From Acidimicrobiia bacterium (GTDB taxonomy: Bacteria > Actinomycetota > Acidimicrobiia > Spongiisociales > UBA5794): DNA of 64,000 nucleotides. The stretch's first letter is position 1. The number at the start of each line of letters is the position of its first letter. Positions 1 to 64,000 of the stretch are shown here, in pieces. The notes beneath the pieces are model-generated. The model had not been told where the DNA came from and searched no databases. It saw only the letters and a list, made by a program, of their open reading frames with translations. The stretch covers positions 7,307 to 71,306 of the forward strand of contig JBFGCM010000002.1 in the NCBI GenBank assembly GCA_041581135.1, in the 5' to 3' direction. The position numbers and the translations under genes are program-made.

Positions 1-482
1 CCGGAGGCCTCCTGAATCGCCTCCTCCTCGGCCCCGATCGGGAACGGGAACGGCGGGAAGACGGTGCCGATCTCACGCACGCCGTTGAAGCATTGCAGGG
101 CGGCGCTGCGGCCGATGCCTCTCGGGTCGAACCCGACGAAGTCGAACCGGGCTCGCAGCGAGTTCGTGTAGATGAACGGACCGGCGCCGAGGACGAAATC
201 TACGCCTGAGCCACCGGGTCCGCCCGGGTTGAAGAAGATCGACCCGATCTTGCCTGCTTGGTTCGACGCCGGGATGCGCACCATCGCGATCGGAATGGTC
301 TGCCCATTGGGCTTGTCGTGGTCCAGCGGCACCCGGGCGACGGCGCACTCGTAGACCGGAGCGACGAACTCGAAGCACGGCTCCCAGTGGAGGCCTTCCT
401 CGGCGGTTGCCCCCGCCGCCGGAATCGCCCCGAGCAGCGCGGCCACGAGCATGAGTGTGGTGATGAGTGTGTACCTGCGCAT
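1..482 (-). CDS. Secreted alpha/beta hydrolase, TAP-like (tripeptidyl aminopeptidase family), N-terminal part only; the C-terminus lies beyond the window start
   Basis: Reverse-complement of 1..482 translates from ATG at 482 as MRRYTLITTLMLVAALLGAIPAAGA (signal peptide) ... GSIFFNPGGPGGSGVDFV..., which carries the NPGGPGGSG motif typical of TAP/S33 hydrolases. Absent from the ORF track because no stop occurs within the window. Confidence 0.55.
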   Translation of the reverse strand, partial: MRRYTLITTLMLVAALLGAIPAAGATAEEGLHWEPCFEFVAPVYECAVARVPLDHDKPNGQTIPIAMVRIPASNQAGKIGSIFFNPGGPGGSGVDFVLGAGPFIYTNSLRARFDFVGFDPRGIGRSAALQCFNGVREIGTVFPPFPFPIGAEEEAIQEAS

Positions 483-640
483 GAGCTTCCCTCCGCACCG
501 TCGCACGATCTCCTCCGAAGCTACTCACTCTGACTCGAGGCGACACGGGCCCCGTCGAGCAGGGCGTCGGTACGATCGGTTGCGTGACGAGGAGCGCACT
601 GCAACGCCGCCGGCATCGAACGGTGGAGAGGGAAGGTGGC

Positions 641-1378
641 GTGGTGGGCCGCCGGTTCCGGGCGATCGTGGTCGGACTGACGGTGCTGCTGATCGGTGCC
701 GCGTGCAGCTCGCAGACCGCCGACGTGACCACCACCGTGACGGCGGCGCCGGAGGGCGGCACCGCCGCTACCACGGCACCACCCGATCCAACCACCCTCG
801 CACCCCAGGGCGGCACCGCACCACCGACCACGGCGGAGCAGGCCGGCGGCTCCGCAGCGCCGCCCACCACGACGGTGGCCGACGATCCCACCGCCGAGCC
901 GGCACCCGAGGCCGACTACGGGTGTGACCTGTTCGGATGAGGCGAGTGGTACTCCATCGACTTTCAGGGCGACGACCTGGCGGCCCTGGGTGCGCTGACG
1001 CGGTTCGGCAGCGAGTTCGAGGAGCTGTTCGCCGCCGGGTTCCTGATCGGGTTCGGCCTCATCGGAACCCTGGGGTACGCCCCGCTGGCCAAGGAAGTGG
1101 GACCCGATGAGGTGAACGGCATCGCCACCACCCATTGGCGCGTCACCCCCGAGGCGGCGGCGGAGTATGCCGCCGGGCAGGGAGCGACCATCCCGGCGAC
1201 GGCGTTCGGTGAGTCGTCGATCGACTACTTGGTGACGGATGTCGGAGGGCTGGCCCAGATCGATCTGAGCTTCGACGAGGCGGCGGCGGTTTCGCTCGGG
1301 GGCCAACCCGGCGGCGCAGCGCACATCCGCTTCGAGGTCTCGCGGGTCGACGAGCCGTTGGAGATCACGGCACCCTGA
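641..1378 (+). CDS. Putative lipoprotein (signal peptide + lipobox LIGAAC, Thr/Ala/Pro-rich linker, C-terminal globular domain). The reading frame is interrupted by an in-frame TGA at 938-940, so this is a possible pseudogene or recoding event
   Basis: GTG at 641 follows the RBS-like GGAGAGGGAAGG. Translation gives VVGRRFRAIVVGLTVLLIGAACSS... ORF-track ORFs 584..940 and 1097..1378 are in the same frame, and the 941..1096 stretch between them has no stop and reads as protein (GEWYSIDFQGDDLAALGALTRFGSEFEELFAAGFLIGFGL...). Confidence 0.45.
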
Positions 1379-1383
1379 TCCTG

Positions 1384-1433
1384 CGTCGAGTGTGCGTATC
1401 CCGACCGTAATGGTCGGCGCAAGCACAACCGAC
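1384..1433 (+). repeat. Copy 1 of a 50-nt structured palindromic repeat (CGTCGAGTGTGCGTATCCCGACCGTAATGGTCGGCGCAAGCACAACCGAC)
   Basis: Outer inverted repeat GTCGAGTGTGC / GCACAACCGAC encloses an inner hairpin CCGACC-GTAAT-GGTCGG. It starts 6 nt after the lipoprotein stop codon and lies upstream of the yhhQ-like gene. Confidence 0.7.
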
Positions 1434-1454
1434 CAGCCCTGGCGGGAGGTCCCT

Positions 1455-1504
1455 CGTCGAGTGTGCTTATTCCCCGCATAATCGGAATCCCACGCACAAC
1501 CGAC
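1455..1504 (+). repeat. Copy 2 of the same 50-nt repeat (CGTCGAGTGTGCTTATTCCCCGCATAATCGGAATCCCACGCACAACCGAC). It lies 21 nt after copy 1 and ends 26 nt before the GTG start of the yhhQ-like gene
   Basis: The outer arms are conserved. The inner hairpin changes to ATTCC...GGAAT with a compensatory arm sequence, while the ATAAT loop core is retained. Confidence 0.7.
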
Positions 1505-1530
1505 GAGCCGCCCCCGGTAACGTCCCGCTC

Positions 1531-2175
1531 GTGGACACCCAAGCCCGAGCGCTGACCCGACGAGCCGCGGTCGTCATCGCGTTGCTGGCATCCGCCTATG
1601 TGGCCGCCCAACTCCTCGCCGACATCTCGAGCCTCAAGATCGTCGACATCGCCGGCTTCTCCATGGACGGCGGAACCCTCATCTATCCCATCACCTTCAC
1701 CATCCGGGATCTCATCCACAAGACGGCGGGCAAGCACGTCGCCAAAGTGATGATCTTCGCCGCCGCCGCCATCAACCTCTTCATGGCGGGCCTGTTCTGG
1801 GTGGTGGACCGCCTCCCCGCCGATCCCGACGGCGGCGTGCCCACCGAGTTCTTCGGTGACGTGCTGAGCCCGGTATGGCGCATCGTCTTCGCCTCGATCA
1901 TCGCCGAGGTGGTGGCGGAGCTGATCGACACCGAGGTGTACTCGAGCTGGGTTCGACGCTTCGGCGATCGCCTCCAGTGGGGTCGGGTGTTGTCGTCGAA
2001 CGCCGTAGCGATTCCCATCGATTCGGTGGTGTTCGCCGTGGTCGCCTTTGGCGGTGTGCTCCCGACTTCGGTCGTCGCCGAGATCGTCTTCACCAACATC
2101 ATCGTGAAGGGCATCGTGACCATCCTCTCGATACCCCTCATCTACACGGTGCGACCCCAGCCGCTGGTCGAGTGA
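1531..2175 (+). CDS. YhhQ/VUT-family membrane transporter (queuosine-precursor preQ0/preQ1 transporter family, COG1738)
   Basis: The IYPITFTIRDLIHK motif and multi-TM hydrophobic profile are typical of YhhQ/DUF165. GTG start at 1531. Confidence 0.7.
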   Translation: MDTQARALTRRAAVVIALLASAYVAAQLLADISSLKIVDIAGFSMDGGTLIYPITFTIRDLIHKTAGKHVAKVMIFAAAAINLFMAGLFWVVDRLPADPDGGVPTEFFGDVLSPVWRIVFASIIAEVVAELIDTEVYSSWVRRFGDRLQWGRVLSSNAVAIPIDSVVFAVVAFGGVLPTSVVAEIVFTNIIVKGIVTILSIPLIYTVRPQPLVE

Positions 2176-2198
2176 CGGCTCCCGGAGACCCAGGCGAG

Positions 2199-2699
2199 GT
2201 GACGATCCGTCCGGCCGTGGTCGCAGACGCCCCCCAGCTGGCCGCCGTTCATTTCCACGCCTGGCAGGAGGCCTACCGCGGTCTGGTGCCGCCGGAGATC
2301 ATCTCGCCGCTCGACGACCAAAGGATCGGCCGGTGGCAGCGGGCGCTCGAGACCCCCCGCCCCAGAACCACCCTCGTCGTCGCCGAACGTCAGGGGCAGG
2401 TGATCGGCTTCGCCGGCACACAACGGTCGCCGAATGGACTGGAGCTGCAGACGATGTATGTCCACCCCGATCACTGGAGCACCGGAGCCGGACGGGCCTT
2501 GATGCTGCACGTGTTCGCCGACTGGGCACGCGCCGGCATCGACCGTGCGCACCTTTGGGTGCTGGTCACCAACGACCGGGCCCGACGGTTCTATGAGGGC
2601 TTCGGGTGGCGCAGCAGCGGCGAGGAGAACGTGGTGGCCGTCGGCGGGACCGAGTTGCCTGTGATCCGGTACGACATCGACATCGCCACGGCCCGGTAG
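2199..2699 (+). CDS. GNAT family N-acetyltransferase. An alternative GTG start at 2172 would overlap the yhhQ stop
   Basis: C-terminal part of ORF 1875..2699: VTIRPAVVADAPQLAAVHFHAWQEAYRG...QVIGFAG...RGRGAGRALM...FYEGFGW is a GNAT fold signature. The upstream part of that ORF overlaps yhhQ in another frame. Confidence 0.65.
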   Translation: MTIRPAVVADAPQLAAVHFHAWQEAYRGLVPPEIISPLDDQRIGRWQRALETPRPRTTLVVAERQGQVIGFAGTQRSPNGLELQTMYVHPDHWSTGAGRALMLHVFADWARAGIDRAHLWVLVTNDRARRFYEGFGWRSSGEENVVAVGGTELPVIRYDIDIATAR

Positions 2700-2713
2700 C
2701 CGCTTCGCTCGCC

Positions 2714-3454
2714 TCAGGCGGTGCGGACGTCGAAGCCGCGGGGCAGCTCCAGCCGATGGGCGCGCAGAAGCGCGTCGTCGCCGAGGATGTCGGCGATCGG
2801 CCCGTCGGCCACGATCTTGCCGGCGTCGATGATCAAGGCCCGCTGACACAGCTCCAAGGCATAGGGCAGATCGTGGGTCACCATCATCATGGTGATGTCG
2901 AGCCCGGTGAGGATCTCCGCAAGTTCACGACGTGCCTTCGGGTCGAGATTCGACGAGGGCTCGTCCAGCACCAGGATCTCGGGATGCATCGCCAGCACCG
3001 TGGCGACCGCCACGCGGCGCCGCTGCCCGAAGCTGAGGTGATGAGGTGCTCGCTCGGCCTGGTCGGCCATTCCGACCGCTTCGAGCGCATCCGTCACCCG
3101 ACGCTCCAGCTCGTCACCCTCGATGCCGAAGTTGGCCGGACCGAAGGCGACGTCCTCCCGCACCGTCGGCATGAACAGCTGGTCGTCGGGATCCTGGAAC
3201 ACCAGCCCGGTGCGCCGCCTGATCTCTCGCAGGCTGTCTTCGTCGAGATCGAGCCCGGCGACCGACACCGTGCCGGACGACCCGCGCAGGATGCCGTTGA
3301 GATGCAGCACCAACGTGGTCTTGCCGGCGCCGTTGGGACCCAGCAGCGCCACCCGCTCGCCCGGGTGGATGTGGAAGTCCACCGAGTCCAGGGCGTGATA
3401 GCCGTCCGGATACGAGAACGACAGCTCCTCGACGGCGAGCGCCGGCGTGCTCAT
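2714..3454 (-). CDS. cbiO: ECF/CbiO-type ABC ATPase of the Ni/Co uptake system
   Basis: Walker A GPNGAGKTT, the LSFGQRRRV signature and Walker B LVLDEP are present. ATG at 3454 (MSTPALAVEELSFSY) overlaps the cbiQ stop. Confidence 0.8.
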   Translation of the reverse strand: MSTPALAVEELSFSYPDGYHALDSVDFHIHPGERVALLGPNGAGKTTLVLHLNGILRGSSGTVSVAGLDLDEDSLREIRRRTGLVFQDPDDQLFMPTVREDVAFGPANFGIEGDELERRVTDALEAVGMADQAERAPHHLSFGQRRRVAVATVLAMHPEILVLDEPSSNLDPKARRELAEILTGLDITMMMVTHDLPYALELCQRALIIDAGKIVADGPIADILGDDALLRAHRLELPRGFDVRTA

Positions 3455-4215
3455 GTGAGCACCATCGCGGTCGCCGCCGTCGCCCAGGCTGTGGCGATCA
3501 CCGACAGGGCACCCGGCCAGGGCGTTGCCCACGCCGCGGTCGCCTGGATACGCGGCATGACGCCGGTGTACCCGCGAGCCACCATCGCCTGATACACCCG
3601 CTCCCCCCGCTCGTACGACCGGACGAACATGGAACCGGCGCTGGCCGCCCAGGGCTTGACGTCACCGATCCACTGCGGCTCGTACCCACGGGAGGACATG
3701 GCGATCCGGCGGCGCCGGAACTCGCTGACCACCACGTCCAAATAGCGAATCATGAAGCCGGCGATGGCCGTGATCACCCTCGGTACTCGGATGCGATCCA
3801 GGCCGGAGAGGATGTCGGGCACCGTGGTGGTCGACGCCAGGATGATGGAGAACGACAAGCCGAGGGTGCCTTTGGCGAGGATGGTCCACGCCCCCCACAG
3901 TCCTTCTCGAGACACGGCGATGCCGAGCACCTCGACTCGCTCGCCACCACCGAGGAACGGCAGCAGGACCGCAAAGATCACGAACGGCACCTCGATGAGG
4001 AGCCGCGCCGCGAACTGTTTGGGCCGGAGCCCGGCGAGAGCCACCAGGACCGCCACGATCACGGCGTAGACGCCAAAGGCCCAGAACGCGTTCCGGGGAG
4101 TGGCGACCACGGCGAATACGAGGGCGATCATGGTCACCAGCTTCAAGTGCGGCGCCGTCCGGTGGAGGATGCCGTGACCGTGGATGAAAAGGGCGTGGGC
4201 GTGGCCCGTGCTCAC
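3451..4215 (-). CDS. cbiQ: ECF transporter transmembrane (T) component CbiQ/NikQ
   Basis: Hydrophobic protein beginning HAHALFIHGHGILHRTAPHLKL... (CbiQ-like N-terminus). GTG at 4215 forms a GTGA overlap with the cbiMN stop. The ORF-track start at 4251 would overlap cbiMN by 40 nt. Confidence 0.7.
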   Translation of the reverse strand: MSTGHAHALFIHGHGILHRTAPHLKLVTMIALVFAVVATPRNAFWAFGVYAVIVAVLVALAGLRPKQFAARLLIEVPFVIFAVLLPFLGGGERVEVLGIAVSREGLWGAWTILAKGTLGLSFSIILASTTTVPDILSGLDRIRVPRVITAIAGFMIRYLDVVVSEFRRRRIAMSSRGYEPQWIGDVKPWAASAGSMFVRSYERGERVYQAMVARGYTGVMPRIQATAAWATPWPGALSVIATAWATAATAMVLT

Positions 4216-5186
4216 GTGGGAACCCTGCGGCGCCGTCGCATCAACGCCCACATGCCGAGGGCGCCGACTCCGACGGCGAAGGTCACGGCGATGCCGATGG
4301 CGCCGGCCATGCTGACCCCGACCGTGTCCTCGCCGTAGTCGGCAAGAGGCGAGTCGGCAGCGGCGCCGTCGACGGCGTCGTCGGCGAACCCTTGGTCGAT
4401 CGCCACCCGCTCGAGGCCGTCGGGGTCCGAGCTGGCGAGCGGCGCCACCACCAGCGCCAGCACCAGTGCGACCGCAAGTCCGACGCCTACGAATCCCCCG
4501 ATGCCGCCGCGGCCGATCCGGGTCGACGAGCCAGTGAGGTTCAGATCGTGCGTGCCGAACACCAGGTCCGGCCGGGAGGCCGCAACCAGACCCACGACGG
4601 CTGCGGTGATCAGACCCTCACCGATCCCGATGAGGAAGTGCACTCCCACCATGGCGGTGAAAACGGTGGCGAGGTTCACGTCACCCACTCCGCCTAGCGA
4701 GTACTGCACCACGAAACCGGTGGCCGCCGCCACCACCGACACGAGGCCGGCGGCGAAGGTGGCGACGAGGGCGATCGTCCACCGCTTGGGGAGCACCCTC
4801 GTGATGCCGCGAAAGACGACCCACCCGACGAGACCCGAGATGATGGCCATGTTGAGGGTGTTGAGCCCGAGCGCAGAGACGCCGCCGTCGGCGAACAAGA
4901 AGGACTGCACGATGACAACCGTGGACACCGCCGCCACCCCCAGCCACGGGCCGACGAGAATCACGGCCAGTGCGCCCCCGATGAGGTGGCCGCTCGTGCC
5001 GGCGGCAACAGGGAAGTTCAGCATTTGGAGTGCGAAGATGAATGCGGCGACCAGTCCCGTCATGGGAATGCGCTTGTCCTGCAGCACCTTCCCCGATTGG
5101 CGCAACGCGGCGCCGACACCGCCGGCGGCGATGACGCCGGCGCCGGCCGAGGTGACGCCGTTGATGAATCCGTCGGGGATGTGCAT
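4212..5186 (-). CDS. cbiM: Fused CbiM/CbiN (NikM/NikN) Ni/Co ECF substrate-capture component
   Basis: Begins MHIPDGF (the CbiM/NikM hallmark N-terminus). The C-terminal ~100 aa have a two-TM CbiN-like topology. ATG at 5186. Confidence 0.8.
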   Translation of the reverse strand: MHIPDGFINGVTSAGAGVIAAGGVGAALRQSGKVLQDKRIPMTGLVAAFIFALQMLNFPVAAGTSGHLIGGALAVILVGPWLGVAAVSTVVIVQSFLFADGGVSALGLNTLNMAIISGLVGWVVFRGITRVLPKRWTIALVATFAAGLVSVVAAATGFVVQYSLGGVGDVNLATVFTAMVGVHFLIGIGEGLITAAVVGLVAASRPDLVFGTHDLNLTGSSTRIGRGGIGGFVGVGLAVALVLALVVAPLASSDPDGLERVAIDQGFADDAVDGAAADSPLADYGEDTVGVSMAGAIGIAVTFAVGVGALGMWALMRRRRRVPT

Positions 5187-5199
5187 GTTGCGCCTCTTG

Positions 5200-5216
5200 T
5201 TGCAAGCGGTTTGCAG
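5200..5216. promoter_or_regulatory. Nur/Fur-family operator (Nur-box), TTGCAA-GCGGT-TTGCAG, 14 nt upstream of the cbiM start codon
   Basis: Matches the Streptomyces Nur-box consensus tTGCaa-N5-tTGCaa. It sits between the Fur-family regulator gene and the Ni/Co ECF operon. Confidence 0.6.
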
Positions 5217-5244
5217 TAACTCTATCGGCGCGCGGTCAGCTACA

Positions 5245-5679
5245 TCAAGTGGTTTCTTCCCGGCAGGTGCGGCAGATGCCGGCGATGGCGAAATGATGCG
5301 AAGACGGCACGAAACCCGTCGCCTCCACGATGCCGGCGACCAGACGCTCGAACTCCTCGTCGGGGATGGCGTGGGTGGTCCCACACGTATCGCACACGAG
5401 GTGCGTGTGGTGGGCTTCCTCGGCGAGGTGGTACACCGCGGGCCCGTGACCCATGTGGCTGTGCTCCACGATGCCTGCGGTCTCCAGCGCCTCGAGGGTC
5501 CGATACACCGTGGACTCGTCCATCGGGGCGGTGGCCGATGCCCGCTCGTGGATGAGTGCTGCGGTGAGATGCTCGTCGTGCGAAGCCGCGATGACCTCAC
5601 ACACGGCCCGGCGCGGCTCGGTGATTCGGAGTCCCCGGCCCCGCAGTGCCTCGAGGAGCGCTTCGGCGTCGATGTGCAT
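5245..5679 (-). CDS. Fur-family metalloregulator, likely nickel-responsive (Nur-like)
   Basis: 144 aa with the HHTH...CDTCG...CRTC metal-site motifs of the Fur family. It lies directly upstream of, and co-oriented with, cbiMNQO and the Nur-box. Confidence 0.75.
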   Translation of the reverse strand: MHIDAEALLEALRGRGLRITEPRRAVCEVIAASHDEHLTAALIHERASATAPMDESTVYRTLEALETAGIVEHSHMGHGPAVYHLAEEAHHTHLVCDTCGTTHAIPDEEFERLVAGIVEATGFVPSSHHFAIAGICRTCREETT

Positions 5680-5869
5680 CGCCCCAGGCTACGTCGACAC
5701 GGGGAGTGCAGGTACGGCCGCCTGCCCCAATTCTCCGGGGGGCGTAGTCGGTGACTGCGAGCGAGCGGGCCGAGGACGGACCTCAGCTACTCGCCGCGAC
5801 AAACCGACCTGTTTCGGTCGCCCGGCCGGAAACAGGTCGGCCGTCACACCTCTGCTCTACGCTGCCACG

Positions 5870-8479
5870 ATGCCTTGGCCGGGACCAGATGTGCTTGGAC
5901 GCGGGATCGTCGTGCGCGCCGGTGCGCCCGTGCCCGAGCCGTGGGTTGCAGCACCCCGGTTCACCATCGACACTCCTGCGCTCGAGGGGGCCGGAGACCT
6001 CGTCGCCACGCTCCACCGGCAGTGGGCGCAGCGGCAGCCCGTCGTCATCGAGTGGGACGTAGCCGACGATGCCCTCGCCGCATCGGAGGCGAGCACCGCT
6101 CCGGTGTGGTCGCTCGATGCCGGATTCCTGTTCCCTCTGGAGCGGTTGCGGTTCCTCTGCTTCTCCAACAACTACGACGGGCGCAACGGAGAGCCCCGCT
6201 GGTGGTGGAGCCACAAAGCCGAGCGCAGCCTCAGAGCCGAGGCCGGTGGCTCGGCCGACGTGCTGCTCCCCGATGGCGGTCCCGCATGGATCGACGGCGG
6301 ACCCCGCTCACCGCTGGACCTCACCGGCGTCGTGCACGGCGACAGCGTCGACGCCGGACTCACTGCCTTCGTTCCCCGCCAAGCGCCCGATCCACCACCC
6401 GGTCTCGCTCCCGATCAGGCCGAGGCGGTGACCCACGTGGCCGGTGCGGCGCGCATCATCGCTCCTGCCGGCTCCGGCAAGACTCGCACCCTGGCGGCCC
6501 GGCTCCAGCACCTCATGGCCCGCGGCGTGGAGCCCGGCTACGTCATGGCGCTGGCCTACAACACCCGCGCCGCAGAGGAGCTGCGTGCCCGTACCGGCGT
6601 GAACCGGGGCACGGTCCGCACCATCCACTCGTTGGGTTGGCAGATCCTCAACGAGGCGCACAACCGACTGGACCTCATCGCCGAACCCGAGGTGCGTGAC
6701 GTGCTGGGCCGCATCATCTCGGTCCCGCAGCGGGTCAACACCGACTCGCTAGGCCCCTACCTGGAGGCCTTGGAACAGGTGCGGGCGGGTCTCATGGATC
6801 CTGTCTCCGTCGAAACGAGTCGCGACGACGTGCCCGGGCTGGCCGACGGCTTCGACGACTATCGGCGCCGCCTCTACGAGAGGGGACGGGTCGATCACGG
6901 CGAGCAGGTGTACGGGGCCATCGAGGCCCTGCTGAACGATCCGGAGCTGCGCTCGCGTTGGCAGCGCCGGTGCCGGTACGTGCTGGTCGACGAGTTCCAG
7001 GACCTCACCCCCGCCTACCTGCTGCTGATTCGCTTGGTGGCGTCACCTCAGCTCGATGTGTTCGGCGTGGGGGACGACGATCAGGTCATCTACGGCTACG
7101 CCGGCGCCGACCCCGGGTTCCTCATCGACTTCGGCGACTACTTCCCGGGCGCCGGTCACCACGCTCTCGAGATCAACTACCGATCCCCGCATCCGGTGGT
7201 GGCGGCGGCGCGGACCGTGCTGTCCTACAACGACCGGAGGATCGACAAGACCATCACGGCGTCCCACCAGGACCCCGACCCTGGTGCCCTGCAGGTCGAG
7301 CGGCTCACCGACGGCGATCTCGCCCGCCGCACCGCCGAGCTGATCGCCGGCTGGATGGCAGAGGGTGTCGAACCGGGGAGCATCGCCGTGCTGACCCGGG
7401 TCAACTCGTCGCTCATCCCGGTGAAAGCGGCGCTGGTGGAGGCCGGGGTCCCGGTCAACTCGCTCGTCACGGCCCAGAACCTGCACCGCACCACCTTACG
7501 AGCCCTGTTCGCATGGCTGCGGCTGGCCGGCGACCCCGAACGGATGGCCCGCACCGATCTGCTCGAGGCCGTTCGTCGACCGGGGCGCGGCCTCACGCGG
7601 CTCGCTCGCGAGCTGATCCGTCGGCCTCGGCACGATCTCGCCCAACTGGCTGGACTCGCCGAACCACTGGATGGCCGACAGCGCGCCAAGTGGGATGACT
7701 TCGTCACAGACCTCGAGCTCGTGGTGGCGGCGGTGGACGCGCACGCCACGCCCGAGGTGATGAAAGTGCTCATCGAGGGCATCGGCTTGGGCACCTCGGC
7801 GCACACTCTGGACTCGGGGCGGGGCAATGCGTCTCGGTCCGGCCACTTCGACGATCTGGTGGCGGTGCGCCGCGCCGCCGCCCTGCACCCCGACATCGGG
7901 GACTTCGCGTCGTGGCTGGCGACAACGCTCGACCATGCGGCCGCCGCGTCAGGCGTCACGCTCTCGTCGATCCATCGCGTCAAGGGCATGGAGTGGGATC
8001 GGGTGATCACGTTCGGCGCCGACGAGGGCGCCATGCCTCACGACCTCTCCGACGACCTCGAGGAGGAGCGCCGCATCTTCCATGTGGCCCTGACCCGCGC
8101 CATCGGGCAGGCGGTGATCCTCGCTGACAGCGCGCACCCGTCGCGTTTCCTCGCCGAGCTCGACGGTTCGGCGCCACGGGTCGCCGCGGCTCCGCCGGCG
8201 CCGACGCGTCGAGCGAAAGCCGCACGTCTCGTGCTGCCTACCGGCCCTGTCGATGCCGATCTGGTGACCGCTCTCAAGTCATGGCGCCTGGACACGTCGA
8301 AGCGAATGAACGTGCCGGCCTTCGTCATCATGCACGACTCCACGGTCGAAGCGATCGCGGCTACCAAACCGACCAGCGAGCGGCAGTTGCTGGCGATCAA
8401 CGGGATCGGGCCTCGCAAGCTGGAGGACTACGGCGACGAGATCCTCGAGGTGGTGAGCGGGTTCTCCGGCGGAGACTGA
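5870..8479 (+). CDS. UvrD/PcrA-family ATP-dependent DNA helicase with a C-terminal HRDC domain (UvrD2-like) and a ~190-aa N-terminal extension of unknown function
   Basis: Walker A APAGSGKTRTLAARL is present, along with helicase motifs through VHRVKGMEWD and the HRDC-like block ALKSWRLDTSKRMNVPAFVIMHDSTVEAIA. ATG at 5870. The ORF-track 5' extension overlaps the Fur-family gene on the opposite strand. Confidence 0.75.
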   Translation: MPWPGPDVLGRGIVVRAGAPVPEPWVAAPRFTIDTPALEGAGDLVATLHRQWAQRQPVVIEWDVADDALAASEASTAPVWSLDAGFLFPLERLRFLCFSNNYDGRNGEPRWWWSHKAERSLRAEAGGSADVLLPDGGPAWIDGGPRSPLDLTGVVHGDSVDAGLTAFVPRQAPDPPPGLAPDQAEAVTHVAGAARIIAPAGSGKTRTLAARLQHLMARGVEPGYVMALAYNTRAAEELRARTGVNRGTVRTIHSLGWQILNEAHNRLDLIAEPEVRDVLGRIISVPQRVNTDSLGPYLEALEQVRAGLMDPVSVETSRDDVPGLADGFDDYRRRLYERGRVDHGEQVYGAIEALLNDPELRSRWQRRCRYVLVDEFQDLTPAYLLLIRLVASPQLDVFGVGDDDQVIYGYAGADPGFLIDFGDYFPGAGHHALEINYRSPHPVVAAARTVLSYNDRRIDKTITASHQDPDPGALQVERLTDGDLARRTAELIAGWMAEGVEPGSIAVLTRVNSSLIPVKAALVEAGVPVNSLVTAQNLHRTTLRALFAWLRLAGDPERMARTDLLEAVRRPGRGLTRLARELIRRPRHDLAQLAGLAEPLDGRQRAKWDDFVTDLELVVAAVDAHATPEVMKVLIEGIGLGTSAHTLDSGRGNASRSGHFDDLVAVRRAAALHPDIGDFASWLATTLDHAAAASGVTLSSIHRVKGMEWDRVITFGADEGAMPHDLSDDLEEERRIFHVALTRAIGQAVILADSAHPSRFLAELDGSAPRVAAAPPAPTRRAKAARLVLPTGPVDADLVTALKSWRLDTSKRMNVPAFVIMHDSTVEAIAATKPTSERQLLAINGIGPRKLEDYGDEILEVVSGFSGGD

Positions 8480-8483
8480 CGGG

Positions 8484-8915
8484 TCAAAGCGCCCAGCGGT
8501 CCGCCCACGACTTCGGGAACCCGTACGGCAGTGCATAGCCGTAGCGGATGAGCTGGCCTTGGTGCATCGACTCGTGCTCCAACAGGTCCATGAGGATTCC
8601 GTGGCGGACGTCATCCCATTCGAGCGATTCGATGGTTGCGGTGAAGGTGCGCCTGGCGGCATCGAGCGCGGCGAGCACCGCCTCCTTGTCTGTCAGCTGG
8701 TCGCGAGTGAGCGAACTCCGAAAGCCCACCCACTCGCCGGCTTCGAGTGCCCGGGTGTGGCTCTCCCGGCCACCGACGACGCACCAGTACTGCTGACCGA
8801 TGGTGTTCGACGGCACCGGCAGCTTCTGACCGAGCGCCTCGGCCGGAAGATGCTCGACCATGTCGCGGTGTGCCTGCATGAGCGCGTCCAGATGGGCGAG
8901 GACGGTGGTGCGCAT
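8484..8915 (-). CDS. DinB/YfiT-like (DinB_2, DUF664) metal-dependent hydrolase/thiol-transferase superfamily protein
   Basis: 143 aa starting MRTTVLAHLDALMQAHRDMVEHL, a DinB-like four-helix bundle with His residues. ATG at 8915. The remainder of ORF 8484..9635 is GC-rich, low-complexity antisense sequence. Confidence 0.55.
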   Translation of the reverse strand: MRTTVLAHLDALMQAHRDMVEHLPAEALGQKLPVPSNTIGQQYWCVVGGRESHTRALEAGEWVGFRSSLTRDQLTDKEAVLAALDAARRTFTATIESLEWDDVRHGILMDLLEHESMHQGQLIRYGYALPYGFPKSWADRWAL

Positions 8916-8920
8916 GTCGT

Positions 8921-10066
8921 TCAGCTCAGCGCCTCGTCGAGGTCGGCCACGAGATCGTCGATGTGCTCGATGCCCACCGAGAGCCGCACCAGGTCGGGCG
9001 GCACCTCCAACATCGTTCCTTCCACCGACATGTGCGTCATGAGGGCCGGGACCTCGATGAGGGACTCCACCCCACCGAGGCTCTCGGCGAGGATGAAGAG
9101 CTTGGTGCGCTTGGTGATGGCGGCGGCGGCTTCGGCTCCGCCGGTGGGCCGGAACGACACCATGCCGCCGAAGTCGGCCATCTGGTGCGACGCGACGACG
9201 TGTTGGGGGTGCGACTCGAGGCCTGGGTAGACCACCTCGGCAACGGCCGGATGCTGCTCCAGGAACTTTGCTACCGCGGCGCCGTTGGCCGAGTGGCGCT
9301 CCATGCGCAACGCGAGGGTCTTGATGCCCCGCAGCGCCAGGTAGCAATCGAACGGTCCCGGCACGGGACCCACGGCGTTCTGGAGGAACTTGAGCCGCTC
9401 GAACCGGGCGGCATCGGCGGTGACCAGGGCACCGCCGACGAGGTCGGAGTGGCCACCCACGTACTTGGTCGTCGAGTGCAGAACGACGTCTGCCCCGAGC
9501 TCCAACGGCCGCTGGAGGAAGGGCGTGGGAAAGGTGTTGTCTACGCACACCATGGCACCCGCCGCCTGGGCCATGGGCGTGACGGCGGCCAGGTCCACCA
9601 CCCGCAGGAGCGGGTTGGTGGGCGTCTCCACCCACACCAGCTTGGTGGCGGGACGGAGGACGGCCTCGAGCTCGGCAGGATCGGTGAGATCCGTCGGCGT
9701 GTACTCGACCCCCTGCTTCGCCAGCACGTGAGCAAAGAACCGGTAGGTGCCCCCATAGGCGTCGTTGGGCAGCACCACGTGGTCACCGGGTTCGAGCAGA
9801 TACCCGATCAGGGCGGTGGCCGCCATCCCGGAGGCGGTGGCCACGCAGCCACCGTCGTCGCCGGGCTGAACACCCTCGAGCGACGCCAACGCCTCCTCGA
9901 GCGCTCGGCGCGTGGGGTTGTCGGTGCGCGAGTACTCATAGCCCCGGTGCTCGCCGGGTCCATCTTGCGCATACGTGGCGCTGGCGAAGATCGGCACGTT
10001 GACGGCGCCGGTCACCTGTTCCGGGTCTTGCCCGACGTGAATGGCTCGGGTCTCGAAGTGATCCAT
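8921..10066 (-). CDS. PLP-dependent cystathionine gamma-synthase/gamma-lyase family enzyme (MetB/CGL)
   Basis: 381 aa with the ...TKYVGGHSDLVGG PLP-lysine region and a typical Cys/Met-metabolism PLP fold. Confidence 0.8.
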   Translation of the reverse strand: MDHFETRAIHVGQDPEQVTGAVNVPIFASATYAQDGPGEHRGYEYSRTDNPTRRALEEALASLEGVQPGDDGGCVATASGMAATALIGYLLEPGDHVVLPNDAYGGTYRFFAHVLAKQGVEYTPTDLTDPAELEAVLRPATKLVWVETPTNPLLRVVDLAAVTPMAQAAGAMVCVDNTFPTPFLQRPLELGADVVLHSTTKYVGGHSDLVGGALVTADAARFERLKFLQNAVGPVPGPFDCYLALRGIKTLALRMERHSANGAAVAKFLEQHPAVAEVVYPGLESHPQHVVASHQMADFGGMVSFRPTGGAEAAAAITKRTKLFILAESLGGVESLIEVPALMTHMSVEGTMLEVPPDLVRLSVGIEHIDDLVADLDEALS

Positions 10067-10103
10067 GGGCCAAAGTTAACCGCCGCCACGGGCGACGGGT
10101 TCG

Positions 10104-10352
10104 TCAGCGCGGTCCGAGACGCAGCGAGCACCACGCCGCCACGCCGGCGGCGACGGTGAGGAGTGCCACGAGCGTCACCCCGGCGAGCAACTGGGCGAGC
10201 AGCTCACGCACGAGCATCGGCCAGGTGAGCACTCCCATCGTCTGGAGCAGCGGGACGACGACATGGAACACGAGCACCACTGCGGTAGTGCCGCCGCCGA
10301 TCAGGTGGGCGAGCGTATTCTCCCTGGAGAGCCAGTCGGGTGCTCGGTACAT
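10104..10352 (-). CDS. Small two-TM membrane protein, hypothetical
   Basis: 82-aa hydrophobic ORF sandwiched between the CBS-like and CGS-like genes on the same strand. ATG at 10352. Confidence 0.4.
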   Translation of the reverse strand: MYRAPDWLSRENTLAHLIGGGTTAVVLVFHVVVPLLQTMGVLTWPMLVRELLAQLLAGVTLVALLTVAAGVAAWCSLRLGPR

Positions 10353-10395
10353 ACGACTCCATCGGCCTGTGGCCGGCGGTCCCTTAGCCGCCCCC

Positions 10396-11349
10396 TCAGT
10401 CTACGAAGCCGTGCTCACGCATCCAGTCGTCGTCGAAGATCTTCCCCAGGTAGTTGCGTCCCGAGTCGGGCAACAGCACCACCACGAGGTCGTCGGGATT
10501 GGCCGCGGCGACCCGCAATGCTCCCACCACCGCCATCCCACAGGAACCCCCGGCGAGGATGCCCTCAACCGCGGCGAGGCGGCGGGTCATGACAAAGGCC
10601 TCCTTGTCCGTGACCATCTCGAAGCGATCGACGACACTCGGGTCGTAGGTCTCGGGCCAGAAGTCCTCGCCGACCCCCTCGATGAGATAGGGGTGCACGT
10701 CGGCCTCGGTGGGTGCGGTGTAGATGGACCCTTCCGGGTCCACACCGATCACCTGGATGGTTGGGTCCTGCTCCTTGAGATACCTGCCGACGCCCACGAT
10801 GGTCCCCCCGGTGCCGACCCCGGCCACGAAGAACCGCACGGCGCCGGCGGTCTGCTTCCAGATCTCGGGGCCGGTCGATTCGTACTGGGCCTCGGGGTTG
10901 GCCGGGTTGGAATACTGATCAGGCCGGTAGGCCCCCGGTGTCTCGGCGGTGAGCCGGTCTGCCACCGAGTAGTAGGAACGGGGATCGTCCGGCGGGACGT
11001 CGGTGGGACAGACCACCACCTCGGCGCCGTAGGCGCGCAGCAGGTCCTGCTTCTCCTTGGACTGCTTGTCGGCCATCACCGCGATGAGGCGGTACCCCTT
11101 GATCGCCGCCACCATGGCCAAGCCCACGCCGGTGTTGCCGCTGGTGGGCTCGATGATGGTGCCCCCCGGCTGCAGCCACCCGTTCTGCTCGGCGCGCTCG
11201 ATCATGGCGAGTCCGATGCGGTCCTTGATGGAGCCGCCCGGATTCATCGATTCGATCTTGGCCACCAGATTGCCGGGCGGGTGGAGGCGCCCGAGGCGCA
11301 CCAGAGGGGTGCCGCCGATGGCGTCGACGATGTGCTCGTGGATCTCCAT
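10396..11349 (-). CDS. Cysteine synthase / cystathionine beta-synthase family PLP enzyme (no Bateman/CBS-pair domain)
   Basis: MEIHEHIVDAIGGTPLVRL... with SIKDR and TSGNTG motifs of the CysK/CBS family. Confidence 0.8.
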   Translation of the reverse strand: MEIHEHIVDAIGGTPLVRLGRLHPPGNLVAKIESMNPGGSIKDRIGLAMIERAEQNGWLQPGGTIIEPTSGNTGVGLAMVAAIKGYRLIAVMADKQSKEKQDLLRAYGAEVVVCPTDVPPDDPRSYYSVADRLTAETPGAYRPDQYSNPANPEAQYESTGPEIWKQTAGAVRFFVAGVGTGGTIVGVGRYLKEQDPTIQVIGVDPEGSIYTAPTEADVHPYLIEGVGEDFWPETYDPSVVDRFEMVTDKEAFVMTRRLAAVEGILAGGSCGMAVVGALRVAAANPDDLVVVLLPDSGRNYLGKIFDDDWMREHGFVD

Positions 11350-11383
11350 TCCGCCCACAGGTTACGGCGTTGCGGAGTGGCGG

Positions 11384-11433
11384 CGTCGAGTGTGCCTATT
11401 CAGACCGTAATGGTCGGTCTACGCACAATCGAC
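11384..11433 (+). repeat. Copy 3 of the 50-nt structured palindromic repeat (CGTCGAGTGTGCCTATTCAGACCGTAATGGTCGGTCTACGCACAATCGAC)
   Basis: Same outer arms and GTAAT loop. The inner stem becomes AGACCG/CGGTCT with compensatory changes. Located in the divergent intergenic region between the CBS-like gene and csoR. Confidence 0.7.
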
Positions 11434-11438
11434 CCGTA

Positions 11439-11467
11439 ATACCACCCCACCCCGGGTGGGGTGGTAT
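11439..11467. promoter_or_regulatory. CsoR operator, a GC-rich palindrome ATACCACCCCACCCCGGGTGGGGTGGTAT
   Basis: 29-nt near-perfect inverted repeat of the ATACC-C-rich / G-rich-GGTAT type characteristic of CsoR operators. It ends 10 nt before the csoR GTG start. Confidence 0.65.
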
Positions 11468-11477
11468 ACTCGCCGCC

Positions 11478-11777
11478 GTGAAGGAACAGCACAAGGCATC
11501 GGCGCTCAACCGCCTCAAGACGGTGCGCGGCCACCTCGACGCCGTCATCGGCATGGTCGAGGAGGAGCGATACTGCCCCGACGTGATGAAACAGGTGTCG
11601 GCGCTTCAGGGCTCCCTGGAGAAAGTGAACCGGGTGCTGCTCGAGAACCACCTGGAGACGTGCGTGATGCACGCCGTCGCCGAGGGCCGCACCGACCAGA
11701 TCGTCGACGAGCTGATGGAGACGATGAAGTACACCGCGACGGTCACTGGGCCGGACGGAGAAGCGGAGGACAAGTGA
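11478..11777 (+). CDS. csoR: Copper-sensing transcriptional repressor CsoR (CsoR/RcnR, DUF156 family)
   Basis: ...HKASALNRLKTVRGHLDAVIGMVEEERYCPDVMKQVSALQGSLEKVNRVLLENHLETCVMHA carries the Cys-His-Cys metal-ligand pattern. GTG at 11478. The ORF-track 5' extension runs back through the operator. Confidence 0.85.
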   Translation: MKEQHKASALNRLKTVRGHLDAVIGMVEEERYCPDVMKQVSALQGSLEKVNRVLLENHLETCVMHAVAEGRTDQIVDELMETMKYTATVTGPDGEAEDK

Positions 11778-11983
11778 ACACCACACTCAACGTGCCAGAC
11801 ATCTCCTGTGGGCACTGCAAGGAGTCCATCGAGGGTGCCGTTGGCGCGCTCGCCGGCATCGACAAGGTGGAAGTGCACATCGATGCGCGCACCGTCGATG
11901 TCAACTTCGATGACGCCGCGGTGGACATGGACGCCATCATTGCGGCCATCGAGAACCAGGGCTACGAGGTTGCCGCCTCCTAG
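11774..11983 (+). CDS. copZ: Copper chaperone CopZ (HMA domain)
   Basis: VNTTLNVPDISCGHCKESIEGAV... (70 aa, CxxC metal-binding motif). GTG at 11774 forms a GTGA overlap with the csoR stop. Confidence 0.75.
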   Translation: MNTTLNVPDISCGHCKESIEGAVGALAGIDKVEVHIDARTVDVNFDDAAVDMDAIIAAIENQGYEVAAS

Positions 11984-12004
11984 ATCGGGATTGATGACCG
12001 ACTG

Positions 12005-14164
12005 ATGACCGCCACCGACACCAAAGACTCCGTCACCTTCGACGTCGAGGGCATGACCTGCGCGTCGTGCGCGCTGCGGATCGAGCGCGTCCTGAGCAAG
12101 CAGCCGGGCGTCGAATCGGCCGTGGTCAACTTCGCCGGCCAGGAGGCGCGGGCCGAGGTCGCCCCCGGTACGGACCTCGATGCCCTCCGGGCCGCCATCG
12201 ACAAGATCGGCTACGCCATCACGCCGCTCGCACCGGGTGAGGAGCGGGAAACCCCGACCGCCCGCTACGCCAAGGAGGTCATCTACCAGCGCAACCGCGT
12301 CGCCCTCGCTGCGCTCTTGACCGCGCCACTCATGGTGCTGGCCATGCTGTTCCATGACTCGACGGCGACCAGGGTGTGGCAGCTCGTCCTGGCGACCCCG
12401 GTCGTGTTCGTCTTCGGCGCCCAGTTCCACCGCAACGCGATCAAGCGACTCCAGAGCTTCAGCGCCAACATGGACACGCTCATCTCCGTAGGGACACTCG
12501 CCGCCTACGGGTACTCCGTGGCGGCGTTGTTCACCAAGCAACCGGTCTTCTTCGAGACCGCCGGCATGATCGTCACGCTCATTCTGCTGGGCCGGTTCTT
12601 CGAGGCGCGCGCCAAAGGCAGGGCCTCGGCCACCATCACCAAGCTGCTCGAGCTGGGCGCCAAGGAGGCGCGGGTCATCAGAGAGGGCACCGAGACCATG
12701 GTCGACGTGCTCGACCTCAGGCCGGGGGAGACCGTGGTGGTGCTGCCCGGCGAGAAGATCCCCACCGACGGCATGATCACCGTTGGGCGCAGCTCGGTCG
12801 ACGAGTCGATGCTCACCGGGGAGTCGATGCCGGTGGACCACGAGATCGGCGACACGGTGTACGGCGCCACGATCAATCAGCAGGGCCGTCTCGAAGTCGA
12901 GGTCACCAACGTCGGGCCCAACACCGCCCTCGCCCAGATCGTTCGTCTGGTCGAAGAGGCCCAGGCCACCAAGGCCCCCATCCAGGCCCTCGCCGATCGC
13001 ATCAGCGGCATCTTCGTGCCCATCGTCGTCGGGATCGCGCTGGTCACGTTCGTCGGCTGGTTGGTAGCAACCGGTGAGGTGGCCACTGCCGTGCGCAACG
13101 GCGTTGCCGTGCTCATCATCGCCTGCCCGTGTGCGCTGGGTCTGGCGACGCCGACGGCGATCATGGTCGGCTCGGGGCGTGGCGCCGAGCTCGGCATCCT
13201 GTTCAAGAACTCCGAGGTGTTCGAACGAGCCAAGTCGGTCGACACTGTGGTGTTCGACAAGACCGGGACCCTCACCAAGGGCGTCATGACCCTGACCGAC
13301 GTCGAGACCGAGCTGGAGCCGGAGCTCTTCCTTTACCTGGTCGGCACGGTGGAAGCGGCCAGCGAACACCCCATCGGCAAGGCGGTGGCCTTGGGCGTCG
13401 AGGAGCGCGACATCGAGTTGGGCCGCCCCGACGATTTCGAATCGCTAGCCGGCCGCGGGGTGGCCGGCACCGTGCAGGGCATGGAGATCGTGGTCGGCAA
13501 GGCCAAGCTGATGGCAGATCGCGGCTTCCACATCCCCGACCGCTACCTCGACGCGATGGAACGCATCGAGACCGCAGGGCGCACCGCATTCCTCGCCGGC
13601 TGGGAAGGCGAGGTGCGCGGCGTGCTCGGCGTGGCCGACACGTTGCGGCCCAGCGCCGCCGACGCCGTGCACCGCCTGACCGAGACGGGCGCCCACTCCG
13701 TAATGATCACCGGCGACAACCGGCGGACCGCCGATGCCATCGCCCAAGAGGTCGGCATCGATCAAGTGCTCGCCGAGGTCATGCCCGGCGAGAAGGCGGA
13801 AGAGGTAACCCGGCTGCAAGGCCAGGGTTCAGTGGTGGCGTTCGTGGGAGACGGCATCAACGACGCACCCGCCCTCACGCAGGCCGATCTCGGCATGGCG
13901 GTCGGCACCGGCACCGACATCGCCATCGAGGCCGGCGACAGCGTGCTGATGTCGGGTGACCCGATGCTCGCCGAAACGTCGTTGCGTCTGGCCCGGGCCA
14001 CCTTCGGCACCATCCGCCAGAACCTCTTCTGGGCATTCTTCTACAACACGGCGGCGATCCCTCTGGCCGCCGCCGGGCTGCTCAACCCGATGATCGCCGC
14101 CGCGGCGATGGCGTTCTCCAGCGTCAGCGTGGTGACGAACTCCCTGCGCCTCCGCCGCTTCTGA
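12005..14164 (+). CDS. copA: Copper-translocating P1B-type ATPase CopA
   Basis: N-terminal HMA domain ([11 protein letters not shown]), CPC transmembrane motif ([12 protein letters not shown]), DKTGTLT phosphorylation site and [10 protein letters not shown]. Confidence 0.9.
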
Positions 14165-14168
14165 CCCC

Positions 14169-14193
14169 GCCGACCGGCTGCGCTGGTCGGTTT
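14169..14193 (+). terminator. Stem-loop CCGACCGG-CTGCG-CTGGTCGG followed by TTT, 5 nt after the copA stop
   Basis: 8-bp GC-rich stem with one mismatch, followed by a short T-tract. Confidence 0.5.
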
Positions 14194-14286
14194 GAGGATG
14201 CTCCGCATTCTCCCCACCAGGGGTCCACTGTCCGCGCCTGCAGAATCGGGTGCGGCACCCCAGCTTCGCGCCGGTAACGTAACCCC

Positions 14287-15213
14287 ATGCCTGCACCGCT
14301 CGTTGAAGCTCGCGACCTCACCAAGAAGTTCGATGACTTCACCGCCGTGGATGCGGTGGACTTCGAGGTGCACCTCGGGGAGGCCTTCGGCTTCCTCGGA
14401 CCGAACGGCGCCGGCAAGAGCTCCACCATGCGCATGATCGGTGCGGTGTCGCCCATCACAGCCGGCACCCTGCGGGTGTTCGGCCTGGACCCCGAGACCG
14501 ACGGTCCCACGATCCGGGCCCGCCTCGGTGTGGTGCCTCAGGATGACAACCTCGACACCGAGCTGTCGGTGTGGGAGAACCTCCTCATCTACGGCCGCTA
14601 CTTCGACCTCAGCAGGTCCGAGATCAAGGAACGAGCCGACGAGCTGCTCGAGTTCGCCCAGCTCACCGAGCGCCGCGATTCCAAGGTCGAGCCCCTGTCG
14701 GGCGGCATGAAGCGGCGCCTGACCATCGCCCGCTCGCTCATCAACCGGCCCGACCTGCTCCTGCTCGACGAGCCCACCACCGGCCTGGACCCCCAAGCGC
14801 GCCATGTGTTGTGGGACCGCCTGTACCGACTGAAGCAGCAAGGCGTCACCCTCATCATCACCACCCACTACATGGACGAAGCCGAGCAGCTGTGTGACCG
14901 GCTGGTGGTGATGGACAAGGGCAGGATCGTGGCCGAGGGGTCGCCCGTGGACCTCATCGCCGAGTACTCCACGCGAGAGGTGCTCGAGCTGCGCTTCCCC
15001 ATCGGCGTCCAGGAGACCATTCTGGACGAGCTGGACGGCATCGCCAAGCGCACCGAGGTGCTTCCCGACCGGGTACTCCTGTACACCGCCGACGCCGACG
15101 CCGCTGCTCGAGAAGTGCACGACCGCGGTCTGGTTCCCGAGAGCATCGTGGAGCGGCGGAGCACGCTCGAGGACGTGTTCCTCCGGCTCACCGGGCGTTC
15201 CCTGATCGACTGA
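14287..15213 (+). CDS. ABC transporter ATP-binding protein (ABC-2 / DrrA-NodI type)
   Basis: Walker A GPNGAGKSST, signature LSGGMKRRL, Walker B LLLLDEP. Confidence 0.85.
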   Translation: MPAPLVEARDLTKKFDDFTAVDAVDFEVHLGEAFGFLGPNGAGKSSTMRMIGAVSPITAGTLRVFGLDPETDGPTIRARLGVVPQDDNLDTELSVWENLLIYGRYFDLSRSEIKERADELLEFAQLTERRDSKVEPLSGGMKRRLTIARSLINRPDLLLLDEPTTGLDPQARHVLWDRLYRLKQQGVTLIITTHYMDEAEQLCDRLVVMDKGRIVAEGSPVDLIAEYSTREVLELRFPIGVQETILDELDGIAKRTEVLPDRVLLYTADADAAAREVHDRGLVPESIVERRSTLEDVFLRLTGRSLID

Positions 15214-15992
15214 TGGTGCTCACCGGCGCCGCCCGAGTCGTCGAGGCACGAGCCCGTGTGTACCGCCGCACATGGCGGGGCAGCATCATCTCGACCTTCT
15301 TCAGTCCCATCCTCTACCTGCTGGCCATGGGACTGGGGCTGGGCACACTCGTGGACGAAGGGGCCGGCGAAGCCACCCTCGACGGCATCACCTACCTCGC
15401 GTTCCTCGCTCCAGGGCTGCTCGCCGCAGCCACCATGACCACCGCCGCCGGGGACGCGTCGTGGCCCGTGATGGTCGGCATCAGGTGGGAGAAGACCTAC
15501 CACGCCACCCTGGCGACGCCCGTGACCGTTCCCGATCTGGTGTTCGGCCATCTCGGCTGGATCGCCATTCGACTGACGTTCGTCTCGGTGGTGTTCGTGG
15601 GGGTGATGGCTGCCTTCGGCGTGGCGTCTCTCGGACTGGGGCTGCTGGCGGTGCTGCCGGCCGTGCTCAACGGGTTGGCCTTCGCCGCACCGATCTCGGG
15701 ATTTGCTGCCTGGCTGGACAAAGAGACCGGTCTCAGCAACATGTTCCGGTTCGGCATCGTGCCGATGTTCCTCTTCTCCGGTACGTTCTTCCCCATCACC
15801 CAACTCCCCGGCTGGCTGCAACCGCTGGCGTACGTGACGCCGCTGTACCACGGGGTCGAGCTCACTCGGGCCACGGCGCTCGGTATCGCCCCGGCGGTCC
15901 CCCCGGCGCTCAGCATCACGTACCTCGGTCTGTGGATCCTGGTCGGCATCGCCTTCGGAGTCCGTGCCTTCGCAGGGAAGCTGCTGAAGTGA
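15213..15992 (+). CDS. ABC-2 family permease, subunit 1
   Basis: Six-TM hydrophobic protein. Its start overlaps the ATPase stop (ATGA). Confidence 0.75.
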   Translation: MVLTGAARVVEARARVYRRTWRGSIISTFFSPILYLLAMGLGLGTLVDEGAGEATLDGITYLAFLAPGLLAAATMTTAAGDASWPVMVGIRWEKTYHATLATPVTVPDLVFGHLGWIAIRLTFVSVVFVGVMAAFGVASLGLGLLAVLPAVLNGLAFAAPISGFAAWLDKETGLSNMFRFGIVPMFLFSGTFFPITQLPGWLQPLAYVTPLYHGVELTRATALGIAPAVPPALSITYLGLWILVGIAFGVRAFAGKLLK

Positions 15993-16807
15993 CGACCGGC
16001 ACCGACACACTGCTCGCTCGCGTCGTCCCGCCGGCCGCCCTCGGTGGCCGCCGCGCCCGCCACCTGCTCGAGCGGAACTACTTGGTGAACCGTCGCGCCT
16101 GGATCATCATCTTCTCCGGGTTCTTCGAACCGCTCTTCTACCTCTTCTCCATCGGAGTCGGCCTGGGGCAACTCGTCGGCGAGGTCAGCGGTCCCGGCGG
16201 GAAGCTCGTCAGCTACACCGCCTTCGTCGCACCGGCGCTCCTGGCGTCGGCTGCGATGAACGGCGCCGTGTACGAATCCACCTACAACATCTTCTTCCGC
16301 ATGAAGTACGGGAGGATCTACGACGGGATCCTGGCGACACCGATGGCGCCCGGGGACATCGCGATCGGCGAGATCGCGTGGTCCCTGATCCGAGGGGTGC
16401 TGTACGCCATCGGGTTCATGATCGTGATGGCGTTCATGGGTTTGGTGCTGTCACCGTGGGCGATCTTGGCCATACCCGCCGCGGTGCTCATCGGCTTCTC
16501 GTTCGCCGCCGTCGGTATGGCGGCAACGTCGTACATGAACAGCTGGCACGACTTCGACATGGTGCAGCTCGTCACCCTGCCGCTGTTCCTGTTCTCGGCG
16601 ACCTTCTACCCCCTCGACGTCTACCCCACGGCCTTGCAGTGGATCGCTCGGTTCTCGCCCCTCTATCACGGCGTCGAGCTGATCCGTGGCCTCACCCTGG
16701 GCGTCCTCGACTGGTCGATGGTCGGCCACACGGCGTTTCTCGTGGTGATGGGCGCAGTGGGTGTGGTCGCCGCCTCGCGCCGGCTGGTGACGCTGCTGCT
16801 GTCCTGA
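15989..16807 (+). CDS. ABC-2 family permease, subunit 2
   Basis: GTG at 15989 (GTGA overlap with permease 1). It is in frame with the C-terminal 272 aa of ORF 15272..16807, and a multi-TM profile begins with VTTGTDTLLARV. Confidence 0.7.
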   Translation: MTTGTDTLLARVVPPAALGGRRARHLLERNYLVNRRAWIIIFSGFFEPLFYLFSIGVGLGQLVGEVSGPGGKLVSYTAFVAPALLASAAMNGAVYESTYNIFFRMKYGRIYDGILATPMAPGDIAIGEIAWSLIRGVLYAIGFMIVMAFMGLVLSPWAILAIPAAVLIGFSFAAVGMAATSYMNSWHDFDMVQLVTLPLFLFSATFYPLDVYPTALQWIARFSPLYHGVELIRGLTLGVLDWSMVGHTAFLVVMGAVGVVAASRRLVTLLLS

Positions 16808-16869
16808 AAAGGGTTCGGCGATCATGTCGGGACCGCTGCGGTGCGACGTGATCCAACGCGACGGTTAGG

Positions 16870-17415
16870 TTGAGCTCCGTGACTCGAGTCGTGTTGGTGG
16901 ACGAGGACGATCGAGCAATCGGGACCGCCGAGAAGATGCAAGCTCACGTGGCCCCTGGGTTGCTGCACAGGGCGATCTCGGTGTTCCTCCTCGACGGCGC
17001 AGGGCGGGTGCTGCTCCAGCAACGTGCCGACGAGAAGCACCATTTCCGTGGGCGCTGGTCGAACACGTGTTGCACGCATCCGCTCCCAGGCGAGGACGTC
17101 GTCGCCGCAGGGGAACGACGCCTTCGAGAAGAGATGGGATGCCGGGCTGAGCTGACATCCGTGGGGTCGTTCCTGTACCACGCTACCGATGAGGACTCCG
17201 GGCTCGTGGAACGTGAATTGGACCACGTGCTCGTCGGGTATTTCAATGGGGTACCTAAGGTCAATCCAGCCGAAGTGCAGGCCTGGGAATTGGTGGAGAT
17301 CGCCAGCCTCAGTCGAGACCTGAAACAGCGCCCAAGGCGCTACACGCCTTGGCTGGCGCGGGCATTGGTCCTGGCAACCGAGCTGGGCCGACCTCATCGT
17401 GAGGAGACCGAATGA
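16870..17415 (+). CDS. idi: Isopentenyl-diphosphate delta-isomerase, type 1 (Nudix)
   Basis: ...SVFLLDGAGRVLLQQRADEKHHFRGRWSNTCCTHP...ELDHVLVG carries the IDI-1 signature with its catalytic Cys/Glu context. TTG start. Confidence 0.85.
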   Translation: MSSVTRVVLVDEDDRAIGTAEKMQAHVAPGLLHRAISVFLLDGAGRVLLQQRADEKHHFRGRWSNTCCTHPLPGEDVVAAGERRLREEMGCRAELTSVGSFLYHATDEDSGLVERELDHVLVGYFNGVPKVNPAEVQAWELVEIASLSRDLKQRPRRYTPWLARALVLATELGRPHREETE

Positions 17416-17520
17416 CACGACATCACAGGTGCGAATCGAGCGAGGGGATCCAAGTGAACGCCTCGACCGTGGTCGCGCTCCAGCAGAAGGGCCACGAACA
17501 GAACGATGCGTGAGCCATCG

Positions 17521-19386
17521 ATGCTCGACAGTCTCGACCTACCGACGGATCTCGGACACCTCGATCACGAATCCCTTGACGACCTCGCCGACGAGATCCG
17601 CGAGCACCTCGTCGACACCGTTTCTCGTACTGGCGGTCATCTCTCGCCCAACCTCGGTGTTGTCGAGCTCACGCTGGCGTTGCATCGGATGTTCGAGTCG
17701 GGGACCGACCGCATCATCTGGGACGTCGGCCACCAGGCCTACGTCCACAAGATGCTCACCGGCCGCGCCGGCCGCTTCGACGGTTTGCGCCAGACCGACG
17801 GGCTCTCGGGCTACCCCAGCCGAGAGGAGAGCATCCACGACCTGATGGAGAACAGCCACGCGTCGACGTCACTGAGCTACGCCCTGGGCCTTGCCGCCGC
17901 TCGCCGTGCCAACGACCCCAGCTACGTCGTGGCCGTCATCGGCGACGGAGCGCTCACGGGGGGCATGGCGTACGAGGCGCTGAACCACATCGCGCAGGAG
18001 AAGCCGTCGCGCCTCGTCATCGTCATCAACGACAACGGGCGGTCGTACGCCCCCACCGTGGGCGGTCTGGCCCGCCATCTCGCCTCGCTGCGCATCGACC
18101 CGCGGTATGAAGCCACCAAGACGGCGATGGGACGCATGTTTCGGCGCCTCCCGATCGTCGGCGAGGCGGCAGACGAGGCGGCCCGGCGTGTCAAGGAGAG
18201 CTTCAAGCAGTTGCTCCAGCCATCCACGTTCTTCGACGTCCTCGGCCTCAAGTACGCCGGGCCCATCGACGGACACGACCTCCCCCTGATCGAAGCCACC
18301 CTGGAACGGGCGAAGGAGTTCGACGAGCCGGTGGTGGTGCACGTCGTCACCGACAAGGGGCGCGGCTATTCGCCAGCCGTGGAGGACGAGATCGACAAGC
18401 TCCACGGGGTGGGTCCGTTCGACATCGCCACGGGCCGTGCCGACTCCACGTCACTCAAGTACACCGACGTGTTCGGAGAAGCACTGGCCGACATCGCCGC
18501 GGTGCGCCACGAGGTGGTCGCCGTGACCGCGGCCATGACCTCCTCGACCGGGCTCAGCCGCATGGCCGACACCTGGCCGGATCGGGTCATCGACGTTGGA
18601 CTGTGTGAGCAACACGCCGTGACGATGGCTGCCGGGCTCGCCATGGGTGGGCTGCGGCCGGTGGTCGCCATCTACTCCACCTTCTTGCAGCGCGCGTTCG
18701 ACCAGATCCTGCTCGACGTTGCTCTCCACGACCAGCCGGTGGTGTTTGCGCTCGATCGGGCCGGCATCACCGGCCCGGACGGTGCCTCCCACCACGGCGT
18801 GTTCGATCTCTCGTATCTTCGCATGGTGCCCGGGATGGCCATCGCTGCTCCGGCCACTCCTCTCGAGCTCTGCCGGCTGCTGCAGACGGCACTCACGATG
18901 GACGGACCGGTGGCGATCCGATTCCCCAAGGCGTCGGCCGACGCCATGCCGGCGGGTCCGTTCGAGTCACTGCCGGTGGGTGAGTGGGAAGAGCTCCACG
19001 AGGGCGACGACGTGTTGCTCCTCGCCACCGGACGCATGGTGGATATCGCGGGCAAGGCTGCCACGCTCCTCGAGGAAAGCGGCATCAGCGCCGGTGTCGT
19101 CAACGCCAGGTGGATCAAGCCGCTCGATCCGAGGCTGGAGGACTGGGCGACACGCCATCCTCGTCTCGTCACGATCGAGGACAACGTGTGTGCGGGTGGT
19201 TTCGGAGCGGCGGTGCTGGAAGCGCTGGCGTCGGCCGGCATCTCGAAACCGGTGCTCACTCTGGGGGTCGCCGACTCCTTCCAACCCTTCGGCGACGCCC
19301 AGACCATCCTGCAGCGCAACGGCCTCGACTCCGAGTCCATCGCCGAGTCGGTCCGCGAGTTCGTGGCCGACCCGGACCGCACGTGA
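17521..19386 (+). CDS. dxs: 1-deoxy-D-xylulose-5-phosphate synthase
   Basis: MLDSLDLPTDL...GHLSPNLGVVELTLALH...GDGALTGGMAYEALN with the TPP-binding motif and transketolase-like C-terminus. Confidence 0.9.
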   Translation: MLDSLDLPTDLGHLDHESLDDLADEIREHLVDTVSRTGGHLSPNLGVVELTLALHRMFESGTDRIIWDVGHQAYVHKMLTGRAGRFDGLRQTDGLSGYPSREESIHDLMENSHASTSLSYALGLAAARRANDPSYVVAVIGDGALTGGMAYEALNHIAQEKPSRLVIVINDNGRSYAPTVGGLARHLASLRIDPRYEATKTAMGRMFRRLPIVGEAADEAARRVKESFKQLLQPSTFFDVLGLKYAGPIDGHDLPLIEATLERAKEFDEPVVVHVVTDKGRGYSPAVEDEIDKLHGVGPFDIATGRADSTSLKYTDVFGEALADIAAVRHEVVAVTAAMTSSTGLSRMADTWPDRVIDVGLCEQHAVTMAAGLAMGGLRPVVAIYSTFLQRAFDQILLDVALHDQPVVFALDRAGITGPDGASHHGVFDLSYLRMVPGMAIAAPATPLELCRLLQTALTMDGPVAIRFPKASADAMPAGPFESLPVGEWEELHEGDDVLLLATGRMVDIAGKAATLLEESGISAGVVNARWIKPLDPRLEDWATRHPRLVTIEDNVCAGGFGAAVLEALASAGISKPVLTLGVADSFQPFGDAQTILQRNGLDSESIAESVREFVADPDRT

Positions 19387-19407
19387 CGGGCTCGTAGCAC
19401 CACTGCG

Positions 19408-19899
19408 ATGTTCCGTCGCTACACCGACGCGTTCACTGGGGCGATCAGTGACGACCTGGCTCCCGGGGAGACGGTGCTGGCAGCGATCCGCGCCTACCCA
19501 CCCGGGGGTATGGCCTGGCAATACGGACTCGTCATCTTGCTGGCCGCCACGCTCGTGCTGGCCACCAACCAAGGCATGGTGGTGGCCTTTGCGGCATTGG
19601 GCCTGGTGTTGGTCGCCTGGATCGCGGCGGGTCGCTTGGGAGTCCGGCCCCCGCTGCTGGCCATTGGGGCCACGAACCAGCGGTTGCTCATCTACCGGGC
19701 GAGCGACGTGTTTGGTGGCCCGCAGGAGCTCATCCGTCAGTACCGGCGCGACCAGGTGGCCACGATGGACAGCCAGCGTGCCGGTCTGAAGCAGGACGTG
19801 GTGCTGCGATTCGCCGATGGCACCGCCGACCGGTTCGAGGCTGCCGCGCGCGAGCGCGTAGGCGACCTCGCCGAGGTGCTCCGCCGACTGGATTTCTAG
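19408..19899 (+). CDS. Hypothetical membrane-associated protein
   Basis: 163-aa ORF with a central hydrophobic hairpin and good codon bias. No family recognised. Confidence 0.5.
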   Translation: MFRRYTDAFTGAISDDLAPGETVLAAIRAYPPGGMAWQYGLVILLAATLVLATNQGMVVAFAALGLVLVAWIAAGRLGVRPPLLAIGATNQRLLIYRASDVFGGPQELIRQYRRDQVATMDSQRAGLKQDVVLRFADGTADRFEAAARERVGDLAEVLRRLDF

Positions 19900-19927
19900 A
19901 CTCGGCCGCTCATCAAGGAGGCCGCAC

Positions 19928-20611
19928 ATGGGAGAGATCGTCCACTTCTCGTCGAACGGAAAGAGCGCTCAGGGCTACCTGGCCGTCCCCGAGTCGGGCT
20001 CGGGCCCCGGGGTCATCGTCATCCAGGAGTGGTGGGGACTGGTACCCCACATCAAGGAGGTCGCCGACCGGTTTGCCGCCGAAGGGTTCGTGGCGCTCGC
20101 TCCCGACCTCTTCCACGGTGAGACCACTACCGAGCCGGACGAGGCCGGCAAGATCATGATGGCCATGGAGCTGGACCGCGCCGCCCGAGACATGTCGGGG
20201 GCCGTTGATCACCTGCTCAGTCTGCCCCAGACCACCAGCTCCGGCGTGGGCGTCGTCGGTTTCTGCATGGGGGGTGGCCTCGCGCTGTGGCTGCCGTGCA
20301 TCAAGCCCGAGGTGAAGGCCGCCGTCCCCTTCTACGGAGCCTTGCCGTGGGAGGGCGTGGAGCCGGACTACTCGCAGACCGATGCGGCGTTTCTGGGCCA
20401 CTACGCCGCCGATGATCAATGGGCGACGTTGGAGTCCGCTCGCGCCATCGCCGCCCAACTGAAGAACCTGGGGAAGACCGTCACGTTCCACGAATACCCG
20501 AACACCGACCACGCGTTCTTCAACGACCACCGGCCTGAGGTCTACGACGCCGAAGCCGCCGGCCAGGCCTGGGACCGCACCGTGGAGTTCCTCCGCGAAC
20601 ACCTGGCGTGA
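19928..20611 (+). CDS. Dienelactone hydrolase family protein
   Basis: GVIVIQEWWGL...GVVGFCMGG...DHAF is the DLH fold signature. Confidence 0.8.
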   Translation: MGEIVHFSSNGKSAQGYLAVPESGSGPGVIVIQEWWGLVPHIKEVADRFAAEGFVALAPDLFHGETTTEPDEAGKIMMAMELDRAARDMSGAVDHLLSLPQTTSSGVGVVGFCMGGGLALWLPCIKPEVKAAVPFYGALPWEGVEPDYSQTDAAFLGHYAADDQWATLESARAIAAQLKNLGKTVTFHEYPNTDHAFFNDHRPEVYDAEAAGQAWDRTVEFLREHLA

Positions 20612-20645
20612 CACGCTTGAACGTCGGTTTGGGTACCCTGCACCC

Positions 20646-21488
20646 ATGGACGCGATCAGGCGGTTCAGCAGACCGGTGTTGCGTCGGCCAGTGGCACTGG
20701 TTGCCTTCGAGGGGTGGAGCGACGCATGCGATGCCGCGTCGGGCGTGCTGTCGTACATCATCGGCCAGCACGACGACCTCGAACCGTTCGCAGCGATAGA
20801 GCCGGAGGAGTTCTTCGACTTCCAAGAGCACCGTCCCCGGGTGACGATCGACGACGGCGGCACCCGCAGCCTCTTCTGGCCGGAGACCAAGTTCTACGCG
20901 CTCCAACGGGAGGATCGTGACCTGGTGCTGGTCCTCGGCGAAGAGCCGAGCTTCCGCTGGAAGACCTACTCCCGGCTCATCACGCAGATCCTGCACGAGA
21001 CCGACGTCGAGGATGTCATCCTGCTCGGCGCCTTCATCGGCCAGGTGCCACATACTCGGCCGGTGCCGGTGATCGCCGTGGCCACCGACCCGAGCCGGGT
21101 TGCCGACACCGGGCTCATGACGTCTTCGTACGAGGGGCCTACGGGTATCACCGGCGTCATGATCGAGGCGTGTCGCGAGGCGGGTCTGCCCGCCCTGAGC
21201 TTGTGGGCGGCCACTCCCCACTATCTGGCCGCCAATCCGAATCCCAAAGCGATGCTGGCGCTGCTTCGCGCCGCCGAATCCGCCTGGGACATTCGCCTGG
21301 ACGATGCCGAGCTGGCCACGGTCGCCTCCGAGTTCGAAACGCGGGTCGACGCCGCCATGCAGCGCTCCGAGGAGTTCGCCGGCTATGTGAACGAGCTCGA
21401 AGCCGCCTCGACAGACGACGATGTCGACCAGTCCCTCAGCAACCAGCTCGTCACCGAGATCGAGGCCTTCCTCAAGGAACAGGGCTGA
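20646..21488 (+). CDS. PAC2-family protein (proteasome-assembly-chaperone-like, actinobacterial)
   Basis: 280 aa resembling actinobacterial PAC2 family proteins. Called from overall family resemblance, not a specific motif. Confidence 0.6.
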   Translation: MDAIRRFSRPVLRRPVALVAFEGWSDACDAASGVLSYIIGQHDDLEPFAAIEPEEFFDFQEHRPRVTIDDGGTRSLFWPETKFYALQREDRDLVLVLGEEPSFRWKTYSRLITQILHETDVEDVILLGAFIGQVPHTRPVPVIAVATDPSRVADTGLMTSSYEGPTGITGVMIEACREAGLPALSLWAATPHYLAANPNPKAMLALLRAAESAWDIRLDDAELATVASEFETRVDAAMQRSEEFAGYVNELEAASTDDDVDQSLSNQLVTEIEAFLKEQG

Positions 21489-21496
21489 CGCGCCGT

Positions 21497-21520
21497 AGCA
21501 TGTCGGGACTCGACCCGACA
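21497..21520 (+). other. Perfect 9-bp hairpin CATGTCGGG-ACTCGA-CCCGACATG whose 3' arm contains the ATG of the downstream Wzy_C gene
   Basis: Seen directly in the sequence. Could act as a terminator for the PAC2 gene and/or occlude the start codon. Confidence 0.5.
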
Positions 21521-22788
21521 TGAACTCTGACCTCTTCCCCTCCCTGCGCCGCGTTGCCCTCGTATTGATCGTCGTGCTCATGCCGATCGAGATCGGCGCC
21601 ATCATCCACGAGGTCGACGGCACCGCCGACGCCTACAACCGCCTCCTGATCATCACTCCGATGGACCTGGCGGTCTTGTTGTTGCTGATCACCTCCGCTC
21701 GCGAGCTGCGGTCCACCGATCGGCGCCTGGGTCTGGGCGGGTGGACGTTGCTGGTGATGGCGGGCTTCGCGGCGATCACCCTGCCGTTCAACGCGTCCTT
21801 GCGCGGCCTGGGCGTCGTGGTGAGGTTGCTCCTCGCCGTGCTGGTGTGGCGGGAGGTGACCCGGCTCGACGCCGAGGATTGGCGCGTGTTGGTGGTCATC
21901 CCCTTCTTGGCCTCTGCCGCCCTCCAAACCGTGGTCGCCTTGCTCCAGGCCATCGACCAGGCTCCTCTAGGCCTCGAAGCGGTCGGCGAGCGCCAGGCGT
22001 TCCACGTGTTCGGGTCCACCGTCGGCGTCCAGGGAACCACCCTGCATCCCTACGTGCTGGCCGGGTTCGCAGTCACGGCGATCGTCGTGGCCATCGGCCA
22101 CCGGACGATCGCATCCGACCGAAGCCGTGCCCTCGTCGTGGGGATCGCGGTGGCCGCGGTTCCCCTCGGTATCACGTACTCACGAATGGCGTTCCTGGGT
22201 TGGGTCGCCATGTTGGCCGCGCTCGGTTGGGGTGCGATGCGTCGGCGCGCCGAATTTGGTCCCGTCCTGTTCGCAGTGGCGGCAGGCGCACTGGTGCCGG
22301 CACTGGTGTGGAGTGGGGGGTGGGTCGACCGGGCCTCGGACTCGGTGGGCACCAACATCGATTCGATCTCGAGCGCCCGGATCACCCGCATCGAAGAGTC
22401 CATCGATCTCATCCGGGACCACCCTCTGGTGGGCGTCGGACCGGGCCACTACACCGTCGCGCTCGAAGAGGACGTGCCGGGCCTGACCCGTTACGACGCG
22501 GTGCACACTGTGCCGCTCCTCATCGCAGCCGAAAACGGCCTGATCGCCGGGCTCGTCATCTTGGGCCTGCTCGGCTTCCTCGGCATACGAGCGTTGCGGG
22601 ATGGTCCGGCTGCGACGGCCGTGTACGTGGGGTTCATGCCCTTCGTCCTGCTCGACAAGTTTCCCTACCGCCACCCCAACGGCATCGTGATGCTGGCCGT
22701 CTGGTTGGCCATACTCGATCTCCTCTCCCGGAACCGGGCGGAGCTTCCGAGCGTTGTCCCAGAGTCGGCTGCTGCTGCGCAGAGCTAG
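21520..22788 (+). CDS. O-antigen ligase / Wzy_C-domain polytopic membrane protein
   Basis: 422 aa with about 10 TM segments and a periplasmic-loop block ARITRIEESIDLIRDHPLVGVGPGHY typical of the O-antigen ligase/polymerase (Wzy_C) family. Confidence 0.7.
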   Translation: MNSDLFPSLRRVALVLIVVLMPIEIGAIIHEVDGTADAYNRLLIITPMDLAVLLLLITSARELRSTDRRLGLGGWTLLVMAGFAAITLPFNASLRGLGVVVRLLLAVLVWREVTRLDAEDWRVLVVIPFLASAALQTVVALLQAIDQAPLGLEAVGERQAFHVFGSTVGVQGTTLHPYVLAGFAVTAIVVAIGHRTIASDRSRALVVGIAVAAVPLGITYSRMAFLGWVAMLAALGWGAMRRRAEFGPVLFAVAAGALVPALVWSGGWVDRASDSVGTNIDSISSARITRIEESIDLIRDHPLVGVGPGHYTVALEEDVPGLTRYDAVHTVPLLIAAENGLIAGLVILGLLGFLGIRALRDGPAATAVYVGFMPFVLLDKFPYRHPNGIVMLAVWLAILDLLSRNRAELPSVVPESAAAAQS

Positions 22789-22836
22789 CATGCGCCGCCC
22801 AATCGATCGTCTTACCTCGCGGGGGGAACGCGCCAC

Positions 22837-23988
22837 ATGCGGGTCGTCCTGGTCAGATGGGCCCTCGTCGCGATCATCGTCGGGGGCCTCGCCTACTACA
22901 GCGCCAACGTGTGGCGCTACTCAGAGGTGATCGCCGACGTAGGTCTCGTCTCCAGCAGTGCCGACGCCGTCGTCGAGTCGACCGCCTCGGGAACGGTGAC
23001 CCTGGCCCTCCATGACGACGCGCCTCGGGCACTGACCCGGGACGGGACCTTCGGGCTCAGATGGGACGGGGGGTACGCCCAAGTCGGATCCGTGGTCTCC
23101 GCATCGGGCGGCACGGTGACCCGGCGGCTTCCTCCCGGAGAAGAGCCTCCTCCCATCGGTGTCGAGGTCGACCTCGATCGAGCGGGGTACGGCGCCGATC
23201 CGCGCCAGGCACTCGGGATTCCATTCCGCGAGGTGACGATCAGGACCGATCTGGAGCCCTTTCCCGCCTGGCAGGTCCCGGGGGGACCGACGTGGGTGAT
23301 CTACGTGCACGACCTCGGCGGCTCGCGGCACGGGTCGCTGCGGATGATGCCAACAGCTGTCGAACTGGGTCACAGCGTGCTGGCCATCACCTATCGCAAC
23401 GATCCGGAGGCGGCCCCGGACCCGTCGGGCAACACTCGATACGGCGTCACGGAGTGGCGTGACCTCCATGCCGCCGTCGGTTTCGCCACTCAGAACGGTG
23501 CCGATGACGTGATCCTCTTCGGCGACGGGGTGGGTGGTTCCATCGTGCTCGAGTTCATGCAGCAGTCGGGCCGCGCCATCGATGTGGTCGGCCTCATCCT
23601 CGATTCGCCGATTCTGAATCTCTCGGTGACCTTCGACCAGGCCCTCGAGGAACGCGAGGTGCCCCAGATGTACGCCACGGTCGCCAAGCAGATTGCTGCG
23701 ATCCGGTACGACATCCGGTGGTCCGAGCTGGACCACCTCGATGATGCCGCCGAGCTCGATGTCCCCGTGTTGTTGGTGGCCGGGACCGCCGATGAGCTGA
23801 CGCCCATCGAGACGAGCGACGCCTTTGCCGGCGCCCTCGGAGAGAACGTCATCTACCACCGAGTGCTGGGAGCCGGCCACACCGAGGCGTGGAACGTCGA
23901 TCCCGGTCTCTACGAGGCCCGTGTCGCAGCGCTGCTGCAACGGGCCACCACTGATCAGGCGTCGGGCGACGTGCTGTCGTCCTCGTAG
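22837..23988 (+). CDS. Membrane-anchored alpha/beta hydrolase
   Basis: N-terminal TM segment, then VIYVHDLGGSRHG...GDGVGGSIV...H (nucleophile elbow G-D-G-V-G-G). Confidence 0.7.
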   Translation: MRVVLVRWALVAIIVGGLAYYSANVWRYSEVIADVGLVSSSADAVVESTASGTVTLALHDDAPRALTRDGTFGLRWDGGYAQVGSVVSASGGTVTRRLPPGEEPPPIGVEVDLDRAGYGADPRQALGIPFREVTIRTDLEPFPAWQVPGGPTWVIYVHDLGGSRHGSLRMMPTAVELGHSVLAITYRNDPEAAPDPSGNTRYGVTEWRDLHAAVGFATQNGADDVILFGDGVGGSIVLEFMQQSGRAIDVVGLILDSPILNLSVTFDQALEEREVPQMYATVAKQIAAIRYDIRWSELDHLDDAAELDVPVLLVAGTADELTPIETSDAFAGALGENVIYHRVLGAGHTEAWNVDPGLYEARVAALLQRATTDQASGDVLSSS

Positions 23989-24767
23989 TCGAAGCCCTTC
24001 ACCGCCTCGAACCGGGAACCCAGGTTCACGTGGGAGATGTGCGGCTGATTGCGTCGCGAGGTGACCACCCAGGTGGTGATGGCGAGCGCCAGACCGGCCA
24101 GCACCAGGAAGGCCGCCAACCAGTAGGTGGCGGGATTGACCGAAGACGTCGGGCCCAGCGCTTCGCCGTCTGCCTCGTCACCCGAAGGAGGCTGGGTCAA
24201 CGTCACCCCCGCCACCGAGACGTCGTCGGTCGACGACGTGGTTGGCGCCTCGGTCGTCGTGGTGGTGCTCGTGGTCGTGGTGGTGCTCGTGGTCGTGGTG
24301 GTGCTCGTGGTCGTGGTGGCAGCGGTGGTGGACGTGGTCGGCGCGGCGTCGGTGGTCGCGGTCGATGGGGGTTCCGTGGTCGTCGTGGTGGTCGTGGACG
24401 TCGTTGAGGTGGTGGTCGTCGCCGACACCCCCTCGGTCACCGTCAAGTTGATGAGCTCGCGAGCTTCGGTGCCCTCCACCGGTGTGACCACCAGGAAGAA
24501 GCTGTACTCCCCCGGCGGAATGTCGCCTACTTCCACGGTCATCTGGGTGGTCCAGGTCGCCTCGGTCCCCGACTCAGGGTCGAAACGCACGGTGATGCCG
24601 GCAGGCTCCTCCTCGGCCGACACGCTCGCCGGCACATCGGATTGCACCGTCACGATGGCCACGGCCTGAGAGCCTTGGGGTGCAGAGAGGGAGGTGTCTG
24701 CCCACGCCGGAAAGGCCAGTGCAAGCACAGGCAGGGCCAGGACAAGAGACACGACTGCACGCTTCAC
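23955..24767 (-). CDS. Secreted, C-terminally membrane-anchored protein with a long Thr-rich (TSTTTTT)n low-complexity region
   Basis: GTG at 24767 preceded by GAGGTGG. Signal peptide VKRAVVSLVLALPVLALAFPAWA, then a folded N-terminal domain, then poly-Thr repeats encoded by perfect 21-bp tandem DNA repeats (~24236-24340), a C-terminal TM helix and a short tail. Confidence 0.65.
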   Translation of the reverse strand: MKRAVVSLVLALPVLALAFPAWADTSLSAPQGSQAVAIVTVQSDVPASVSAEEEPAGITVRFDPESGTEATWTTQMTVEVGDIPPGEYSFFLVVTPVEGTEARELINLTVTEGVSATTTTSTTSTTTTTTTEPPSTATTDAAPTTSTTAATTTTSTTTTTSTTTTTSTTTTTEAPTTSSTDDVSVAGVTLTQPPSGDEADGEALGPTSSVNPATYWLAAFLVLAGLALAITTWVVTSRRNQPHISHVNLGSRFEAVKGFDYEDDSTSPDA

Positions 24768-24883
24768 GTTCCACCTCGTCGTGCGGCGAGCATACAACGG
24801 CGCCCGAGGTGGGCAACGGAGTTGATTCGAAACGATCCGCCGGCTCGTCGCCGGCAAAGGGCCGGCTCAGAGCGAGTGCGACG

Positions 24884-24976
24884 CTACTTCTTGCGCTTGT
24901 GCCGGTTTGCCTTGATCCGCTTCCGGTACTTGTGCTTGCTCATCTTCTTGCGTCGCTTCTTGATCAGCGAACCCAT
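24884..24976 (-). CDS. Small ribosomal subunit protein bS22-like (AURKAIP1/COX24-domain, actinobacteria-specific 30-aa basic peptide)
   Basis: Reverse-complement translates as MGSLIKKRRKKMSKHKYRKRIKANRHKRKK*. Absent from the ORF track (<60 aa). Sits next to thrB. Confidence 0.7.
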   Translation of the reverse strand: MGSLIKKRRKKMSKHKYRKRIKANRHKRKK

Positions 24977-25116
24977 ACATCAACCTCGAGATATCGAACG
25001 CCGCGGACATCCGCAGCGGAGCCATAGCTTGGCGCTTGTGGGCCACATTCGCAAGCTGCGCCCGGCCTCGCTCCTTGCGGCCACGGGGCGATGGGGGCGA
25101 GCCCGGCCCGCCCAGA

Positions 25117-25962
25117 TCACTGCCAGCCGACCGTATCCACCTCGGGCCGGCAGAGGTAGCCCGCGCCGTCCAGCGTGGCCTCCATCGCGGCTGCGACCGC
25201 ATCGGCGTGCACACGCCGCACGAACGCGAGCACCGCAGGGCCGGCGCCGCTCCATGCGGCATGGAGGGCACCACTGCGGGTGGCCACCTCCACCAGTTCC
25301 GCCGACAGTGGCACCAAGGCCGCCCGCGGCTCCTCGTGGAGCTCGTCGTGGGCTGCGGCTGACAGCAACGAGGCGTCGGCGGTGCGGAGCCCCTCGACCA
25401 GAAACACGGCCCTGGCGATGGAGCGAGCCGCAACCTCGTGGGGAACGGTGAGAGGCAACGCCTGCCGGGCCTCGGTGGTGGAGAGCTGGAGCTCGGGCAC
25501 GGCGACCACCATGGCAAGGTCCCCGTGAAACTCGAGCTGCGTGACGGTCCGGCCCGTCGCCGCCACGCAACCACCGAAGACGGCGGCCGCGGCATTGTCG
25601 GCATGACCCTCCAGCTCGGCGACGATGTCGAACAGCTGCATGGGGTCGGGACTCTGTCCGTTCGCCCGCATCGCCGCAGCTGCGGCGGCGACGCACACCG
25701 CGGCGCTGCTGCCCAGCCCACGGGCACGGGGAATGTCGCTCTCCACCTCTATGAGCAGTGGGCTCTCGGCGCCGGCGGCACGGGTAGCCGCCACCACGAC
25801 GTTGTGCTCGCCGATCTTCTCCTCGCGTCCGGCAGAGATCAGCTGCCACCGGTCATTGGGCGCCACGGTCACGCGGCAGCGCAGATCGAGCGCAACGGCG
25901 ACACAGTCGAAACCCGGTCCGAGGTTCGCCGACGACGCCGGCGCACTGGCGGCGGCGCTCAC
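25117..25962 (-). CDS. thrB: Homoserine kinase (GHMP kinase family)
   Basis: VSAAASAPASSANLGPGFDCVAVALDL...GLGSSAA. GTG at 25962. The upstream 100 codons of ORF 25117..26262 look non-coding. Confidence 0.75.
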   Translation of the reverse strand: MSAAASAPASSANLGPGFDCVAVALDLRCRVTVAPNDRWQLISAGREEKIGEHNVVVAATRAAGAESPLLIEVESDIPRARGLGSSAAVCVAAAAAAMRANGQSPDPMQLFDIVAELEGHADNAAAAVFGGCVAATGRTVTQLEFHGDLAMVVAVPELQLSTTEARQALPLTVPHEVAARSIARAVFLVEGLRTADASLLSAAAHDELHEEPRAALVPLSAELVEVATRSGALHAAWSGAGPAVLAFVRRVHADAVAAAMEATLDGAGYLCRPEVDTVGWQ

Positions 25963-26037
25963 CTTGTATGTCTGCTTGGGACCATGGCGCGCGGAGTCTA
26001 CGAGGCCGGACGCGTAGCATCGCTCCCTGGAGGGACC

Positions 26038-26943
26038 ATGGCCGCGATCCGAACCGAAGGCTTGACGAAGTTCTACGGCAAGACCGCGGGCATCGTCGAT
26101 CTCGACCTCGAGGTGGCGCCCGGGGAGATCTTCGGGTTCCTCGGTCCCAATGGAGCCGGCAAGAGCACGACCATCCGGTTGCTGATGGACTTCATCCGGC
26201 CCACCACCGGCCGCGCCGAAGTGTTGGGAAAAGACACCCGCACGCAGTCCGTCGAGATCCACCGCCGGGTGGGGTTCCTACCGGGGGAACTGTCGATGTA
26301 CCCCGGGCTCACCGGACACGAGCTGATCCGCTACTTCGCCGCGCTCCGCGACCTGCCGGATCTCTCACACGCCAAGGCCCTGGCCGCCCGCCTCGGCCTG
26401 GACCTCTCGCTGACGATCAAGTCCTACTCGTCTGGCAACCGGCAGAAGCTGGCCATCGTGCAGTGCCTCATGCACCGTCCAGAGGTCCTCATCATGGACG
26501 AACCGACCAACGCGCTCGATCCACTCATGCAGCTGGAGTTCCATGCGATGATGAAAGAGGCTCGGAACGAGGGCGCCACGCTGTTCTTGTCCTCCCACAT
26601 CCTGCCCGAGGTCGAGCGCATCGCGGACCGGGTGGCCATCGTGCGCGACGGCACGCTCGTGGCGCTGGAGACGGTCGAGGCGCTCCGTGCCAAGGCGGTC
26701 CGCCGCATCGAGCTCATGTTCGACGACCCGGTGCCGGCGGAACCCTTCGCTCGCCTGGCTGCCGTCAAAGAGATCAGCGCGGGCAACGGTGGCCGGTCAC
26801 TCACCCTCGCCGTCGAGGGGTCGCTCGACGAGGTCGTCAAGACGGCCGCCGCGTACACGGTGATCAACGTGGTGAGCGACCAGGGAGATCTCGAAGACGT
26901 GTTCCTGGCGTACTACGCGGCGGAGGGGTCCGATGCTGGATAG
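26038..26943 (+). CDS. ABC transporter ATP-binding protein
   Basis: ATG at 26038 after GGAGGGACC. Walker A GPNGAGKSTT, signature YSSGNRQKLAI, Walker B LIMDEP. Confidence 0.85.
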   Translation: MAAIRTEGLTKFYGKTAGIVDLDLEVAPGEIFGFLGPNGAGKSTTIRLLMDFIRPTTGRAEVLGKDTRTQSVEIHRRVGFLPGELSMYPGLTGHELIRYFAALRDLPDLSHAKALAARLGLDLSLTIKSYSSGNRQKLAIVQCLMHRPEVLIMDEPTNALDPLMQLEFHAMMKEARNEGATLFLSSHILPEVERIADRVAIVRDGTLVALETVEALRAKAVRRIELMFDDPVPAEPFARLAAVKEISAGNGGRSLTLAVEGSLDEVVKTAAAYTVINVVSDQGDLEDVFLAYYAAEGSDAG

Positions 26944-27739
26944 CGTCTACAAGAAGCTGCTCTTCGACAAGCGGCGCTCGGTGGTCGGATGGTCGGTGGG
27001 CATCGCCGCGCTGGCGCTCTTCTCCATCGCTTTCTGGCCGACCATTCGCGACCAGCAAGCCGACCTCCAAAGCCTCCTCGATGCGTTCCCCGAAGGGCTG
27101 CTGGGAGTGCTCGGCATCAGCGAGGTGGAGAGCCTGTTCACTCCGACCGGCTACATCAACAGCCGGCTGTTCTCCAACTTCGTCCCGATCCTCTACATCG
27201 TCTACGCGATCGGACTCGGAGCAGGCGCCACTGCGGGTGAAGAGGCCGACGGCACGCTCGATCTGCTGCTGGCTCAACCAGTTCCCCGCGACCGCATCGT
27301 CCTGGAGAAGCTCGCCGCGATGGCCACCCTGCTCGGCGTACTCGCCGTGGTGTTGAGCCTGGTGCTCTATGCCGGCGACATCGTCGTCGAACTCGATTTC
27401 AGCCTCGAGGGCCTGCTCGCCGCCAACGTCGGCGCTGTGTTGATCGCACTTCTCTTCGGGTCGTTCGCGTTGTGGATCGGGGCCTGGACCGGCAACCGTG
27501 GACTCACCGTGGGCGTGGCGGCCGCGGTGACGGTGACGATGTTCTTCGCCAATGGTTTGCTCCCGTTGGTGGAGACCTTGGAACCGTTCCAGGTGATCTC
27601 GCCGTTCGAGTGGTTCGTGGAACCCTTCCCACTGGCAAACGGGTTCCCCTGGGGCAGGTATGCCCTCCTCACCGGGTTCTCGGTGCTGTTCGCCGGGTTG
27701 GCGGTGTGGTCGTTTCGACGCCGAGACGTGGCCACCTGA
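26933..27739 (+). CDS. ABC-2 family permease
   Basis: 268-aa multi-TM protein. Its start overlaps the ATPase stop. Confidence 0.75.
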   Translation: MLDSVYKKLLFDKRRSVVGWSVGIAALALFSIAFWPTIRDQQADLQSLLDAFPEGLLGVLGISEVESLFTPTGYINSRLFSNFVPILYIVYAIGLGAGATAGEEADGTLDLLLAQPVPRDRIVLEKLAAMATLLGVLAVVLSLVLYAGDIVVELDFSLEGLLAANVGAVLIALLFGSFALWIGAWTGNRGLTVGVAAAVTVTMFFANGLLPLVETLEPFQVISPFEWFVEPFPLANGFPWGRYALLTGFSVLFAGLAVWSFRRRDVAT

Positions 27740-27745
27740 GCGGGG

Positions 27746-28540
27746 TCACACCTCGAGGAACCGCACCTCGTCACGTACCACCTGCCCACCGACCGACACG
27801 GAGTCCTCGTCCCAGCGCAGCCGGATCGTGGACGGATGTCCCAGCTCGTCACCCTGCTCGATCTTGAGAGCGCCGTCGTGCTCGCCGCGATGCCGCAGCG
27901 CCATGGCGAGCGCCACCGCGGCGCTGCCGGTGGCGGGATCTTCGTCGACACCCGCCGCCGGGGCGAAGAACCGAGCCTTGACGGCGCCGTTGTGCCGGGC
28001 GAACAGGAGCGTGCCGAAGTGCCGCGACAGTGGCTCCATCACCGGCCGGGCGTTGGCCACATCGTCGAAGTCGTCCACCTCGAGCAGTAGGTACTCCTTG
28101 GGGAGCCTCACCCACCATGCGTGGAGAGGCGGTGGTAGCTGAGCTTCTGCGGCGATGGCGGGTCCCTCCTCGGCTTCGGAGACCTCGGCGTGCGGGGAGA
28201 GGTCGATCCACGCCTCGTCCTCCTCCATGCGGATGGACACCTCACCTATCCCGCACCGCACACGATCGACGCCGCCGGGGCCGAGCGAGCTCATCACCCA
28301 CGCCGTACCGACCAGTGGGTGCCCGGCGAAGGGAAGCTCCATGACCGGCGTGAAGATCCGGACGAACGGTGGCTCGCCGGGCGGCCACTCGATGAACACG
28401 GACTCGGAGAACCCCAGATCTGCAGCGATCTGTTGCATCCCGTCGCCGTCGAGCTCGGTCAGGTCGTTGATCACGCCGAGCGCGTTGCCGCCGTCGCCGT
28501 CACGGGTGAACACGCGCAGCACATGGCATGGGCGAGGCAT
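27746..28540 (-). CDS. PhzF-family isomerase (phenazine biosynthesis-like protein)
   Basis: ...VRIFTPVMELPFAGHPLVGTAW... and the C-terminal half match the PhzF/diaminopimelate-epimerase-like fold. Confidence 0.7.
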   Translation of the reverse strand: MPRPCHVLRVFTRDGDGGNALGVINDLTELDGDGMQQIAADLGFSESVFIEWPPGEPPFVRIFTPVMELPFAGHPLVGTAWVMSSLGPGGVDRVRCGIGEVSIRMEEDEAWIDLSPHAEVSEAEEGPAIAAEAQLPPPLHAWWVRLPKEYLLLEVDDFDDVANARPVMEPLSRHFGTLLFARHNGAVKARFFAPAAGVDEDPATGSAAVALAMALRHRGEHDGALKIEQGDELGHPSTIRLRWDEDSVSVGGQVVRDEVRFLEV

Positions 28541-28584
28541 ACCGTCAATCTAACCCGCTGACGAGCAGCCGAGCGAGGGTCACT

Positions 28585-28812
28585 ATGGTCCGACCGATGG
28601 CAGAGATCCTCGGCCTCGACACCCTGCTCGCCCAGCTCATCCTCGCCGTCGGAGCGGCGATGGTGCTCGGCAACGGCTACGCCATCATCCAGAACCATCG
28701 CGGCAAGATGCCGGCGGAGGCCGCAGGAGCGTTTCGGCCTGCCCGGGCATGGTGGCTGCTGGCCGTGGGCCTGCTGATCGCCACGTGGGGCGTAGCCAGT
28801 CTCCTGACCTGA
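28585..28812 (+). CDS. Small two-TM membrane protein, hypothetical
   Basis: ATG at 28585 after GAGGGT. 75 aa, two hydrophobic helices. Confidence 0.35.
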   Translation: MVRPMAEILGLDTLLAQLILAVGAAMVLGNGYAIIQNHRGKMPAEAAGAFRPARAWWLLAVGLLIATWGVASLLT

Positions 28813-28832
28813 TCGCTACAATCACTGCCCCC

Positions 28833-28903
28833 GCGGATGTAGTTCAATGGTAGAACACAAGCTTCCCAAGCTTGGAATGGGGGTTCGATTCCCCTCATCC
28901 GCT
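28833..28903 (+). tRNA. tRNA-Gly (anticodon CCC)
   Basis: GCGGATGTAGTTCAATGGTAGAACACAAGCTTCCCAAGCTTGGAATGGGGGTTCGATTCCCCTCATCCGCT. Cloverleaf with anticodon loop TTCCCAA and T-loop GGTTCGATTCC. Confidence 0.9.
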
Positions 28904-29016
28904 CGCCAGCTCGCCGCTCTCGCAGCGCATCCGGCGCCTGCGGGCTCGATGACCCTGCCGGTGGGCTGTACCGCCATTCCAGGGTCTCGCGCCACCCGTC
29001 TGGCTACCATCCCGTC

Positions 29017-29577
29017 GTGATCTTTTCCGACCGCACCATCCGCGAGCAGATCGCCGGCGGTGCCATCCTCATCGACCCGTACGACCCGGCCATGGTGCAA
29101 CCGTCCAGCGTCGACATCCGTTGTGACGCGGTGTTCCGGGTCTTCGAGAACCACAAGTACCCGCTGATCGACCCGAAGGCTCCCCAGGAGGACCTGACCA
29201 CTTCCGTCGAGGCTCATCCCGAGGAGCCGTTCATCCTGCACCCGGGCGAGTTCGTGCTCGGGTCCACGCTCGAGACCATCGGCCTGGCCGACGACATCGT
29301 GGCGCGGCTCGAAGGCAAGTCGAGCCTGGGGCGGCTGGGCTTGCTGATCCATTCGACCGCCGGGTTCATCGACCCCGGCTTCAAGGGCCAGGTGACGCTG
29401 GAGCTGTCGAATGTGGCGAATCTCCCCATCGCCATCTACCCCGGGATGAAGATCGGTCAGATCTCGTTCTATCGGCTGAGTACCCCTGCGGAACACCCAT
29501 ACGGATCACCCGAGGCAGGATCGAAGTACCAGGGTCAGAGCGGTCCCACCCCGAGTAGGGTCCATCGGGATTTCTGA
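29017..29577 (+). CDS. dcd: dCTP deaminase (dUTPase superfamily)
   Basis: GTG start, then IFSDRTIRE...PSSVDIRCD...[26 protein letters not shown]. Confidence 0.85.
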
Positions 29578-29697
29578 CTCACGCGACCAAAGCAAGGTAA
29601 CGGCCTCTCGGCGCGCCATCATCTCCCATGACACGGATGACTAGTCACTTCGTACTCGTAGCAACCACCCTTCCCAGCACGTGCCAGCCGTCGCACC

Positions 29698-31107
29698 ATG
29701 GGCACTCGTATGACTGAACTCCAACCCGACCGCGTCCGCCGCCCATGGATGTGGCCCGTCGCCCTGCTGTGGATCGGCCTGCTGGCCGCCGCCATCGTGT
29801 GGGGGGTCGACCGCTTCCAGACCGACATCTCAGAACGCGCCCAGGAGACGTTGCAGGCCAACGGCTTCGCCGGGCTCGACGTGGACGTCGACGGACGAGA
29901 CCTCCACGTGATGGGCGCCGATGCCGCGAACGAGGCTCGCATCGAGGCTCTGCTCGAGGATCTCGACGGAGTCCGCACGGTGGTGTTCGACGACGTGACC
30001 GCCGGCGGACCGACCACCACTCAGGCACCCAGCTCGGTAACCTCGACACAAGCGCCACCTCCCACCACCGAGCCACCACCGCAAACGACCACCACTGAGG
30101 CGCCGCCGGCATCCACCACCACCACCACGGCGGCGCCTCAGGTGGCTTTCGTGGAGGCCACCCTGCAGAACGGACTGTTCACGTTGCGCGGCGTGGTTCC
30201 CGACGAAGAGACCGCCACCGCGCTCGTCACCGCCGCCAACGTGGCCTACGCCCCGTTCGTGACGAACGAGCTGGCGATCGATCCCAACGTGCAACCCAAC
30301 CCGCTCCTGGCCGCCGCACCCGTCGGAATCGGGCTGATCCCGATGATCACCGAAGGCACCGTCCGCGTGGAGAGCGACGGTGTCGAGCTGTCCGGCGTCT
30401 CGCCGCAGGCCGAGTACTCGGCTGCGTTCGAGCAGACGATCGCCGCCGTCTTCGGCACCGCCAACGTCACCAGCGACATCGCGGTGACCAACCTGGCGCC
30501 GCCGCTGTTCGACGCCACCCGTACGGCAGGTCGCCTGGTGCTGTCCGGCAACATTCCGTCGGAGCGGTTCCGGGAGATCGTGGTCGGCGGCGCCGTCGCC
30601 GCATACGGAGCGGAGAACGTGGAAGACCAGATGGTGGTCCAGGACGGACTCTACGAGTCGTTCTGGATGTACACGATGCCAGGCGTGTTCCAACTGTTCG
30701 CTCCGTTCCCCGACTACAACATCCACGTCGAGAACGCCATCACGACCGGGGCGATGCAGAACGGCGCCAACTTCGCCTATGGCAGCGCTGAGCTGAGCGA
30801 GCAGACCCAAGCGGTGCTGACCGTCGCCGTCGCGCTGCTGTCTCGGGACCGCTCTCTCGGACTACGCGTCGAGGGCCACACCGATTCGGATGGTTCGTCG
30901 AGCTTCAACCAGGGTCTCAGCGAACGGCGCGCCGGCAACGCGGCCGCGTTCGTCATCGCCGCCGGTATCGATCCGTCCCGGGTGCTCGCGGTCGGGTTCG
31001 GCGAGGAACAGCCGATCGCCACCAACGCCACGGCGGAGGGACGAGCGCAGAACCGGCGGGTCGAGTTCTTCTTCGGTCCCGTTCAGCTGATCGTCGCCGA
31101 CCAGTAG
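29698..31107 (+). CDS. OmpA/MotB-domain peptidoglycan-associated protein with an N-terminal TM helix, Thr/Pro linker and BON-like repeats
   Basis: The C-terminal block ...SAELSEQTQAVLTVAVALLSRDRSLGLRVEGHTDSDGSSSFNQGLSERRAGNAAAFVIAAGIDPSRV is a canonical OmpA-like domain. Confidence 0.75.
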   Translation: MGTRMTELQPDRVRRPWMWPVALLWIGLLAAAIVWGVDRFQTDISERAQETLQANGFAGLDVDVDGRDLHVMGADAANEARIEALLEDLDGVRTVVFDDVTAGGPTTTQAPSSVTSTQAPPPTTEPPPQTTTTEAPPASTTTTTAAPQVAFVEATLQNGLFTLRGVVPDEETATALVTAANVAYAPFVTNELAIDPNVQPNPLLAAAPVGIGLIPMITEGTVRVESDGVELSGVSPQAEYSAAFEQTIAAVFGTANVTSDIAVTNLAPPLFDATRTAGRLVLSGNIPSERFREIVVGGAVAAYGAENVEDQMVVQDGLYESFWMYTMPGVFQLFAPFPDYNIHVENAITTGAMQNGANFAYGSAELSEQTQAVLTVAVALLSRDRSLGLRVEGHTDSDGSSSFNQGLSERRAGNAAAFVIAAGIDPSRVLAVGFGEEQPIATNATAEGRAQNRRVEFFFGPVQLIVADQ

Positions 31108-31152
31108 CCGCTCTCACCGGAACGGCGGCGGCGTTTCTGTCACAATCCGGCA

Positions 31153-32094
31153 ATGCGATACGTCGACGCCGCCACGCTGCAACGCACCCTCGACTTCGCC
31201 TCCCTCATGGATGCATTGCGCGAGGCCCATCGCGGTCAGGTGCCTCTGCTGGACCGAGCTCTTCTCGAACATGACAACCCGGCGGGGACCCGCGAGAGCT
31301 TCCTGATTCTGCCCGCGTGGTTGCCCGGCGAGGCATTCGGCATCAAGGTGGTCACCGTGCTGCCGCAGAACCCCACGGAATCGCACGGGTTGCCGGCGGT
31401 ACAAGCGGTGTACCAGCTCTTCGACGGGGCCACCGGAGAGCCCACCGTGACCATCGACGGGACGGCCATGACCTACTGGAAGACCGCCGCCGACTCCGGC
31501 TTGGCGGCGCGATACCTCGCCCGCAGCGACGCGACCAGGTTGCTGATGGTCGGTGCCGGTGCCCTGGCCCCCTACTTGGTGCGCGCCCACCTCACCGCCC
31601 GGCCCTCGTTGAGTGAGGTAGCGGTGTGGAACCGGACGCCGGACAAGGCGGCACTCCTGGCCTCCACGCTGCGCGAGTCCGGCATCGACACCGAGGCCAC
31701 CGAGGATCTTGCGGCCGCGGTGCGCTCCGCCGATGTCATCTCGTGCGCGACCGCCACCGGGACGCCCCTCGTGCACGGGGACTGGCTCCAGCCGGGCACC
31801 CACCTGGATCTGGTCGGGGGGTTCACTCCTGCGATGCGAGAGAGCGACGACGAGGCAGTGCGACGCGCCCGGGTGTTCTTCGACTCGGAGTGGTATGCCT
31901 CCGATCCAGGCGACATCTCGGCGCCGATGGAGTCCGGCATCCTGGCCCGGGAGGACATCCACGACCTGTTCGAGCTGTGCCGCGACGAGCATCCCGGCCG
32001 CACCTCCGCCGACGAGATCACCTTGTACAAGAACGGCGGCGGGGCCCACCTCGATCTGTTCACCGGCATGCACATCTTGCGACAAGTGGCTTGA
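31153..32094 (+). CDS. Ornithine cyclodeaminase / mu-crystallin family protein
   Basis: 313 aa with the Rossmann motif LLMVGAGALA and typical OCD family length and pattern. Confidence 0.7.
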   Translation: MRYVDAATLQRTLDFASLMDALREAHRGQVPLLDRALLEHDNPAGTRESFLILPAWLPGEAFGIKVVTVLPQNPTESHGLPAVQAVYQLFDGATGEPTVTIDGTAMTYWKTAADSGLAARYLARSDATRLLMVGAGALAPYLVRAHLTARPSLSEVAVWNRTPDKAALLASTLRESGIDTEATEDLAAAVRSADVISCATATGTPLVHGDWLQPGTHLDLVGGFTPAMRESDDEAVRRARVFFDSEWYASDPGDISAPMESGILAREDIHDLFELCRDEHPGRTSADEITLYKNGGGAHLDLFTGMHILRQVA

Positions 32095-32123
32095 GGGATC
32101 TTCGGCAGAGATAGGCTGGTTTC

Positions 32124-32660
32124 ATGTCCGGCGACCGATTGGTGCAACCGCTTCCCGGCTACCAGCGACGGCTGGGGCGGGCGTTGTGGATGATGCAAGA
32201 CACCCGCAGCCGCACCTTGGAGAGCCTCGCCGGGCTGTCGTCCGCTGTCATCGACGACGTGCCTCCCGGCGGGGACAACTCGATCGGCTCGCTGCTGTAC
32301 CACATGGCTGCCATCGAGCTCGACTGGCTGTTCGTCGACATCCTGGAGAAGGAGTTTCCCCGCTGGGCACATGAGGTGTTCCCCGACGACGTGCGCACCG
32401 ACGACGGTGCGCTCGCCGTAATCGTCGGCGTGAGCCTCGAAGAACACCTCCATCGGCTCGCCCAGGTGCGTGAGCAGTTCCTGGAGGGGGTGCGCGACCT
32501 CAGCGACGACGAGTACCAACGGTCCCGGGTGGTCGACGGTCGGCCGGTGACTGCGGAGTGGGTGATCCACCACCTCTGCCAGCACGAGGCCGAGCACCGG
32601 GGCCAGATCCAGACCATCCGCAGTGCGCTGGAAGCCACCAGAAGCACTCCCGGCGGCTGA
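32124..32660 (+). CDS. DinB_2/DUF664 family protein
   Basis: SIGSLLYHMAAIELDWL...HHLCQHEAEHRGQI, the His-triad DinB-like bundle. Confidence 0.6.
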   Translation: MSGDRLVQPLPGYQRRLGRALWMMQDTRSRTLESLAGLSSAVIDDVPPGGDNSIGSLLYHMAAIELDWLFVDILEKEFPRWAHEVFPDDVRTDDGALAVIVGVSLEEHLHRLAQVREQFLEGVRDLSDDEYQRSRVVDGRPVTAEWVIHHLCQHEAEHRGQIQTIRSALEATRSTPGG

Positions 32661-32662
32661 GG

Positions 32663-32902
32663 ATGGGACGATCGCGGCCCGTCCAGCCCATGCCGGACGA
32701 TGTGCTGGCCGCGCTGCGCGACCGTGGCGTGTTGGCGGACTACGACGCCCGTCCGTTCTACCAACGCAACGACTACCTCTCGTGGATCGGCCGCGCCAAG
32801 CGGGACGACACGAGACGCAAGCGAATCGCCCAGATGCTCGACGAGTTGGAGCAGGGCGGCCTGTACATGCGCATGGAGCATCCACCTAGCCGCAAGGCGT
32901 GA
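32663..32902 (+). CDS. YdeI/OmpD-associated (DUF1801-like) small protein
   Basis: 79 aa, ...DARPFYQRNDYLSWIGRAKRDDTRRKRIAQMLDEL. Confidence 0.5.
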   Translation: MGRSRPVQPMPDDVLAALRDRGVLADYDARPFYQRNDYLSWIGRAKRDDTRRKRIAQMLDELEQGGLYMRMEHPPSRKA

Positions 32903-32972
32903 CCAGAATCCATGCGGATCGAGGCCACACGGCGGTCCGGCATGCCATACGCTTGAGGTGCCGCCCCCACTC

Positions 32973-33590
32973 ATGGAGGTCGAGTTGCCCAATCGTCGTC
33001 ATCGCTGCCGGTCGGCCGTGGCGTTGGGCGCGCTGCTCCTGATCGTCACGGCCTGCGGACCCTCGGGGTCGGGCAATCTGGTGACCGAGCACCGCGACGT
33101 TGCTCCATTCACGGCGATCTCGGTGAGTGAGGGCATCGAGGTGGAGCTGGTGGTCGATCCCACCGAGTCCCCCACCGTCGCCGTCACGTTCGACGACAAC
33201 CTGCTCGAACGGGTGGTCACCGAAGTGCGCGGCGGCACGCTGTTCGTCGAGTTCGCCGGCTCCGTCCGGATCATCGGCGGCGGCCGCAATGTCCGGGTCA
33301 CCGCCCAGAGTCTCCACGACATCGAGGTGAGTGGCGGCGCCGCGCTCATCGGCACCGGAGCCGCCAACTCCTACCGACTGAGCGCCTCGGGAGGTTCGAG
33401 CGTCGACCTGAGAGCCCTGACTGCGGCCGACGTGGAGATGGACGCCAGCGGCGGGTCCAGCGTCGTGGTGTACGCCTCGGCATCGGCACAGGGCGACGCC
33501 TCCGGCGGATCCAGCATCACCGTGTACGGCGAACCGCCTCAGGTGAACATCGACACCAGCGGGGGCTCAGGCGTCGACGTCGCCGAGTGA
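32973..33590 (+). CDS. Lipoprotein with a DUF2807/GIN-like beta-helical domain
   Basis: Signal peptide + lipobox (LLLIVTACG), then repetitive SGG(S/A)...V(D/E) beta-solenoid-like segments. Confidence 0.6.
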   Translation: MEVELPNRRHRCRSAVALGALLLIVTACGPSGSGNLVTEHRDVAPFTAISVSEGIEVELVVDPTESPTVAVTFDDNLLERVVTEVRGGTLFVEFAGSVRIIGGGRNVRVTAQSLHDIEVSGGAALIGTGAANSYRLSASGGSSVDLRALTAADVEMDASGGSSVVVYASASAQGDASGGSSITVYGEPPQVNIDTSGGSGVDVAE

Positions 33591-34316
33591 GCTACTCGAG
33601 CCCTTCGAAGCCAACGCACCGGTGCCTTCGGCGAGCCACTCCGCCAGCTGATCACGAGGTGGGCTCAACAAGACGCCATCCTTGACGAAGAAGGCACGAT
33701 CGACCCAGTCCAGCGCCGCAGGATCGTGACTCGCCATCACCACCGCGGTGCCGTTGTGCGCCACCTTCTGGAGGAGGCCCAGCACCCCGGCGCCGGTGCC
33801 CGTGTCCAGTTCTCCGGTGGGCTCGTCTGCGATGAGATACGCGGGGGCATGCACGAGGGCACGGGCGATCGACACCCGCTGCTGCTCGCCACCCGACAGC
33901 TCGTCGGGACGGTGCTTGGCGCGTCCGTCCAGCTCCACGGCGTTCAACGCGGCATGAACCCGATCACGTGAGCCCTTGCCTCCGGAACCGAGCAGCCGCA
34001 GCGCCACCTCGACGTTCTCCGCAGCGGACAACAACGGCAGCAACGAAGCCGACTGGAACACGAAGCCGAGCTTGGTCCGTCGCACCTTGGCGGCGGCACG
34101 CTCGCCGAGGTGATCGACCCGCTCGCCATCGATCCACACCTCTCCGCTGTCGGGTTCCATCAACAACCCGAGCATGTGGAGCATCGACGTCTTCCCCGAC
34201 CCGGACTGGCCGAACAGCGCCACGTACTCCCCCGGCTGGACGCGCATGCTCACGTCGAGGGCACCAACCGCACCGTGCGGATAGCGCTTGGTGACGGATC
34301 GCAGCTCGGCGCTCAT
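33567..34316 (-). CDS. ABC transporter ATP-binding protein (MacB/LolD-type ATPase 2)
   Basis: Walker A GQSGSGKTS, signature LSGGEQQRVSIA, Walker B LIADEPTGELD. Confidence 0.85.
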   Translation of the reverse strand: MSAELRSVTKRYPHGAVGALDVSMRVQPGEYVALFGQSGSGKTSMLHMLGLLMEPDSGEVWIDGERVDHLGERAAAKVRRTKLGFVFQSASLLPLLSAAENVEVALRLLGSGGKGSRDRVHAALNAVELDGRAKHRPDELSGGEQQRVSIARALVHAPAYLIADEPTGELDTGTGAGVLGLLQKVAHNGTAVVMASHDPAALDWVDRAFFVKDGVLLSPPRDQLAEWLAEGTGALASKGSSSSLGDVDA

Positions 34317-35158
34317 GGGGCCTCCCCATCGTGCTCGCTGCCACGGAGAAGAATCCCGTCTTCGGTGAGCTCGGCGTGAGCCCGCTCGTAGATGCCTGCG
34401 GCCAGCAGCATGTCGCGCGGGATGCGCACCGATCCGGCAGAATCCACGGCGAGCAACTCGCGCGTCATGCCGCGCTGGGTCTCGGTGAGCACCCGCCCGT
34501 CGGCGAGCCTGACCACCCGATCACTCCGGTTGGCGAGGGCAACCTCGTGAGTCACCACGAGCACGCTCAGCCCGCCGTCATGACAGAGCCGTCGCAGCAG
34601 TTCGTAGATCTCCAACGAGGTCTCGGTGTCCAGCTCCCCGGTCGGCTCATCGGCCAGCAGCAACCTGGGCGCCATCGCGAGGGCGACACACAACGCCAGG
34701 CGCTGCTGCTCGCCCCCGGAGAGATCGTGCACGGTGGCGAACGCATGGTTCCGCATGCCGGTGGCTTCGAGCAGCGCCAGCGCACGTTGGCGGCGTTTGC
34801 GCCTACCCACCCCAGCGAGCAGCATCGGCAGCTCGACGTTGGCGATCGCCTTCAGATACGGAAGCAGGTTCCGGGTGAAGTCCTGCCAGAGGAACCCCAC
34901 CGAGCCGCGGTAGTGCCGGGTGAGACCCGCCTGGGTCATCTCGGTGAGATCGGCACCGGACACCATGACCTGCCCCGCAGACGGCAGCTCCAAGCCGGCG
35001 AGGATCTTGAGCAACGTCGACTTGCCGGCACCGGACTTGCCCACCACCGACACGAACTCGCCCACTTCCATGGTGAAGTCGAGTCCCTGCAGGGCGACCA
35101 CCTCCAGCGCCCCCTGCTTGTGGATCTTGATGAGGTTGCTGCACTCGATGATCGGCAT
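34313..35158 (-). CDS. ABC transporter ATP-binding protein (MacB/LolD-type ATPase 1)
   Basis: Walker A GKSGAGKST, signature LSGGEQQRLAL, Walker B LLADEPTGELD. Confidence 0.85.
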   Translation of the reverse strand: MPIIECSNLIKIHKQGALEVVALQGLDFTMEVGEFVSVVGKSGAGKSTLLKILAGLELPSAGQVMVSGADLTEMTQAGLTRHYRGSVGFLWQDFTRNLLPYLKAIANVELPMLLAGVGRRKRRQRALALLEATGMRNHAFATVHDLSGGEQQRLALCVALAMAPRLLLADEPTGELDTETSLEIYELLRRLCHDGGLSVLVVTHEVALANRSDRVVRLADGRVLTETQRGMTRELLAVDSAGSVRIPRDMLLAAGIYERAHAELTEDGILLRGSEHDGEAP

Positions 35159-38100
35159 CAGCGCTCCACCTCCCTCAGGACCTCACTCATCCTGGTAGCG
35201 GACACCCGGCGCGTGGCCCACACCACCGAGGCGATGAGGAGCGCGCCGACCACGGCCACGTATCCCGCCAGCATGGCGGGCTCGATCTCGAGCAAGACCT
35301 TCGGGATGATCTCGTCCGCAGTCTCACCGAGCTGGAGGAAGGGGATCATCAGCCACATCAATCCGATGCCGGCCGAGACCCCGACGATCGCTCCCAAGCC
35401 GAGGACGGCGAGCTGCTCGACCGCGAACGTGGAGGCCACTCCGCTACGACCAAAGCCGAGGGCACGCAACACGCCCATCTCGCGGGCGCGCCTCGCCACT
35501 GCGAGCAGCACGTAACCGGTGACGCCGGCCAGTGCCAGGATGACGCCGGTGAGCGCACCGACGAAGAGGATCGCCACGAGGCCGACCTGCACCGGACGGC
35601 TGGAGAAGTCGGCGGCGACACTCCGCACGGTGACCGTCTGTTCGATCTCGTCCCCGTAGGTGGCGGCGAGCTGCCGGGCCACGGCATCAGAATCGGTGGC
35701 ATTCGCCCATATCTCGTCGGGCAGCAGGGGTCGCGCCGGTGTGGTGGCGAAGCTCCACGTCGGGGTGGTGTTGACCCAGTGGTTGAAGGCGTCGAGGTCG
35801 ATCACCATCGCCCCCTGGGTGGAGCGGCTGACCATCGTCGGCACGAGGTCGACAAGACCCGCCATCACCCCGGGGATGCTCAGCGTGTCCACCCCGAACG
35901 CGGCTTCGCTGCCGACAGAGAGTCCGGCGATGGCGGCCGCTTCGCGATCGAGCAGCACCCGGATGGGTTCGGGAGCTTTGGCGAGGTGCGGCACGGACGC
36001 CAGTCGAGTGCGGGTGGGAAGCACCCACATGTCCACCTCCCCGGCACCGACCAGCGGCGAGGTGGCGAGCTCCTGGGCACTGGGAGGTGTCGCCCCGGGG
36101 GGCAGCTCGGAGTAGTACTCCTCGACGGCGAAGTCCGCATCGGGCGCCCGGTCGCCCGATCTGATCTCCAGCCCGGCAGTGGCCGTGAGCTCGGCGGCGA
36201 TCTCACTACCGAGGTTCGCCTCGCCGCCGGCCGTCTCGGCCCTCCAGTCTTGGACGAGCACTCGGGACTGGCGCAAGGTGGTGGTACCCGCCGGCTGGTC
36301 GAGCTCCAGCCACATGGCCACCATCGTCACCGGTGCGGGGATCTCTCCGTCGGGCCGGTCCACCACCGACGACGTGGTGGTCAAGGGTATCCGCACGGTC
36401 CGCCACTCGGTGTCGGTGAAGCTCTGATCGGCGGCCAGCGTCCACGGGAGGCCGTTGGCGTCGAACACCCTGATCAGCAGCCGCAGCGAAGTGTCAGGGG
36501 CGTTGTCACCAAGCGTCTCCTGCTCCGCCCAGGGACGGGGTACGACGATGCCATCGACGGCGATGGCCGAGGTGGCGGCGAGCTCGACACCCACATCGGG
36601 AGGGGCGCCGTCGGGACGCAGGTTGCCCAACAGCTCCGCTGCGGTGTCGGCACCGAAGTCGCCCCGCCACTTCACCACCTGCGCGAAGTCGTCGGGCCGA
36701 ACGGCCAGGAGCTCGGCGCGGCGGGACGACAGACGAGGGGCACCGGTGGAGCGGAACACCGCCGCGGTGTCGATGGTCTCGGGTGCATCGACGAAGCCGA
36801 TGCCAGGGGCCACCATCCGGACGTCGGCACCGGCCGCATACTCGGCCCGGTCCTGGAACGATGCCTCCAAGGTGAACGCGTAGGTGAGGGCAAACGCACC
36901 GAACCCCGTCGTCAGCCACACCAACAGGGCCAGCCTGCCGTACGGAATGGGGTTGCGGCCCAGGTGCCAACCCGGAAGCGACATCGCCAGGCCGGGCAGC
37001 TTGGTCATCAGCCAACCGACGAAGCGCAGCAGGAAGGGCAGGACGCGGAGCAGCAGCAGTGCCCCCGCCAGCAGGAAGAGCGCCGGCGCCACGATCGCCA
37101 ACGTGTTGAGACGGGCCTCTCCGTCTTCGATCACGATGAACCCGGCCTGGGCGAGTTGCACCAAGAGCACCGCGGCCAGGATCACCAGGAACACGTCGAT
37201 GTAGTAGCGCTGCCATACCGACACCCGAGTGGGCCGTGCCGCCAGACTCCGCAACTCCAGCACCGAGCGCCGGGCGAAGGGGAGCACGGCCAGGCCCATC
37301 GTGACGAAGGTCAACACGGCGCCGGCGACGATGAACGGGGCCAGCGACTGGGTCTGGGCGACCTCGAGCGGCTCCCCGCCGGTCAAGTCGGACAACGGTG
37401 GCACTCGGCCCGTGAGTCCGACGAGGAATCTGGCCACCAGCGGGGCCAGAAAGGCCGCCAGCACGGCGATGAGCGCCGACTGGGCGAGGTGGATGCCCAC
37501 GGTCTGCCAGGAGCTGGCGCCGCGGGTACGGAGGAGTGCCATCTCCGGTGCCTCGCGTTCGAGGGTCAAGGCGGCCGTATAGATGAGGAAGTACAGCGCC
37601 CCGCCGACGATGAGCGTGAGCATGGCGAGGATCGGTCCGGCGAACACCGCGGACCTGGTGTCGAACCGGTCCAAGAGGAGCGGCAGGTTCGTGTCGGTAG
37701 CGATACCCAGATCCCTGGCGACATCCGCCGAGTAGTTGTTGATGGCACTGCGGACCGGGTCGATGCCCTCCAGGTCCAGACTGTCGCGGTCGAATGCCAT
37801 GAACCAGCGCTGGGTCGCATCAACTCCGCTGAATCCCTTGGTCTCCCGCAGCCAGGGGTCGGTATCGGCGACCCGGCTGCGCAATCCGGACCACACGTCG
37901 AACGTCTCCTGCGGGACGTAGATCAGGCCATTCGGCGCGGTCACGCCCCAGAACACCGACCCTGGGTCTGTGGCCCGTGCCACCGCAGCCACCTCGATGA
38001 CCTCGAACTGATCCGGCCCACCGGCGAAGGGCCGAATGATGGAGGTGTCGCCCGGCGCCAACCCGGTGAGGCGAGCGAGGTCTTCGCCGATGGCGATGCG

Positions 38101-38691
38101 GAGCCGGCCGCTCCCGGCCAGGTCCGCATCAGTGCCGGGCCACTCGCCGGCGATGACCTCCAACCGGTCAACAATGTCGGGGGCGCTGACGATACGGCTC
38201 TGGGTGGCCTCCTGCGGGGGGGTGGGCCAGGGAGCTGTCGGTAGCTCGAGCTCGTCGAGAGTGCCCGTCGCTTGCGCTTCGGTCACCAATCGCTCCACCT
38301 CGGCCTGCCACTCGAACGCCAGCGCTTCCCAATCGACGGCGCCACCGGTGGGGATGAACAGGAACTCTCGACTCGACGTGCGCTCCTCAGCCGGCGCGTA
38401 CCAGGGTCGTAGTCGCTCCTCGGCGGTGACGACCGAGGCGCGGGCAGCCGCCGCTTGATCGGCCTCATAGGCCGTGGTGGTGAGTCGAGAGGCCACGTCG
38501 ACATCGGCGGCCGGTGCGTTGCGGACGGTGAACAGCAGGTCGATGGCAGCCACCGAGGCGTCGTAGAGCGGCACGATGACGAGCAGGGCGGTCACCAGGG
38601 TCGCGCCGAGGAACGATCCGAGCAGGATGCCACGCTTCGCCCACAGGCGTCGCACCACGAGCCCGAGGTAGGTCGTGAGCCTCAGTAACAC
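35158..38691 (-). CDS. Very large (1177 aa) FtsX/MacB-like ABC permease with duplicated FtsX modules and large extracytoplasmic domains
   Basis: Multiple TM clusters separated by long soluble segments. The C-terminal FtsX-like 4-TM bundle includes ...GVLRALGFGRSGV.... Co-oriented and translationally overlapped with the two ATPase genes. Confidence 0.7.
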   Translation of the reverse strand: MLLRLTTYLGLVVRRLWAKRGILLGSFLGATLVTALLVIVPLYDASVAAIDLLFTVRNAPAADVDVASRLTTTAYEADQAAAARASVVTAEERLRPWYAPAEERTSSREFLFIPTGGAVDWEALAFEWQAEVERLVTEAQATGTLDELELPTAPWPTPPQEATQSRIVSAPDIVDRLEVIAGEWPGTDADLAGSGRLRIAIGEDLARLTGLAPGDTSIIRPFAGGPDQFEVIEVAAVARATDPGSVFWGVTAPNGLIYVPQETFDVWSGLRSRVADTDPWLRETKGFSGVDATQRWFMAFDRDSLDLEGIDPVRSAINNYSADVARDLGIATDTNLPLLLDRFDTRSAVFAGPILAMLTLIVGGALYFLIYTAALTLEREAPEMALLRTRGASSWQTVGIHLAQSALIAVLAAFLAPLVARFLVGLTGRVPPLSDLTGGEPLEVAQTQSLAPFIVAGAVLTFVTMGLAVLPFARRSVLELRSLAARPTRVSVWQRYYIDVFLVILAAVLLVQLAQAGFIVIEDGEARLNTLAIVAPALFLLAGALLLLRVLPFLLRFVGWLMTKLPGLAMSLPGWHLGRNPIPYGRLALLVWLTTGFGAFALTYAFTLEASFQDRAEYAAGADVRMVAPGIGFVDAPETIDTAAVFRSTGAPRLSSRRAELLAVRPDDFAQVVKWRGDFGADTAAELLGNLRPDGAPPDVGVELAATSAIAVDGIVVPRPWAEQETLGDNAPDTSLRLLIRVFDANGLPWTLAADQSFTDTEWRTVRIPLTTTSSVVDRPDGEIPAPVTMVAMWLELDQPAGTTTLRQSRVLVQDWRAETAGGEANLGSEIAAELTATAGLEIRSGDRAPDADFAVEEYYSELPPGATPPSAQELATSPLVGAGEVDMWVLPTRTRLASVPHLAKAPEPIRVLLDREAAAIAGLSVGSEAAFGVDTLSIPGVMAGLVDLVPTMVSRSTQGAMVIDLDAFNHWVNTTPTWSFATTPARPLLPDEIWANATDSDAVARQLAATYGDEIEQTVTVRSVAADFSSRPVQVGLVAILFVGALTGVILALAGVTGYVLLAVARRAREMGVLRALGFGRSGVASTFAVEQLAVLGLGAIVGVSAGIGLMWLMIPFLQLGETADEIIPKVLLEIEPAMLAGYVAVVGALLIASVVWATRRVSATRMSEVLREVER

Positions 38692-38694
38692 CGT

Positions 38695-39618
38695 TTGCCT
38701 CCGGACCGCTACTTCAGCGGCCTCAGTAGGCTACCTGGGCATGAGTCCCACCGTCCGGATCGCGTGAACGCAACGGGGGGAGCCGCCGTCGGAGTCGTGG
38801 CCGGCGCTCTGCTGGCCATCGCCGGGCTCTGGCTGGGCGCACGCGGATCCGATGCGCCGGCCCTGCTGCCGGGATCCACGACCACCACGACGCCTGCCGC
38901 CCTGACGGCCGTGCCATGGTTCGACGCCAACGAGGTCGTGCTCGGATCGAGCATTCTGATACCGACGGAGCTCACGGTCGACGGCACCGAGGTGACCCTC
39001 GATTTCCAGATGGAAGACCTCGCTCCCCCCACGCTCGGCACCGAGGTCGACTTCGACACCTGGCCGTCCTTCCGGCAGCGGCCCAACACCGAGTTCAACC
39101 TGGTGGCACCCATCGCATGGACGCTCACCACGAGCGGCGGGGTGGAGATCCCCGGTAGCACCGCCAACGTCCGAGCCACCACGGCCCGCTTCTCGGTTCC
39201 CGAGGAGTTCGCGGCTTCAGACATCGGCGAAATCCGGCTGGACACCTACCGGCAGCGTGTGCCGATGGTCTACGACATCGACATCTCGTCCGGCGATCGA
39301 AGTGCCAACGTGCTCGACGACACGGTGAGCATCTCCTTGGTAGACGTCGTGGAACAAGCAACCGGAACGGTCTACCGATTCCAGGTGGACCACGACCCGG
39401 CTGCGTTCATCGCCACCGGCTTGTTGATCGGCGACGATGCGCTGCTCTTCGGCAGGGGTCCGGGTTGGGTGAGCTTCGGCATCAACGAGGACACCCTCCA
39501 GCTCACCCACGAGTCGCCGACCCCCCTCGATGTGGTGCCCATCCGGGTGGTAACGAGCGCGTGGCTCGACATCTCTCGACCCCAGCCGATCCCGATTGGA
39601 GGTCTGCGCGGCGCATGA
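38695..39618 (+). CDS. Hypothetical membrane-anchored protein (N-terminal TM, poly-Thr linker, ~250-aa extracytoplasmic domain)
   Basis: TTG at 38695, or GTG at 38767. Divergent from the giant permease. No recognisable family. Confidence 0.5.
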   Translation: MPPDRYFSGLSRLPGHESHRPDRVNATGGAAVGVVAGALLAIAGLWLGARGSDAPALLPGSTTTTTPAALTAVPWFDANEVVLGSSILIPTELTVDGTEVTLDFQMEDLAPPTLGTEVDFDTWPSFRQRPNTEFNLVAPIAWTLTTSGGVEIPGSTANVRATTARFSVPEEFAASDIGEIRLDTYRQRVPMVYDIDISSGDRSANVLDDTVSISLVDVVEQATGTVYRFQVDHDPAAFIATGLLIGDDALLFGRGPGWVSFGINEDTLQLTHESPTPLDVVPIRVVTSAWLDISRPQPIPIGGLRGA

Positions 39619-40631
39619 GCGACGGCGACGCTTTCAAGGAGCTGCTGCAATCTCCGGTCGAGCCGAAGCGAGAACGCCGAACGCACCCGGATCCGGACGG
39701 CCGGCCACCGGGCACCGTGTGGGCGGCGCTCGCCGGCCTCCTCGTCGGTGGTCTCGTGGTGCTTGCCGGCTACTGGCTGGCCGACGGCGGCGACGCCACG
39801 GCCATGCCCGAGGTGACCACGACGACGTCGACCGAGCCCGTCGTGGCCCCACCAGCCGACATCGACGCGTTCCCGCCGGGGTACGTCGCAGTCAACGACC
39901 GAAGCGCGGTGCGTGTGGAACGGGTGCTCCTGCGTCCCGACGAGGCCATCGTGTCGATGACCGTTGCGGTGCGGCGTGGTCTCGACCCCGAAGCCACTGC
40001 GGGGTTCTGGGGCGGCACGTGGGAGCTCCTGACGGGCGATGGCGTCGCCATCCCATCGGAGGCGGAGGCGTTCGATCCGCTCGCCAAGGGTGCCTTCAGC
40101 GTGCGCTTCCCCGGAAGCTTCACCGCAAACGACCTCGAGGGCATCCGGCTGACCGGCGAGGCGTTGCGCACCACGATGGCGCTGGAGACCAGCATGGCCG
40201 ATCAACCCCTGCCGTTCGCCGAGCCGGAGAGCGATCGATTCGACCTCGACGGCAGCGTCGACCTGGTGATCGACACGATCGACCTGCAGCTGGAAGGTGG
40301 GCTCATCGAATGGCGCTTCGAGGGTGACGACCGGGTACAAGGATCGGTGTTGCCCACGGTGTCGCTCTGGACGCCGACGACGCCATCGGGCTTCCCGGGC
40401 GTCATGCCGGTGCGACACTTCAGCACGATCGCATCGGTGTTCGGCACCACGGTACCGGCGCCGTTCCCGCTGCATGGAGACATGCTGGTGTTGGACCCCA
40501 CCGAGATCAGCGAACCGGGCTCGATCAACCGCATCGAGATCGACTGGGCGGTGACCTGGTTCAACTACATCGACGCCGACGTCGAGATCGCGCTCGGCGA
40601 CGCCCCGGTGGTCGTTGTCGACTCCGGCTGA
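39617..40631 (+). CDS. Hypothetical membrane-anchored protein with the same architecture as the upstream gene (TM + TTTTST linker + extracytoplasmic domain)
   Basis: ATG at 39617 overlaps the upstream stop (ATGA). Similar layout and weak sequence resemblance to 38695..39618. Confidence 0.55.
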
Positions 40632-40635
40632 GCGC

Positions 40636-41721
40636 TCAGCCCACCCCATCCAGCAGAAGCTCGTTGGCCCGGAAGCACCGCACCTCGGTGGCGTCCACCA
40701 TGACCGGTTCGGGGCGCTCCGTGCGGCAGCGATCGACGACATAGGGGCAGCGGGGCGAGTAGGCGCAGCCTTCGGGCAGGTCGTCGAGCTCGGGCGCATC
40801 GCCCTCGATGGGCTTCAACCGCTCTCTGAAGCCCGGCATCGAGTTGAGCAGACCCTCGGTGTATGGGTGCTTCGGCACGTGGAAGATGTCCTCCACCGGA
40901 CCCAACTCGACGATCTTGCCGGCGTACACGACGCCGACCCGGTCCGCCATGGCGGCGACACGAGCAAGGTCGTGGGTGACCAAGATCATCGCCATTCCCC
41001 GTTTCGCCCGAAGGTCGTCGATGAGTGACGCCACCGCCGATGCCACGGTGGCGTCGAGGCCCGACAGCGGCTCGTCGGCGAGCAACAGCTTGGGGTCGGA
41101 CAGCAACGCGGCCGCCAGCATCGCCCGCTGCGCCTCACCGCGGGACATCTGGTACGAGAACGAGAAGAACTTGCGGCGCTTGGTGAGCCGCACCTCGCCC
41201 AGGGCGTCGAGGACCCGCTGGCGTACCTCGTCCTCGGTGAGCTCGGTGTGAGCCTCGAGCACCTCGCCACTCTGCTCACCGATCATCTGGGTGGGATCCC
41301 ACGCCGCAACCGCATCCTGGAACAGCACACCGATCCCCGTGCCCATGATCTCCCGCCACTCCGCGTCCTTCAACTCGCCCAACACCTGGGTGGCGTGCGA
41401 CGCCTTCTTGGCGCCCTTGCGAGGCACCACCCGCCCGGCGAAGGTGGTCTGCCCTGCAATGGCCTTGACGCCATGGGGCAGCAACCCGACGCCGCCGAGC
41501 AGCATCAACGTCTTGCCGGACCCCGATTCGCCCACCAGAGCGAGCGTCTCGCCGGCGTTCACCGAGAAGGAGACATCGGAGATGAGCTCCACCCAGCCGT
41601 CGGACTCCTCGGGATCACGTCCCATCCAGGTCTGCCACCGGCTGCGCTTCGGCGGAGCCTCGCCGGGCCGGCCGAACGCGGCCACCGAGAGGCCTTTGAC
41701 CTCATAGAGCGGCTGGGGCAC
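40636..41721 (-). CDS. Orphan OppD/DppD-type oligopeptide ABC ATPase with a C-terminal oligo_HPY domain and an unusual ~25-aa insertion in the N-terminal region
   Basis: GTG at 41721 preceded by GAGGAGGTGG. Walker A GESGSGKT, signature LSGLDATVASA..., C-terminal ...HPYTEGLLNS...CPYVVDRC. No cognate permease or substrate-binding protein genes are adjacent. Confidence 0.7.
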   Translation of the reverse strand: MPQPLYEVKGLSVAAFGRPGEAPPKRSRWQTWMGRDPEESDGWVELISDVSFSVNAGETLALVGESGSGKTLMLLGGVGLLPHGVKAIAGQTTFAGRVVPRKGAKKASHATQVLGELKDAEWREIMGTGIGVLFQDAVAAWDPTQMIGEQSGEVLEAHTELTEDEVRQRVLDALGEVRLTKRRKFFSFSYQMSRGEAQRAMLAAALLSDPKLLLADEPLSGLDATVASAVASLIDDLRAKRGMAMILVTHDLARVAAMADRVGVVYAGKIVELGPVEDIFHVPKHPYTEGLLNSMPGFRERLKPIEGDAPELDDLPEGCAYSPRCPYVVDRCRTERPEPVMVDATEVRCFRANELLLDGVG

Positions 41722-42134
41722 CGACCACCTCCTCAGTCGACGGGTCGATCGCAGCGAAGGTGCCAACCTGCCAGCACCAGCGTCACACCGATCCATCCCA
41801 GGCTATCGGGTGCCTCGGGAGGACCGCTCGACGTCGATGAGGATTCAGTGGCCGGGGCGCTGATCTGGTGCACGAGACCGGCGCGATGAGGGGCATGCGG
41901 CCCCGCGACACGGCAACGGCGGACGGGACCCCGGGAGGCTCGCAGCCGCCTCGATCGGGGGAGCACAGGAGGGGGGCTAGTGCGTCGGCGCGAGCCACGA
42001 ATGATCCATCTTCTGGCTCAAGTTGGCGGAGCAATGGCCGATACATGACTCAACAACTCGACCGGTGTTCCACTCCACCCGGATAAACCGGAGGTTCCCT
42101 TCCCTCCGACTCCTCCTCAGTTCATCGGTCGACA

Positions 42135-42166
42135 GGAACGGCCCTTCCGCCACGGAGGGCCGTTCC
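42135..42166 (+). other. Perfect 10-bp hairpin GGAACGGCCC-TTCCGCCACGGA-GGGCCGTTCC in the 5' region of the GNAT gene
   Basis: Seen directly. Lies in a 400-nt intergenic region of lower GC. Confidence 0.5.
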
Positions 42167-42213
42167 GCGTTGCTGGGTACGGTTGTGCTCGCACGCGACG
42201 AGAACGGACCTGC

Positions 42214-43119
42214 ATGGACCTCACCTTCGAGCCCCTTGGGGACGATCACCTCGCCGATGCACTCGCCTTCCTGCGTTCGGCCAATCCGTTCTCACAGCGC
42301 ACGTGGGGATGGGACACAGGCCGGTTCATCGACTGGCGGTGGGGCTCCAACACCCTTCGGTCGGACGACAGCCCCGGCTTCTTCGCCCGTCATGGCGCCG
42401 TCATGCGGTACGAGAGACGCATTGTGGGACTCGTCATCTCCGAGGTCGGCGCCGACGACCACTGCGTCCTCACCGCGCTACCGGACCGATCCCTCCTCGC
42501 CGCTGCGCTCACGTGGCTCATCAACCGCCACGACGGCGACTCGTTGGTGCTCTATCCATCGGATGACGCCGGCTGGGTCCACGGGGTCCTCACCGATCTC
42601 GGGTTCGATCGAGGCGAGGTCGCCGGGCTCGAGTGGGGCTACGACCTGACCACGCTCGACGCCGCCGGCCCCGATCCCGCAGGATTCGTCATCGACACGC
42701 TCTCGCATGATCGGAGCGCCGACTTCGCGGGAATCGACCAATGCCTCGAGGGAGCCTTCGGCGGGATGCGAGATCGGGTCCGAGTCCTGCGCAGCCTCGA
42801 GACCAACCCACTGTTCCGGCCCGAGCTCAACGTCGTGGCTCGCCATCCCGAAGGTCGTATTGCCGCATACTGCCGGGGCACCGTTGACCCCGACTCGGGA
42901 GTCTGTGGCATCGATCCGGTCGCCACGCATCCGGACTTCCAGGGTCGCGGTCTCGGCGCGGCCGTCGTACGGAAGTGCTTCACCACCCAACGCGAACTCG
43001 GTGGCACGACGAGCTACATCGGATCCGCACCTGAGGGCTCACCGGGGAGTCGCCTGTACCGATCCCTCGATCCGATCTCGGTGACGAGCCACTCCACGTG
43101 GACACGACCTGCGAACTGA
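42214..43119 (+). CDS. Tandem-GNAT acetyltransferase family protein (MshD-like architecture)
   Basis: 301 aa. The C-terminal half ...VATHPDFQGRGLGAAVV... is GNAT-like, and the N-terminal half has a degenerate GNAT fold. Confidence 0.55.
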   Translation: MDLTFEPLGDDHLADALAFLRSANPFSQRTWGWDTGRFIDWRWGSNTLRSDDSPGFFARHGAVMRYERRIVGLVISEVGADDHCVLTALPDRSLLAAALTWLINRHDGDSLVLYPSDDAGWVHGVLTDLGFDRGEVAGLEWGYDLTTLDAAGPDPAGFVIDTLSHDRSADFAGIDQCLEGAFGGMRDRVRVLRSLETNPLFRPELNVVARHPEGRIAAYCRGTVDPDSGVCGIDPVATHPDFQGRGLGAAVVRKCFTTQRELGGTTSYIGSAPEGSPGSRLYRSLDPISVTSHSTWTRPAN

Positions 43120-43145
43120 CCCGGCGACCGGGCAACCGTAGGCGG

Positions 43146-43976
43146 CTACGACACGGCGATCAGGATCGTGCCGGTGACCGCCAGCACGGCGGCGGCGATG
43201 TGCCGGCCGGTGACATGCTCCCGGAGCATCCGATACCCGCCGAAGACGCCGATCAATGCTGACGTCTCGCGGACCCCGGCAACCAGGCCGAGCGGTGCCA
43301 GCAGCGCCGCCACCATCACCAGCGCGTAGGCACCCGCCGAACCGATGCCTCCGAACACGACCTCCCTCCACTGCGTGCGAACGTGCCGCACCGCCGACGC
43401 CATACCCCGGCGGACCAGCACCACCGCCGTCCACACGGCGCCGGTGAGCACGAACATGGTGCCGATGTATCGGATGGCTTCGTCACCGGCGCGAACGCCG
43501 GCACCGTCGACGGTGGTGTACGAGGCGATGGCGAGGCCGGTGAGCAGTGCCCAGCCCACGCCGGAGCCCACGCCGGCGGTGAGGGCGATCCCGATGATGC
43601 CCAGCGACACGAGGGCGATGCCCACCCAGCCCAGCGCCGGCACCAGATCTCCGAGCCAGAGAACGCCCCCGACCGCCACCAGCAGCGGCGCCACTCCGCG
43701 GGCGATGGGATAGATGACGGCGAGATCCGCCCGCTCATACGCCGCCACCAGCAGCGATCCGTACACCACATGGAGGATGGTGGTTGCCGCCAGGTAGGGG
43801 GCGGTGACCGGGTCCGGCAGGCCCAGGATCATCAGGACGGGGACGTTCAGGATCGCCGAGCCCAGCGTCACGGCCCAGAACGACAGCACCCGGTCGCGTC
43901 CAGCCTTGACCATGAGATTCCACCCGGCGTGCAACACCGCCGCCGCCAGCGCCAAGACCATCGCCGCGCCCGACAT
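43146..43976 (-). CDS. EamA/DMT-family transporter
   Basis: ATG at 43976 (MSGAAMVLALAAAVLHAGWNLMVK...). Ten-TM duplicated EamA pattern. The upstream part of ORF 43146..44399 is GC-rich, low-complexity antisense sequence. Confidence 0.7.
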   Translation of the reverse strand: MSGAAMVLALAAAVLHAGWNLMVKAGRDRVLSFWAVTLGSAILNVPVLMILGLPDPVTAPYLAATTILHVVYGSLLVAAYERADLAVIYPIARGVAPLLVAVGGVLWLGDLVPALGWVGIALVSLGIIGIALTAGVGSGVGWALLTGLAIASYTTVDGAGVRAGDEAIRYIGTMFVLTGAVWTAVVLVRRGMASAVRHVRTQWREVVFGGIGSAGAYALVMVAALLAPLGLVAGVRETSALIGVFGGYRMLREHVTGRHIAAAVLAVTGTILIAVS

Positions 43977-44068
43977 CACCGCCTCCTCGCCGATCAACGT
44001 AGCGGCTGGCTCATCCGCCGTGGTTTCGAATACGCTGGCGGGGCAACAGAGGGAGGGAGAACGGGCAC

Positions 44069-44512
44069 ATGCAGTCCGACGCCACCAGCGTCGAGCAGTA
44101 CCTCGACGAGCTGCCGGAGGATCGGCGCCACGCCGTCGAGAGGGTGCGTGACGTGATCGTTGCCAACCTCCCCGAGGGCTTCGTAGAGACGATGAACTGG
44201 GGAATGATCTCCTACGAGGTGCCGCTGGAGACGTATCCCGACACCTACAACGGCAAGCCGCTGGGCTATGTCGCACTCGCCTCGCAGAAGAACCACATGG
44301 CGGTCTATCTCTCAGGTGTCTACTCCGACGACGCCCGACGGGATGCCTTCCTCGACTCGTACCGGGCATCGGGCAAGAAGCTCGACGTGGGCAAGTCATG
44401 CGTTCGGTTCAAGAAGCTCGACGATCTGCCGCTCGAACTGATCGGCGAGACCATCGCCTCGACGACCGTCGACGAGTTCGTCACCACGGCCAAAGCTGCG
44501 CGGTCCAGGTGA
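44069..44512 (+). CDS. DUF1801/YdhG-like domain protein
   Basis: 147 aa, ...VETMNWGMISYEVPL...AVYLSGVY.... Confidence 0.55.
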   Translation: MQSDATSVEQYLDELPEDRRHAVERVRDVIVANLPEGFVETMNWGMISYEVPLETYPDTYNGKPLGYVALASQKNHMAVYLSGVYSDDARRDAFLDSYRASGKKLDVGKSCVRFKKLDDLPLELIGETIASTTVDEFVTTAKAARSR

Positions 44513-44513
44513 G

Positions 44514-45278
44514 ATGGCGGACGACAACGCGATCTACGAGGAGCACTGGCCTCAGCTGAAGGCCACGTTGGAGGCCGACGGCGCCGACGCCGCGGTCGCC
44601 TACGTCGCCGCCCAGGAAGCCGCCGTCCGCGATGCGCTGTTTCGCAAGGCACGGGTCGGGGTGGCCATGGGCGAATGGGACGGCAAGAACCTCGACGCCG
44701 TCGTGGCCCTCGCCGATGCAGGTATCGCCGCCGCGCTGCAACGCGCAGAATCCGCCGCGGACCCGACGGAGGTAGAGGCGGCGCTCCAGGATGCCAACGT
44801 GATCAGTTTCAACCTCGCCGCCGATCTCGCCGATTGCTGGCCTGGTGACGACCTGCCCCGGGACCGTCGCCACTTCGAACGTGGTGAGCGCGCCGGGGAG
44901 GACTGTGTCCGGTGGCGCCACGAGCTGGCCAAGCCGGCATCGTCCCTGCAGCTCGGCTGGTGGGCACTCGGCATCCACCGTCTCCACCTGGGGAGGACCG
45001 CCGTCGAGGCCATGGACCAATCGTGGGCGCAGGCGGTGCGTGCTGCCGAAGAGGAAGACGAACCGACAGCGATCGCTCCAGACGCCGGCTTCACGGTGCT
45101 CTTGAGCGCCGGTTACGCCGGCTTGGCCCGTATGGCCCAGCGAGACGATGCCGGCCAGGAGGTGTACAACGCCGCCATCGAGGCCTTCCGGGAGCAACTG
45201 AGCGACGGCGAACGCAGCGCCGATGCCTCGTTTGGCATCGACCAGTTGGAGAAAGTCCGAACCCGCTACGTCGCCTGA
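44514..45278 (+). CDS. Hypothetical protein
   Basis: 254-aa ORF in an operon-like position with the upstream gene. No family recognised. Confidence 0.45.
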   Translation: MADDNAIYEEHWPQLKATLEADGADAAVAYVAAQEAAVRDALFRKARVGVAMGEWDGKNLDAVVALADAGIAAALQRAESAADPTEVEAALQDANVISFNLAADLADCWPGDDLPRDRRHFERGERAGEDCVRWRHELAKPASSLQLGWWALGIHRLHLGRTAVEAMDQSWAQAVRAAEEEDEPTAIAPDAGFTVLLSAGYAGLARMAQRDDAGQEVYNAAIEAFREQLSDGERSADASFGIDQLEKVRTRYVA

Positions 45279-45319
45279 GGCGACCGCCGCCGGCTTCGGG
45301 TAGGTCGGCGCTGCTGGCT

Positions 45320-45967
45320 ATGTTCCCGCCCGTGAGAGTGGGGAGAACCTCGTTGGTCCGTGCCATAGCCCGCGGCGGCGTGCCGCTGGCCGTCGTCGCG
45401 CTCGTCACGGCGCCCAGCTCGGTGGCGTTGGCCCACGAGGGCCAGGTGATCCGCCTCGGATCGTTCCTTGCAGGTCTCACCCACCCGGTCCTGGGGCTGG
45501 ATCACCTCCTCGCCATGCTGGCGGTCGGCATCGTCAGTGCCCAGATCGGCGGCAAGGCCATCTGGACCGTGCCGGGTACGTTCGTTGTGGTCATGGCCGT
45601 CGGCGGCCTGATCGGGCGCGCCGATCCGGGGCTCGGAGCCTCGGTCATCGAATACGGCATCGCGGCGTCGGTCATCCTGCTCGGCATCGTGATCGCCGTG
45701 GAACGCAACCTGGCCATCGGCGCGGCGATGATGGTGGTCGGCGTCTTCGCCATGTTTCACGGCTACGCCCACGGGAAAGAGATCCCGACCGTGGCCCGCC
45801 CCATGCTCTACGCCTTCGGCTTCCTGACCGGCACCGCCTTGATCCACCTGAGCGGCGTCGTCATCGGCGACATCTCCAAGCGGTATCGGGCCGGCCGCGT
45901 CGTGTTACGGCTCGGCGGAGTGGCCATCAGCCTGCTCGGCGTCGGGTTCGTGGTCGGTGTCCTGTGA
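45320..45967 (+). CDS. hupE: HupE/UreJ-family Ni/Co permease
   Basis: Signal peptide ending ...SSVALA, then HEGQ (mature N-terminal His), then GLTHPVLGLDHLLAMLAVG and a second HG motif (FHGYAHG). Confidence 0.75.
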   Translation: MFPPVRVGRTSLVRAIARGGVPLAVVALVTAPSSVALAHEGQVIRLGSFLAGLTHPVLGLDHLLAMLAVGIVSAQIGGKAIWTVPGTFVVVMAVGGLIGRADPGLGASVIEYGIAASVILLGIVIAVERNLAIGAAMMVVGVFAMFHGYAHGKEIPTVARPMLYAFGFLTGTALIHLSGVVIGDISKRYRAGRVVLRLGGVAISLLGVGFVVGVL

Positions 45968-46587
45968 GCAGCACGAAGGGCATCTCCAAAGACGATCGCC
46001 GCAAGCTGATCGCGCTCCAGACCGGCGCCGTCGTCTTCACGGTGCTGGCGGCCTCGGCACTGCACTTCGCTTACGAGCTGAGCGGGTTCTGGACACCGAT
46101 GGCCCTGATCGGGTCGGTGAACGAGAGCACGTATGAGCACCTCAAGCTGTTCTTCTGGCCGGGCTTGTTGTATGCCCTCGTGCAGCACGCCTACGTCAAG
46201 GATTTCACCAACAACTACTGGATCGCCAAGGCCCTCGCGCTGATCATCGCACCGGTCGTGCTGATCGCTACGTTCTACTTCTATCTGGGCATCGCACTGC
46301 CCATCTACGGGCACGGATTCCTGTGGGCAGACATCACCACCGGCGTGATCGGCACGGTGGTGGGCGAGTTCGTGGCCTACCGCCTCATGCTTCGGGCGCC
46401 GCTGCAGCTGCGGTGGCGCCGCCTGGCGGCGCCGCTCCTCGTCGGATTGACGGTGATGTTCGCCACCCTCACCTGGTTCCCGCCGCGCATGTTCCTCTTC
46501 GAGAACTTCTACGGATACGAATACTCGGGCGAACACGGCATCTTGGAGGACTACACGCCGTACCTGGTGTTCACGACGGAGCCATGA
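45964..46587 (+). CDS. Hypothetical polytopic membrane protein
   Basis: GTG at 45964 overlaps the hupE stop. 207 aa, 5-6 TM segments. Confidence 0.5.
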   Translation: MSSTKGISKDDRRKLIALQTGAVVFTVLAASALHFAYELSGFWTPMALIGSVNESTYEHLKLFFWPGLLYALVQHAYVKDFTNNYWIAKALALIIAPVVLIATFYFYLGIALPIYGHGFLWADITTGVIGTVVGEFVAYRLMLRAPLQLRWRRLAAPLLVGLTVMFATLTWFPPRMFLFENFYGYEYSGEHGILEDYTPYLVFTTEP

Positions 46588-46988
46588 CCCGCTTGCTCGC
46601 TCTGATCTGACCACCATCGGCGTGGTATCTCCTCGCCCTGCACGGCCTGCACAACCGTCGCAACCAGTTCATCGAAGCGGTCTTCGCACCCCACCCGTTG
46701 GAGTGGATACGCGCGATGGAGGCGAGATGGGGAGAGCGCCTCGCCGACATCGAGCACGGCACGGCCCCGCCTCGCCGTGGTGGCTCCCGGTACCTTCGCC
46801 GAGTTGCGCCGGTGCATCGGTTCTGCCGAGCCCGCCCCGAGCGTCAGCCGGCTGAAGGTGCCCCGCCGAGTCGACGATCGGGTGCAGCTGCTCATCGCCG
46901 CGGTGATGGCAACGAGCGACTGAGTCTCGGGAACCCATCGCCGCCCTCCTTCCGTCAAAGCCCCACGACGGCGACGAGGGAGAAAACG

Positions 46989-48050
46989 ATGCGACGCTTC
47001 ATCACAGTGATCGGAATGGCTCTGGTAGCCACACTTCTGGCCGCACCTGCCGCGATGGCGTGCGGCTTCTTGGTATCCGCCAACGGCTCGGTGAAGCTCG
47101 ATCGCACCACGACGTTCGTGGCCTGGGAGGACGGTATCGAGCACTACATCACCAACTTCGAGTTCCAGGGCCCGGCAGAATCGTTCGGCACGATCATCCC
47201 GCTCCCTGCAGAGCCGATCGATGTGAAACGGGCCGGTGACTGGACCCTGCAGAGGCTGCAGTTGGAGGTACGGCCGCCGCTGCTGGAGGCAGGCCTACTG
47301 AGAAGCGCGACGTTCGCGGTCGCCGACGGTGCCGAGGTGGTGTTCCGCACCCAGATCGACTCGCTCGACGTGGTGGTGCTGAAGGGCGGGGGTGACGACG
47401 TGCTCGCCTGGGTCAACGAGAACGGTTTCAACTTGCCGCCCGGACCCGAGACCGACCACATGCTCGACTACTACGGAAGTCGTTCGCCGTACTTCTTGGC
47501 CGCCCGCTTCGACGCCGACGCTGCAGCGGAGGACGACTTCGCGGCCGGCGACGGCATCCCGGTGCAGATCACCATTCCGACTCCGCGTCCGTGGGTTCCG
47601 CTCCACATCCTCCACGGGGCGACACCCGACACCGACATCATTCGTGCCGACGTGTTCCTCCTCACACCGGAGCGTCCCGATCTGCTCTACGGCGAAGGCC
47701 TGAGCATCAAGCGATCCGAGTGGGCGAACAACCTGCTCCTGGACGACCTGCGGTCGGACGACAACATGGAGTGGGTGCCCGAGCGCGGTTGGTTCACCCA
47801 CCTTGAATTGGAGGTCGAGGCACAGGATCTGGTCTACGACCTGTCGGTGGGCGTTGGTGACGTGTCGCCTTCGTTCGTTGATGCCGGCCTCGCATACCGC
47901 GAGCTCACGCCGGGGCAGATCGAGATGATGGGATTCGAGCCGACCGACCCGAACCGCGGACTGCGGCTCCTCACCGCGGGTCTGCTGATCGCCATCGTCG
48001 GTGGACTGCTCGGGGGCAAGCTCGCATCGGCTGCTCGCGACGACTCCTGA
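46989..48050 (+). CDS. Secreted protein with signal peptide and C-terminal TM anchor (DUF2330-like)
   Basis: MRRFITVIGMALVATLLAAPAAMACGFLVSANG... and a C-terminal LRLLTAGLLIAIVGGLLGG. The upstream in-frame extension is noncoding-looking. Confidence 0.6.
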   Translation: MRRFITVIGMALVATLLAAPAAMACGFLVSANGSVKLDRTTTFVAWEDGIEHYITNFEFQGPAESFGTIIPLPAEPIDVKRAGDWTLQRLQLEVRPPLLEAGLLRSATFAVADGAEVVFRTQIDSLDVVVLKGGGDDVLAWVNENGFNLPPGPETDHMLDYYGSRSPYFLAARFDADAAAEDDFAAGDGIPVQITIPTPRPWVPLHILHGATPDTDIIRADVFLLTPERPDLLYGEGLSIKRSEWANNLLLDDLRSDDNMEWVPERGWFTHLELEVEAQDLVYDLSVGVGDVSPSFVDAGLAYRELTPGQIEMMGFEPTDPNRGLRLLTAGLLIAIVGGLLGGKLASAARDDS

Positions 48051-48118
48051 CCGATCCGGGGCGGGGTGCCGCCGGCACCCCACCCGGTTAGCCCCGGGCC
48101 GCGGGTAGCGTCACCGCC

Positions 48119-48451
48119 ATGACCGACCCGGAACGCACCTCCAAGGCCGTCGAGCTGATCGGCTCCATGGGATGGGAAGCCATGCCCTACGGCTGCGTCG
48201 GCATGTCGAGACCCAAGAAGATCTCTGAGAGCCGCACCGTGTGGTCGTGGCTCGTCCTGGTGCCGTGGGCCGTCAACGACACGAAACCGTGGATCGACGG
48301 CACCGAACTCATCGATCGACCGATGAGCGCAGCGGCGCAGAAGGACCACGTCCTCGGCGTGATGCGTGAGGCCCTCGACACCCGATACGGCGAGACGTAC
48401 GGATCGAGAGCCGTCGATGACTTCCTGAGAGAGATCCAAGGCGAGGACTGA
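48119..48451 (+). CDS. Hypothetical small protein
   Basis: 110-aa ORF with good GC3 bias. Confidence 0.4.
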   Translation: MTDPERTSKAVELIGSMGWEAMPYGCVGMSRPKKISESRTVWSWLVLVPWAVNDTKPWIDGTELIDRPMSAAAQKDHVLGVMREALDTRYGETYGSRAVDDFLREIQGED

Positions 48452-48525
48452 GCGGCGCCGCCGGCGACGGCGTAGCCCGGCAATCTGGCATCTCACCCCG
48501 TGCGACCGCACGGTCAGCCGTGGCG

Positions 48526-48819
48526 TCAGCCGGGGCCGTGGGCGTGGCCGGCCTGGACCACGAACTTGGTACCGAGCAAGGAGCGTTTGGCATCGACGAC
48601 GAGATCGGCCGCCCACTTCCGCAGGTTGCTCGGGATGAGGAACTCGACGTCCTCGTGGGCGAGCGCCTGATACGGCGCCAGGTCCTTACCTTTGGTGTTG
48701 GTGTCGACCGACACCTCGGCGGGCTTGCCTCAGCCCACGGGCTTGATGAAGTCGAGGGCGATCTTGCCGCCTTTGCGACGGGCGAGGTCCAGCGCGGCTT
48801 CGGTGACGGTGACTCTCAT
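48526..48819 (-). CDS. Candidate selenoprotein: an IscA/HesB-like small protein with an in-frame TGA (plus-strand coordinates 48730-48732) at the position of the conserved IscA Cys, followed by a SECIS-like hairpin
   Basis: Minus-strand translation is MRVTVTEAALDLARRKGGKIALDFIKPVG-[TGA]-GKPAEVSVDTNTKGKDL...FVVQAGHAHGPG*. The N-terminus parallels IscA (ITLSDSAAARV...LRLGVRTSGCSG). The mRNA 3' of UGA reads GGCAAGCCCGCC-GA-GGUGUC-GGUC-GACACC, a 6-bp stem with a GGUC tetraloop. The ORF track shows only the 62-aa part downstream of the TGA. Confidence 0.5.
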
Positions 48820-48871
48820 CGTGGTGGGAACGCTAACCGACCCTCGGAAGATTCCACACTGCGGTCCCGGC

Positions 48872-50455
48872 TCAGGCCTGGAGATCGCCGAGGATCTGGC
48901 GGGCCGCCAGCCGGCCGGGAGCCCCCATCACGCAGCCGCCGGGATGGGTACCCGAGCCGCACTGGTAGTAGCCGTTGATGGGGGTGCGGTACTGGTTCCA
49001 TCCGGGTGCGGGCCGGAAGAGGAACATCTGCGGCGTGAGGAATTCGGCGGCGAAGATGTTGCCCTCGGTGAGGCCCACCGTGCGTTCGATGTCGAGCGGC
49101 GTCACCACCTCACGGTGGATGACGAGGTCGCCGAAACCGGGGAAGAACGATTCGATGGTGTCCTGCACGGTGTCGCCCAGGTTGTCCCGTTCGGTGTCCC
49201 AATCGCTGTCGGCCAGCTCGTACGGGGCGTACTGGATGAAGCACGACATGATGTGCTTGCCGGGTGGCGCCATGTCCGGGTCGAGCATGGTCTGCACGCA
49301 GGCATCGATGAAGGGCCGCGTGCTGAAGTGCCCGTACTTGGCATCGTCGAAGGCTCGCTCCAAGTAGTCCATCGACGGCCCGATGTTGATGAATCCTCGG
49401 TAGATGTCGGTGCGACCGTCAAGCGCCGGGTAGTTGGGCGGCGCATCGAGGGCGAAGTTGACCTTGGCGGATGTCCCCTGGAACTTGAGGTTGTCGACAG
49501 CGGTGACCAGGTCGGTGGGGAGGTCGCGTGGATCCACGAACTGGGTGAACGTGCGACGCGGATCCAGGGCGCTGACGACCGTGGAGGCGTACAGCTCCTC
49601 GCCGCTGTCGAGCGCCACGCCGGCCGCCTCGCCGTCCTTCACGATCACCTCTGACACGGACGCCTCGAGCCGGATCTCGGCACCGAACGCCTGCGCCGCC
49701 CTGCCTACCGCCTGGGTGAACCCTCCGTTGCCGCCCTTGTGGAATCCCCATTCGCCGAACACGCCGTCGATCTCACCCAGCTTGTGAAACAGCAGCACCA
49801 AACCAGAGCCTTGGGATCGAGGCCCCACCTTGGACCCGATGATGCTGCTGGAAGCCAGCATCCCCTTGACGACATCCGATTCGAAGTACTCGTCGAGGAT
49901 GTCTGCGGCGCTCCCGCTGATGAGCCGCACCAGCATGTGGAGCACGGCCGGATCGAGGCTCCGCAGGTGACCCGCCAGCTTGGCCATGCGGGCCAGCTCG
50001 GCCGGGTCGTCGCTGACCACGTTGGGTGGCACTTCGTCGAGCAGCGGCTTCACCGCTTGGCACACCCGATCCATGATGGTGTTGTAGTCGTGGTAGGCCT
50101 CGGCGTCGTGCTTGGAGTGGCGGGCGATCTCGTGGTAGTTCTCCCCGGCGTCGGGCCCCAGCAGCAGGTAGTCGCCGTTCTCCATCGGGTTGAACGTGGT
50201 CGGCATCGGGATCACCATCATCCCGTGCTTCACCAGCTCGAGGTCGTGGACGATGTCGGGGCGCAGCAAGCTGAGCGCATACGAGAACGTCGTGAAGTGG
50301 AAACCCGGAATCAGCTCCTCGGTGAGCGCGGCGCCGCCGATGACGCCGCGCCGCTCCAACACGACGGTGTTGAGTCCGGCTCGCGCCAGGTAGGCGGCGT
50401 TCACCAGGCCGTTGTGCCCGCCGCCGATGACGATGACGTCGTAGGTGTTGGTCAT
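48872..50455 (-). CDS. FAD-dependent oxidoreductase of the phytoene-desaturase (CrtI) / amine-oxidase-like family
   Basis: ATG at 50455 (MTNTYDVIVIGGGHNGLVNAAYLARAG... dinucleotide-binding motif). 527 aa, CrtI-like throughout. The upstream 120 codons of ORF 48872..50815 look non-coding. Confidence 0.75.
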   Translation of the reverse strand: MTNTYDVIVIGGGHNGLVNAAYLARAGLNTVVLERRGVIGGAALTEELIPGFHFTTFSYALSLLRPDIVHDLELVKHGMMVIPMPTTFNPMENGDYLLLGPDAGENYHEIARHSKHDAEAYHDYNTIMDRVCQAVKPLLDEVPPNVVSDDPAELARMAKLAGHLRSLDPAVLHMLVRLISGSAADILDEYFESDVVKGMLASSSIIGSKVGPRSQGSGLVLLFHKLGEIDGVFGEWGFHKGGNGGFTQAVGRAAQAFGAEIRLEASVSEVIVKDGEAAGVALDSGEELYASTVVSALDPRRTFTQFVDPRDLPTDLVTAVDNLKFQGTSAKVNFALDAPPNYPALDGRTDIYRGFINIGPSMDYLERAFDDAKYGHFSTRPFIDACVQTMLDPDMAPPGKHIMSCFIQYAPYELADSDWDTERDNLGDTVQDTIESFFPGFGDLVIHREVVTPLDIERTVGLTEGNIFAAEFLTPQMFLFRPAPGWNQYRTPINGYYQCGSGTHPGGCVMGAPGRLAARQILGDLQA

Positions 50456-51681
50456 GTGCTTCCTCCGCCCAGGTCGGCAGTCTTGCGTGCCGGGTCGTAG
50501 AACGGCGTCTTCACCACCTGTGCCGGCACGTACTTGGGGCGGTGCGCCACCATCAGTTCCAACCACACCTCGGTGCCGGGTGCGGCGCGATCGAGTGGGA
50601 TCTTGGCGAGTCCGATGTGACGCTTCAGCAGCGGCGAGAACATGAAGCTCGACACGTACCCGACGTACCGGGCACCGGCGTCGGCATTGAAGTCTCGGTC
50701 GTAGAGGCTCAGCGTGTGGTCCACGTAGACGCCTTCTTTGGGGGCAATGAGACCCTCCTCGTTGTAGAGGCGCTCGTAGGCGGCCGGGTCCACCTGGATG
50801 CCCACCGTCTTCCACCGCGACGTTCCCTGTCCGCGTTCCCGCCGGTGAGCGAGGCGCCCGATGTAGGCACGGTCGTCGTCGCCGCCGAGCATCCAGCCCA
50901 GGCCCAGCTCGATCGGCGTTTCGCGGAACGCGTCCGTCCAGGCATGTCGCGCCGAGTCATAGTCGACGTCGATCAGCAGCATGCCGGCATCGAGGCGTGC
51001 CATCGCCAGGGCCTGCATCCCGATGGGGGTGAGCTGGTAGTCGGCGCCGGCCTCGAGCACGGCGTCGCACACCGCGATGGCGTCCCGGGACCGCACCCAC
51101 ACCTCGTAGCCGAGATCGCCGGTGAATCCGGTACGCGACACGGTGACGGACCGGCGATCGATGTCGGTGTCAACCAGCCCGAAGTAGGCAAGCGCAGACG
51201 GCGCCGGCGTGAGCCGATCGAGCACGTCGGCGGCGTGGGGACCCTGGATGGCGAGGATGCCGTAGTCGTCGGACGTGTCGATGATGTCCACCTTGCGGTC
51301 TCCCAGCAGGCGTGACAGGTAGGCCAAATTCGGTTCGGCCGTCGTCAGCAAGTACTCGTCATCTCCCGTGCGAAGCACAACGCCGTCCTCGAGCACGTAG
51401 CCGCCGTCGTCGCACCAGACCGTGTAGTGCGCCTGCCCCACATCGCAGGTGCGGATGTCGCGGGTGAGCACTCCTGCCAAGAACTGCGTCGCATCGGGTC
51501 CGGCGATGCGGTACTTGAACAGCGGCGACGTGTCGAACAGCGCCACGGAATTGCGGGTGGCCAAGTACTCGAACGGCACCGAGTGCTGGTACTTGTCCGC
51601 CACCAGATACCCCGCCCAGTGATGCCAGAGGTGGGTCTGGTTGAGTGGTGCCAGGCGCTCATGGAACGGCGTGGTCCGCAT
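50452..51681 (-). CDS. Aminomethyltransferase (GcvT) family protein, folate-binding
   Basis: ATG at 51681 (MRTTPFHERLAPLNQ...). GcvT-like domains throughout, including ...ILAIQGP... and C-terminal barrel motifs. Confidence 0.7.
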   Translation of the reverse strand: MRTTPFHERLAPLNQTHLWHHWAGYLVADKYQHSVPFEYLATRNSVALFDTSPLFKYRIAGPDATQFLAGVLTRDIRTCDVGQAHYTVWCDDGGYVLEDGVVLRTGDDEYLLTTAEPNLAYLSRLLGDRKVDIIDTSDDYGILAIQGPHAADVLDRLTPAPSALAYFGLVDTDIDRRSVTVSRTGFTGDLGYEVWVRSRDAIAVCDAVLEAGADYQLTPIGMQALAMARLDAGMLLIDVDYDSARHAWTDAFRETPIELGLGWMLGGDDDRAYIGRLAHRRERGQGTSRWKTVGIQVDPAAYERLYNEEGLIAPKEGVYVDHTLSLYDRDFNADAGARYVGYVSSFMFSPLLKRHIGLAKIPLDRAAPGTEVWLELMVAHRPKYVPAQVVKTPFYDPARKTADLGGGST

Positions 51682-51833
51682 CGTTGCGCCGACAGTAGCG
51701 GGGCTGCGGCTGCGCCGACCGTCGGCGGGGCACTGCCCCGGCGCTACGCCACGACCGCGTGCGGGCGCCACAACCGCGGCAGATTGCGTAGCTTTGGGTC
51801 ATGCCCCGAAGGGGGCGAAGGGAGGAATTGACC

Positions 51834-53126
51834 ATGCGAATGACACCACGCCTGGTGCTGACGGTCGCGTTCGCCGCCATCCTCGTGGCGCTACCTGCTG
51901 CACAGGCGGGCGCCGGCCACGAGGACGATCCACGCACCAAGAACCTTCACCCGATGGGCCACATCGAGGAACCGGCGAGTCTCATCTATGGACCGCCGAA
52001 CATCCACACTGACATCGCATTCTGGGGCAAGATCGCCTTTCAGGGGAGCTGGCTCGGATTCGACATCCGCGACATCAGCGCACCGGGGAACCCCAAGCAC
52101 GTGTCGTCGACTGTCTGCGAGGGCAACCAGGGTGACGTCGTGGTGTGGGACGACGTGCTGGTTCGATCGTGGAACTCACCGGCGTCTGGCACCCAGGAAT
52201 GTGACGGCAGCACCGTGCCCGCCGGCTTCGAGGGGCTCCACATCTTCGACGTGAGCAATCTCGCGGATCCGGAGCTCGTAGCGGCGGTGGACCTCAGTGA
52301 CGGAGCGATTGCCGGCCGCTGCGGCTCGCACACCGCCACCGGAGTGCCGGACCCGGCCAACAACCGGCTTCTCATCTACAACAACGGCAGCCAATGCGAT
52401 GGCATCGACATCGTCGAGGTTCCTCTGGACGACCCGGCGAGCGCCGTCTACGTGGGGACCGAGCTGGCGGGGCGAGAGTGCCACGACACGGGCGTGATCC
52501 TGGGTGACGCCATGATGGCTGCATGCGCCGGAGACGGCGGCTTCACCGTGTGGACCTTGACCGGACCGGGGTCCCTGGAGGATCCGGACGTGTTGTACTC
52601 GCGCGACATCGACGGGGTCGGCATCGGCCACTCGGCGATATTCACCTACGACGGCGAAGTCATCGTGTTCGGTCACGAACCCGGAGGTGGCGTGGCCGCG
52701 AACTGCCAGGAGACCTCGGCTGTCCTCGACAAGTCGGCGTTGTTCTTCGAAGCGGCCACGGGCGACCTGCTGGGCATGTGGACGCTGCCCCGCCCACAGA
52801 CTGCGAGCGAGAACTGCACGATCCACAACTACAACGTGGTGCCGCTGGCCGACCGGTATGTGCTGGTGAGCGGCAACTACCAATCGGGAACCAGCGTCGT
52901 CGACTTCACGAACCCGGCGAAGGCCGTGGAGCTGGCCTACTCCGATCCGCCGCCTATCGACCCGTTCGACATCGGCGGGGCGTGGTCGTCGTACTGGTAC
53001 AACAACTTCATCTACGAGACGAACATCACCGAAGGCCTGAACATCTTCCGCTTCAGCGGAAAGCAGACGGCCGGTGCATTGAAGCTGGACCACCTGAATC
53101 CACAGACGGTCGAAGACACCCTGTAG
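51834..53126 (+). CDS. Secreted beta-propeller protein (LVIVD-repeat / YncE-like)
   Basis: ATG at 51834 after AAGGGAGGAATTG. Signal peptide MRMTPRLVLTVAFAAILVALPAAQA. Repeated ...VWD/VFD... blades. Confidence 0.6.
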   Translation: MRMTPRLVLTVAFAAILVALPAAQAGAGHEDDPRTKNLHPMGHIEEPASLIYGPPNIHTDIAFWGKIAFQGSWLGFDIRDISAPGNPKHVSSTVCEGNQGDVVVWDDVLVRSWNSPASGTQECDGSTVPAGFEGLHIFDVSNLADPELVAAVDLSDGAIAGRCGSHTATGVPDPANNRLLIYNNGSQCDGIDIVEVPLDDPASAVYVGTELAGRECHDTGVILGDAMMAACAGDGGFTVWTLTGPGSLEDPDVLYSRDIDGVGIGHSAIFTYDGEVIVFGHEPGGGVAANCQETSAVLDKSALFFEAATGDLLGMWTLPRPQTASENCTIHNYNVVPLADRYVLVSGNYQSGTSVVDFTNPAKAVELAYSDPPPIDPFDIGGAWSSYWYNNFIYETNITEGLNIFRFSGKQTAGALKLDHLNPQTVEDTL

Positions 53127-53135
53127 CCGGATCTG

Positions 53136-53168
53136 GAGGGGGCCCGGGACCGCTTCTCGGGCCCCCTC
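53136..53168 (+). terminator. GC-rich 11-bp perfect hairpin GAGGGGGCCCG-(11 nt)-CGGGCCCCCTC, 10 nt after the stop of the beta-propeller gene
   Basis: Seen directly. No T-tract, as is common for high-GC actinobacterial terminators. Confidence 0.5.
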
Positions 53169-53335
53169 GGCTACCTGCCGCTCCGGAGCCCGACGGCTCG
53201 TGACGTCCGGCCCCTGGCCGAGCGACCTTCGAATCGAGACACTGGAGTTACACAGGGGGGACCGCTGGAAGGCGGTCACAGTGGCAGGGATCGCCCAGTG
53301 TGCCCCGGACGCCTCGCACAGGAGGGAACCGGATC

Positions 53336-54376
53336 ATGAGAAGACTCCTCATCGTCTTTGTCGCGCTCGCTCTGGCCATCGGCATGGTGGGCGCAGTACC
53401 GGCAAGTGCCGTCGAGAACCCCGCGGTCGTGGTGGTGTTCGAGCCCGGCGGCATGGACAACCCGTTCAACGCGCTGATCAACGACGGGCTCGACGACGCC
53501 GAGATGGAGCTCGGCTTCGACATCAGCCGCTGGTTCACGGCCGACGACCCCGGCATCGCCCCCGATGTCACAGCCTTGGCCGCGTCCGGTGACTGGGATC
53601 TGATCGTCGGCGCCGGCTTTCGCGTCGTATTGGAGATGGAAGGTGCGGTGGCGGCATACCCCGACCAGCGGTTCACCGCCGTCGACGCCGGCTACGAGAC
53701 CGCCTATCCCAACGTCTCGGCGGTGTTCTTCCTGACCAATGAGCCAGCGTTCATGGCCGGATACGCGGCCGCCGGATTGAGCGCCACCGGGGTGGTCGGC
53801 GTGTACGGCGGCATTCAGTTCCCGGGGGTGACGATCTTCATGGACGGGTATGCGCTCGGAGTCGAGTACTACAACGCCCGACACGGCACCGACGTGCAGG
53901 TGCTGGGGTGGGATCCCCACCTTCAGGAGGGACTGTTCATCAACACGTTCGCCAGCTCGCGTCTGGGCCGGTTCGCCACGATGCAGCTGTTCCGTGATGG
54001 CGCCGACACCGTGTTCTCCGTGGCGGGCGCCTTACCGGCGCTGGGCACGCTCGAGGCGGCCGAGTTCTGGAAGGAACGCGGGCATGACGTACGGGTGATC
54101 CTGCCCGACGTCGACTGGTTCGAGATCGTCGGCGACCCGAACGAGATCCTGTTGACGAGTGTCATCAAGGACTTTGGACTCGGCATCCTGCATCAGATCG
54201 AGGCGCTGCTCGACGGCACGTGGGCGCCCGGGTTCGTCCTGGAGGACCTGGCCTCCGGTGGCGTGGCCATGGCGCCGTACCACGCGCTGGCCGATGACGT
54301 GCCCCGCAGCTTGCAGCGTGAGGTGAGGATGGTGCAGCGCGGCATCATCCGCGGGTTGATCCCGACGCTGCCGTAG
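53336..54376 (+). CDS. BMP-family (PnrA/Med-like) ABC substrate-binding lipoprotein/secreted protein, orphan
   Basis: Signal peptide MRRLLIVFVALALAIGMVGAVPASA. BMP-family fold with ...GAGF... and DGY motifs. No adjacent permease or ATPase. Confidence 0.65.
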   Translation: MRRLLIVFVALALAIGMVGAVPASAVENPAVVVVFEPGGMDNPFNALINDGLDDAEMELGFDISRWFTADDPGIAPDVTALAASGDWDLIVGAGFRVVLEMEGAVAAYPDQRFTAVDAGYETAYPNVSAVFFLTNEPAFMAGYAAAGLSATGVVGVYGGIQFPGVTIFMDGYALGVEYYNARHGTDVQVLGWDPHLQEGLFINTFASSRLGRFATMQLFRDGADTVFSVAGALPALGTLEAAEFWKERGHDVRVILPDVDWFEIVGDPNEILLTSVIKDFGLGILHQIEALLDGTWAPGFVLEDLASGGVAMAPYHALADDVPRSLQREVRMVQRGIIRGLIPTLP

Positions 54377-54465
54377 CGGCAAGTGAGGACCGCACCCGCT
54401 GGAACCCCGGCTGCGGCCTCACCCGGCAAGACACCCGTCGCGTCAGGTACGAACTCCCCTAGCGA

Positions 54466-55323
54466 ATGGCGGTGCCCGGCTGCGACGCTCAGGGTGTGAA
54501 CGCCATACTCGAGGCTCGTGATCTGGCCCCGAATGTGCGGTATTTCCGCGTCGAGGCGCCCAAGGTGGCGGCCAAACGCAAGCCGGGGCAGTTCGTCATC
54601 GTGCGGGTGGCCGAACACGGCGAACGCATACCCCTCACCATCGCCGACGCCGACCCGGCCGGGGGCTGGATCGCGCTCATCGTGCAGTCGGTCGGCAAGA
54701 CCACGATGACGATGAACAGACTCGAGGCGGGAGACCACCTCTTGGATCTGGCCGGACCGCTGGGGACGCCGTCTCACATCGAGCGCTTCGGCACCGTCGT
54801 CGTGGTGGGTGGCGGTGTGGGCACCGCCATCGCCTACCCCACCGCAGCCGCATTCGACGAGGCCGGCAACCGGGTGCTGTCCATCATCGGAGGTCGCAGC
54901 CGCCCCTACATCATCCTCGAGGAAGAGCTACAGGCGGTCTCCGCCGAGGTCTACCCGTGCACCGACGACGGCTCCTACGGCTTCCACGGCCTGGTGACCG
55001 ACAAGCTGGCCGAGGTCATCACCGCCGAGCCGGTCGATCGAGTGCTGGCGATCGGCCCGATTCCCATGATGGAGGCGGTTGCCGCCGTCACGGCTCCGAA
55101 CGACATCCCCACCATCGTGAGCCTCAACTCGATCATGGTCGACGGCACCGGGATGTGTGGGGGGTGCCGGGTACGGGTGGGTGGCGAGCGCCGGTTCACG
55201 TGTGTCGACGGCCCCGAGTTCGACGCCCACCAGGTCGACTTCGCTCAGCTGCGAACCCGCAACTCGGCGTACGAGGCGTGGGAGCACTACCGGCGGTTGG
55301 AGTGCGCCGAGGCGTCACCGTGA
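54466..55323 (+). CDS. NfnA/SudB/PyrK-like FAD/[2Fe-2S] electron-transfer subunit (ferredoxin-NADP+ reductase-like)
   Basis: FAD/NAD-binding barrel plus Rossmann fold, and a C-terminal Cys cluster MCGGCRV...FTCVDGP. Confidence 0.7.
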   Translation: MAVPGCDAQGVNAILEARDLAPNVRYFRVEAPKVAAKRKPGQFVIVRVAEHGERIPLTIADADPAGGWIALIVQSVGKTTMTMNRLEAGDHLLDLAGPLGTPSHIERFGTVVVVGGGVGTAIAYPTAAAFDEAGNRVLSIIGGRSRPYIILEEELQAVSAEVYPCTDDGSYGFHGLVTDKLAEVITAEPVDRVLAIGPIPMMEAVAAVTAPNDIPTIVSLNSIMVDGTGMCGGCRVRVGGERRFTCVDGPEFDAHQVDFAQLRTRNSAYEAWEHYRRLECAEASP

Positions 55324-56795
55324 GCGAGCTGACCCGCCGGGAGCGGATGCGACGTGACCCGGTCCCGATGCCGGAGCGAGCGCCGGAACAGCGACGCGTC
55401 GACTTCGACGAGGTCAACCTCGGCTACACACCGCAGATGGCCGTGGCCGAGGCCGAGCGGTGTCTGTTCTGCTCCCACCCGACGTGCGTGGAAGGGTGCC
55501 CGGTGTTGGTCGACATCGTCGGGTTCCTGGAGGCGATCGTCGCCGATGACTTCGCCGCCGCCGCCGACATCATCTCCCGCGACAACTCGTTGCCGGCCAT
55601 CTGTGGTCGGGTGTGCCCCCAGGAGGAGCAATGCGAGGGGGCGTGCGTGCTCGCCAAGAAGGGGAAGGCCATCCACATCGGCCACTTGGAGCGCTTCGTT
55701 GCCGACCACGCCCGCGCCCATGGCGGCGCGGTCGCCCGCCCGAAGAGGACCAGCGGCCACCGGGTGGCCGTGGTTGGCAGCGGACCGGCGGGGTTGGCAT
55801 GCGCCGCCGACCTCGCCAAGGCCGGCCACCACGTGACGGTGTTCGAGGCCCTCCACCAGCTCGGCGGGGTGCTCGCCTATGGCATCCCGCGGTTCCGGCT
55901 GCCGCGTGAGGTGATCACGGCCGAGACCGAGCGTCTCGGGGCATTGGGGGTGGAGTTCCGGACCAACAGCGTCATCGGCATGAGCGACACCATCGAGGAC
56001 CTGCTCACCACGGAGGGGTTCGACGCCGTGTTCGTGGGTGTCGGCGCCGGCCTGCCCCGATTCCTCGACGTTCCGGGAGAGGATCTGGTCGGGGTGTACT
56101 CGGCGAACGAGTTCCTGACCCGGGTCAACCTCATGGAGGCCTACACGGAGGAGGCCGACACCCCCGTCCTCGACCTCATCGGCAAGCGGGTCGCCGTGTT
56201 CGGCGGGGGGAACACCGCCATGGACGCCATTCGCACCGCGATCCGGCTGGGAGCGGCGCAGGCCCTCGTGCTGTATCGGCGCACGGAGGAGGAGATGCCG
56301 GCTCGTCTCGAAGAGGTGGCCCACGCCAAGGCGGAGGGGGTGGAGATCGTGCCGTTGGTGACACCGGTGGAGCTGCTGGCCGCCGACGAGAGCGGCCATC
56401 TGGGCGGTGTCCGGCTGCAGAGGATGCGGCTAGGAGAGCCCGACGCCGGTGGTCGCCGCCGACCCGTGCCCATTGCGGGGGAGACCTTCGACCTGCAGAT
56501 CGACGTCGCAATCGTCGCCATCGGCAACAGCCCCAACCCACTGCTGGCGAAGACCACGCCGGCGTTGGCCCACACCGATCGCGGCACCCTCGTGATCGAC
56601 CAGGAATCCGGCATGACGTCCATTCCGGGCGTCTTCGCCGGCGGCGACATCGTCACCGGCGGCGCCACGGTGATCCTCGCCATGGCCCAGGGTCGGCGCG
56701 CCGCCGCCGCCATCGACCGTTGGCTGCACGAGCTCGACGCCGAGCCCGCGGCACCGACGACACCGCCGGCGGCACCTGAAGGCTCGCCCGTCTAG
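55320..56795 (+). CDS. NfnB/SudA/GltD-like NADPH-dependent oxidoreductase subunit (glutamate synthase small-chain family)
   Basis: GTG at 55320 (GTGA overlap). Two [4Fe-4S] Cys clusters (CLFCSHPTCVEGCP, CGRVCPQEEQCEGAC) and two dinucleotide-binding motifs (VAVVGSGPAGL, VAVFGGGNTAMD). Confidence 0.8.
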   Translation: MSELTRRERMRRDPVPMPERAPEQRRVDFDEVNLGYTPQMAVAEAERCLFCSHPTCVEGCPVLVDIVGFLEAIVADDFAAAADIISRDNSLPAICGRVCPQEEQCEGACVLAKKGKAIHIGHLERFVADHARAHGGAVARPKRTSGHRVAVVGSGPAGLACAADLAKAGHHVTVFEALHQLGGVLAYGIPRFRLPREVITAETERLGALGVEFRTNSVIGMSDTIEDLLTTEGFDAVFVGVGAGLPRFLDVPGEDLVGVYSANEFLTRVNLMEAYTEEADTPVLDLIGKRVAVFGGGNTAMDAIRTAIRLGAAQALVLYRRTEEEMPARLEEVAHAKAEGVEIVPLVTPVELLAADESGHLGGVRLQRMRLGEPDAGGRRRPVPIAGETFDLQIDVAIVAIGNSPNPLLAKTTPALAHTDRGTLVIDQESGMTSIPGVFAGGDIVTGGATVILAMAQGRRAAAAIDRWLHELDAEPAAPTTPPAAPEGSPV

Positions 56796-58162
56796 ACCGC
56801 CACCGGCGTGTCGCGGCCCATGTCGGAGAAGAGCGTGAACTCGGGGAGGAAGGTCATCTCGACCCGGCCGACCGCTCCTTGCCGGTGCTTGGCGATGATG
56901 ACCTCGGCGATACCCCGGGTCTCCAGGGCCTCGGGGTTGTAGTACTCGTGGCGGTAGATGAACGCCACGATGTCGGCGTCCTGCTCGATGGCGCCCGACT
57001 CCCGCAGGTCGCCGAGCCGGGGCCGCTTGTCCTCTCGTGACTCCAGGCTCCGGTTGAGCTGGGACAAGGCGATGATCGGGATGTGCAACTCCCGCGCCAG
57101 GTTCTTGAGACTGCGGCTGATGGCGGCGATCTCCTGCTGGCGGTTCTCCTGGCTGCGGGTGCCGGTGCCCTGCATCAACTGGATGTAATCCACCACCACC
57201 AGCTCCAGCCCGGGCTTGCGCGCCAGCCGGCGGCACTTGGCCCGGATCTCGGTGACGGTCAAGGCCGCCGAATCGTCGACGTAGATCGGCTTGTTGTACA
57301 GCGCGCTGGCGGCGTTCGACAACTTGGTGAAGTCGCCCTCACTGAGGCGACCGGTCCGCAGCTTCTGGGAGTCGATGCGGCCCGTGGAGCAGAGCATGCG
57401 GGACACCGTCTCCTCCCGGCTCATCTCCAACGTGAAGACGGCCACCGGACCCCGAACCAACGCCACGTTCTGGGCGATGTTCAACGCCAGGGCGCTCTTC
57501 CCCATCGACGGGCGGCCGGCGATGATCACGAGGTTGGCGGGGTGGAGCCCGGACAGCTTTTGGTCGAGATCGCGGAAACCCGTCGGCACGCCGGTGACGT
57601 CGCTCCCCCGGCGGCGCATCTCCTCTGCCTGTTCGATGGCCGGCCCCAGGAGAGGATCGATCAATGCCAGGCCGTCACCGACCCGCCGTTCGGACACGCC
57701 GAACACGGCTTGCTCGGCGCGGTCGAGGACGTCGGCGATCGGCTCGTCGACCCCCATGGCCAGATCGGTGACCTCCCGCCCCACACGGATCAACCTGCGC
57801 CGCAGCGAGTGCTCCTCGACGATGGCGGCGTAGTAGTCGACGTTGGACGTCGCCGGCACCGCCTCGATGAGACCGGTGAGGAACCCGACCCCGCCGACCC
57901 GGTCCAGGGCCGACTTCCGGCGCAGCTCCTCCGACACCGTGATGGCGTCGATGGGCTGGTTGGCGTCGTACAGCTCGATAACGGCCTGAAAGACGTCTTG
58001 ATGGGATGGCGCGTAGAAGTCTTCGGGATGGAGGCGTTCGAGTGCGATGTTGGCCGCGTCCGACGACAGCAGGATCGCCCCTAGTACCGACTCCTCCGCT
58101 TCGGCGCTGTGAGGCGGTACTCGAGGGGAAGCAGTACGTGGGCCATCTGTGTAGGTCGTCAT
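56792..58162 (-). CDS. dnaB: Replicative DNA helicase DnaB (no intein)
   Basis: N-terminal domain EAEESVLGAILL, Walker A GRPSMGKSALAL, ...LSQLNRSLE... Confidence 0.9.
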   Translation of the reverse strand: MTTYTDGPRTASPRVPPHSAEAEESVLGAILLSSDAANIALERLHPEDFYAPSHQDVFQAVIELYDANQPIDAITVSEELRRKSALDRVGGVGFLTGLIEAVPATSNVDYYAAIVEEHSLRRRLIRVGREVTDLAMGVDEPIADVLDRAEQAVFGVSERRVGDGLALIDPLLGPAIEQAEEMRRRGSDVTGVPTGFRDLDQKLSGLHPANLVIIAGRPSMGKSALALNIAQNVALVRGPVAVFTLEMSREETVSRMLCSTGRIDSQKLRTGRLSEGDFTKLSNAASALYNKPIYVDDSAALTVTEIRAKCRRLARKPGLELVVVDYIQLMQGTGTRSQENRQQEIAAISRSLKNLARELHIPIIALSQLNRSLESREDKRPRLGDLRESGAIEQDADIVAFIYRHEYYNPEALETRGIAEVIIAKHRQGAVGRVEMTFLPEFTLFSDMGRDTPVAV

Positions 58163-58166
58163 CAGC

Positions 58167-58613
58167 TCATGCCGGTATCACGTCCAGGATGACGTTGAAC
58201 TCGACGTCGGGGTGCGGGGTGAGCCGGACCTCGTGGAGACCGATCTCCCGGATGGGTTCGCTGATCGCGACGATCTTGCGATCGACTTCCTGACCGGAGA
58301 ACTTCTTGATGGCTTCCGCCACGTCCGAAGCACCGATCGATCCGAACAGCCGGCCTTCGTCGCCGGCCCGGGCGGCGACCACCACGCGGGAGCCCACCAG
58401 AGCCTGGGACAGCGACTCGGCCTCGTCGAGGGCACGCCGGGCGCTCTCCTCGCGAGCCCGCTTCATGGCTTCTGCCTGGCGCAGCGCGCCACGGGTTGCG
58501 ATCACCGCAAGCGACTTGGGGATCAGATAGTTGCGGCCGTAGCCGTCGGCGACGTCGACGATGTCACCCTTGTGGCCGAGGCGGTCGACGTCTTCGGTGA
58601 GGATGACCTTCAT
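58167..58613 (-). CDS. rplI: 50S ribosomal protein L9
   Basis: [36 protein letters not shown]... Confidence 0.9.
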
Positions 58614-58906
58614 TCGCCACCTCGTCCGCGGCGCCCGGCCGGAGCGGCGGTGGACACATACGGAAGCAGCGCCATCTCGCGGGCGTTCTTGATGGCCGTC
58701 GCCACCTCGCGCTGGTGCTGAGCACAGTTGCCCGTCACCCGCCGCGCCCGGATCTTGGCGCGGTCGGACATGAACTTGCGCAGCAGCGCAATGTCCTTGT
58801 AGTCGATGGCCGGGGCGTCCTTCTGCACGCAGAACATGCAGACTTTCTTCCGCCGCCGACTGTCGGCGCGGTCGTCGCGGCGACGCTTGCGGTTACGTGG
58901 TGGCAT
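58610..58906 (-). CDS. rpsR: 30S ribosomal protein S18
   Basis: ...[61 protein letters not shown]. Confidence 0.85.
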
Positions 58907-58925
58907 TGATCAAAACTCCTGTGGA

Positions 58926-59384
58926 TCAGAAGGGGGCTTCGTCTGGCCCGTAGTCCTCACGGGCAACGGGAGCAGCGGGCACCGTGGCCTCACGGCCGCC
59001 GCTGTTCCCCCAGTCGCTGGCGCCCGTGCGTGGCGTCTTGGTGACCTGGGCGGTCGCCCAGCGCACCGACGGACCGATCTCGTCGATCTGGATCTCGACC
59101 GTCGACCGCTTCTCGCCCTCGTTGGTCTCCCAGGACCGTTGCTCGAGCCGACCGGTGATGATCACGCGCATGCCCTTGGTGAGGGACTCTGCGACGTTCT
59201 CGGCCATGTCCCGCCAGCACACGGCGGTGAAGTAGCTGGTGTCTTCCTGCCACTCCTGGTTCTGGTCTCGCCAGCGCCGGTTGACGGCGACGCGCAACCG
59301 GGCGAGCGCCACACCGGAGGGTGTGAACCGCAGCTCGGGATCGTCAACGAGGTTGCCGATGACGGTGACGGTGTTCGCAGGCAT
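58926..59384 (-). CDS. ssb: Single-stranded DNA-binding protein
   Basis: MPANTVTVIGNLVDDPELRFTPSGVALARLRVAVNRRW... OB-fold, Gly-rich acidic tail ending DEAPF. Confidence 0.9.
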   Translation of the reverse strand: MPANTVTVIGNLVDDPELRFTPSGVALARLRVAVNRRWRDQNQEWQEDTSYFTAVCWRDMAENVAESLTKGMRVIITGRLEQRSWETNEGEKRSTVEIQIDEIGPSVRWATAQVTKTPRTGASDWGNSGGREATVPAAPVAREDYGPDEAPF

Positions 59385-59451
59385 CTTTCCCCAATTCTCT
59401 CTTCGTCGGTTTGTGTCACAGTCTCACCGGAGCCTGTGACAGATTTCGTCG

Positions 59452-59745
59452 TTACCGGTCCCCGACCCGGAGGATCTTGTGGCGAACCACGGTGTCGGAG
59501 AGGGAAAGTGCCCGGTCAAGGTCATCGACCAAGGGCGACTCGCCGTCGAACGAGACGACGGAGTAGAAGCCCTCGGTGAGGTGGTCTACTTCGTACGCGA
59601 AGCGGCGCTTGCCCCAGAAATCGGAGTCATGCACGGCGCCTTCACGCTCGCTGATCGTGGTCTCGACGACGGTCACCTCTCGCCGTACGTCGACTTCGGC
59701 CATCTCGGGCCGGTGGATCATCATCAACTCATACGTCCGTTTCAC
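59452..59745 (-). CDS. rpsF: 30S ribosomal protein S6
   Basis: MKRTYELMMIHRPEMAE...GKRRFAYEVDHLTEGFY. Confidence 0.85.
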   Translation of the reverse strand: MKRTYELMMIHRPEMAEVDVRREVTVVETTISEREGAVHDSDFWGKRRFAYEVDHLTEGFYSVVSFDGESPLVDDLDRALSLSDTVVRHKILRVGDR

Positions 59746-59829
59746 ACAAACCTCCTCTGGACATCCCGTCTTGGGAAGGCCCCCGACGTTCGGGAGCAGG
59801 CGGTTGACGCGGCGGCAGTGTACAGCGCG

Positions 59830-60387
59830 CTAGGGGTTGACGTCGAGACGTGCCGCGGGGTCCAATCCCACCAACTCGCCCTGGGGCATCTCGACGGTGA
59901 GCTGGTAGAACCCGCCCGGTTTGTAGACGGGACACGTCTGGTCGCCGAGGCACGGCTCCATCTGGAGCACATCCACCAGGCTGCCGTCTGCGGCGAAGAA
60001 GGCGATGTCCAAAGGCATCGGAGTGTCCTTCATCCAGAAGCCGGACTGGACCGGAGCATCGAAGACGAACAGCATGCCATCGACGTCGCCCAGGTCGGTG
60101 ACGTTCATCAAGCCCCGCGACCGCAGAGTCGAGGTGTCCGCCACGGCCACCCACAGGGGCCGGCCACCGATGGTGATCGGAGCGACGTCGAAGCCCTCCA
60201 GTTGGGGGGGAATCTCCGGCTCGGGAGGCCACACCGCTACCGGCGTCGTGGTCACCGGGCTGGTCGTCGCCGGGCTCGTGGAACCCGGATTGGTCGTCAC
60301 GGGGCTGGTGGTCACCGCCCCCTCGGACGGTGCACGCGTCGTGGTCGGGGCAAGCGTCAAGGGAGCGGCGTCGTCGCCGCAGGCCAC
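59830..60387 (-). CDS. DUF192-domain protein, probably a lipoprotein. The 5' end is uncertain: a signal-peptide-like sequence is encoded upstream of the first canonical start
   Basis: ...LWVAVADTSTLRSRGLM...DGMLFVF...FWMKDTPMPLDIAF is the DUF192 core. Upstream, in-frame codons read RRLSLLLCGAVLLLVAC-GDD with no ATG/GTG/TTG. Confidence 0.6.
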   Translation of the reverse strand: MACGDDAAPLTLAPTTTRAPSEGAVTTSPVTTNPGSTSPATTSPVTTTPVAVWPPEPEIPPQLEGFDVAPITIGGRPLWVAVADTSTLRSRGLMNVTDLGDVDGMLFVFDAPVQSGFWMKDTPMPLDIAFFAADGSLVDVLQMEPCLGDQTCPVYKPGGFYQLTVEMPQGELVGLDPAARLDVNP

Positions 60388-60419
60388 CAGCAGGAGGACT
60401 GCTCCGCAGAGGAGCAGGC

Positions 60420-61343
60420 TCAGCCGCCTAACGCCGTACCGTCCTCGTTCATGGGATTCAGGTAGACGACGTCACCGCGACGGCCGGTCAACTCTGCGGC
60501 GACCTCGGCGGGCATGTGATACGTCTCTTCCTCAGCGGGGAAGGCGCCCGACTCGACGTCGGCAAAGAAGGCGCTCACCGCCTCCACCGCAGCAGCGGTG
60601 AGGTCGGCGTAAGGGCGTACGAACTTGGCGACACGAGGCTCCTCGAGCCCGGACAACCCCACCAGATCGTGGAACACCAGCACTTGTCCGTCGCAGTGCA
60701 CACCAGCTCCGATGCCGATAGTGGGTGCGTCCACCTGGTCGGTGATCATCTCGGCGAGGAGATCGGGGACGCCTTCCAACACGATGGCGAACACGCCGGC
60801 ATCCGAGAGTGCCTTGGCGTCGGCGATCAGGCTGTGGGCGGCGTCGGCGTCCTTGCCCTGCACCCGGTACCCGCCCATGGCGTGCAGCGATTGGGGAGTG
60901 AGACCCACATGGCCCATCACCGGGATCTCGGCTCGCTGCAACGCCCGAATCATGTCGATGCGATCGCGGCCCCCTTCCAGCTTCACCGCACCCGCACCAC
61001 CTTCGCGAATGAAGCGGCCGGCGTTGGCGACGGTCTCCTCCTCGGAGACGTGGTAGGTCATCCACGGCATGTCGCCCACCACGAGCGCGCGCGGCTTCAC
61101 CCTGCTGACCGCGGCGGTGTGGTGCACCATCTGGTCCAACGTCACCGACAGCGTGTCCTCGTGTCCCAGAACCACGTTGGCCACCGAATCCCCGACGAGG
61201 ATGATGTCGGCTCCCGCCCGATCGGCGATGCGCGCCGTCGGCGCATCGTAGGCGGTGATCATCTTGATCTTCTCGCCACCCTTGCGGGCGCGGATGGCGG
61301 GTGCAGTCACTGGCTTGGCCGAGCCAGGGGTCACCGACGACAT
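60420..61343 (-). CDS. panB: 3-methyl-2-oxobutanoate hydroxymethyltransferase
   Basis: ATG at 61343. ...KIKMITAYDAPTARIADRAGADIILVGDS...GHVGLTPQS. The upstream 133 codons of the ORF-track call look non-coding. Confidence 0.85.
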   Translation of the reverse strand: MSSVTPGSAKPVTAPAIRARKGGEKIKMITAYDAPTARIADRAGADIILVGDSVANVVLGHEDTLSVTLDQMVHHTAAVSRVKPRALVVGDMPWMTYHVSEEETVANAGRFIREGGAGAVKLEGGRDRIDMIRALQRAEIPVMGHVGLTPQSLHAMGGYRVQGKDADAAHSLIADAKALSDAGVFAIVLEGVPDLLAEMITDQVDAPTIGIGAGVHCDGQVLVFHDLVGLSGLEEPRVAKFVRPYADLTAAAVEAVSAFFADVESGAFPAEEETYHMPAEVAAELTGRRGDVVYLNPMNEDGTALGG

Positions 61344-61536
61344 GGCGCTCCTCTCTCTCCCCACCAGCTCTTGGTTGGGGGAAGCCACACGGTTGCAAAC
61401 TCGGCACCGCAGCGTGCCGAGTTGCCTCGGCCGCCCGTGGGTCGGCCGTGCCGGTCGCCGCAGCGCACGCCGAGTATATCGGCACCCGAGTGTGGACTTT
61501 GAGCCGGCACCGCCCATCGGGCTAGGTTCCGGGGTC

Positions 61537-62013
61537 ATGGCACGCAAAGACATCACGATGACGCCCGAGGAGATGGCCGATTTCCTCGACCGCGGCACCA
61601 CGCTGCAGGTGGCCACACTCGACAAACACGGCTGGCCCCACGTCGCGCCGATGTGGTACTTCGTCGACGATGGCAAGGTGGTGTTCCGGTCCTTCACGAA
61701 GTCACAGAAGATCGTGAACCTGCAACGCGATCCGCGCCTCACGGTCCTGCTCGAGGACGGCCTCGACTACTCACAGTTGCGCGGTCTCATGATCCGGGGC
61801 GAGGCGCGGCTGGTGACCGATCGGGACTACGTGCTGGAGTCCTACCGGCAACTGGCCGCGAAGTATCCCATGCTGGAGGGGGCACCCACTCAGCTGGATG
61901 CTGTCGCGCTCGAAGCCGCATTCGGGCGATTCGCCGAGAAGAACACCGCAGTGGTGGTGCAGCCCACCAAGGTCTCGAGCTGGGATCATCGCAAGCTCTC
62001 CGGGGCTTACTGA
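61537..62013 (+). CDS. Pyridoxamine 5'-phosphate oxidase-family (PPOX class, probable F420-dependent) protein
   Basis: ATG at 61537. ...TLQVATLDKHGWPHVAPMWYFVDDGKVVF... split-barrel signature. Confidence 0.7.
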   Translation: MARKDITMTPEEMADFLDRGTTLQVATLDKHGWPHVAPMWYFVDDGKVVFRSFTKSQKIVNLQRDPRLTVLLEDGLDYSQLRGLMIRGEARLVTDRDYVLESYRQLAAKYPMLEGAPTQLDAVALEAAFGRFAEKNTAVVVQPTKVSSWDHRKLSGAY

Positions 62014-62046
62014 GAACGTTTCTCGACTTCAAGTATTGCTAAGGAA

Positions 62047-63861
62047 TTGCCGATAGAGAACACTATGAGTAGTCGCGCTCCGGAGCTTCCCGCTTCACTC
62101 GACAAACAGAAATTCAAGATCTCCCGCAAGGGATATGACAAGAACGAAGTCCGCGCCTTCCTGCGCGAGATCGAGACGAACTTCCGGGATCTGGAGAACT
62201 GGGCGTTCGACACCAAGCGACGCCTTCGGGTCGCCGAGATAGAGGCCGAGCGGTCCAAGGAAGTCGAGAATGTGTCCGTCGACAACGCGATGTTCGCCGT
62301 GTTCGACGCCAAGGACCGCATCCTGCAGCGCGCCCGGACCCGCGCCGAGCGTATAGAGGCCGAGGCGCGCCGCAATGCCGCCGCCATCCAGCAGCAGGCG
62401 CAGGCCGCCGTGCTCGCGGAGCCGCCCCCGGCCACGGAGCGCCTGGACATCATCGAGCTTCAAGCGGCGCGGGATCGGCTCACTGCAGAGGTCGTGGAGC
62501 TGCGCCGGCAGCTCGCGTCGAGCACGACGGACACGACGCTGCAGGCGGAGCTGGAGACGGTGCGGGCCGAGCTGAATGCCGAGCGGAACCGCGTCCAGAC
62601 TGCGACCCAAGACGCCATGGAGGCGCATCGTCGCGCCGCCGAGGCAGCTGCAGCGGAACAGACGGCTCGAGAGATCGCCGCGCGGGCGCTCAAAGAAGCC
62701 GAGCACCTTCGCGGCGAAGCCGCCGCGGCAGAAGCGCGATGGCAGTCGCTCGTCGAGGACGCCCCGGACCGTGAAGAGGCGACGCGCGCCATGGAGGAAG
62801 CCGCGGCGCGGGCCCGAGCCGCAGAGGAAGAGCTGGTAGCGGCCCGGCACCAGGTGGCGGAGCTGCGCGCCGAGGCCGAGACGATCCTCGCCGACGCCGT
62901 GAAGCAGGCCGACGAGTTGACCGCCATGGCGCGACAGGAACTCGCTCGCCTCACCGAAGAGCACGCGACGGTGCAGGCGGAACTGCAAACCGAGGGCGAC
63001 CGGCTCGCCGACGCACGTGAGTCGGCGACTCGCATCCTCGAGCAAGCCGGCCATGAGGCGCAGAAGCGCGCCCAATCGATCGTCGAGGGTGCCGAGCGCA
63101 GGTTGGAGGAAGTGGCAGCCGCCGAGGAAGCGCTTCGCCGTCGCGAAGAAGAGATCGAGGCCGCGGAGGCTCGCGCCACGGAGGCCGTCACGGCGGCCGA
63201 GCGCAGCGCAACCGAGATTCGTGAGTCCGCCGTCGCCCTCCACCAGGAGGCCCAGGCGGTGCTCGAAGCGGCACGCGCCAGGGCCGAGACACTCTCAGAG
63301 TCCGAGCAACAGGCGTTTGCACTCGTCGAGCAAGCCCAGCGTGAAGCCGCAGGCCTCCGGGCTGCCGCCGAGGGGGAGGCGGCAGCCGTCCGGGCAGAGT
63401 TCGAGCAGTTCAACGTCGACGTCGAAGAGGTCACCGAGTCCCGACGCCAGGCCGACGCCGCTCGGGCCGAAGCCGAACAGCTCGCAGCGCTGCTGGACGC
63501 CCGGGAAGCCGAACTGGCGGCGCGCGAACGCTCCCTCACCGAGCGGGCCGAGGCGCTGGCTGCGCAGGTAGAGGCGGCGGCGACCCGTGAAGCGGAGCTG
63601 GAGGCTGAAGCCGAGCGACTCGAGAAGGCCCTCTCCAACCCAGAAGTGCTGACCCGCGAGGACATCGCGGCAGGTCGGCGGGCATCGGTCAGCAGGGCGC
63701 ACGACGAATCTACCGGCAACGGCAACGAGCCGTCGCTGAGCCGGTACTCGCGCCGCTCGGCCAAGCTGCCCCGGATCGGCGAGAACGCCCAGTCATCGGT
63801 GATCGAGTCCATGCGCGGCCTGCGCAAGGGCTTCCGGGAGTTGGCCGAAGACGACGACTGA
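62047..63861 (+). CDS. DivIVA-domain protein with an extremely long Ala/Glu/Arg-rich coiled coil (start at TTG 62047 or ATG 62065)
   Basis: The N-terminus ...LDKQKFKISRKGYDKNEVRAFLREIETNFRDLE is the DivIVA domain. The 5' end of the gene sits in a noticeably AT-richer stretch. Confidence 0.7.
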   Translation: MPIENTMSSRAPELPASLDKQKFKISRKGYDKNEVRAFLREIETNFRDLENWAFDTKRRLRVAEIEAERSKEVENVSVDNAMFAVFDAKDRILQRARTRAERIEAEARRNAAAIQQQAQAAVLAEPPPATERLDIIELQAARDRLTAEVVELRRQLASSTTDTTLQAELETVRAELNAERNRVQTATQDAMEAHRRAAEAAAAEQTAREIAARALKEAEHLRGEAAAAEARWQSLVEDAPDREEATRAMEEAAARARAAEEELVAARHQVAELRAEAETILADAVKQADELTAMARQELARLTEEHATVQAELQTEGDRLADARESATRILEQAGHEAQKRAQSIVEGAERRLEEVAAAEEALRRREEEIEAAEARATEAVTAAERSATEIRESAVALHQEAQAVLEAARARAETLSESEQQAFALVEQAQREAAGLRAAAEGEAAAVRAEFEQFNVDVEEVTESRRQADAARAEAEQLAALLDAREAELAARERSLTERAEALAAQVEAAATREAELEAEAERLEKALSNPEVLTREDIAAGRRASVSRAHDESTGNGNEPSLSRYSRRSAKLPRIGENAQSSVIESMRGLRKGFRELAEDDD

Positions 63862-63940
63862 GCCACCCCACCGGCGAGGCTCACGGGAGTAGCGTTGAGG
63901 TGCAACCGCACCGCGCCCGGGCACCTGAGGAGGGAGTGCC

Positions 63941-64000
63941 ATGGCGGAGTACCAGATCCCGTACCACCTGCCCCTGTCGGCCATCCGCTTCTCCGGTACC
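63941..64000 (+). CDS. Start of an ORF running off the window (MAEYQIPYHLPLSAIRFSGT...)
   Basis: ATG at 63941. Only 20 codons are visible. Confidence 0.25.
   Translation, partial: MAEYQIPYHLPLSAIRFSGT

Follow-up and report, generated by a model that had tools for sequence, protein, structure and literature searches.

The window analysed here is a 64-kb (64,000-nucleotide) stretch of an Acidimicrobiia genome. Close to one of its ends, two copies of a palindromic sequence lie in tandem between a lipoprotein gene and a gene of the Vut_1/YhhQ family (PF02592, E 3.7e-36). A preliminary description of this DNA had reported two 50-nt copies, 21 nt apart, starting 6 nt after the stop codon of the upstream gene and ending 26 nt before the GTG of a YhhQ/VUT-family gene; the coordinates, the pattern search and the protein family match all agree with it (Table 1). 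When the pattern GTCGAGTGTGC-N(20-40)-GCACAACCGAC was searched in the window, exact matches were found twice, both on the + strand and both with 27 nt between the arms (GTCGAGTGTGC-N27-GCACAACCGAC, at 1385-1433 and 1456-1504), for a chance expectation, estimated from 100 shuffles, of none. Copy 1 reads CGTCGAGTGTGC GTATC CCGACC GTAAT GGTCGG CGCAA GCACAACCGAC. In copy 2 the arms are identical and the interior has diverged; compared over 60 nt, the two copies are 73% identical, and their start-to-start distance of 71 nt leaves a spacer of 21 nt.

The preliminary description counted two copies only. Both are real, but a third was missed, which came up in an arm search tolerating mismatches. It is identical to copy 1 at 42 of 50 positions (84%), has the inner CCGTAATGG core in common with it, and occupies the divergent spacer between a cysK-like gene and a csoR-like gene, next to a CsoR-type operator. 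A covariance model, R1, was built from 15 copies and run with filters off over all 64 kb: no further copy was found in the window, the next match after the three scoring 17.4 bits. The window copies are therefore three in total, in two unrelated intergenic regions. Exact-protein look-ups with the csoR-like gene and two start variants of the cysK-like gene, made for sister strains or an empty site, found none on record.

Table 1. Features of the two intergenic regions of the window that carry the hairpin repeat.
Feature	Coordinates	Strand	Remarks
Stop codon (TGA) of the upstream gene	1376-1378		copy 1 begins 6 nt later
Copy 1, hairpin repeat	1384..1433	+	exact pattern match; model R1 54.4 bits, E 1e-14
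Inter-copy spacer	1434..1454	+	21 nt, CAGCCCTGGCGGGAGGTCCCT
Copy 2, hairpin repeat	1455..1504	+	exact pattern match; model R1 45.7 bits
TAACGT box	1518-1523		7 nt 5' of the yhhQ-like GTG
Start codon (GTG) of the yhhQ-like gene	1531		26 nt after the end of copy 2
PALP/cysK-like gene	10396-11358	-
Copy 3, hairpin repeat	11384..11433	+	CGTCGAGTGTGCCTATTCAGACCGTAATGGTCGGTCTACGCACAATCGAC; model R1 54.7 bits, top match of the window
CsoR-type operator palindrome	11439-11467		perfect 14+14; 5 nt past the end of copy 3
csoR-like repressor gene	11478-11777	+	PF02583

Each copy is predicted to fold into the kind of hairpin that the preliminary description had drawn. Copy 1 (-23.7 kcal/mol, z -4.4) has an outer stem, an internal loop, an inner CCGACC/GGUCGG stem and a GUAAU loop; copy 2 (-13.5 kcal/mol, z -2.5) has AUUCC/GGAAU as its inner stem, and copy 3 folds with -20.2 kcal/mol (z -3.6). 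The outer stem carries two mismatches, A.C and G.A. The 3' flanks of the copies are G+C-rich, and a terminator scan of positions 1200-1700 and 11200-11700 found no U-tract 3' of copies 1, 2 or 3; neither region holds a canonical intrinsic terminator, that is, a GC-rich hairpin followed by a U-tract. A scan of the same two regions gave no match to a sigma-70-like promoter within the hairpin element. The TAACGT box just ahead of the yhhQ-like gene, being of the TAnnnT form, suggests from its sequence that the yhhQ mRNA is leaderless and would exclude the hairpin pair.

The YhhQ protein of the window has a 100% match at NCBI; its identity to the next closest homologues is 72-77%. Upstream of the yhhQ orthologues at loci L002, L003, L004/L025 and L026, the closest non-self one (77%) included, the element is absent; the space checked consisted of gene-to-gene gaps of 19-72 nt at L002, L003 and L004/L025, and of 144 nt up to the contig end at L026. 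It appears that yhhQ has little or no leader in this clade. In relatives the gene stands in the order yhhQ-fur-cbiM-cbiQ-cbiO, or beside a divergent fur. The site of copy 3 could be compared as well, since L025 has a cysK|csoR-copZ-copA segment in synteny with the window: this segment retains the CsoR operator, its 107-nt spacer is without the element, and model R1 had no match in the 20.6 kb of L025. At the equivalent spot of that element-free spacer there is a TCGA, which is weak evidence.

Copies in other genomes were sought in one genome per GTDB species with the pattern TCGAGTGTGC-N25-29-GCACAAYCGA. Eight matches were obtained, seven of them in six MAGs labelled Acidimicrobiia, Actinomycetota or Nitriliruptorales (CAVZAH01, CAWHIC01, CBDUEV01, JBFINP01, DATADF01 and JBBSMS01), at one or two per genome. 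In six of these seven the arms are exactly 27 nt apart, and in all seven the interiors are unrelated and the hairpin forms in the same register, with z from -2.8 to -8.0. The eighth match, in Acinetobacter, is an AT-rich sequence that does not fold (z -1.7), and was rejected as a family copy. In metagenomes three loci were convincing: the orthologous L014 and L015, and L016. All carry a head-to-tail pair with a period of about 60 nt and a 13-nt spacer, beginning 6-16 nt past a stop codon and lying between convergent genes; with the orthologues counted once, these are two further loci with a tandem pair in addition to that of the window. The 21-nt spacer of the window has no similarity to these 13-nt spacers. 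The lipoprotein genes 5' of the tandem pairs in the window and at L014 show low-complexity similarity only, so these two loci are taken as independent. The tandem pair of L014 and L015 is followed by a perfect GC hairpin that stands apart from it. The metagenome matches with an N26 interior (L013, L017-L022) are probably due to chance, with weak folds, contigs of lower GC in some cases and a number close to chance, L013 being uncertain. Matches in viral contigs (two with the mismatched-base pattern, none with the perfect-base one) were likewise attributed to chance, as both are unfolded and one lies in a locus of 43% G+C.

Model R1 also revealed a diverged second copy at L007 (1436-1480), the single one found by the model alone; the two L007 copies are similar inside, have the same orientation and bracket one TIR-nSTAND-WD40 gene. 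More generally, interiors are alike within a genome and unrelated between genomes, as seen for copies 1 and 3 of the window, for L006 and L008, which are the same, and for the pairs of L007 and L014. The pattern suggests that copies are now and then duplicated, transposed or gene-converted within a genome, rather than conserved at a fixed locus.

The inner stems of copies 1 and 2, which differ and remain complementary, had at first been read as covariation. Taken alone these two copies show no true covariation, because the inner stem of copy 2, which encloses a 10-nt loop, is shifted in register relative to that of copy 1; in-register compensatory change becomes visible only once the copies of other genomes join the alignment. 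The selection for a hairpin is then upheld. With 15 copies, 77% of the cells pair in register, against 68% when columns are shuffled and 16-42% when registers are slid by one to three columns. Two-sided changes affect 11 of the 20 pairs and amount to 30 cells versus 15 expected (0 of 500 shuffles), and a nine-sequence set gives the same picture. On the + strand, A.C combinations in the interior (19) outnumber G.U ones (9), so nothing marks the + strand RNA as the selected form.

The unit that emerges is a hairpin of about 47-50 nt, with an interior of 27 nt (rarely 28) that drifts and stays self-complementary; every genuine copy lies in intergenic DNA and folds, with z between -2.5 and -8. Its base of 10 bp, TCGA-G-TGTGC with GCACA-A-(T/C)CGA and a G.A mismatch, is common to all pattern-seeded copies, an invariance that is in part one of ascertainment, as the search patterns required the arms; in the L007 copy detected by the model, the base is perfectly paired and lacks the G.A mismatch. 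The two bases preceding TCGA vary (CG, GA, GG, CA, AA), while the TC is within the stem. Loops and internal loops are not conserved in sequence among copies. At L006, L008 and L009 the repeat reaches into the flanks, where an outer CCGGCGG/CCGCCGG stem brings the hairpin to about 95 nt.

Genes flanking the copies were assigned by Pfam scan, except for the liv-type permease of L016, which was recognised from its translation. They are a CO-dehydrogenase flavoprotein and a MoxR-type AAA ATPase (L005), an nSTAND NTPase and a DUF2786 protein (L006), the TIR-nSTAND-WD40 protein and a pirin (L007), an oligopeptide ABC ATPase (L008), a spermidine-synthase-like protein and an N6 methylase (L009), an aldo-keto reductase and a DUF2469 protein (L011), a lipoprotein and a Band 7 protein (L014), and an S15 peptidase and a liv-type ABC permease (L016). 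At L010 the copy sits in a spacer flanked by tRNA-Thr and tRNA-Met and is antisense to the two. A restriction-modification methylase and the 3' fragment of a tRNA are close to the L009 copy. Most flanking genes are thus mutually unrelated across loci. The unit has the same orientation as the adjacent upstream gene in about six cases and the opposite one in about four. At about 8 of 11 independent loci, the unit lies within about 50 nt 3' of a stop codon (+6 to +48), and these stop codons include a TAG, not TGA alone.

Traces of a mobile element were also sought. Flanking-gene scans showed no recombinase or transposase gene adjoining any copy, and a phmmer search of 281 kb found no IS200/RAYT-like ORF, a weak test given that the query was approximate. 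No parent IS was seen. The arms are inverted repeats, and no consistent direct repeat flanks them; since the TCGA at the ends reads the same on both strands, a target-site duplication would look just like an inverted repeat here. The 10-kb block between copies 1/2 and copy 3 has no compositional anomaly, its profile being flat.

The element was then compared with known systems. Rfam 15 had no match at positions 1200-1700 on either strand, even at E <= 10, and at gathering score it recognised tRNAs only in the window and ten related loci; the preliminary description was right that the preQ1-I, -II and -III consensus does not fit. The hairpin pair resembles preQ1 riboswitches in its position 5' of a YhhQ-family gene, and the tandem mini-hairpin riboswitches of the guanidine-II type in being two hairpins in tandem. 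It differs from all of these in having no covariance-model match and no conserved loop nucleotides, in not being kept with the gene, and in occurring outside leaders. A SECIS element, a hairpin just past a TGA, was rejected, as copies also follow TAG and sit between divergent genes and between tRNAs. The consensus of integron attC sites consists of RYYYAAC…GTTRRRY boxes at the base of the hairpin. By direct reading, the element is no such site: the AAC is on the 3' arm (GCACAAC/GCACAAT), a 5' RYYYAAC is missing and the polarity is wrong; no integrase or cassette array was found within the window.

Classical REP families have tens to hundreds of copies per genome (>100). REPs are extragenic hairpins, found mostly 3' of ORFs, between unidirectional or convergent genes, and often as dimers or clusters; the classical criteria are a length of 20-40 nt, stems of 5-13 bp and an unpaired GTAG or CGTC tag, and Actinobacteria are not among the phyla reported with tagged REPs (PMC3733652). 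Our element is like REP, BIME and REPIN sequences in that it consists of extragenic imperfect hairpins located mainly 3' of ORFs and between unidirectional or convergent genes, single or in dimers and clusters, with copies alike within a genome. It differs by its length (47-50 nt, with about 20 stacked pairs), and by having neither a GTAG/CGTC tag nor a CCA tail: in the CGTC that can be read, the leading CG is variable and the TC is paired. Its dimers are head-to-tail, a form rare in REPs, few copies were detected per genome (at most two with exact arms per representative genome, three in the window), and no RAYT was seen (281 kb, approximate query).

Another actinobacterial palindrome, TRIT, is known from Mycobacterium only, with 147 copies in one genome centred about -8 from the stop codon, inside the CDS (PMC3152330). 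The element is similar to TRIT in being conserved in sequence and structure, near gene termini, bidirectional and without a classical U-tract. In contrast to TRIT, it is rare, stands at +6 to +48 from stop codons or at other places, and belongs to Acidimicrobiia and Nitriliruptorales, the two being compared here by description. IS200/IS605 elements, and non-autonomous derivatives of them, have subterminal hairpins that are likewise imperfect, with conserved mismatches; there too, direct-orientation copies may flank a segment, and no target-site duplication is expected. The element differs from these ends in that no TnpA or TnpB gene was found near any copy, in its longer hairpin, and in being mostly solitary or in tight tandem pairs. 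Literature searches with the arm sequences returned primers and unrelated constructs only, a search for REPs in Actinobacteria returned nothing relevant, and no repeat catalogue for Acidimicrobiia was found in the full-text literature searched. With neither an Rfam nor a literature match, the repeat family appears to be undescribed.

What, then, is the pair doing upstream of yhhQ? The reading emphasised in the preliminary description was a tandem cis-regulatory RNA in the yhhQ leader, a riboswitch-like device sensing preQ1, preQ0 or another ligand; in its favour are the tandem structured hairpins directly 5' of a Vut_1/YhhQ gene. Little is left of its probability, however: Rfam is silent even at E 10, the leaders of the orthologues checked (72-77%) are without the element, copies occur at unrelated loci, in both orientations, after stop codons and antisense, the loops and internal loops that could form a binding pocket are not conserved, and the TAnnnT box 7 nt before the GTG suggests, to judge by its sequence, an mRNA that would not contain the pair. 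A dedicated yhhQ switch is very unlikely. An operator for a DNA-binding regulator of yhhQ and cysK/csoR, binding either the arms or the inner CCGACC-GTAAT-GGTCGG palindrome, would account for copies located just 5' of the probable yhhQ and cysK promoters, about 25-26 nt from each start codon, and for the inner 6-5-6 palindrome common to copies 1 and 3. We consider it quite improbable. The arms are 27 bp apart, the interiors elsewhere are unrelated yet self-complementary, which is needless for a duplex operator, copies elsewhere lie 3' of genes, in the spacers of convergent gene pairs or in a tRNA spacer, and the orthologous promoters in relatives have no such sites. The earlier proposal of tandem protein-binding palindromes is of this kind and as improbable.

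Two further explanations were weighed. As recombination or transposition end-sites, the direct copies 1/2 and 3 would bound a 10-kb yhhQ…cysK block: they have the same orientation and bracket it, a shorter block with the same end genes (yhhQ–metB–DUF222–cysK) exists at L025, the same-orientation copies of L007 bracket the single TIR-nSTAND-WD40 gene, and L009 and L006 are near, respectively, the tRNA fragment with the methylase and a STAND NTPase gene. This explanation is improbable, as the 10-kb block is made of ordinary housekeeping genes with flat composition, no recombinase or transposase gene is beside any copy, most copies are solitary or in tandem with no partner within the DNA examined, and direct reading does not bear out the attC consensus. 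A functional rather than selfish origin, in which a host factor binds the double-stranded base as RNA and thereby terminates or protects the mRNA at its 3' end, by analogy with TRIT, is possible, if unlikely. In its favour are the proximity to stop codons (8 of about 11 independent loci at <= ~50 nt, several of them between convergent genes), a palindrome that works in both directions, the high stability of the hairpin, a base that is the same across classes with compensatory interiors, and the precedent of TRIT as a sequence-conserved palindromic terminus motif in Actinobacteria (PMC3152330). On the other side, a U-tract follows none of the three window copies, and hairpins without U-tracts are ignored by the mycobacterial polymerase, which, as a purified enzyme, does not terminate at them in vitro (PMC3993855). 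Copy 3 lies between divergent gene starts, where there is nothing to terminate, the separate perfect GC hairpin of L014/L015 looks like the real terminator, the copies are far too few for a general punctuation signal, and the excess of A.C (19) over G.U (9) does not favour the + strand RNA.

We therefore favour the view that the three window copies are probably members of a small REP/MITE-like family of intergenic palindromic repeats, present in some Acidimicrobiia and other Actinomycetota. The shared base, the paired interior of fixed length, the likeness of copies within a genome, the unrelated sites, both orientations, and the occurrence as singles and pairs together point to a dispersed intergenic hairpin repeat. 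A REP/MITE-like element had been among the alternatives first listed, and it is the one that best fits dispersed copies with unrelated flanks and within-genome likeness. The family is not a classical REP, since the unit is longer and untagged, apparently low in copy number per genome, and no RAYT was seen in the 281 kb searched. Hundreds of copies scattered without regard to gene context had been named as the sign of a simple REP-like repeat: the copies are indeed scattered and context-free, but there is a handful of them, not hundreds.

As members of such a family, the units would insert in intergenic DNA, often just past a stop codon, singly or head-to-tail and in either orientation, and would spread within a genome through such occasional events of duplication, transposition or conversion. 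The gap between the upstream stop codon and a putative leaderless yhhQ promoter would be filled by the tandem pair. If the pair has a function, it may be that of a stable stem-loop ending the upstream transcript, through protection of the RNA end or damping of read-through, rather than that of a ligand sensor for yhhQ; given the missing U-tracts at the window copies and the in vitro behaviour of the mycobacterial enzyme (PMC3993855), protection of 3' ends is likelier than termination. A trans-acting enzyme might recognise the mismatched base on the single strand once this is folded, much as HUH/Y1 transposases act on REPs and on IS200/IS605 ends. That the base and the interior length of 27 nt should both be constant across taxonomic classes is unusual for fast-evolving selfish repeats, and could reflect a conserved host function. 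Going further, the mismatched base with its fixed 27-nt paired interior, shared by Acidimicrobiia, Nitriliruptorales and other Actinomycetota at genomic positions that are not conserved, would be a hairpin recognised by a trans-acting machine of a kind not yet characterised, either a new type of single-strand transposase or recombinase, or a lineage-specific, factor-dependent signal for RNA 3' ends; we regard this as rather unlikely. In its first form, such a machine would move mini-elements as well as segments bracketed by same-orientation copies, like the TIR-STAND gene of L007 and the yhhQ…cysK block.

As it stands, this is an annotation-level result. It averts a false lead, in that the hairpin pair is not to be pursued as a new riboswitch for queuosine precursors or metals, and it puts on record, for the sparsely cultured class Acidimicrobiia, a family of compact hairpin repeats, together with a covariance model, R1, usable for annotating it. 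Should a protein turn out to recognise the base, the family would offer a handle on genome plasticity or on RNA 3'-end formation in abundant environmental Actinomycetota.

Directly 5' of the csoR-like gene, which is followed by copZ-like and copA-like genes, lies a perfect 14+14 palindrome, a CsoR-type operator that overlaps a -10-like box. The operator is kept in the relative with a syntenic but hairpin-free locus (L025), where it reads CCTACCCCACCCCCGGTGGGGTAGG. Since the -10-like box is only 7 nt from the start codon, its position suggests that the csoR-like mRNA would be leaderless. The syntenic region of L025 also carries a DDE transposase.

Coordinates of features in the window and in loci of relatives and other Actinomycetota
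Feature	Locus	Position	Remarks
Lipoprotein-like gene	window	584-1378	+ strand; upstream of tandem hairpin pair
Palindrome ATACCACCCCACCC-C-GGGTGGGGTGGTAT	window	11439-11467	14+14, perfect
-10-like box TATACT	window	11465-11470	5' of csoR-like GTG 11478
DDE transposase (DDE_Tnp_1_4)	L025	17877-19238	just past copA
Hairpin copies	L007	1436-1480 and 5754-5800	same orientation; flank gene at 1490-5734
yhhQ/fur/cbi neighbourhood	window	1531-5679
yhhQ/fur/cbi neighbourhood	L002	3001-6637
yhhQ/fur/cbi neighbourhood	L026	145-3507
yhhQ neighbourhood	L003	202-1386

Hairpins of the same orientation bracket a segment in two loci. In the window, copies 1 and 3, identically oriented, start exactly 10,000 nt apart (1384 and 11384), a distance which we treated as a coincidence. 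They enclose the yhhQ to cysK block, and no compositional anomaly was found in this block. In L007, a locus of another Actinomycetota genome, the gene between the two copies encodes a 1414-aa TIR–nSTAND1–WD40 protein, an architecture that appears defence-like. Around the hairpin of L009, also from another member of the Actinomycetota, a tRNA 3'-end fragment (GGGGTTCGAGTCCCCTCAGCTCCA, given no gene call by ARAGORN) is found approximately 100 nt upstream, in the - strand view. Beside it are an integrase-like remnant, without a Pfam match, and an N6 DNA methylase (region 6577-8000). The region resembles the boundary of an integrated element.

The lipoprotein-like gene 5' of the tandem pair is split by an in-frame TGA at 938-940 (context …ADYGCDLFG*GEWYSIDF…), past which the frame stays open until the TGA at 1376-1378. 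The split is also present in an independent Logan assembly, and the interrupted gene could be either a pseudogene or a case of recoded UGA.

Two arrangements occur in the Acidimicrobiia relatives: directly 3' of the Vut_1/YhhQ gene lie the gene for a Fur-family regulator and cbiM-cbiQ-cbiO, or the Vut_1/YhhQ gene is divergent from fur. The yhhQ and fur/cbi genes are likewise adjacent in the window, but inverted relative to the relatives. These neighbourhoods hint at a link of this YhhQ subgroup with Ni/Co, or with a related micronutrient, and not with a preQ1 riboswitch.

Follow-up and report, generated by a model that had tools for sequence, protein, structure and literature searches.

Does the six-gene cluster examined here encode a single export machine, or a transporter beside which other genes have settled? 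A sequence-only reading of the window (the whole 64-kb stretch of DNA analyzed) had proposed the likeness of a MacB-type tripartite exporter whose periplasmic partners are replaced by novel membrane-anchored proteins, followed by an orphan OppD-like ATPase. All six open reading frames that it claimed are present, with small corrections of their coordinates. The features are as follows.

33567..34316, minus strand: NBD-B, second MacB/FtsE-type ABC ATPase, 249 aa (Pfam, NCBIfam)
34313..35158, minus strand: NBD-A, MacB/LolD-type ABC ATPase, 281 aa (Pfam, NCBIfam)
34316..34471, minus strand: C-terminal tail of NBD-A, SpoVT/AbrB (MazE-like) swapped-hairpin motif, ∼50 aa
35158..38691, minus strand: fused double-FtsX (YbbP-like) type VII ABC permease, 1177 aa
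38692..38763: divergent intergenic region from the permease start to anchored gene 1, 72 nt
38764..39618, plus strand: anchored protein 1 (Anch1), 284 aa; helix, Thr-rich linker, and beta-rich ectodomain
39615..40631, plus strand: anchored protein 2 (Anch2), 338 aa; TM helix 35-57, Thr-rich linker, and two beta-sandwich domains
40636..41721, minus strand: OppD-like ABC ATPase (OppD*), 361 aa, distinct subfamily

A fused type VII permease with two different ATPases

With 1177 aa and 10 helices, the largest of these proteins is a fused ABC permease of type VII (MacB/FtsX superfamily). Pfam detected two FtsX stretches, and hydropathy and an AF2 model (pLDDT 90.5, pTM 0.83) gave a topology of 10 transmembrane (TM) helices. 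There are two extracytoplasmic domains, one in the TM1-TM2 interval (approximately residues 44 to 347) and one in the TM7-TM8 interval (approximately residues 606 to 1035), the latter with an extra beta-rich insert. When the model was searched with Foldseek, E. coli YbbP was the best match over the full length (9ge6_A, E=1.6e-14), followed by BceB and then by MacB and LolC/E; a profile-to-PDB sequence search matched MacB and YtrF. More than 200 full-length homologues with 50 to 62% identity were found, and one homologue (P0106) is fused to an ABC_tran domain.

Conservation was counted over 63 informative related loci, all from uncultured MAGs and mostly labeled Acidimicrobiia. NBD-A and NBD-B are downstream of the permease and translationally coupled to it in all 63. 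In the window, the permease TGA stop and the NBD-A ATG overlap by 1 nt (TGATG), and NBD-A and NBD-B overlap by ATGA. NBD-A has canonical Walker A/B, Q-loop, LSGGEQQR signature, and H-loop motifs; those of NBD-B, which is ∼36% identical to NBD-A, are also canonical, and the best NCBIfam models for both are LolD/FtsE/MacB-type. These overlaps, motifs, domain models, and structural matches bear out the earlier assignment of the three proteins to the MacB superfamily and the coupling of two distinct MacB/LolD-type ATPases to the permease. The "uncommon stoichiometry" that had been remarked on is, on inspection, the standard two NBDs per complex (two NBD genes with a fused double permease); the unusual trait is that NBD-A and NBD-B differ from each other. 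The tail of NBD-A carries the motif VD..G.V.IPRDML..AGI......A.V.EDGILL, which is kept in orthologues. Nine of 22 orthologous tails matched PF04014 (best E=3.9e-5) and two matched MraZ; the window's own tail, searched alone, was sub-threshold.

Permease loci numbered 80, all from MAGs and again mostly labeled Acidimicrobiia. The usual site is a core region bounded by dnaB and dcd, with synteny running from rpsF-ssb-rpsR-rplI-dnaB through to dcd, the last lying downstream in ∼45 permease loci. Ancestrally, the genes run [EamA]-OppD*-permease-NBD-A-NBD-B, all in one orientation.

Anchored proteins in a clade-specific position

Anch1 and Anch2 each have one N-terminal hydrophobic helix, which in Anch1 is a signal-anchor, followed by a TTTT(T/S) stretch. 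The short cytoplasmic N terminus of Anch2 has a conserved motif, MSDxD.F.ELL.SP.E. The two genes overlap by ATGA, and no consensus sigma-70 promoter was detected in the intergenic region (38692..38763) ahead of them. Neither protein matched any family in Pfam or NCBIfam searches. A BLASTP comparison of the two was weak (E=0.004), whereas hhalign profile-profile alignment gave 97% probability (E=5e-11, 187 columns); judged by these profiles, they are true distant paralogues. The description of two paralogous Thr-linker anchored proteins thus stood as to design and paralogy (hydropathy, hhalign), and it was their starts that had to be moved. That of Anch2 is 39615, not 39617, and that of Anch1 is most likely the GTG at 38764 rather than the TTG at 38695, because the resulting 284 aa agrees in length with an identical protein on deposit (P0124, NCBI). 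The AF2 model of Anch2 (pLDDT 85.4) had no PDB structural match below E=1e-3; its ectodomain, a beta-sandwich of non-enzymatic type, resembles MATH only weakly. The family comprises 143 clusters at 50% identity and has no Pfam model. In some organisms, Anch1 and Anch2 are fused into one protein, which suggests that the two work together.

Do these proteins stand in for the periplasmic adaptor or partner that a MacB-type exporter would have, with all five or six genes making up a single module for secretion or envelope remodeling? Bitopic proteins with extracytoplasmic beta-sandwich domains would be in the right compartment, and their close divergent spacing (72 nt) mirrors E. coli tesA/ybbAP. 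Furthermore, the pair recurs at the identical permease-adjacent position (the window, L024/L058, L033, L056, L078, the P0140 contig, and L094) despite an Anch identity of only 28 to 40% among these carriers. However, the distribution of the pair argues otherwise. First, it adjoins the permease in only 5 of the 63 informative loci, in one clade and always in the OppD*/permease gap, and is absent from the orthologous locus in the other 58, including L045, the sister lineage of the carrier L033; within the clade, loci with and without the pair are interspersed. Second, the pair occurs elsewhere in other genomes. Among contexts sampled from the Anch side, two of seven had the permease-adjacent arrangement, and at non-transporter sites (L083/L095, L089, L091, and L093) its neighbors are iscS-mnmA, another ABC system, or an ECF sigma factor. 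In one MAG, the pair lies at such a site (L089) and the transporter locus (L021) lacks it. Third, other lineages have unrelated genes in this slot (DUF2254, an adenylate cyclase, a toxin-antitoxin pair, or DUF6351). Finally, no MacA/HlyD-type (MFP) adaptor fold or family was seen in Anch1 or Anch2 by Pfam, NCBIfam, or structure search. An adaptor role is therefore unlikely, and the view of the anchored proteins as novel replacement partners is not well supported. The sequence-only reading had itself named, as evidence against it, enzyme homology of the two proteins combined with no co-occurrence with the transporter in other genomes; the distribution agrees with part of this, in that co-occurrence is not conserved.

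Alternatively, the pair may be an envelope sensor or signaling module (anti-sigma-like or ligand-binding) that works independently of the transporter and occupies a permissive intergenic slot. In one organism, the gene for a 593-aa Anch1-Anch2 fusion (cytoplasmic N terminus, TM, and both ectodomains) overlaps the 3′ end of an ECF sigma-factor gene, the classic sigma/anti-sigma layout. This sigma-linked context is one sampled case only, no ECF sigma gene was detected in the window, and no member of the family has a recognized anti-sigma domain. Fusion of another member to a Kelch propeller, the conserved cytoplasmic motif of Anch2, and the non-enzymatic ectodomain would nevertheless suit a sensor, an explanation that we regard as possible but rather improbable. 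Given the recurrent divergent slot, there may be a real partnership with the transporter in the carrier clade. We see in the pair no core subunit but, at most, an optional extracytoplasmic accessory or sensor of particular lineages.

An OppD-like ATPase next to the permease

OppD* has ABC_tran and oligo_HPY domains (Pfam). Its gene, for which no strand had been given, is on the minus strand like the transporter genes, with GGAGG 7 nt ahead of the GTG start at 41721, and is convergent with anchored gene 2 (4 nt between stops). In the window, the two anchored genes lie between it and the permease. The protein has an insertion after its first strand; its lineage-variable inserts number two, and one of these is strongly basic. 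The Walker A, Walker B, and H-loop motifs are intact; the ABC signature is SRGEAQR (SRG for SGG), and the D-loop region is SGLD. The oligo_HPY domain contains a C-x5-C-x6-C-x16-C motif whose four Cys align with the [4Fe-4S] cluster ligands of Mycobacterium tuberculosis OppD and E. coli DppD (PMC12136057). Both SRG[EQM][AG]QR and the four Cys are present in 65 of 65 orthologues. By these features, OppD* is a specialized Fe-S-type OppD paralogue that forms its own subfamily.

No Opp-type permease was detectable anywhere in the 64-kb window, which agrees with the earlier description of an OppD-like gene with an oligo_HPY C terminus, an N-terminal insertion, and no permease of its own. The label "orphan," or the suspicion of a decayed opp fragment, does not fit: 61 of 63 loci have OppD* as the same-strand neighbor upstream of the permease, and the OppD* signature is invariant. 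In 51 of the 61, the gap to the permease has a median of 99 nt. In the other 10 loci, further genes intervene, several on the opposite strand as in the window, so the permease must have its own promoter at least there. In two loci (L024 and L058), both the transporter and the anchored pair are retained, but no OppD* lies within 8 to 10 kb upstream.

Does this adjacency reflect function? It could be inherited gene order without functional coupling, given the general synteny of the region (rpsF-ssb-rpsR-rplI-dnaB to dcd). OppD* would then be a shared "multitask" Opp/Dpp ATPase or a partner of the EamA protein. Its gene overlaps that for EamA in most of 35 of 55 loci, compared to a spacing of 50 to 347 nt to the permease, and genes between OppD* and the permease are tolerated in the 10 loci and the window. 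Tandem OppD* duplicates in four loci suggest that it forms its own dimer, and in one of the loci with a tandem pair (L001), two BPD_transp_1 genes lie ∼4 kb upstream. On the other hand, adjacency in 61 of 63 loci nearly matches the constancy of the NBDs and is far above that of any other neighbor, and its invariant SRG signature sets OppD* apart as a dedicated subfamily rather than a generic OppD. Apart from the L001 genes, no Opp permease was found in the window or among the upstream gene clusters examined in related loci, and DMT/EamA transporters are not known to work with an ABC ATPase. An OppD* unrelated to the type VII transporter is thus a tenable explanation, if not the favored one. 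Most likely, OppD* is an auxiliary or regulatory ATPase dimer that works with the cluster (the permease and/or the EamA protein); a role as a subunit of an Opp importer is improbable.

Comparison with known systems

The closest known system is YbbAP-TesA (PDB 9GE6/9GE7), the best Foldseek match. YbbP has 10 TM helices with ectodomains between TM1-2 and TM7-8, and tesA, the gene of an extracytoplasmic partner, is divergently transcribed beside ybbAP in E. coli (PMC12646458). The window permease shares the single fused 10-TM polypeptide, the two ectodomain positions, coupling helices between TM2-3 and TM8-9, and MacB-type NBDs, and the anchored pair sits where the divergent tesA geometry would place it. 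However, sequence identity to YbbP is only ∼12%; the permease is longer (1177 aa versus 804 aa), with larger ectodomains and the beta-rich insert in the second; two different NBD genes take the place of a YbbA homodimer; and an AbrB-like NBD-A tail and a conserved upstream OppD-like ATPase are added. The window system has no TesA-like hydrolase, and unlike E. coli its host is of a monoderm-type actinobacterial lineage.

The second-best structural group, the antimicrobial-peptide-sensing transporters of the BceAB type (PDB 7TCG, 8G3A), shares the fused 10-TM FtsX-type permease and MacB-type NBDs. BceB has a single large ectodomain (TM7-TM8) rather than two, and BceA is a homodimer in a system that pairs with the BceS/BceR two-component system. 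Around the window locus, the genes examined included neither a histidine kinase nor a response regulator. MacAB-TolC and LolCDE share the FtsX-type TM fold, raised extracytoplasmic domains, and LolD/MacB-type NBDs, and LolCDE also has non-identical TM halves. In contrast to the fused permease, MacB and LolC/E are separate 4-TM polypeptides, LolD is a homodimer, and MacB requires a MacA (HlyD-family) adaptor and TolC, neither of which is present here. Hence the proposed MacB-type tripartite likeness survives at the level of superfamily and not as a tripartite exporter, the nearest structural relatives being the fused 10-TM YbbP and then BceB.

OppD* shares ABC_tran and oligo_HPY (E=1e-60 to 1e-80) with M. 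tuberculosis OppD (Rv1281c, PDB 8J5Q) and E. coli DppD (PDB 8Z1V), as well as the [4Fe-4S] ligand Cys (PMC12136057). It differs from them in SRG for SGG, the SGLD D-loop region, the two inserts, the lack of nearby OppB/C/A genes, and its constant type VII neighbor. PhnK of the C-P lyase complex was among its PDB sequence matches (E=1.5e-24) as only a distant relative. PhnK belongs to the OppD/NikD lineage of ABC ATPases but has no transport function, and it sets a precedent for recruitment of this lineage to non-importer complexes.

Proposed working of the system

The explanation that we favor, and consider fairly probable as a whole, combines a type VII YbbP-type machine, a neighborhood that includes OppD*, and an optional Anch cassette. 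A single permease polypeptide would supply both FtsX halves (TM1-4 and TM7-10, with TM5-6 as the link) and two large, non-equivalent extracytoplasmic domains. NBD-A and NBD-B would each dock on one coupling helix, so that the complex would be fully asymmetric (1:1:1). If YbbAP, MacB, LolCDE, and BceAB are a guide, cytoplasmic ATP binding and hydrolysis would be transmitted mechanically to the outer-face domains, a mode of action suggested by the fold. There, a membrane- or envelope-associated substrate may be extracted or handed on, or a partner driven; the machine would not pump a solute through the bilayer. An OppD* dimer would assist or regulate. The anchored genes would be an independent two-gene cassette of paralogous bitopic beta-sandwich proteins that, in one clade, came to lie on the opposite strand in a gap that accepts unrelated genes in other lineages.

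With its two large extracytoplasmic domains, a role of the permease and two ATPases in the cell envelope is plausible. The permease-NBD system is a widely conserved, uncharacterized ATP-driven membrane machine of Acidimicrobiia, related to YbbAP.

Gene content and class of the transporter

All six open reading frames claimed in the sequence-only reading were present in the window, which has a G+C content of ~67%. The ATGA overlap reported there between the two anchored genes was also found, but the second gene starts at 39615, not 39617, and the first most likely at a GTG codon at 38764. The features are as follows.

33567..34316, minus strand: NBD-B, ATPase B (Pfam ABC_tran), ATGA overlap with NBD-A
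34313..35158, minus strand: NBD-A, ATPase A (Pfam ABC_tran), start overlapping the permease end as TGATG
34316-34471, minus strand: conserved C-terminal tail of NBD-A, ~50 aa, with likeness to SpoVT/AbrB (MazE/MraZ-type) swapped hairpins
35158..38691, minus strand: permease, 1177 aa, two FtsX stretches (Pfam)
38764..39618, plus strand: Anch1, anchored protein 1, 284 aa, the length of the identical deposited NCBI protein
39615..40631, plus strand: Anch2, anchored protein 2
40636..41721, minus strand: OppD*, OppD-like ATPase, 361 aa (Pfam ABC_tran and oligo_HPY), GGAGG 7 nt before the GTG start

Hydropathy analysis of the permease showed 10 transmembrane (TM) segments, in agreement with the helices of an AlphaFold2 model built on an alignment of 115 homologues (mean pLDDT 90.5, pTM 0.83). 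Two 4-TM FtsX modules and two joining helices make up this single polypeptide. Ectodomain 1 (~residues 44 to 347) lies between TM1 and TM2 and ectodomain 2 (~606 to 1035) between TM7 and TM8, and both the hydropathy profile and the model place them on long, extended stalk helices. When the model was compared with the PDB using Foldseek, E. coli YbbP was the top match (9ge6_A, E = 1.6e-14, whole-chain alignment), followed by BceB and then by MacB, LolC/E, YtrF, and HrtB; the nearest structural relative is therefore YbbP, ahead of the MacB exporters to which the system had been likened. YbbP has 10 TM segments, with ectodomains between TM1-2 and TM7-8, TM5-6 as a linker, and coupling helices between TM2-3 and TM8-9 (PMC12646458). 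The layout of the permease is the same as this published topology, but the protein is ~370 residues larger, and the surplus, which sits in the ectodomains, includes a beta-rich insert at ~residues 700 to 830 of the model. From the topology and the Foldseek match, the protein is a fused ABC permease of type VII that resembles YbbP, and the system belongs to the type VII ABC superfamily and, within it, to the fused YbbP/BceB-like architectural class.

In both NBDs, the Walker A, Q-loop, LSGGEQQR, Walker B, and H-loop motifs are canonical, and the LolD, FtsE, and MacB models of NCBIfam ranked first for the two alike. They are ~36% identical to each other. Whereas YbbA and BceA are homodimers made of two copies of one ATPase, the NBDs here differ, and two different NBD genes were kept in all related loci. 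This is a variant feature and no disqualifier for the type VII superfamily. It also shifts what is uncommon about the stoichiometry: two NBD genes with one fused permease give the normal two NBDs per complex, but a pair of dissimilar NBDs is unusual.

The two NBDs also differ at their C termini. The Pfam SpoVT/AbrB family (PF04014) was matched by 9 of 22 orthologous NBD-A tails (best E = 3.9e-5), and MraZ by 2 of 22. A profile search of the tail against the PDB gave spurious matches to "Pizza" repeats and a weak one to MraZ (E = 0.05), and the AbrB assignment is therefore based on the Pfam scan of the orthologous tails. SpoVT/AbrB-type domains normally dimerize and often bind DNA. Judged from these sequence matches, the tail suggests a dimerization or DNA-binding module on one NBD alone; an AbrB-like domain on a MacB-type NBD is unusual. 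NBD-B has its own short conserved tail (..P.R.EL.LWLTEG), different from that of NBD-A.

A reading as an antiphage defense system was rejected because PADLOC gave generic ABC-ATPase cross-matches alone, with none to the permease or the anchored proteins.

Distribution and gene neighborhood

A search of 5.8 billion proteins returned 228 permease homologues. Among the 120 matches listed of these 228, identity was 50 to 62% over 92 to 100% of the permease, and the named homologues among them were labeled "Acidimicrobiia bacterium" or with similar MAG labels. One homologue (P0106, 1454 aa) is fused with an ABC_tran domain in one polypeptide, a Rosetta-stone link between permease and NBD. When one genome for each GTDB species was scanned, 103 loci were found and 80 of them retained; these came without exception from uncultured MAGs, nearly all labeled Acidimicrobiia or Actinomycetota. 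The transporter family appears to be conserved across many Acidimicrobiia-type genomes. Four of the contigs (L028, L030, L037, and L070) belong to MAGs labeled Kiloniellales, Saprospiraceae, Acidobacteria, and Gemmatimonadales, respectively. Mis-binning is the probable explanation, rather than horizontal transfer, because their gene order and identity match those of Acidimicrobiia loci.

Synteny was scored by tblastn, with counts limited to loci with enough upstream or downstream DNA. First, the MacB/LolD/FtsE-type genes NBD-A and NBD-B were encoded downstream of the permease in 63 of 63 loci. Second, an OppD-like gene lay upstream on the same strand in 61 of 63, the two loci without it being L024 and L058. 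The gap between OppD* and the permease was 50 to 347 nt (median, 99) in 51 of these 61 loci and held an insert of 1.1 to 3.5 kb in the remaining 10. Third, an EamA-family (EamA/DMT) gene was found directly upstream of OppD* in 35 of 55 informative loci, mostly overlapping it, an arrangement that suggests translational coupling. The wider conserved core runs rpsF-ssb-rpsR-rplI-dnaB, the transporter, and then glyoxalase and dcd; in the window, dcd and a tRNA-Gly gene lie ~4 kb beyond NBD-B.

Several other features of the window's neighborhood were recorded. A possible counterpart of the EamA-family gene is at 43146-44399 (minus strand), although an HMM made from the EamA genes of other loci misses it; it is separated from OppD* by an opposite-strand GNAT gene (42214-43119). 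Between the OppD* start and this divergent GNAT gene are 492 nt of noncoding DNA (41722-42213), long for this compact genome; in this stretch no Rfam match and no consensus promoter were found. Promoter and terminator scans gave nothing above the shuffled expectation, and Rfam identified a single tRNA only. On the other side, a DUF2807 (putative adhesin head GIN domain) gene at 32700-33590 (plus strand) converges on NBD-B, the 3' ends overlapping by 24 nt (33567-33590). Beyond it are DinB/mycothiol-S-transferase-like and ornithine cyclodeaminase-like genes and a gene for an OmpA-family protein with a BON domain (29698-31107). The tRNA-Gly(CCC) gene (28833-28904, plus strand) is directly upstream of dcd (28843-29577, plus strand) and partly inside the longest open reading frame called for this dCTP deaminase, whose gene is the conserved landmark on the downstream side of the transporter region in ~45 related loci.

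The OppD-like ATPase is a conserved, specialized paralogue

The stop codon of OppD* is 4 nt from that of Anch2. Its nearest PDB relatives are Mycobacterium tuberculosis OppD and E. coli DppD (E = 1e-80 to 1e-60), and its C-x5-C-x6-C-x16-C motif aligns with the [4Fe-4S] ligands of these two proteins (PMC12136057). In an alignment of 65 orthologues drawn from the related loci, Walker A, Walker B (D-E), the H-loop, and the four cysteines of the putative [4Fe-4S] site were all conserved. Two inserts are variable, one after strand 1 and a Lys/Arg-rich one before the Q-loop, and one subclade has neither. With its ABC_tran and oligo_HPY domains and four cysteines, OppD* resembles the NBD of an Opp/Dpp importer, but it departs from an importer subunit in two respects. 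The first is the ABC signature, which reads SRG[EQM][AG]QR in the window and all 65 orthologues, compared to SGGxxQR in the canonical LSGGQ type; a literature search for LSRGQ, LSRGE, or LSRGM variants found nothing relevant. The second is the lack of co-encoded OppB, OppC, and OppA. No BPD_transp_1-like (Opp-type permease) match was detected by tblastn in the 64-kb window, and the upstream gene clusters examined in the related loci were unrelated to Opp, the sole exception being L001 with two BPD_transp_1 genes ~4 kb away.

The description of this gene as a lone ATPase is thus right as regards Opp permeases, and OppD* is an orphan solely in that respect, but it is a constant neighbor of the permease and lies on the minus strand. 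The proposal that it might be a decayed opp fragment was ruled out: the open reading frame is intact, the ribosome binding site is good, and the conserved catalytic motifs and signature mark an intact specialized paralogue. Tandem OppD* duplicates occur in four lineages, and since both copies are of the SRG type, the sequences point to a self-contained dimer. In L037, a second OppD-like copy (1870-2867, minus strand) lies upstream of the usual gene; it is split across three frames and is apparently a pseudogene.

OppD* could act with the type VII complex, with the EamA protein, or independently. It adjoins the permease almost as consistently as the transporter's own NBDs do, but the region is generally syntenic and opposite-strand inserts are tolerated between the two genes. 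We hypothesize that OppD* is an auxiliary or regulatory Fe-S ATPase dimer. A bolder version, which we consider unlikely, makes it a true third ATPase of the machine: as an auxiliary NBD dimer sensing redox state or nucleotides, it would dock on the permease or regulate it, and possibly bridge it to EamA. If this were true, Acidimicrobiia would have a hybrid envelope system of a kind not seen before, with five genes and three ATPases, and the AbrB-type domain of NBD-A could couple the transporter state to DNA binding or dimerization.

The anchored pair is a variable cassette

Anch1 and Anch2 each have one N-terminal hydrophobic helix followed by a Thr run, and neither matched a Pfam or NCBIfam family. 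Profile-profile comparison of the two (97% probability, E = 5e-11, 187 columns) indicates that they are true distant paralogues. Word-indexed searches with Anch1 and Anch2 found only two or three matches, and an exhaustive HMM search was needed: the Anch2 profile against 1.84 billion representative proteins gave 143 clusters, 34 of them at E < 1e-30 and mostly of 300 to 350 aa. None of the members tested had a Pfam domain. In several proteins of 485 to 593 aa, the N-terminal half matches Anch1 and the C-terminal half Anch2, and such fusions imply that the two act together. A metagenome scan with a three-sequence Anch2 alignment re-found the organism of L083, an Anch-bearing locus, and nothing further.

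The Anch2 model (pLDDT 85.4) has a short cytoplasmic helix with a family-conserved motif, a TM helix (residues 35 to 57), a disordered Thr-rich linker, and two beta-sandwich domains. Foldseek found nothing in the PDB at E < 1e-3, and no adaptor-like structure matched this two-domain model. A likeness to MATH/SPOP (E = 4.6e-3, target-normalized TM ~0.47) was treated as generic beta-sandwich similarity.

The pair had been proposed to replace the periplasmic partners of a MacB-type tripartite exporter, and its occurrence did not support this. It was present in 5 of 63 related loci (L024, L058, L033, L056, and L078), always on the opposite strand adjoining the permease start and, wherever OppD* is present, between OppD* and the permease. 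In a neighbor-joining tree of the permease, these loci fell in one major clade mixed with pair-less loci; for example, L045, without the pair, is sister to L033, with it. Seven contexts were sampled from the Anch side. Two (the P0140 contig and L094) repeat the window arrangement, two (L083 and L095) are beside iscS-mnmA, and one (L091) is beside a different ABC system. In another (L089), the pair is on contig 41 of MAG Co_bin.261, and in the transporter locus of the same MAG (L021, contig 1) OppD* directly abuts the permease with no pair. No HlyD/MacA adaptor is encoded with the pump. The system is therefore not a MacAB-TolC-type tripartite pump, as it has neither an adaptor nor a conserved partner.

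The seventh context, L093, bears on another possibility, that the pair belongs to an ECF sigma/anti-sigma system. There, the coding sequence of a fusion protein overlaps an ECF sigma-factor gene at the 3' end of the latter, as is typical of sigma and anti-sigma genes. This holds for the fused homologue alone: no sigma-factor match was found in the window and no anti-sigma Pfam domain in the anchored proteins. The 593-aa fusion (L093, 5874-8142) consists of a cytoplasmic N terminus, a TM helix, and Anch1-like and Anch2-like ectodomains, and a second ECF sigma and membrane-protein pair is just upstream.

The slot that separates OppD* from the permease is a hot spot for insertions. In other lineages it holds a tannase-like DUF6351 protein (774 aa), DUF2254 membrane proteins, a membrane adenylate/guanylate cyclase-like protein, a toxin-antitoxin-like pair, or other Thr-rich anchored proteins. 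Filled slots were seen in L001, L015, L023, L028, L038, L039, L081, L082, and L056. The patchy occurrence, the contexts elsewhere, and the unrelated genes in the slot argue that the pair is a two-gene cassette, mobile or variable, which in one clade is an optional accessory of the transporter at most. We hypothesize that it serves as an optional extracytoplasmic accessory or as an independent sensor.

Proposed mechanism and significance

The system has a YbbP-type fold and topology, two coupled canonical MacB-type NBDs, and class-wide conservation. By analogy with YbbAP, MacB, LolCDE, and BceAB, the permease, NBD-A, and NBD-B would form an asymmetric 1:1:1 complex, in which ATP binding at the A/B dimer would zip the stalk helices and move the two nonequivalent ectodomains. 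At the outer face, the complex would then act on a substrate or partner that is embedded in the membrane or part of the envelope. This would be mechanotransmission, that is, ATP-driven ectodomain movement with no passage of substrate across the bilayer.

Nothing in the system contradicts known principles. It is set apart by being a type VII machine specific to its clade, by heterodimeric NBDs, by the AbrB-like appendage on one NBD, and by a dedicated SRG-type OppD paralogue as a constant neighbor; our searches found no report of several of these features, which are directly testable. The gene context is also to be read differently than before: it is the supposed orphan ATPase that is conserved, and the supposed partners that vary. 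The anchored beta-sandwich proteins constitute a new family, with ~140 clusters and no Pfam model.

Type VII ABC systems (FtsEX, LolCDE, MacAB, BceAB, and YbbAP) each drive a distinct envelope process, and the Acidimicrobiia, a mostly uncultured class, abound in soils, sediments, and waters. Testable handles on the regulation of mechanotransmission are offered by the asymmetry of one fused permease with two different NBDs, by the AbrB-like tail of NBD-A, and by the dedicated OppD paralogue with its altered signature and Fe-S cysteines. The transporter family probably marks a housekeeping envelope function in Acidimicrobiia.
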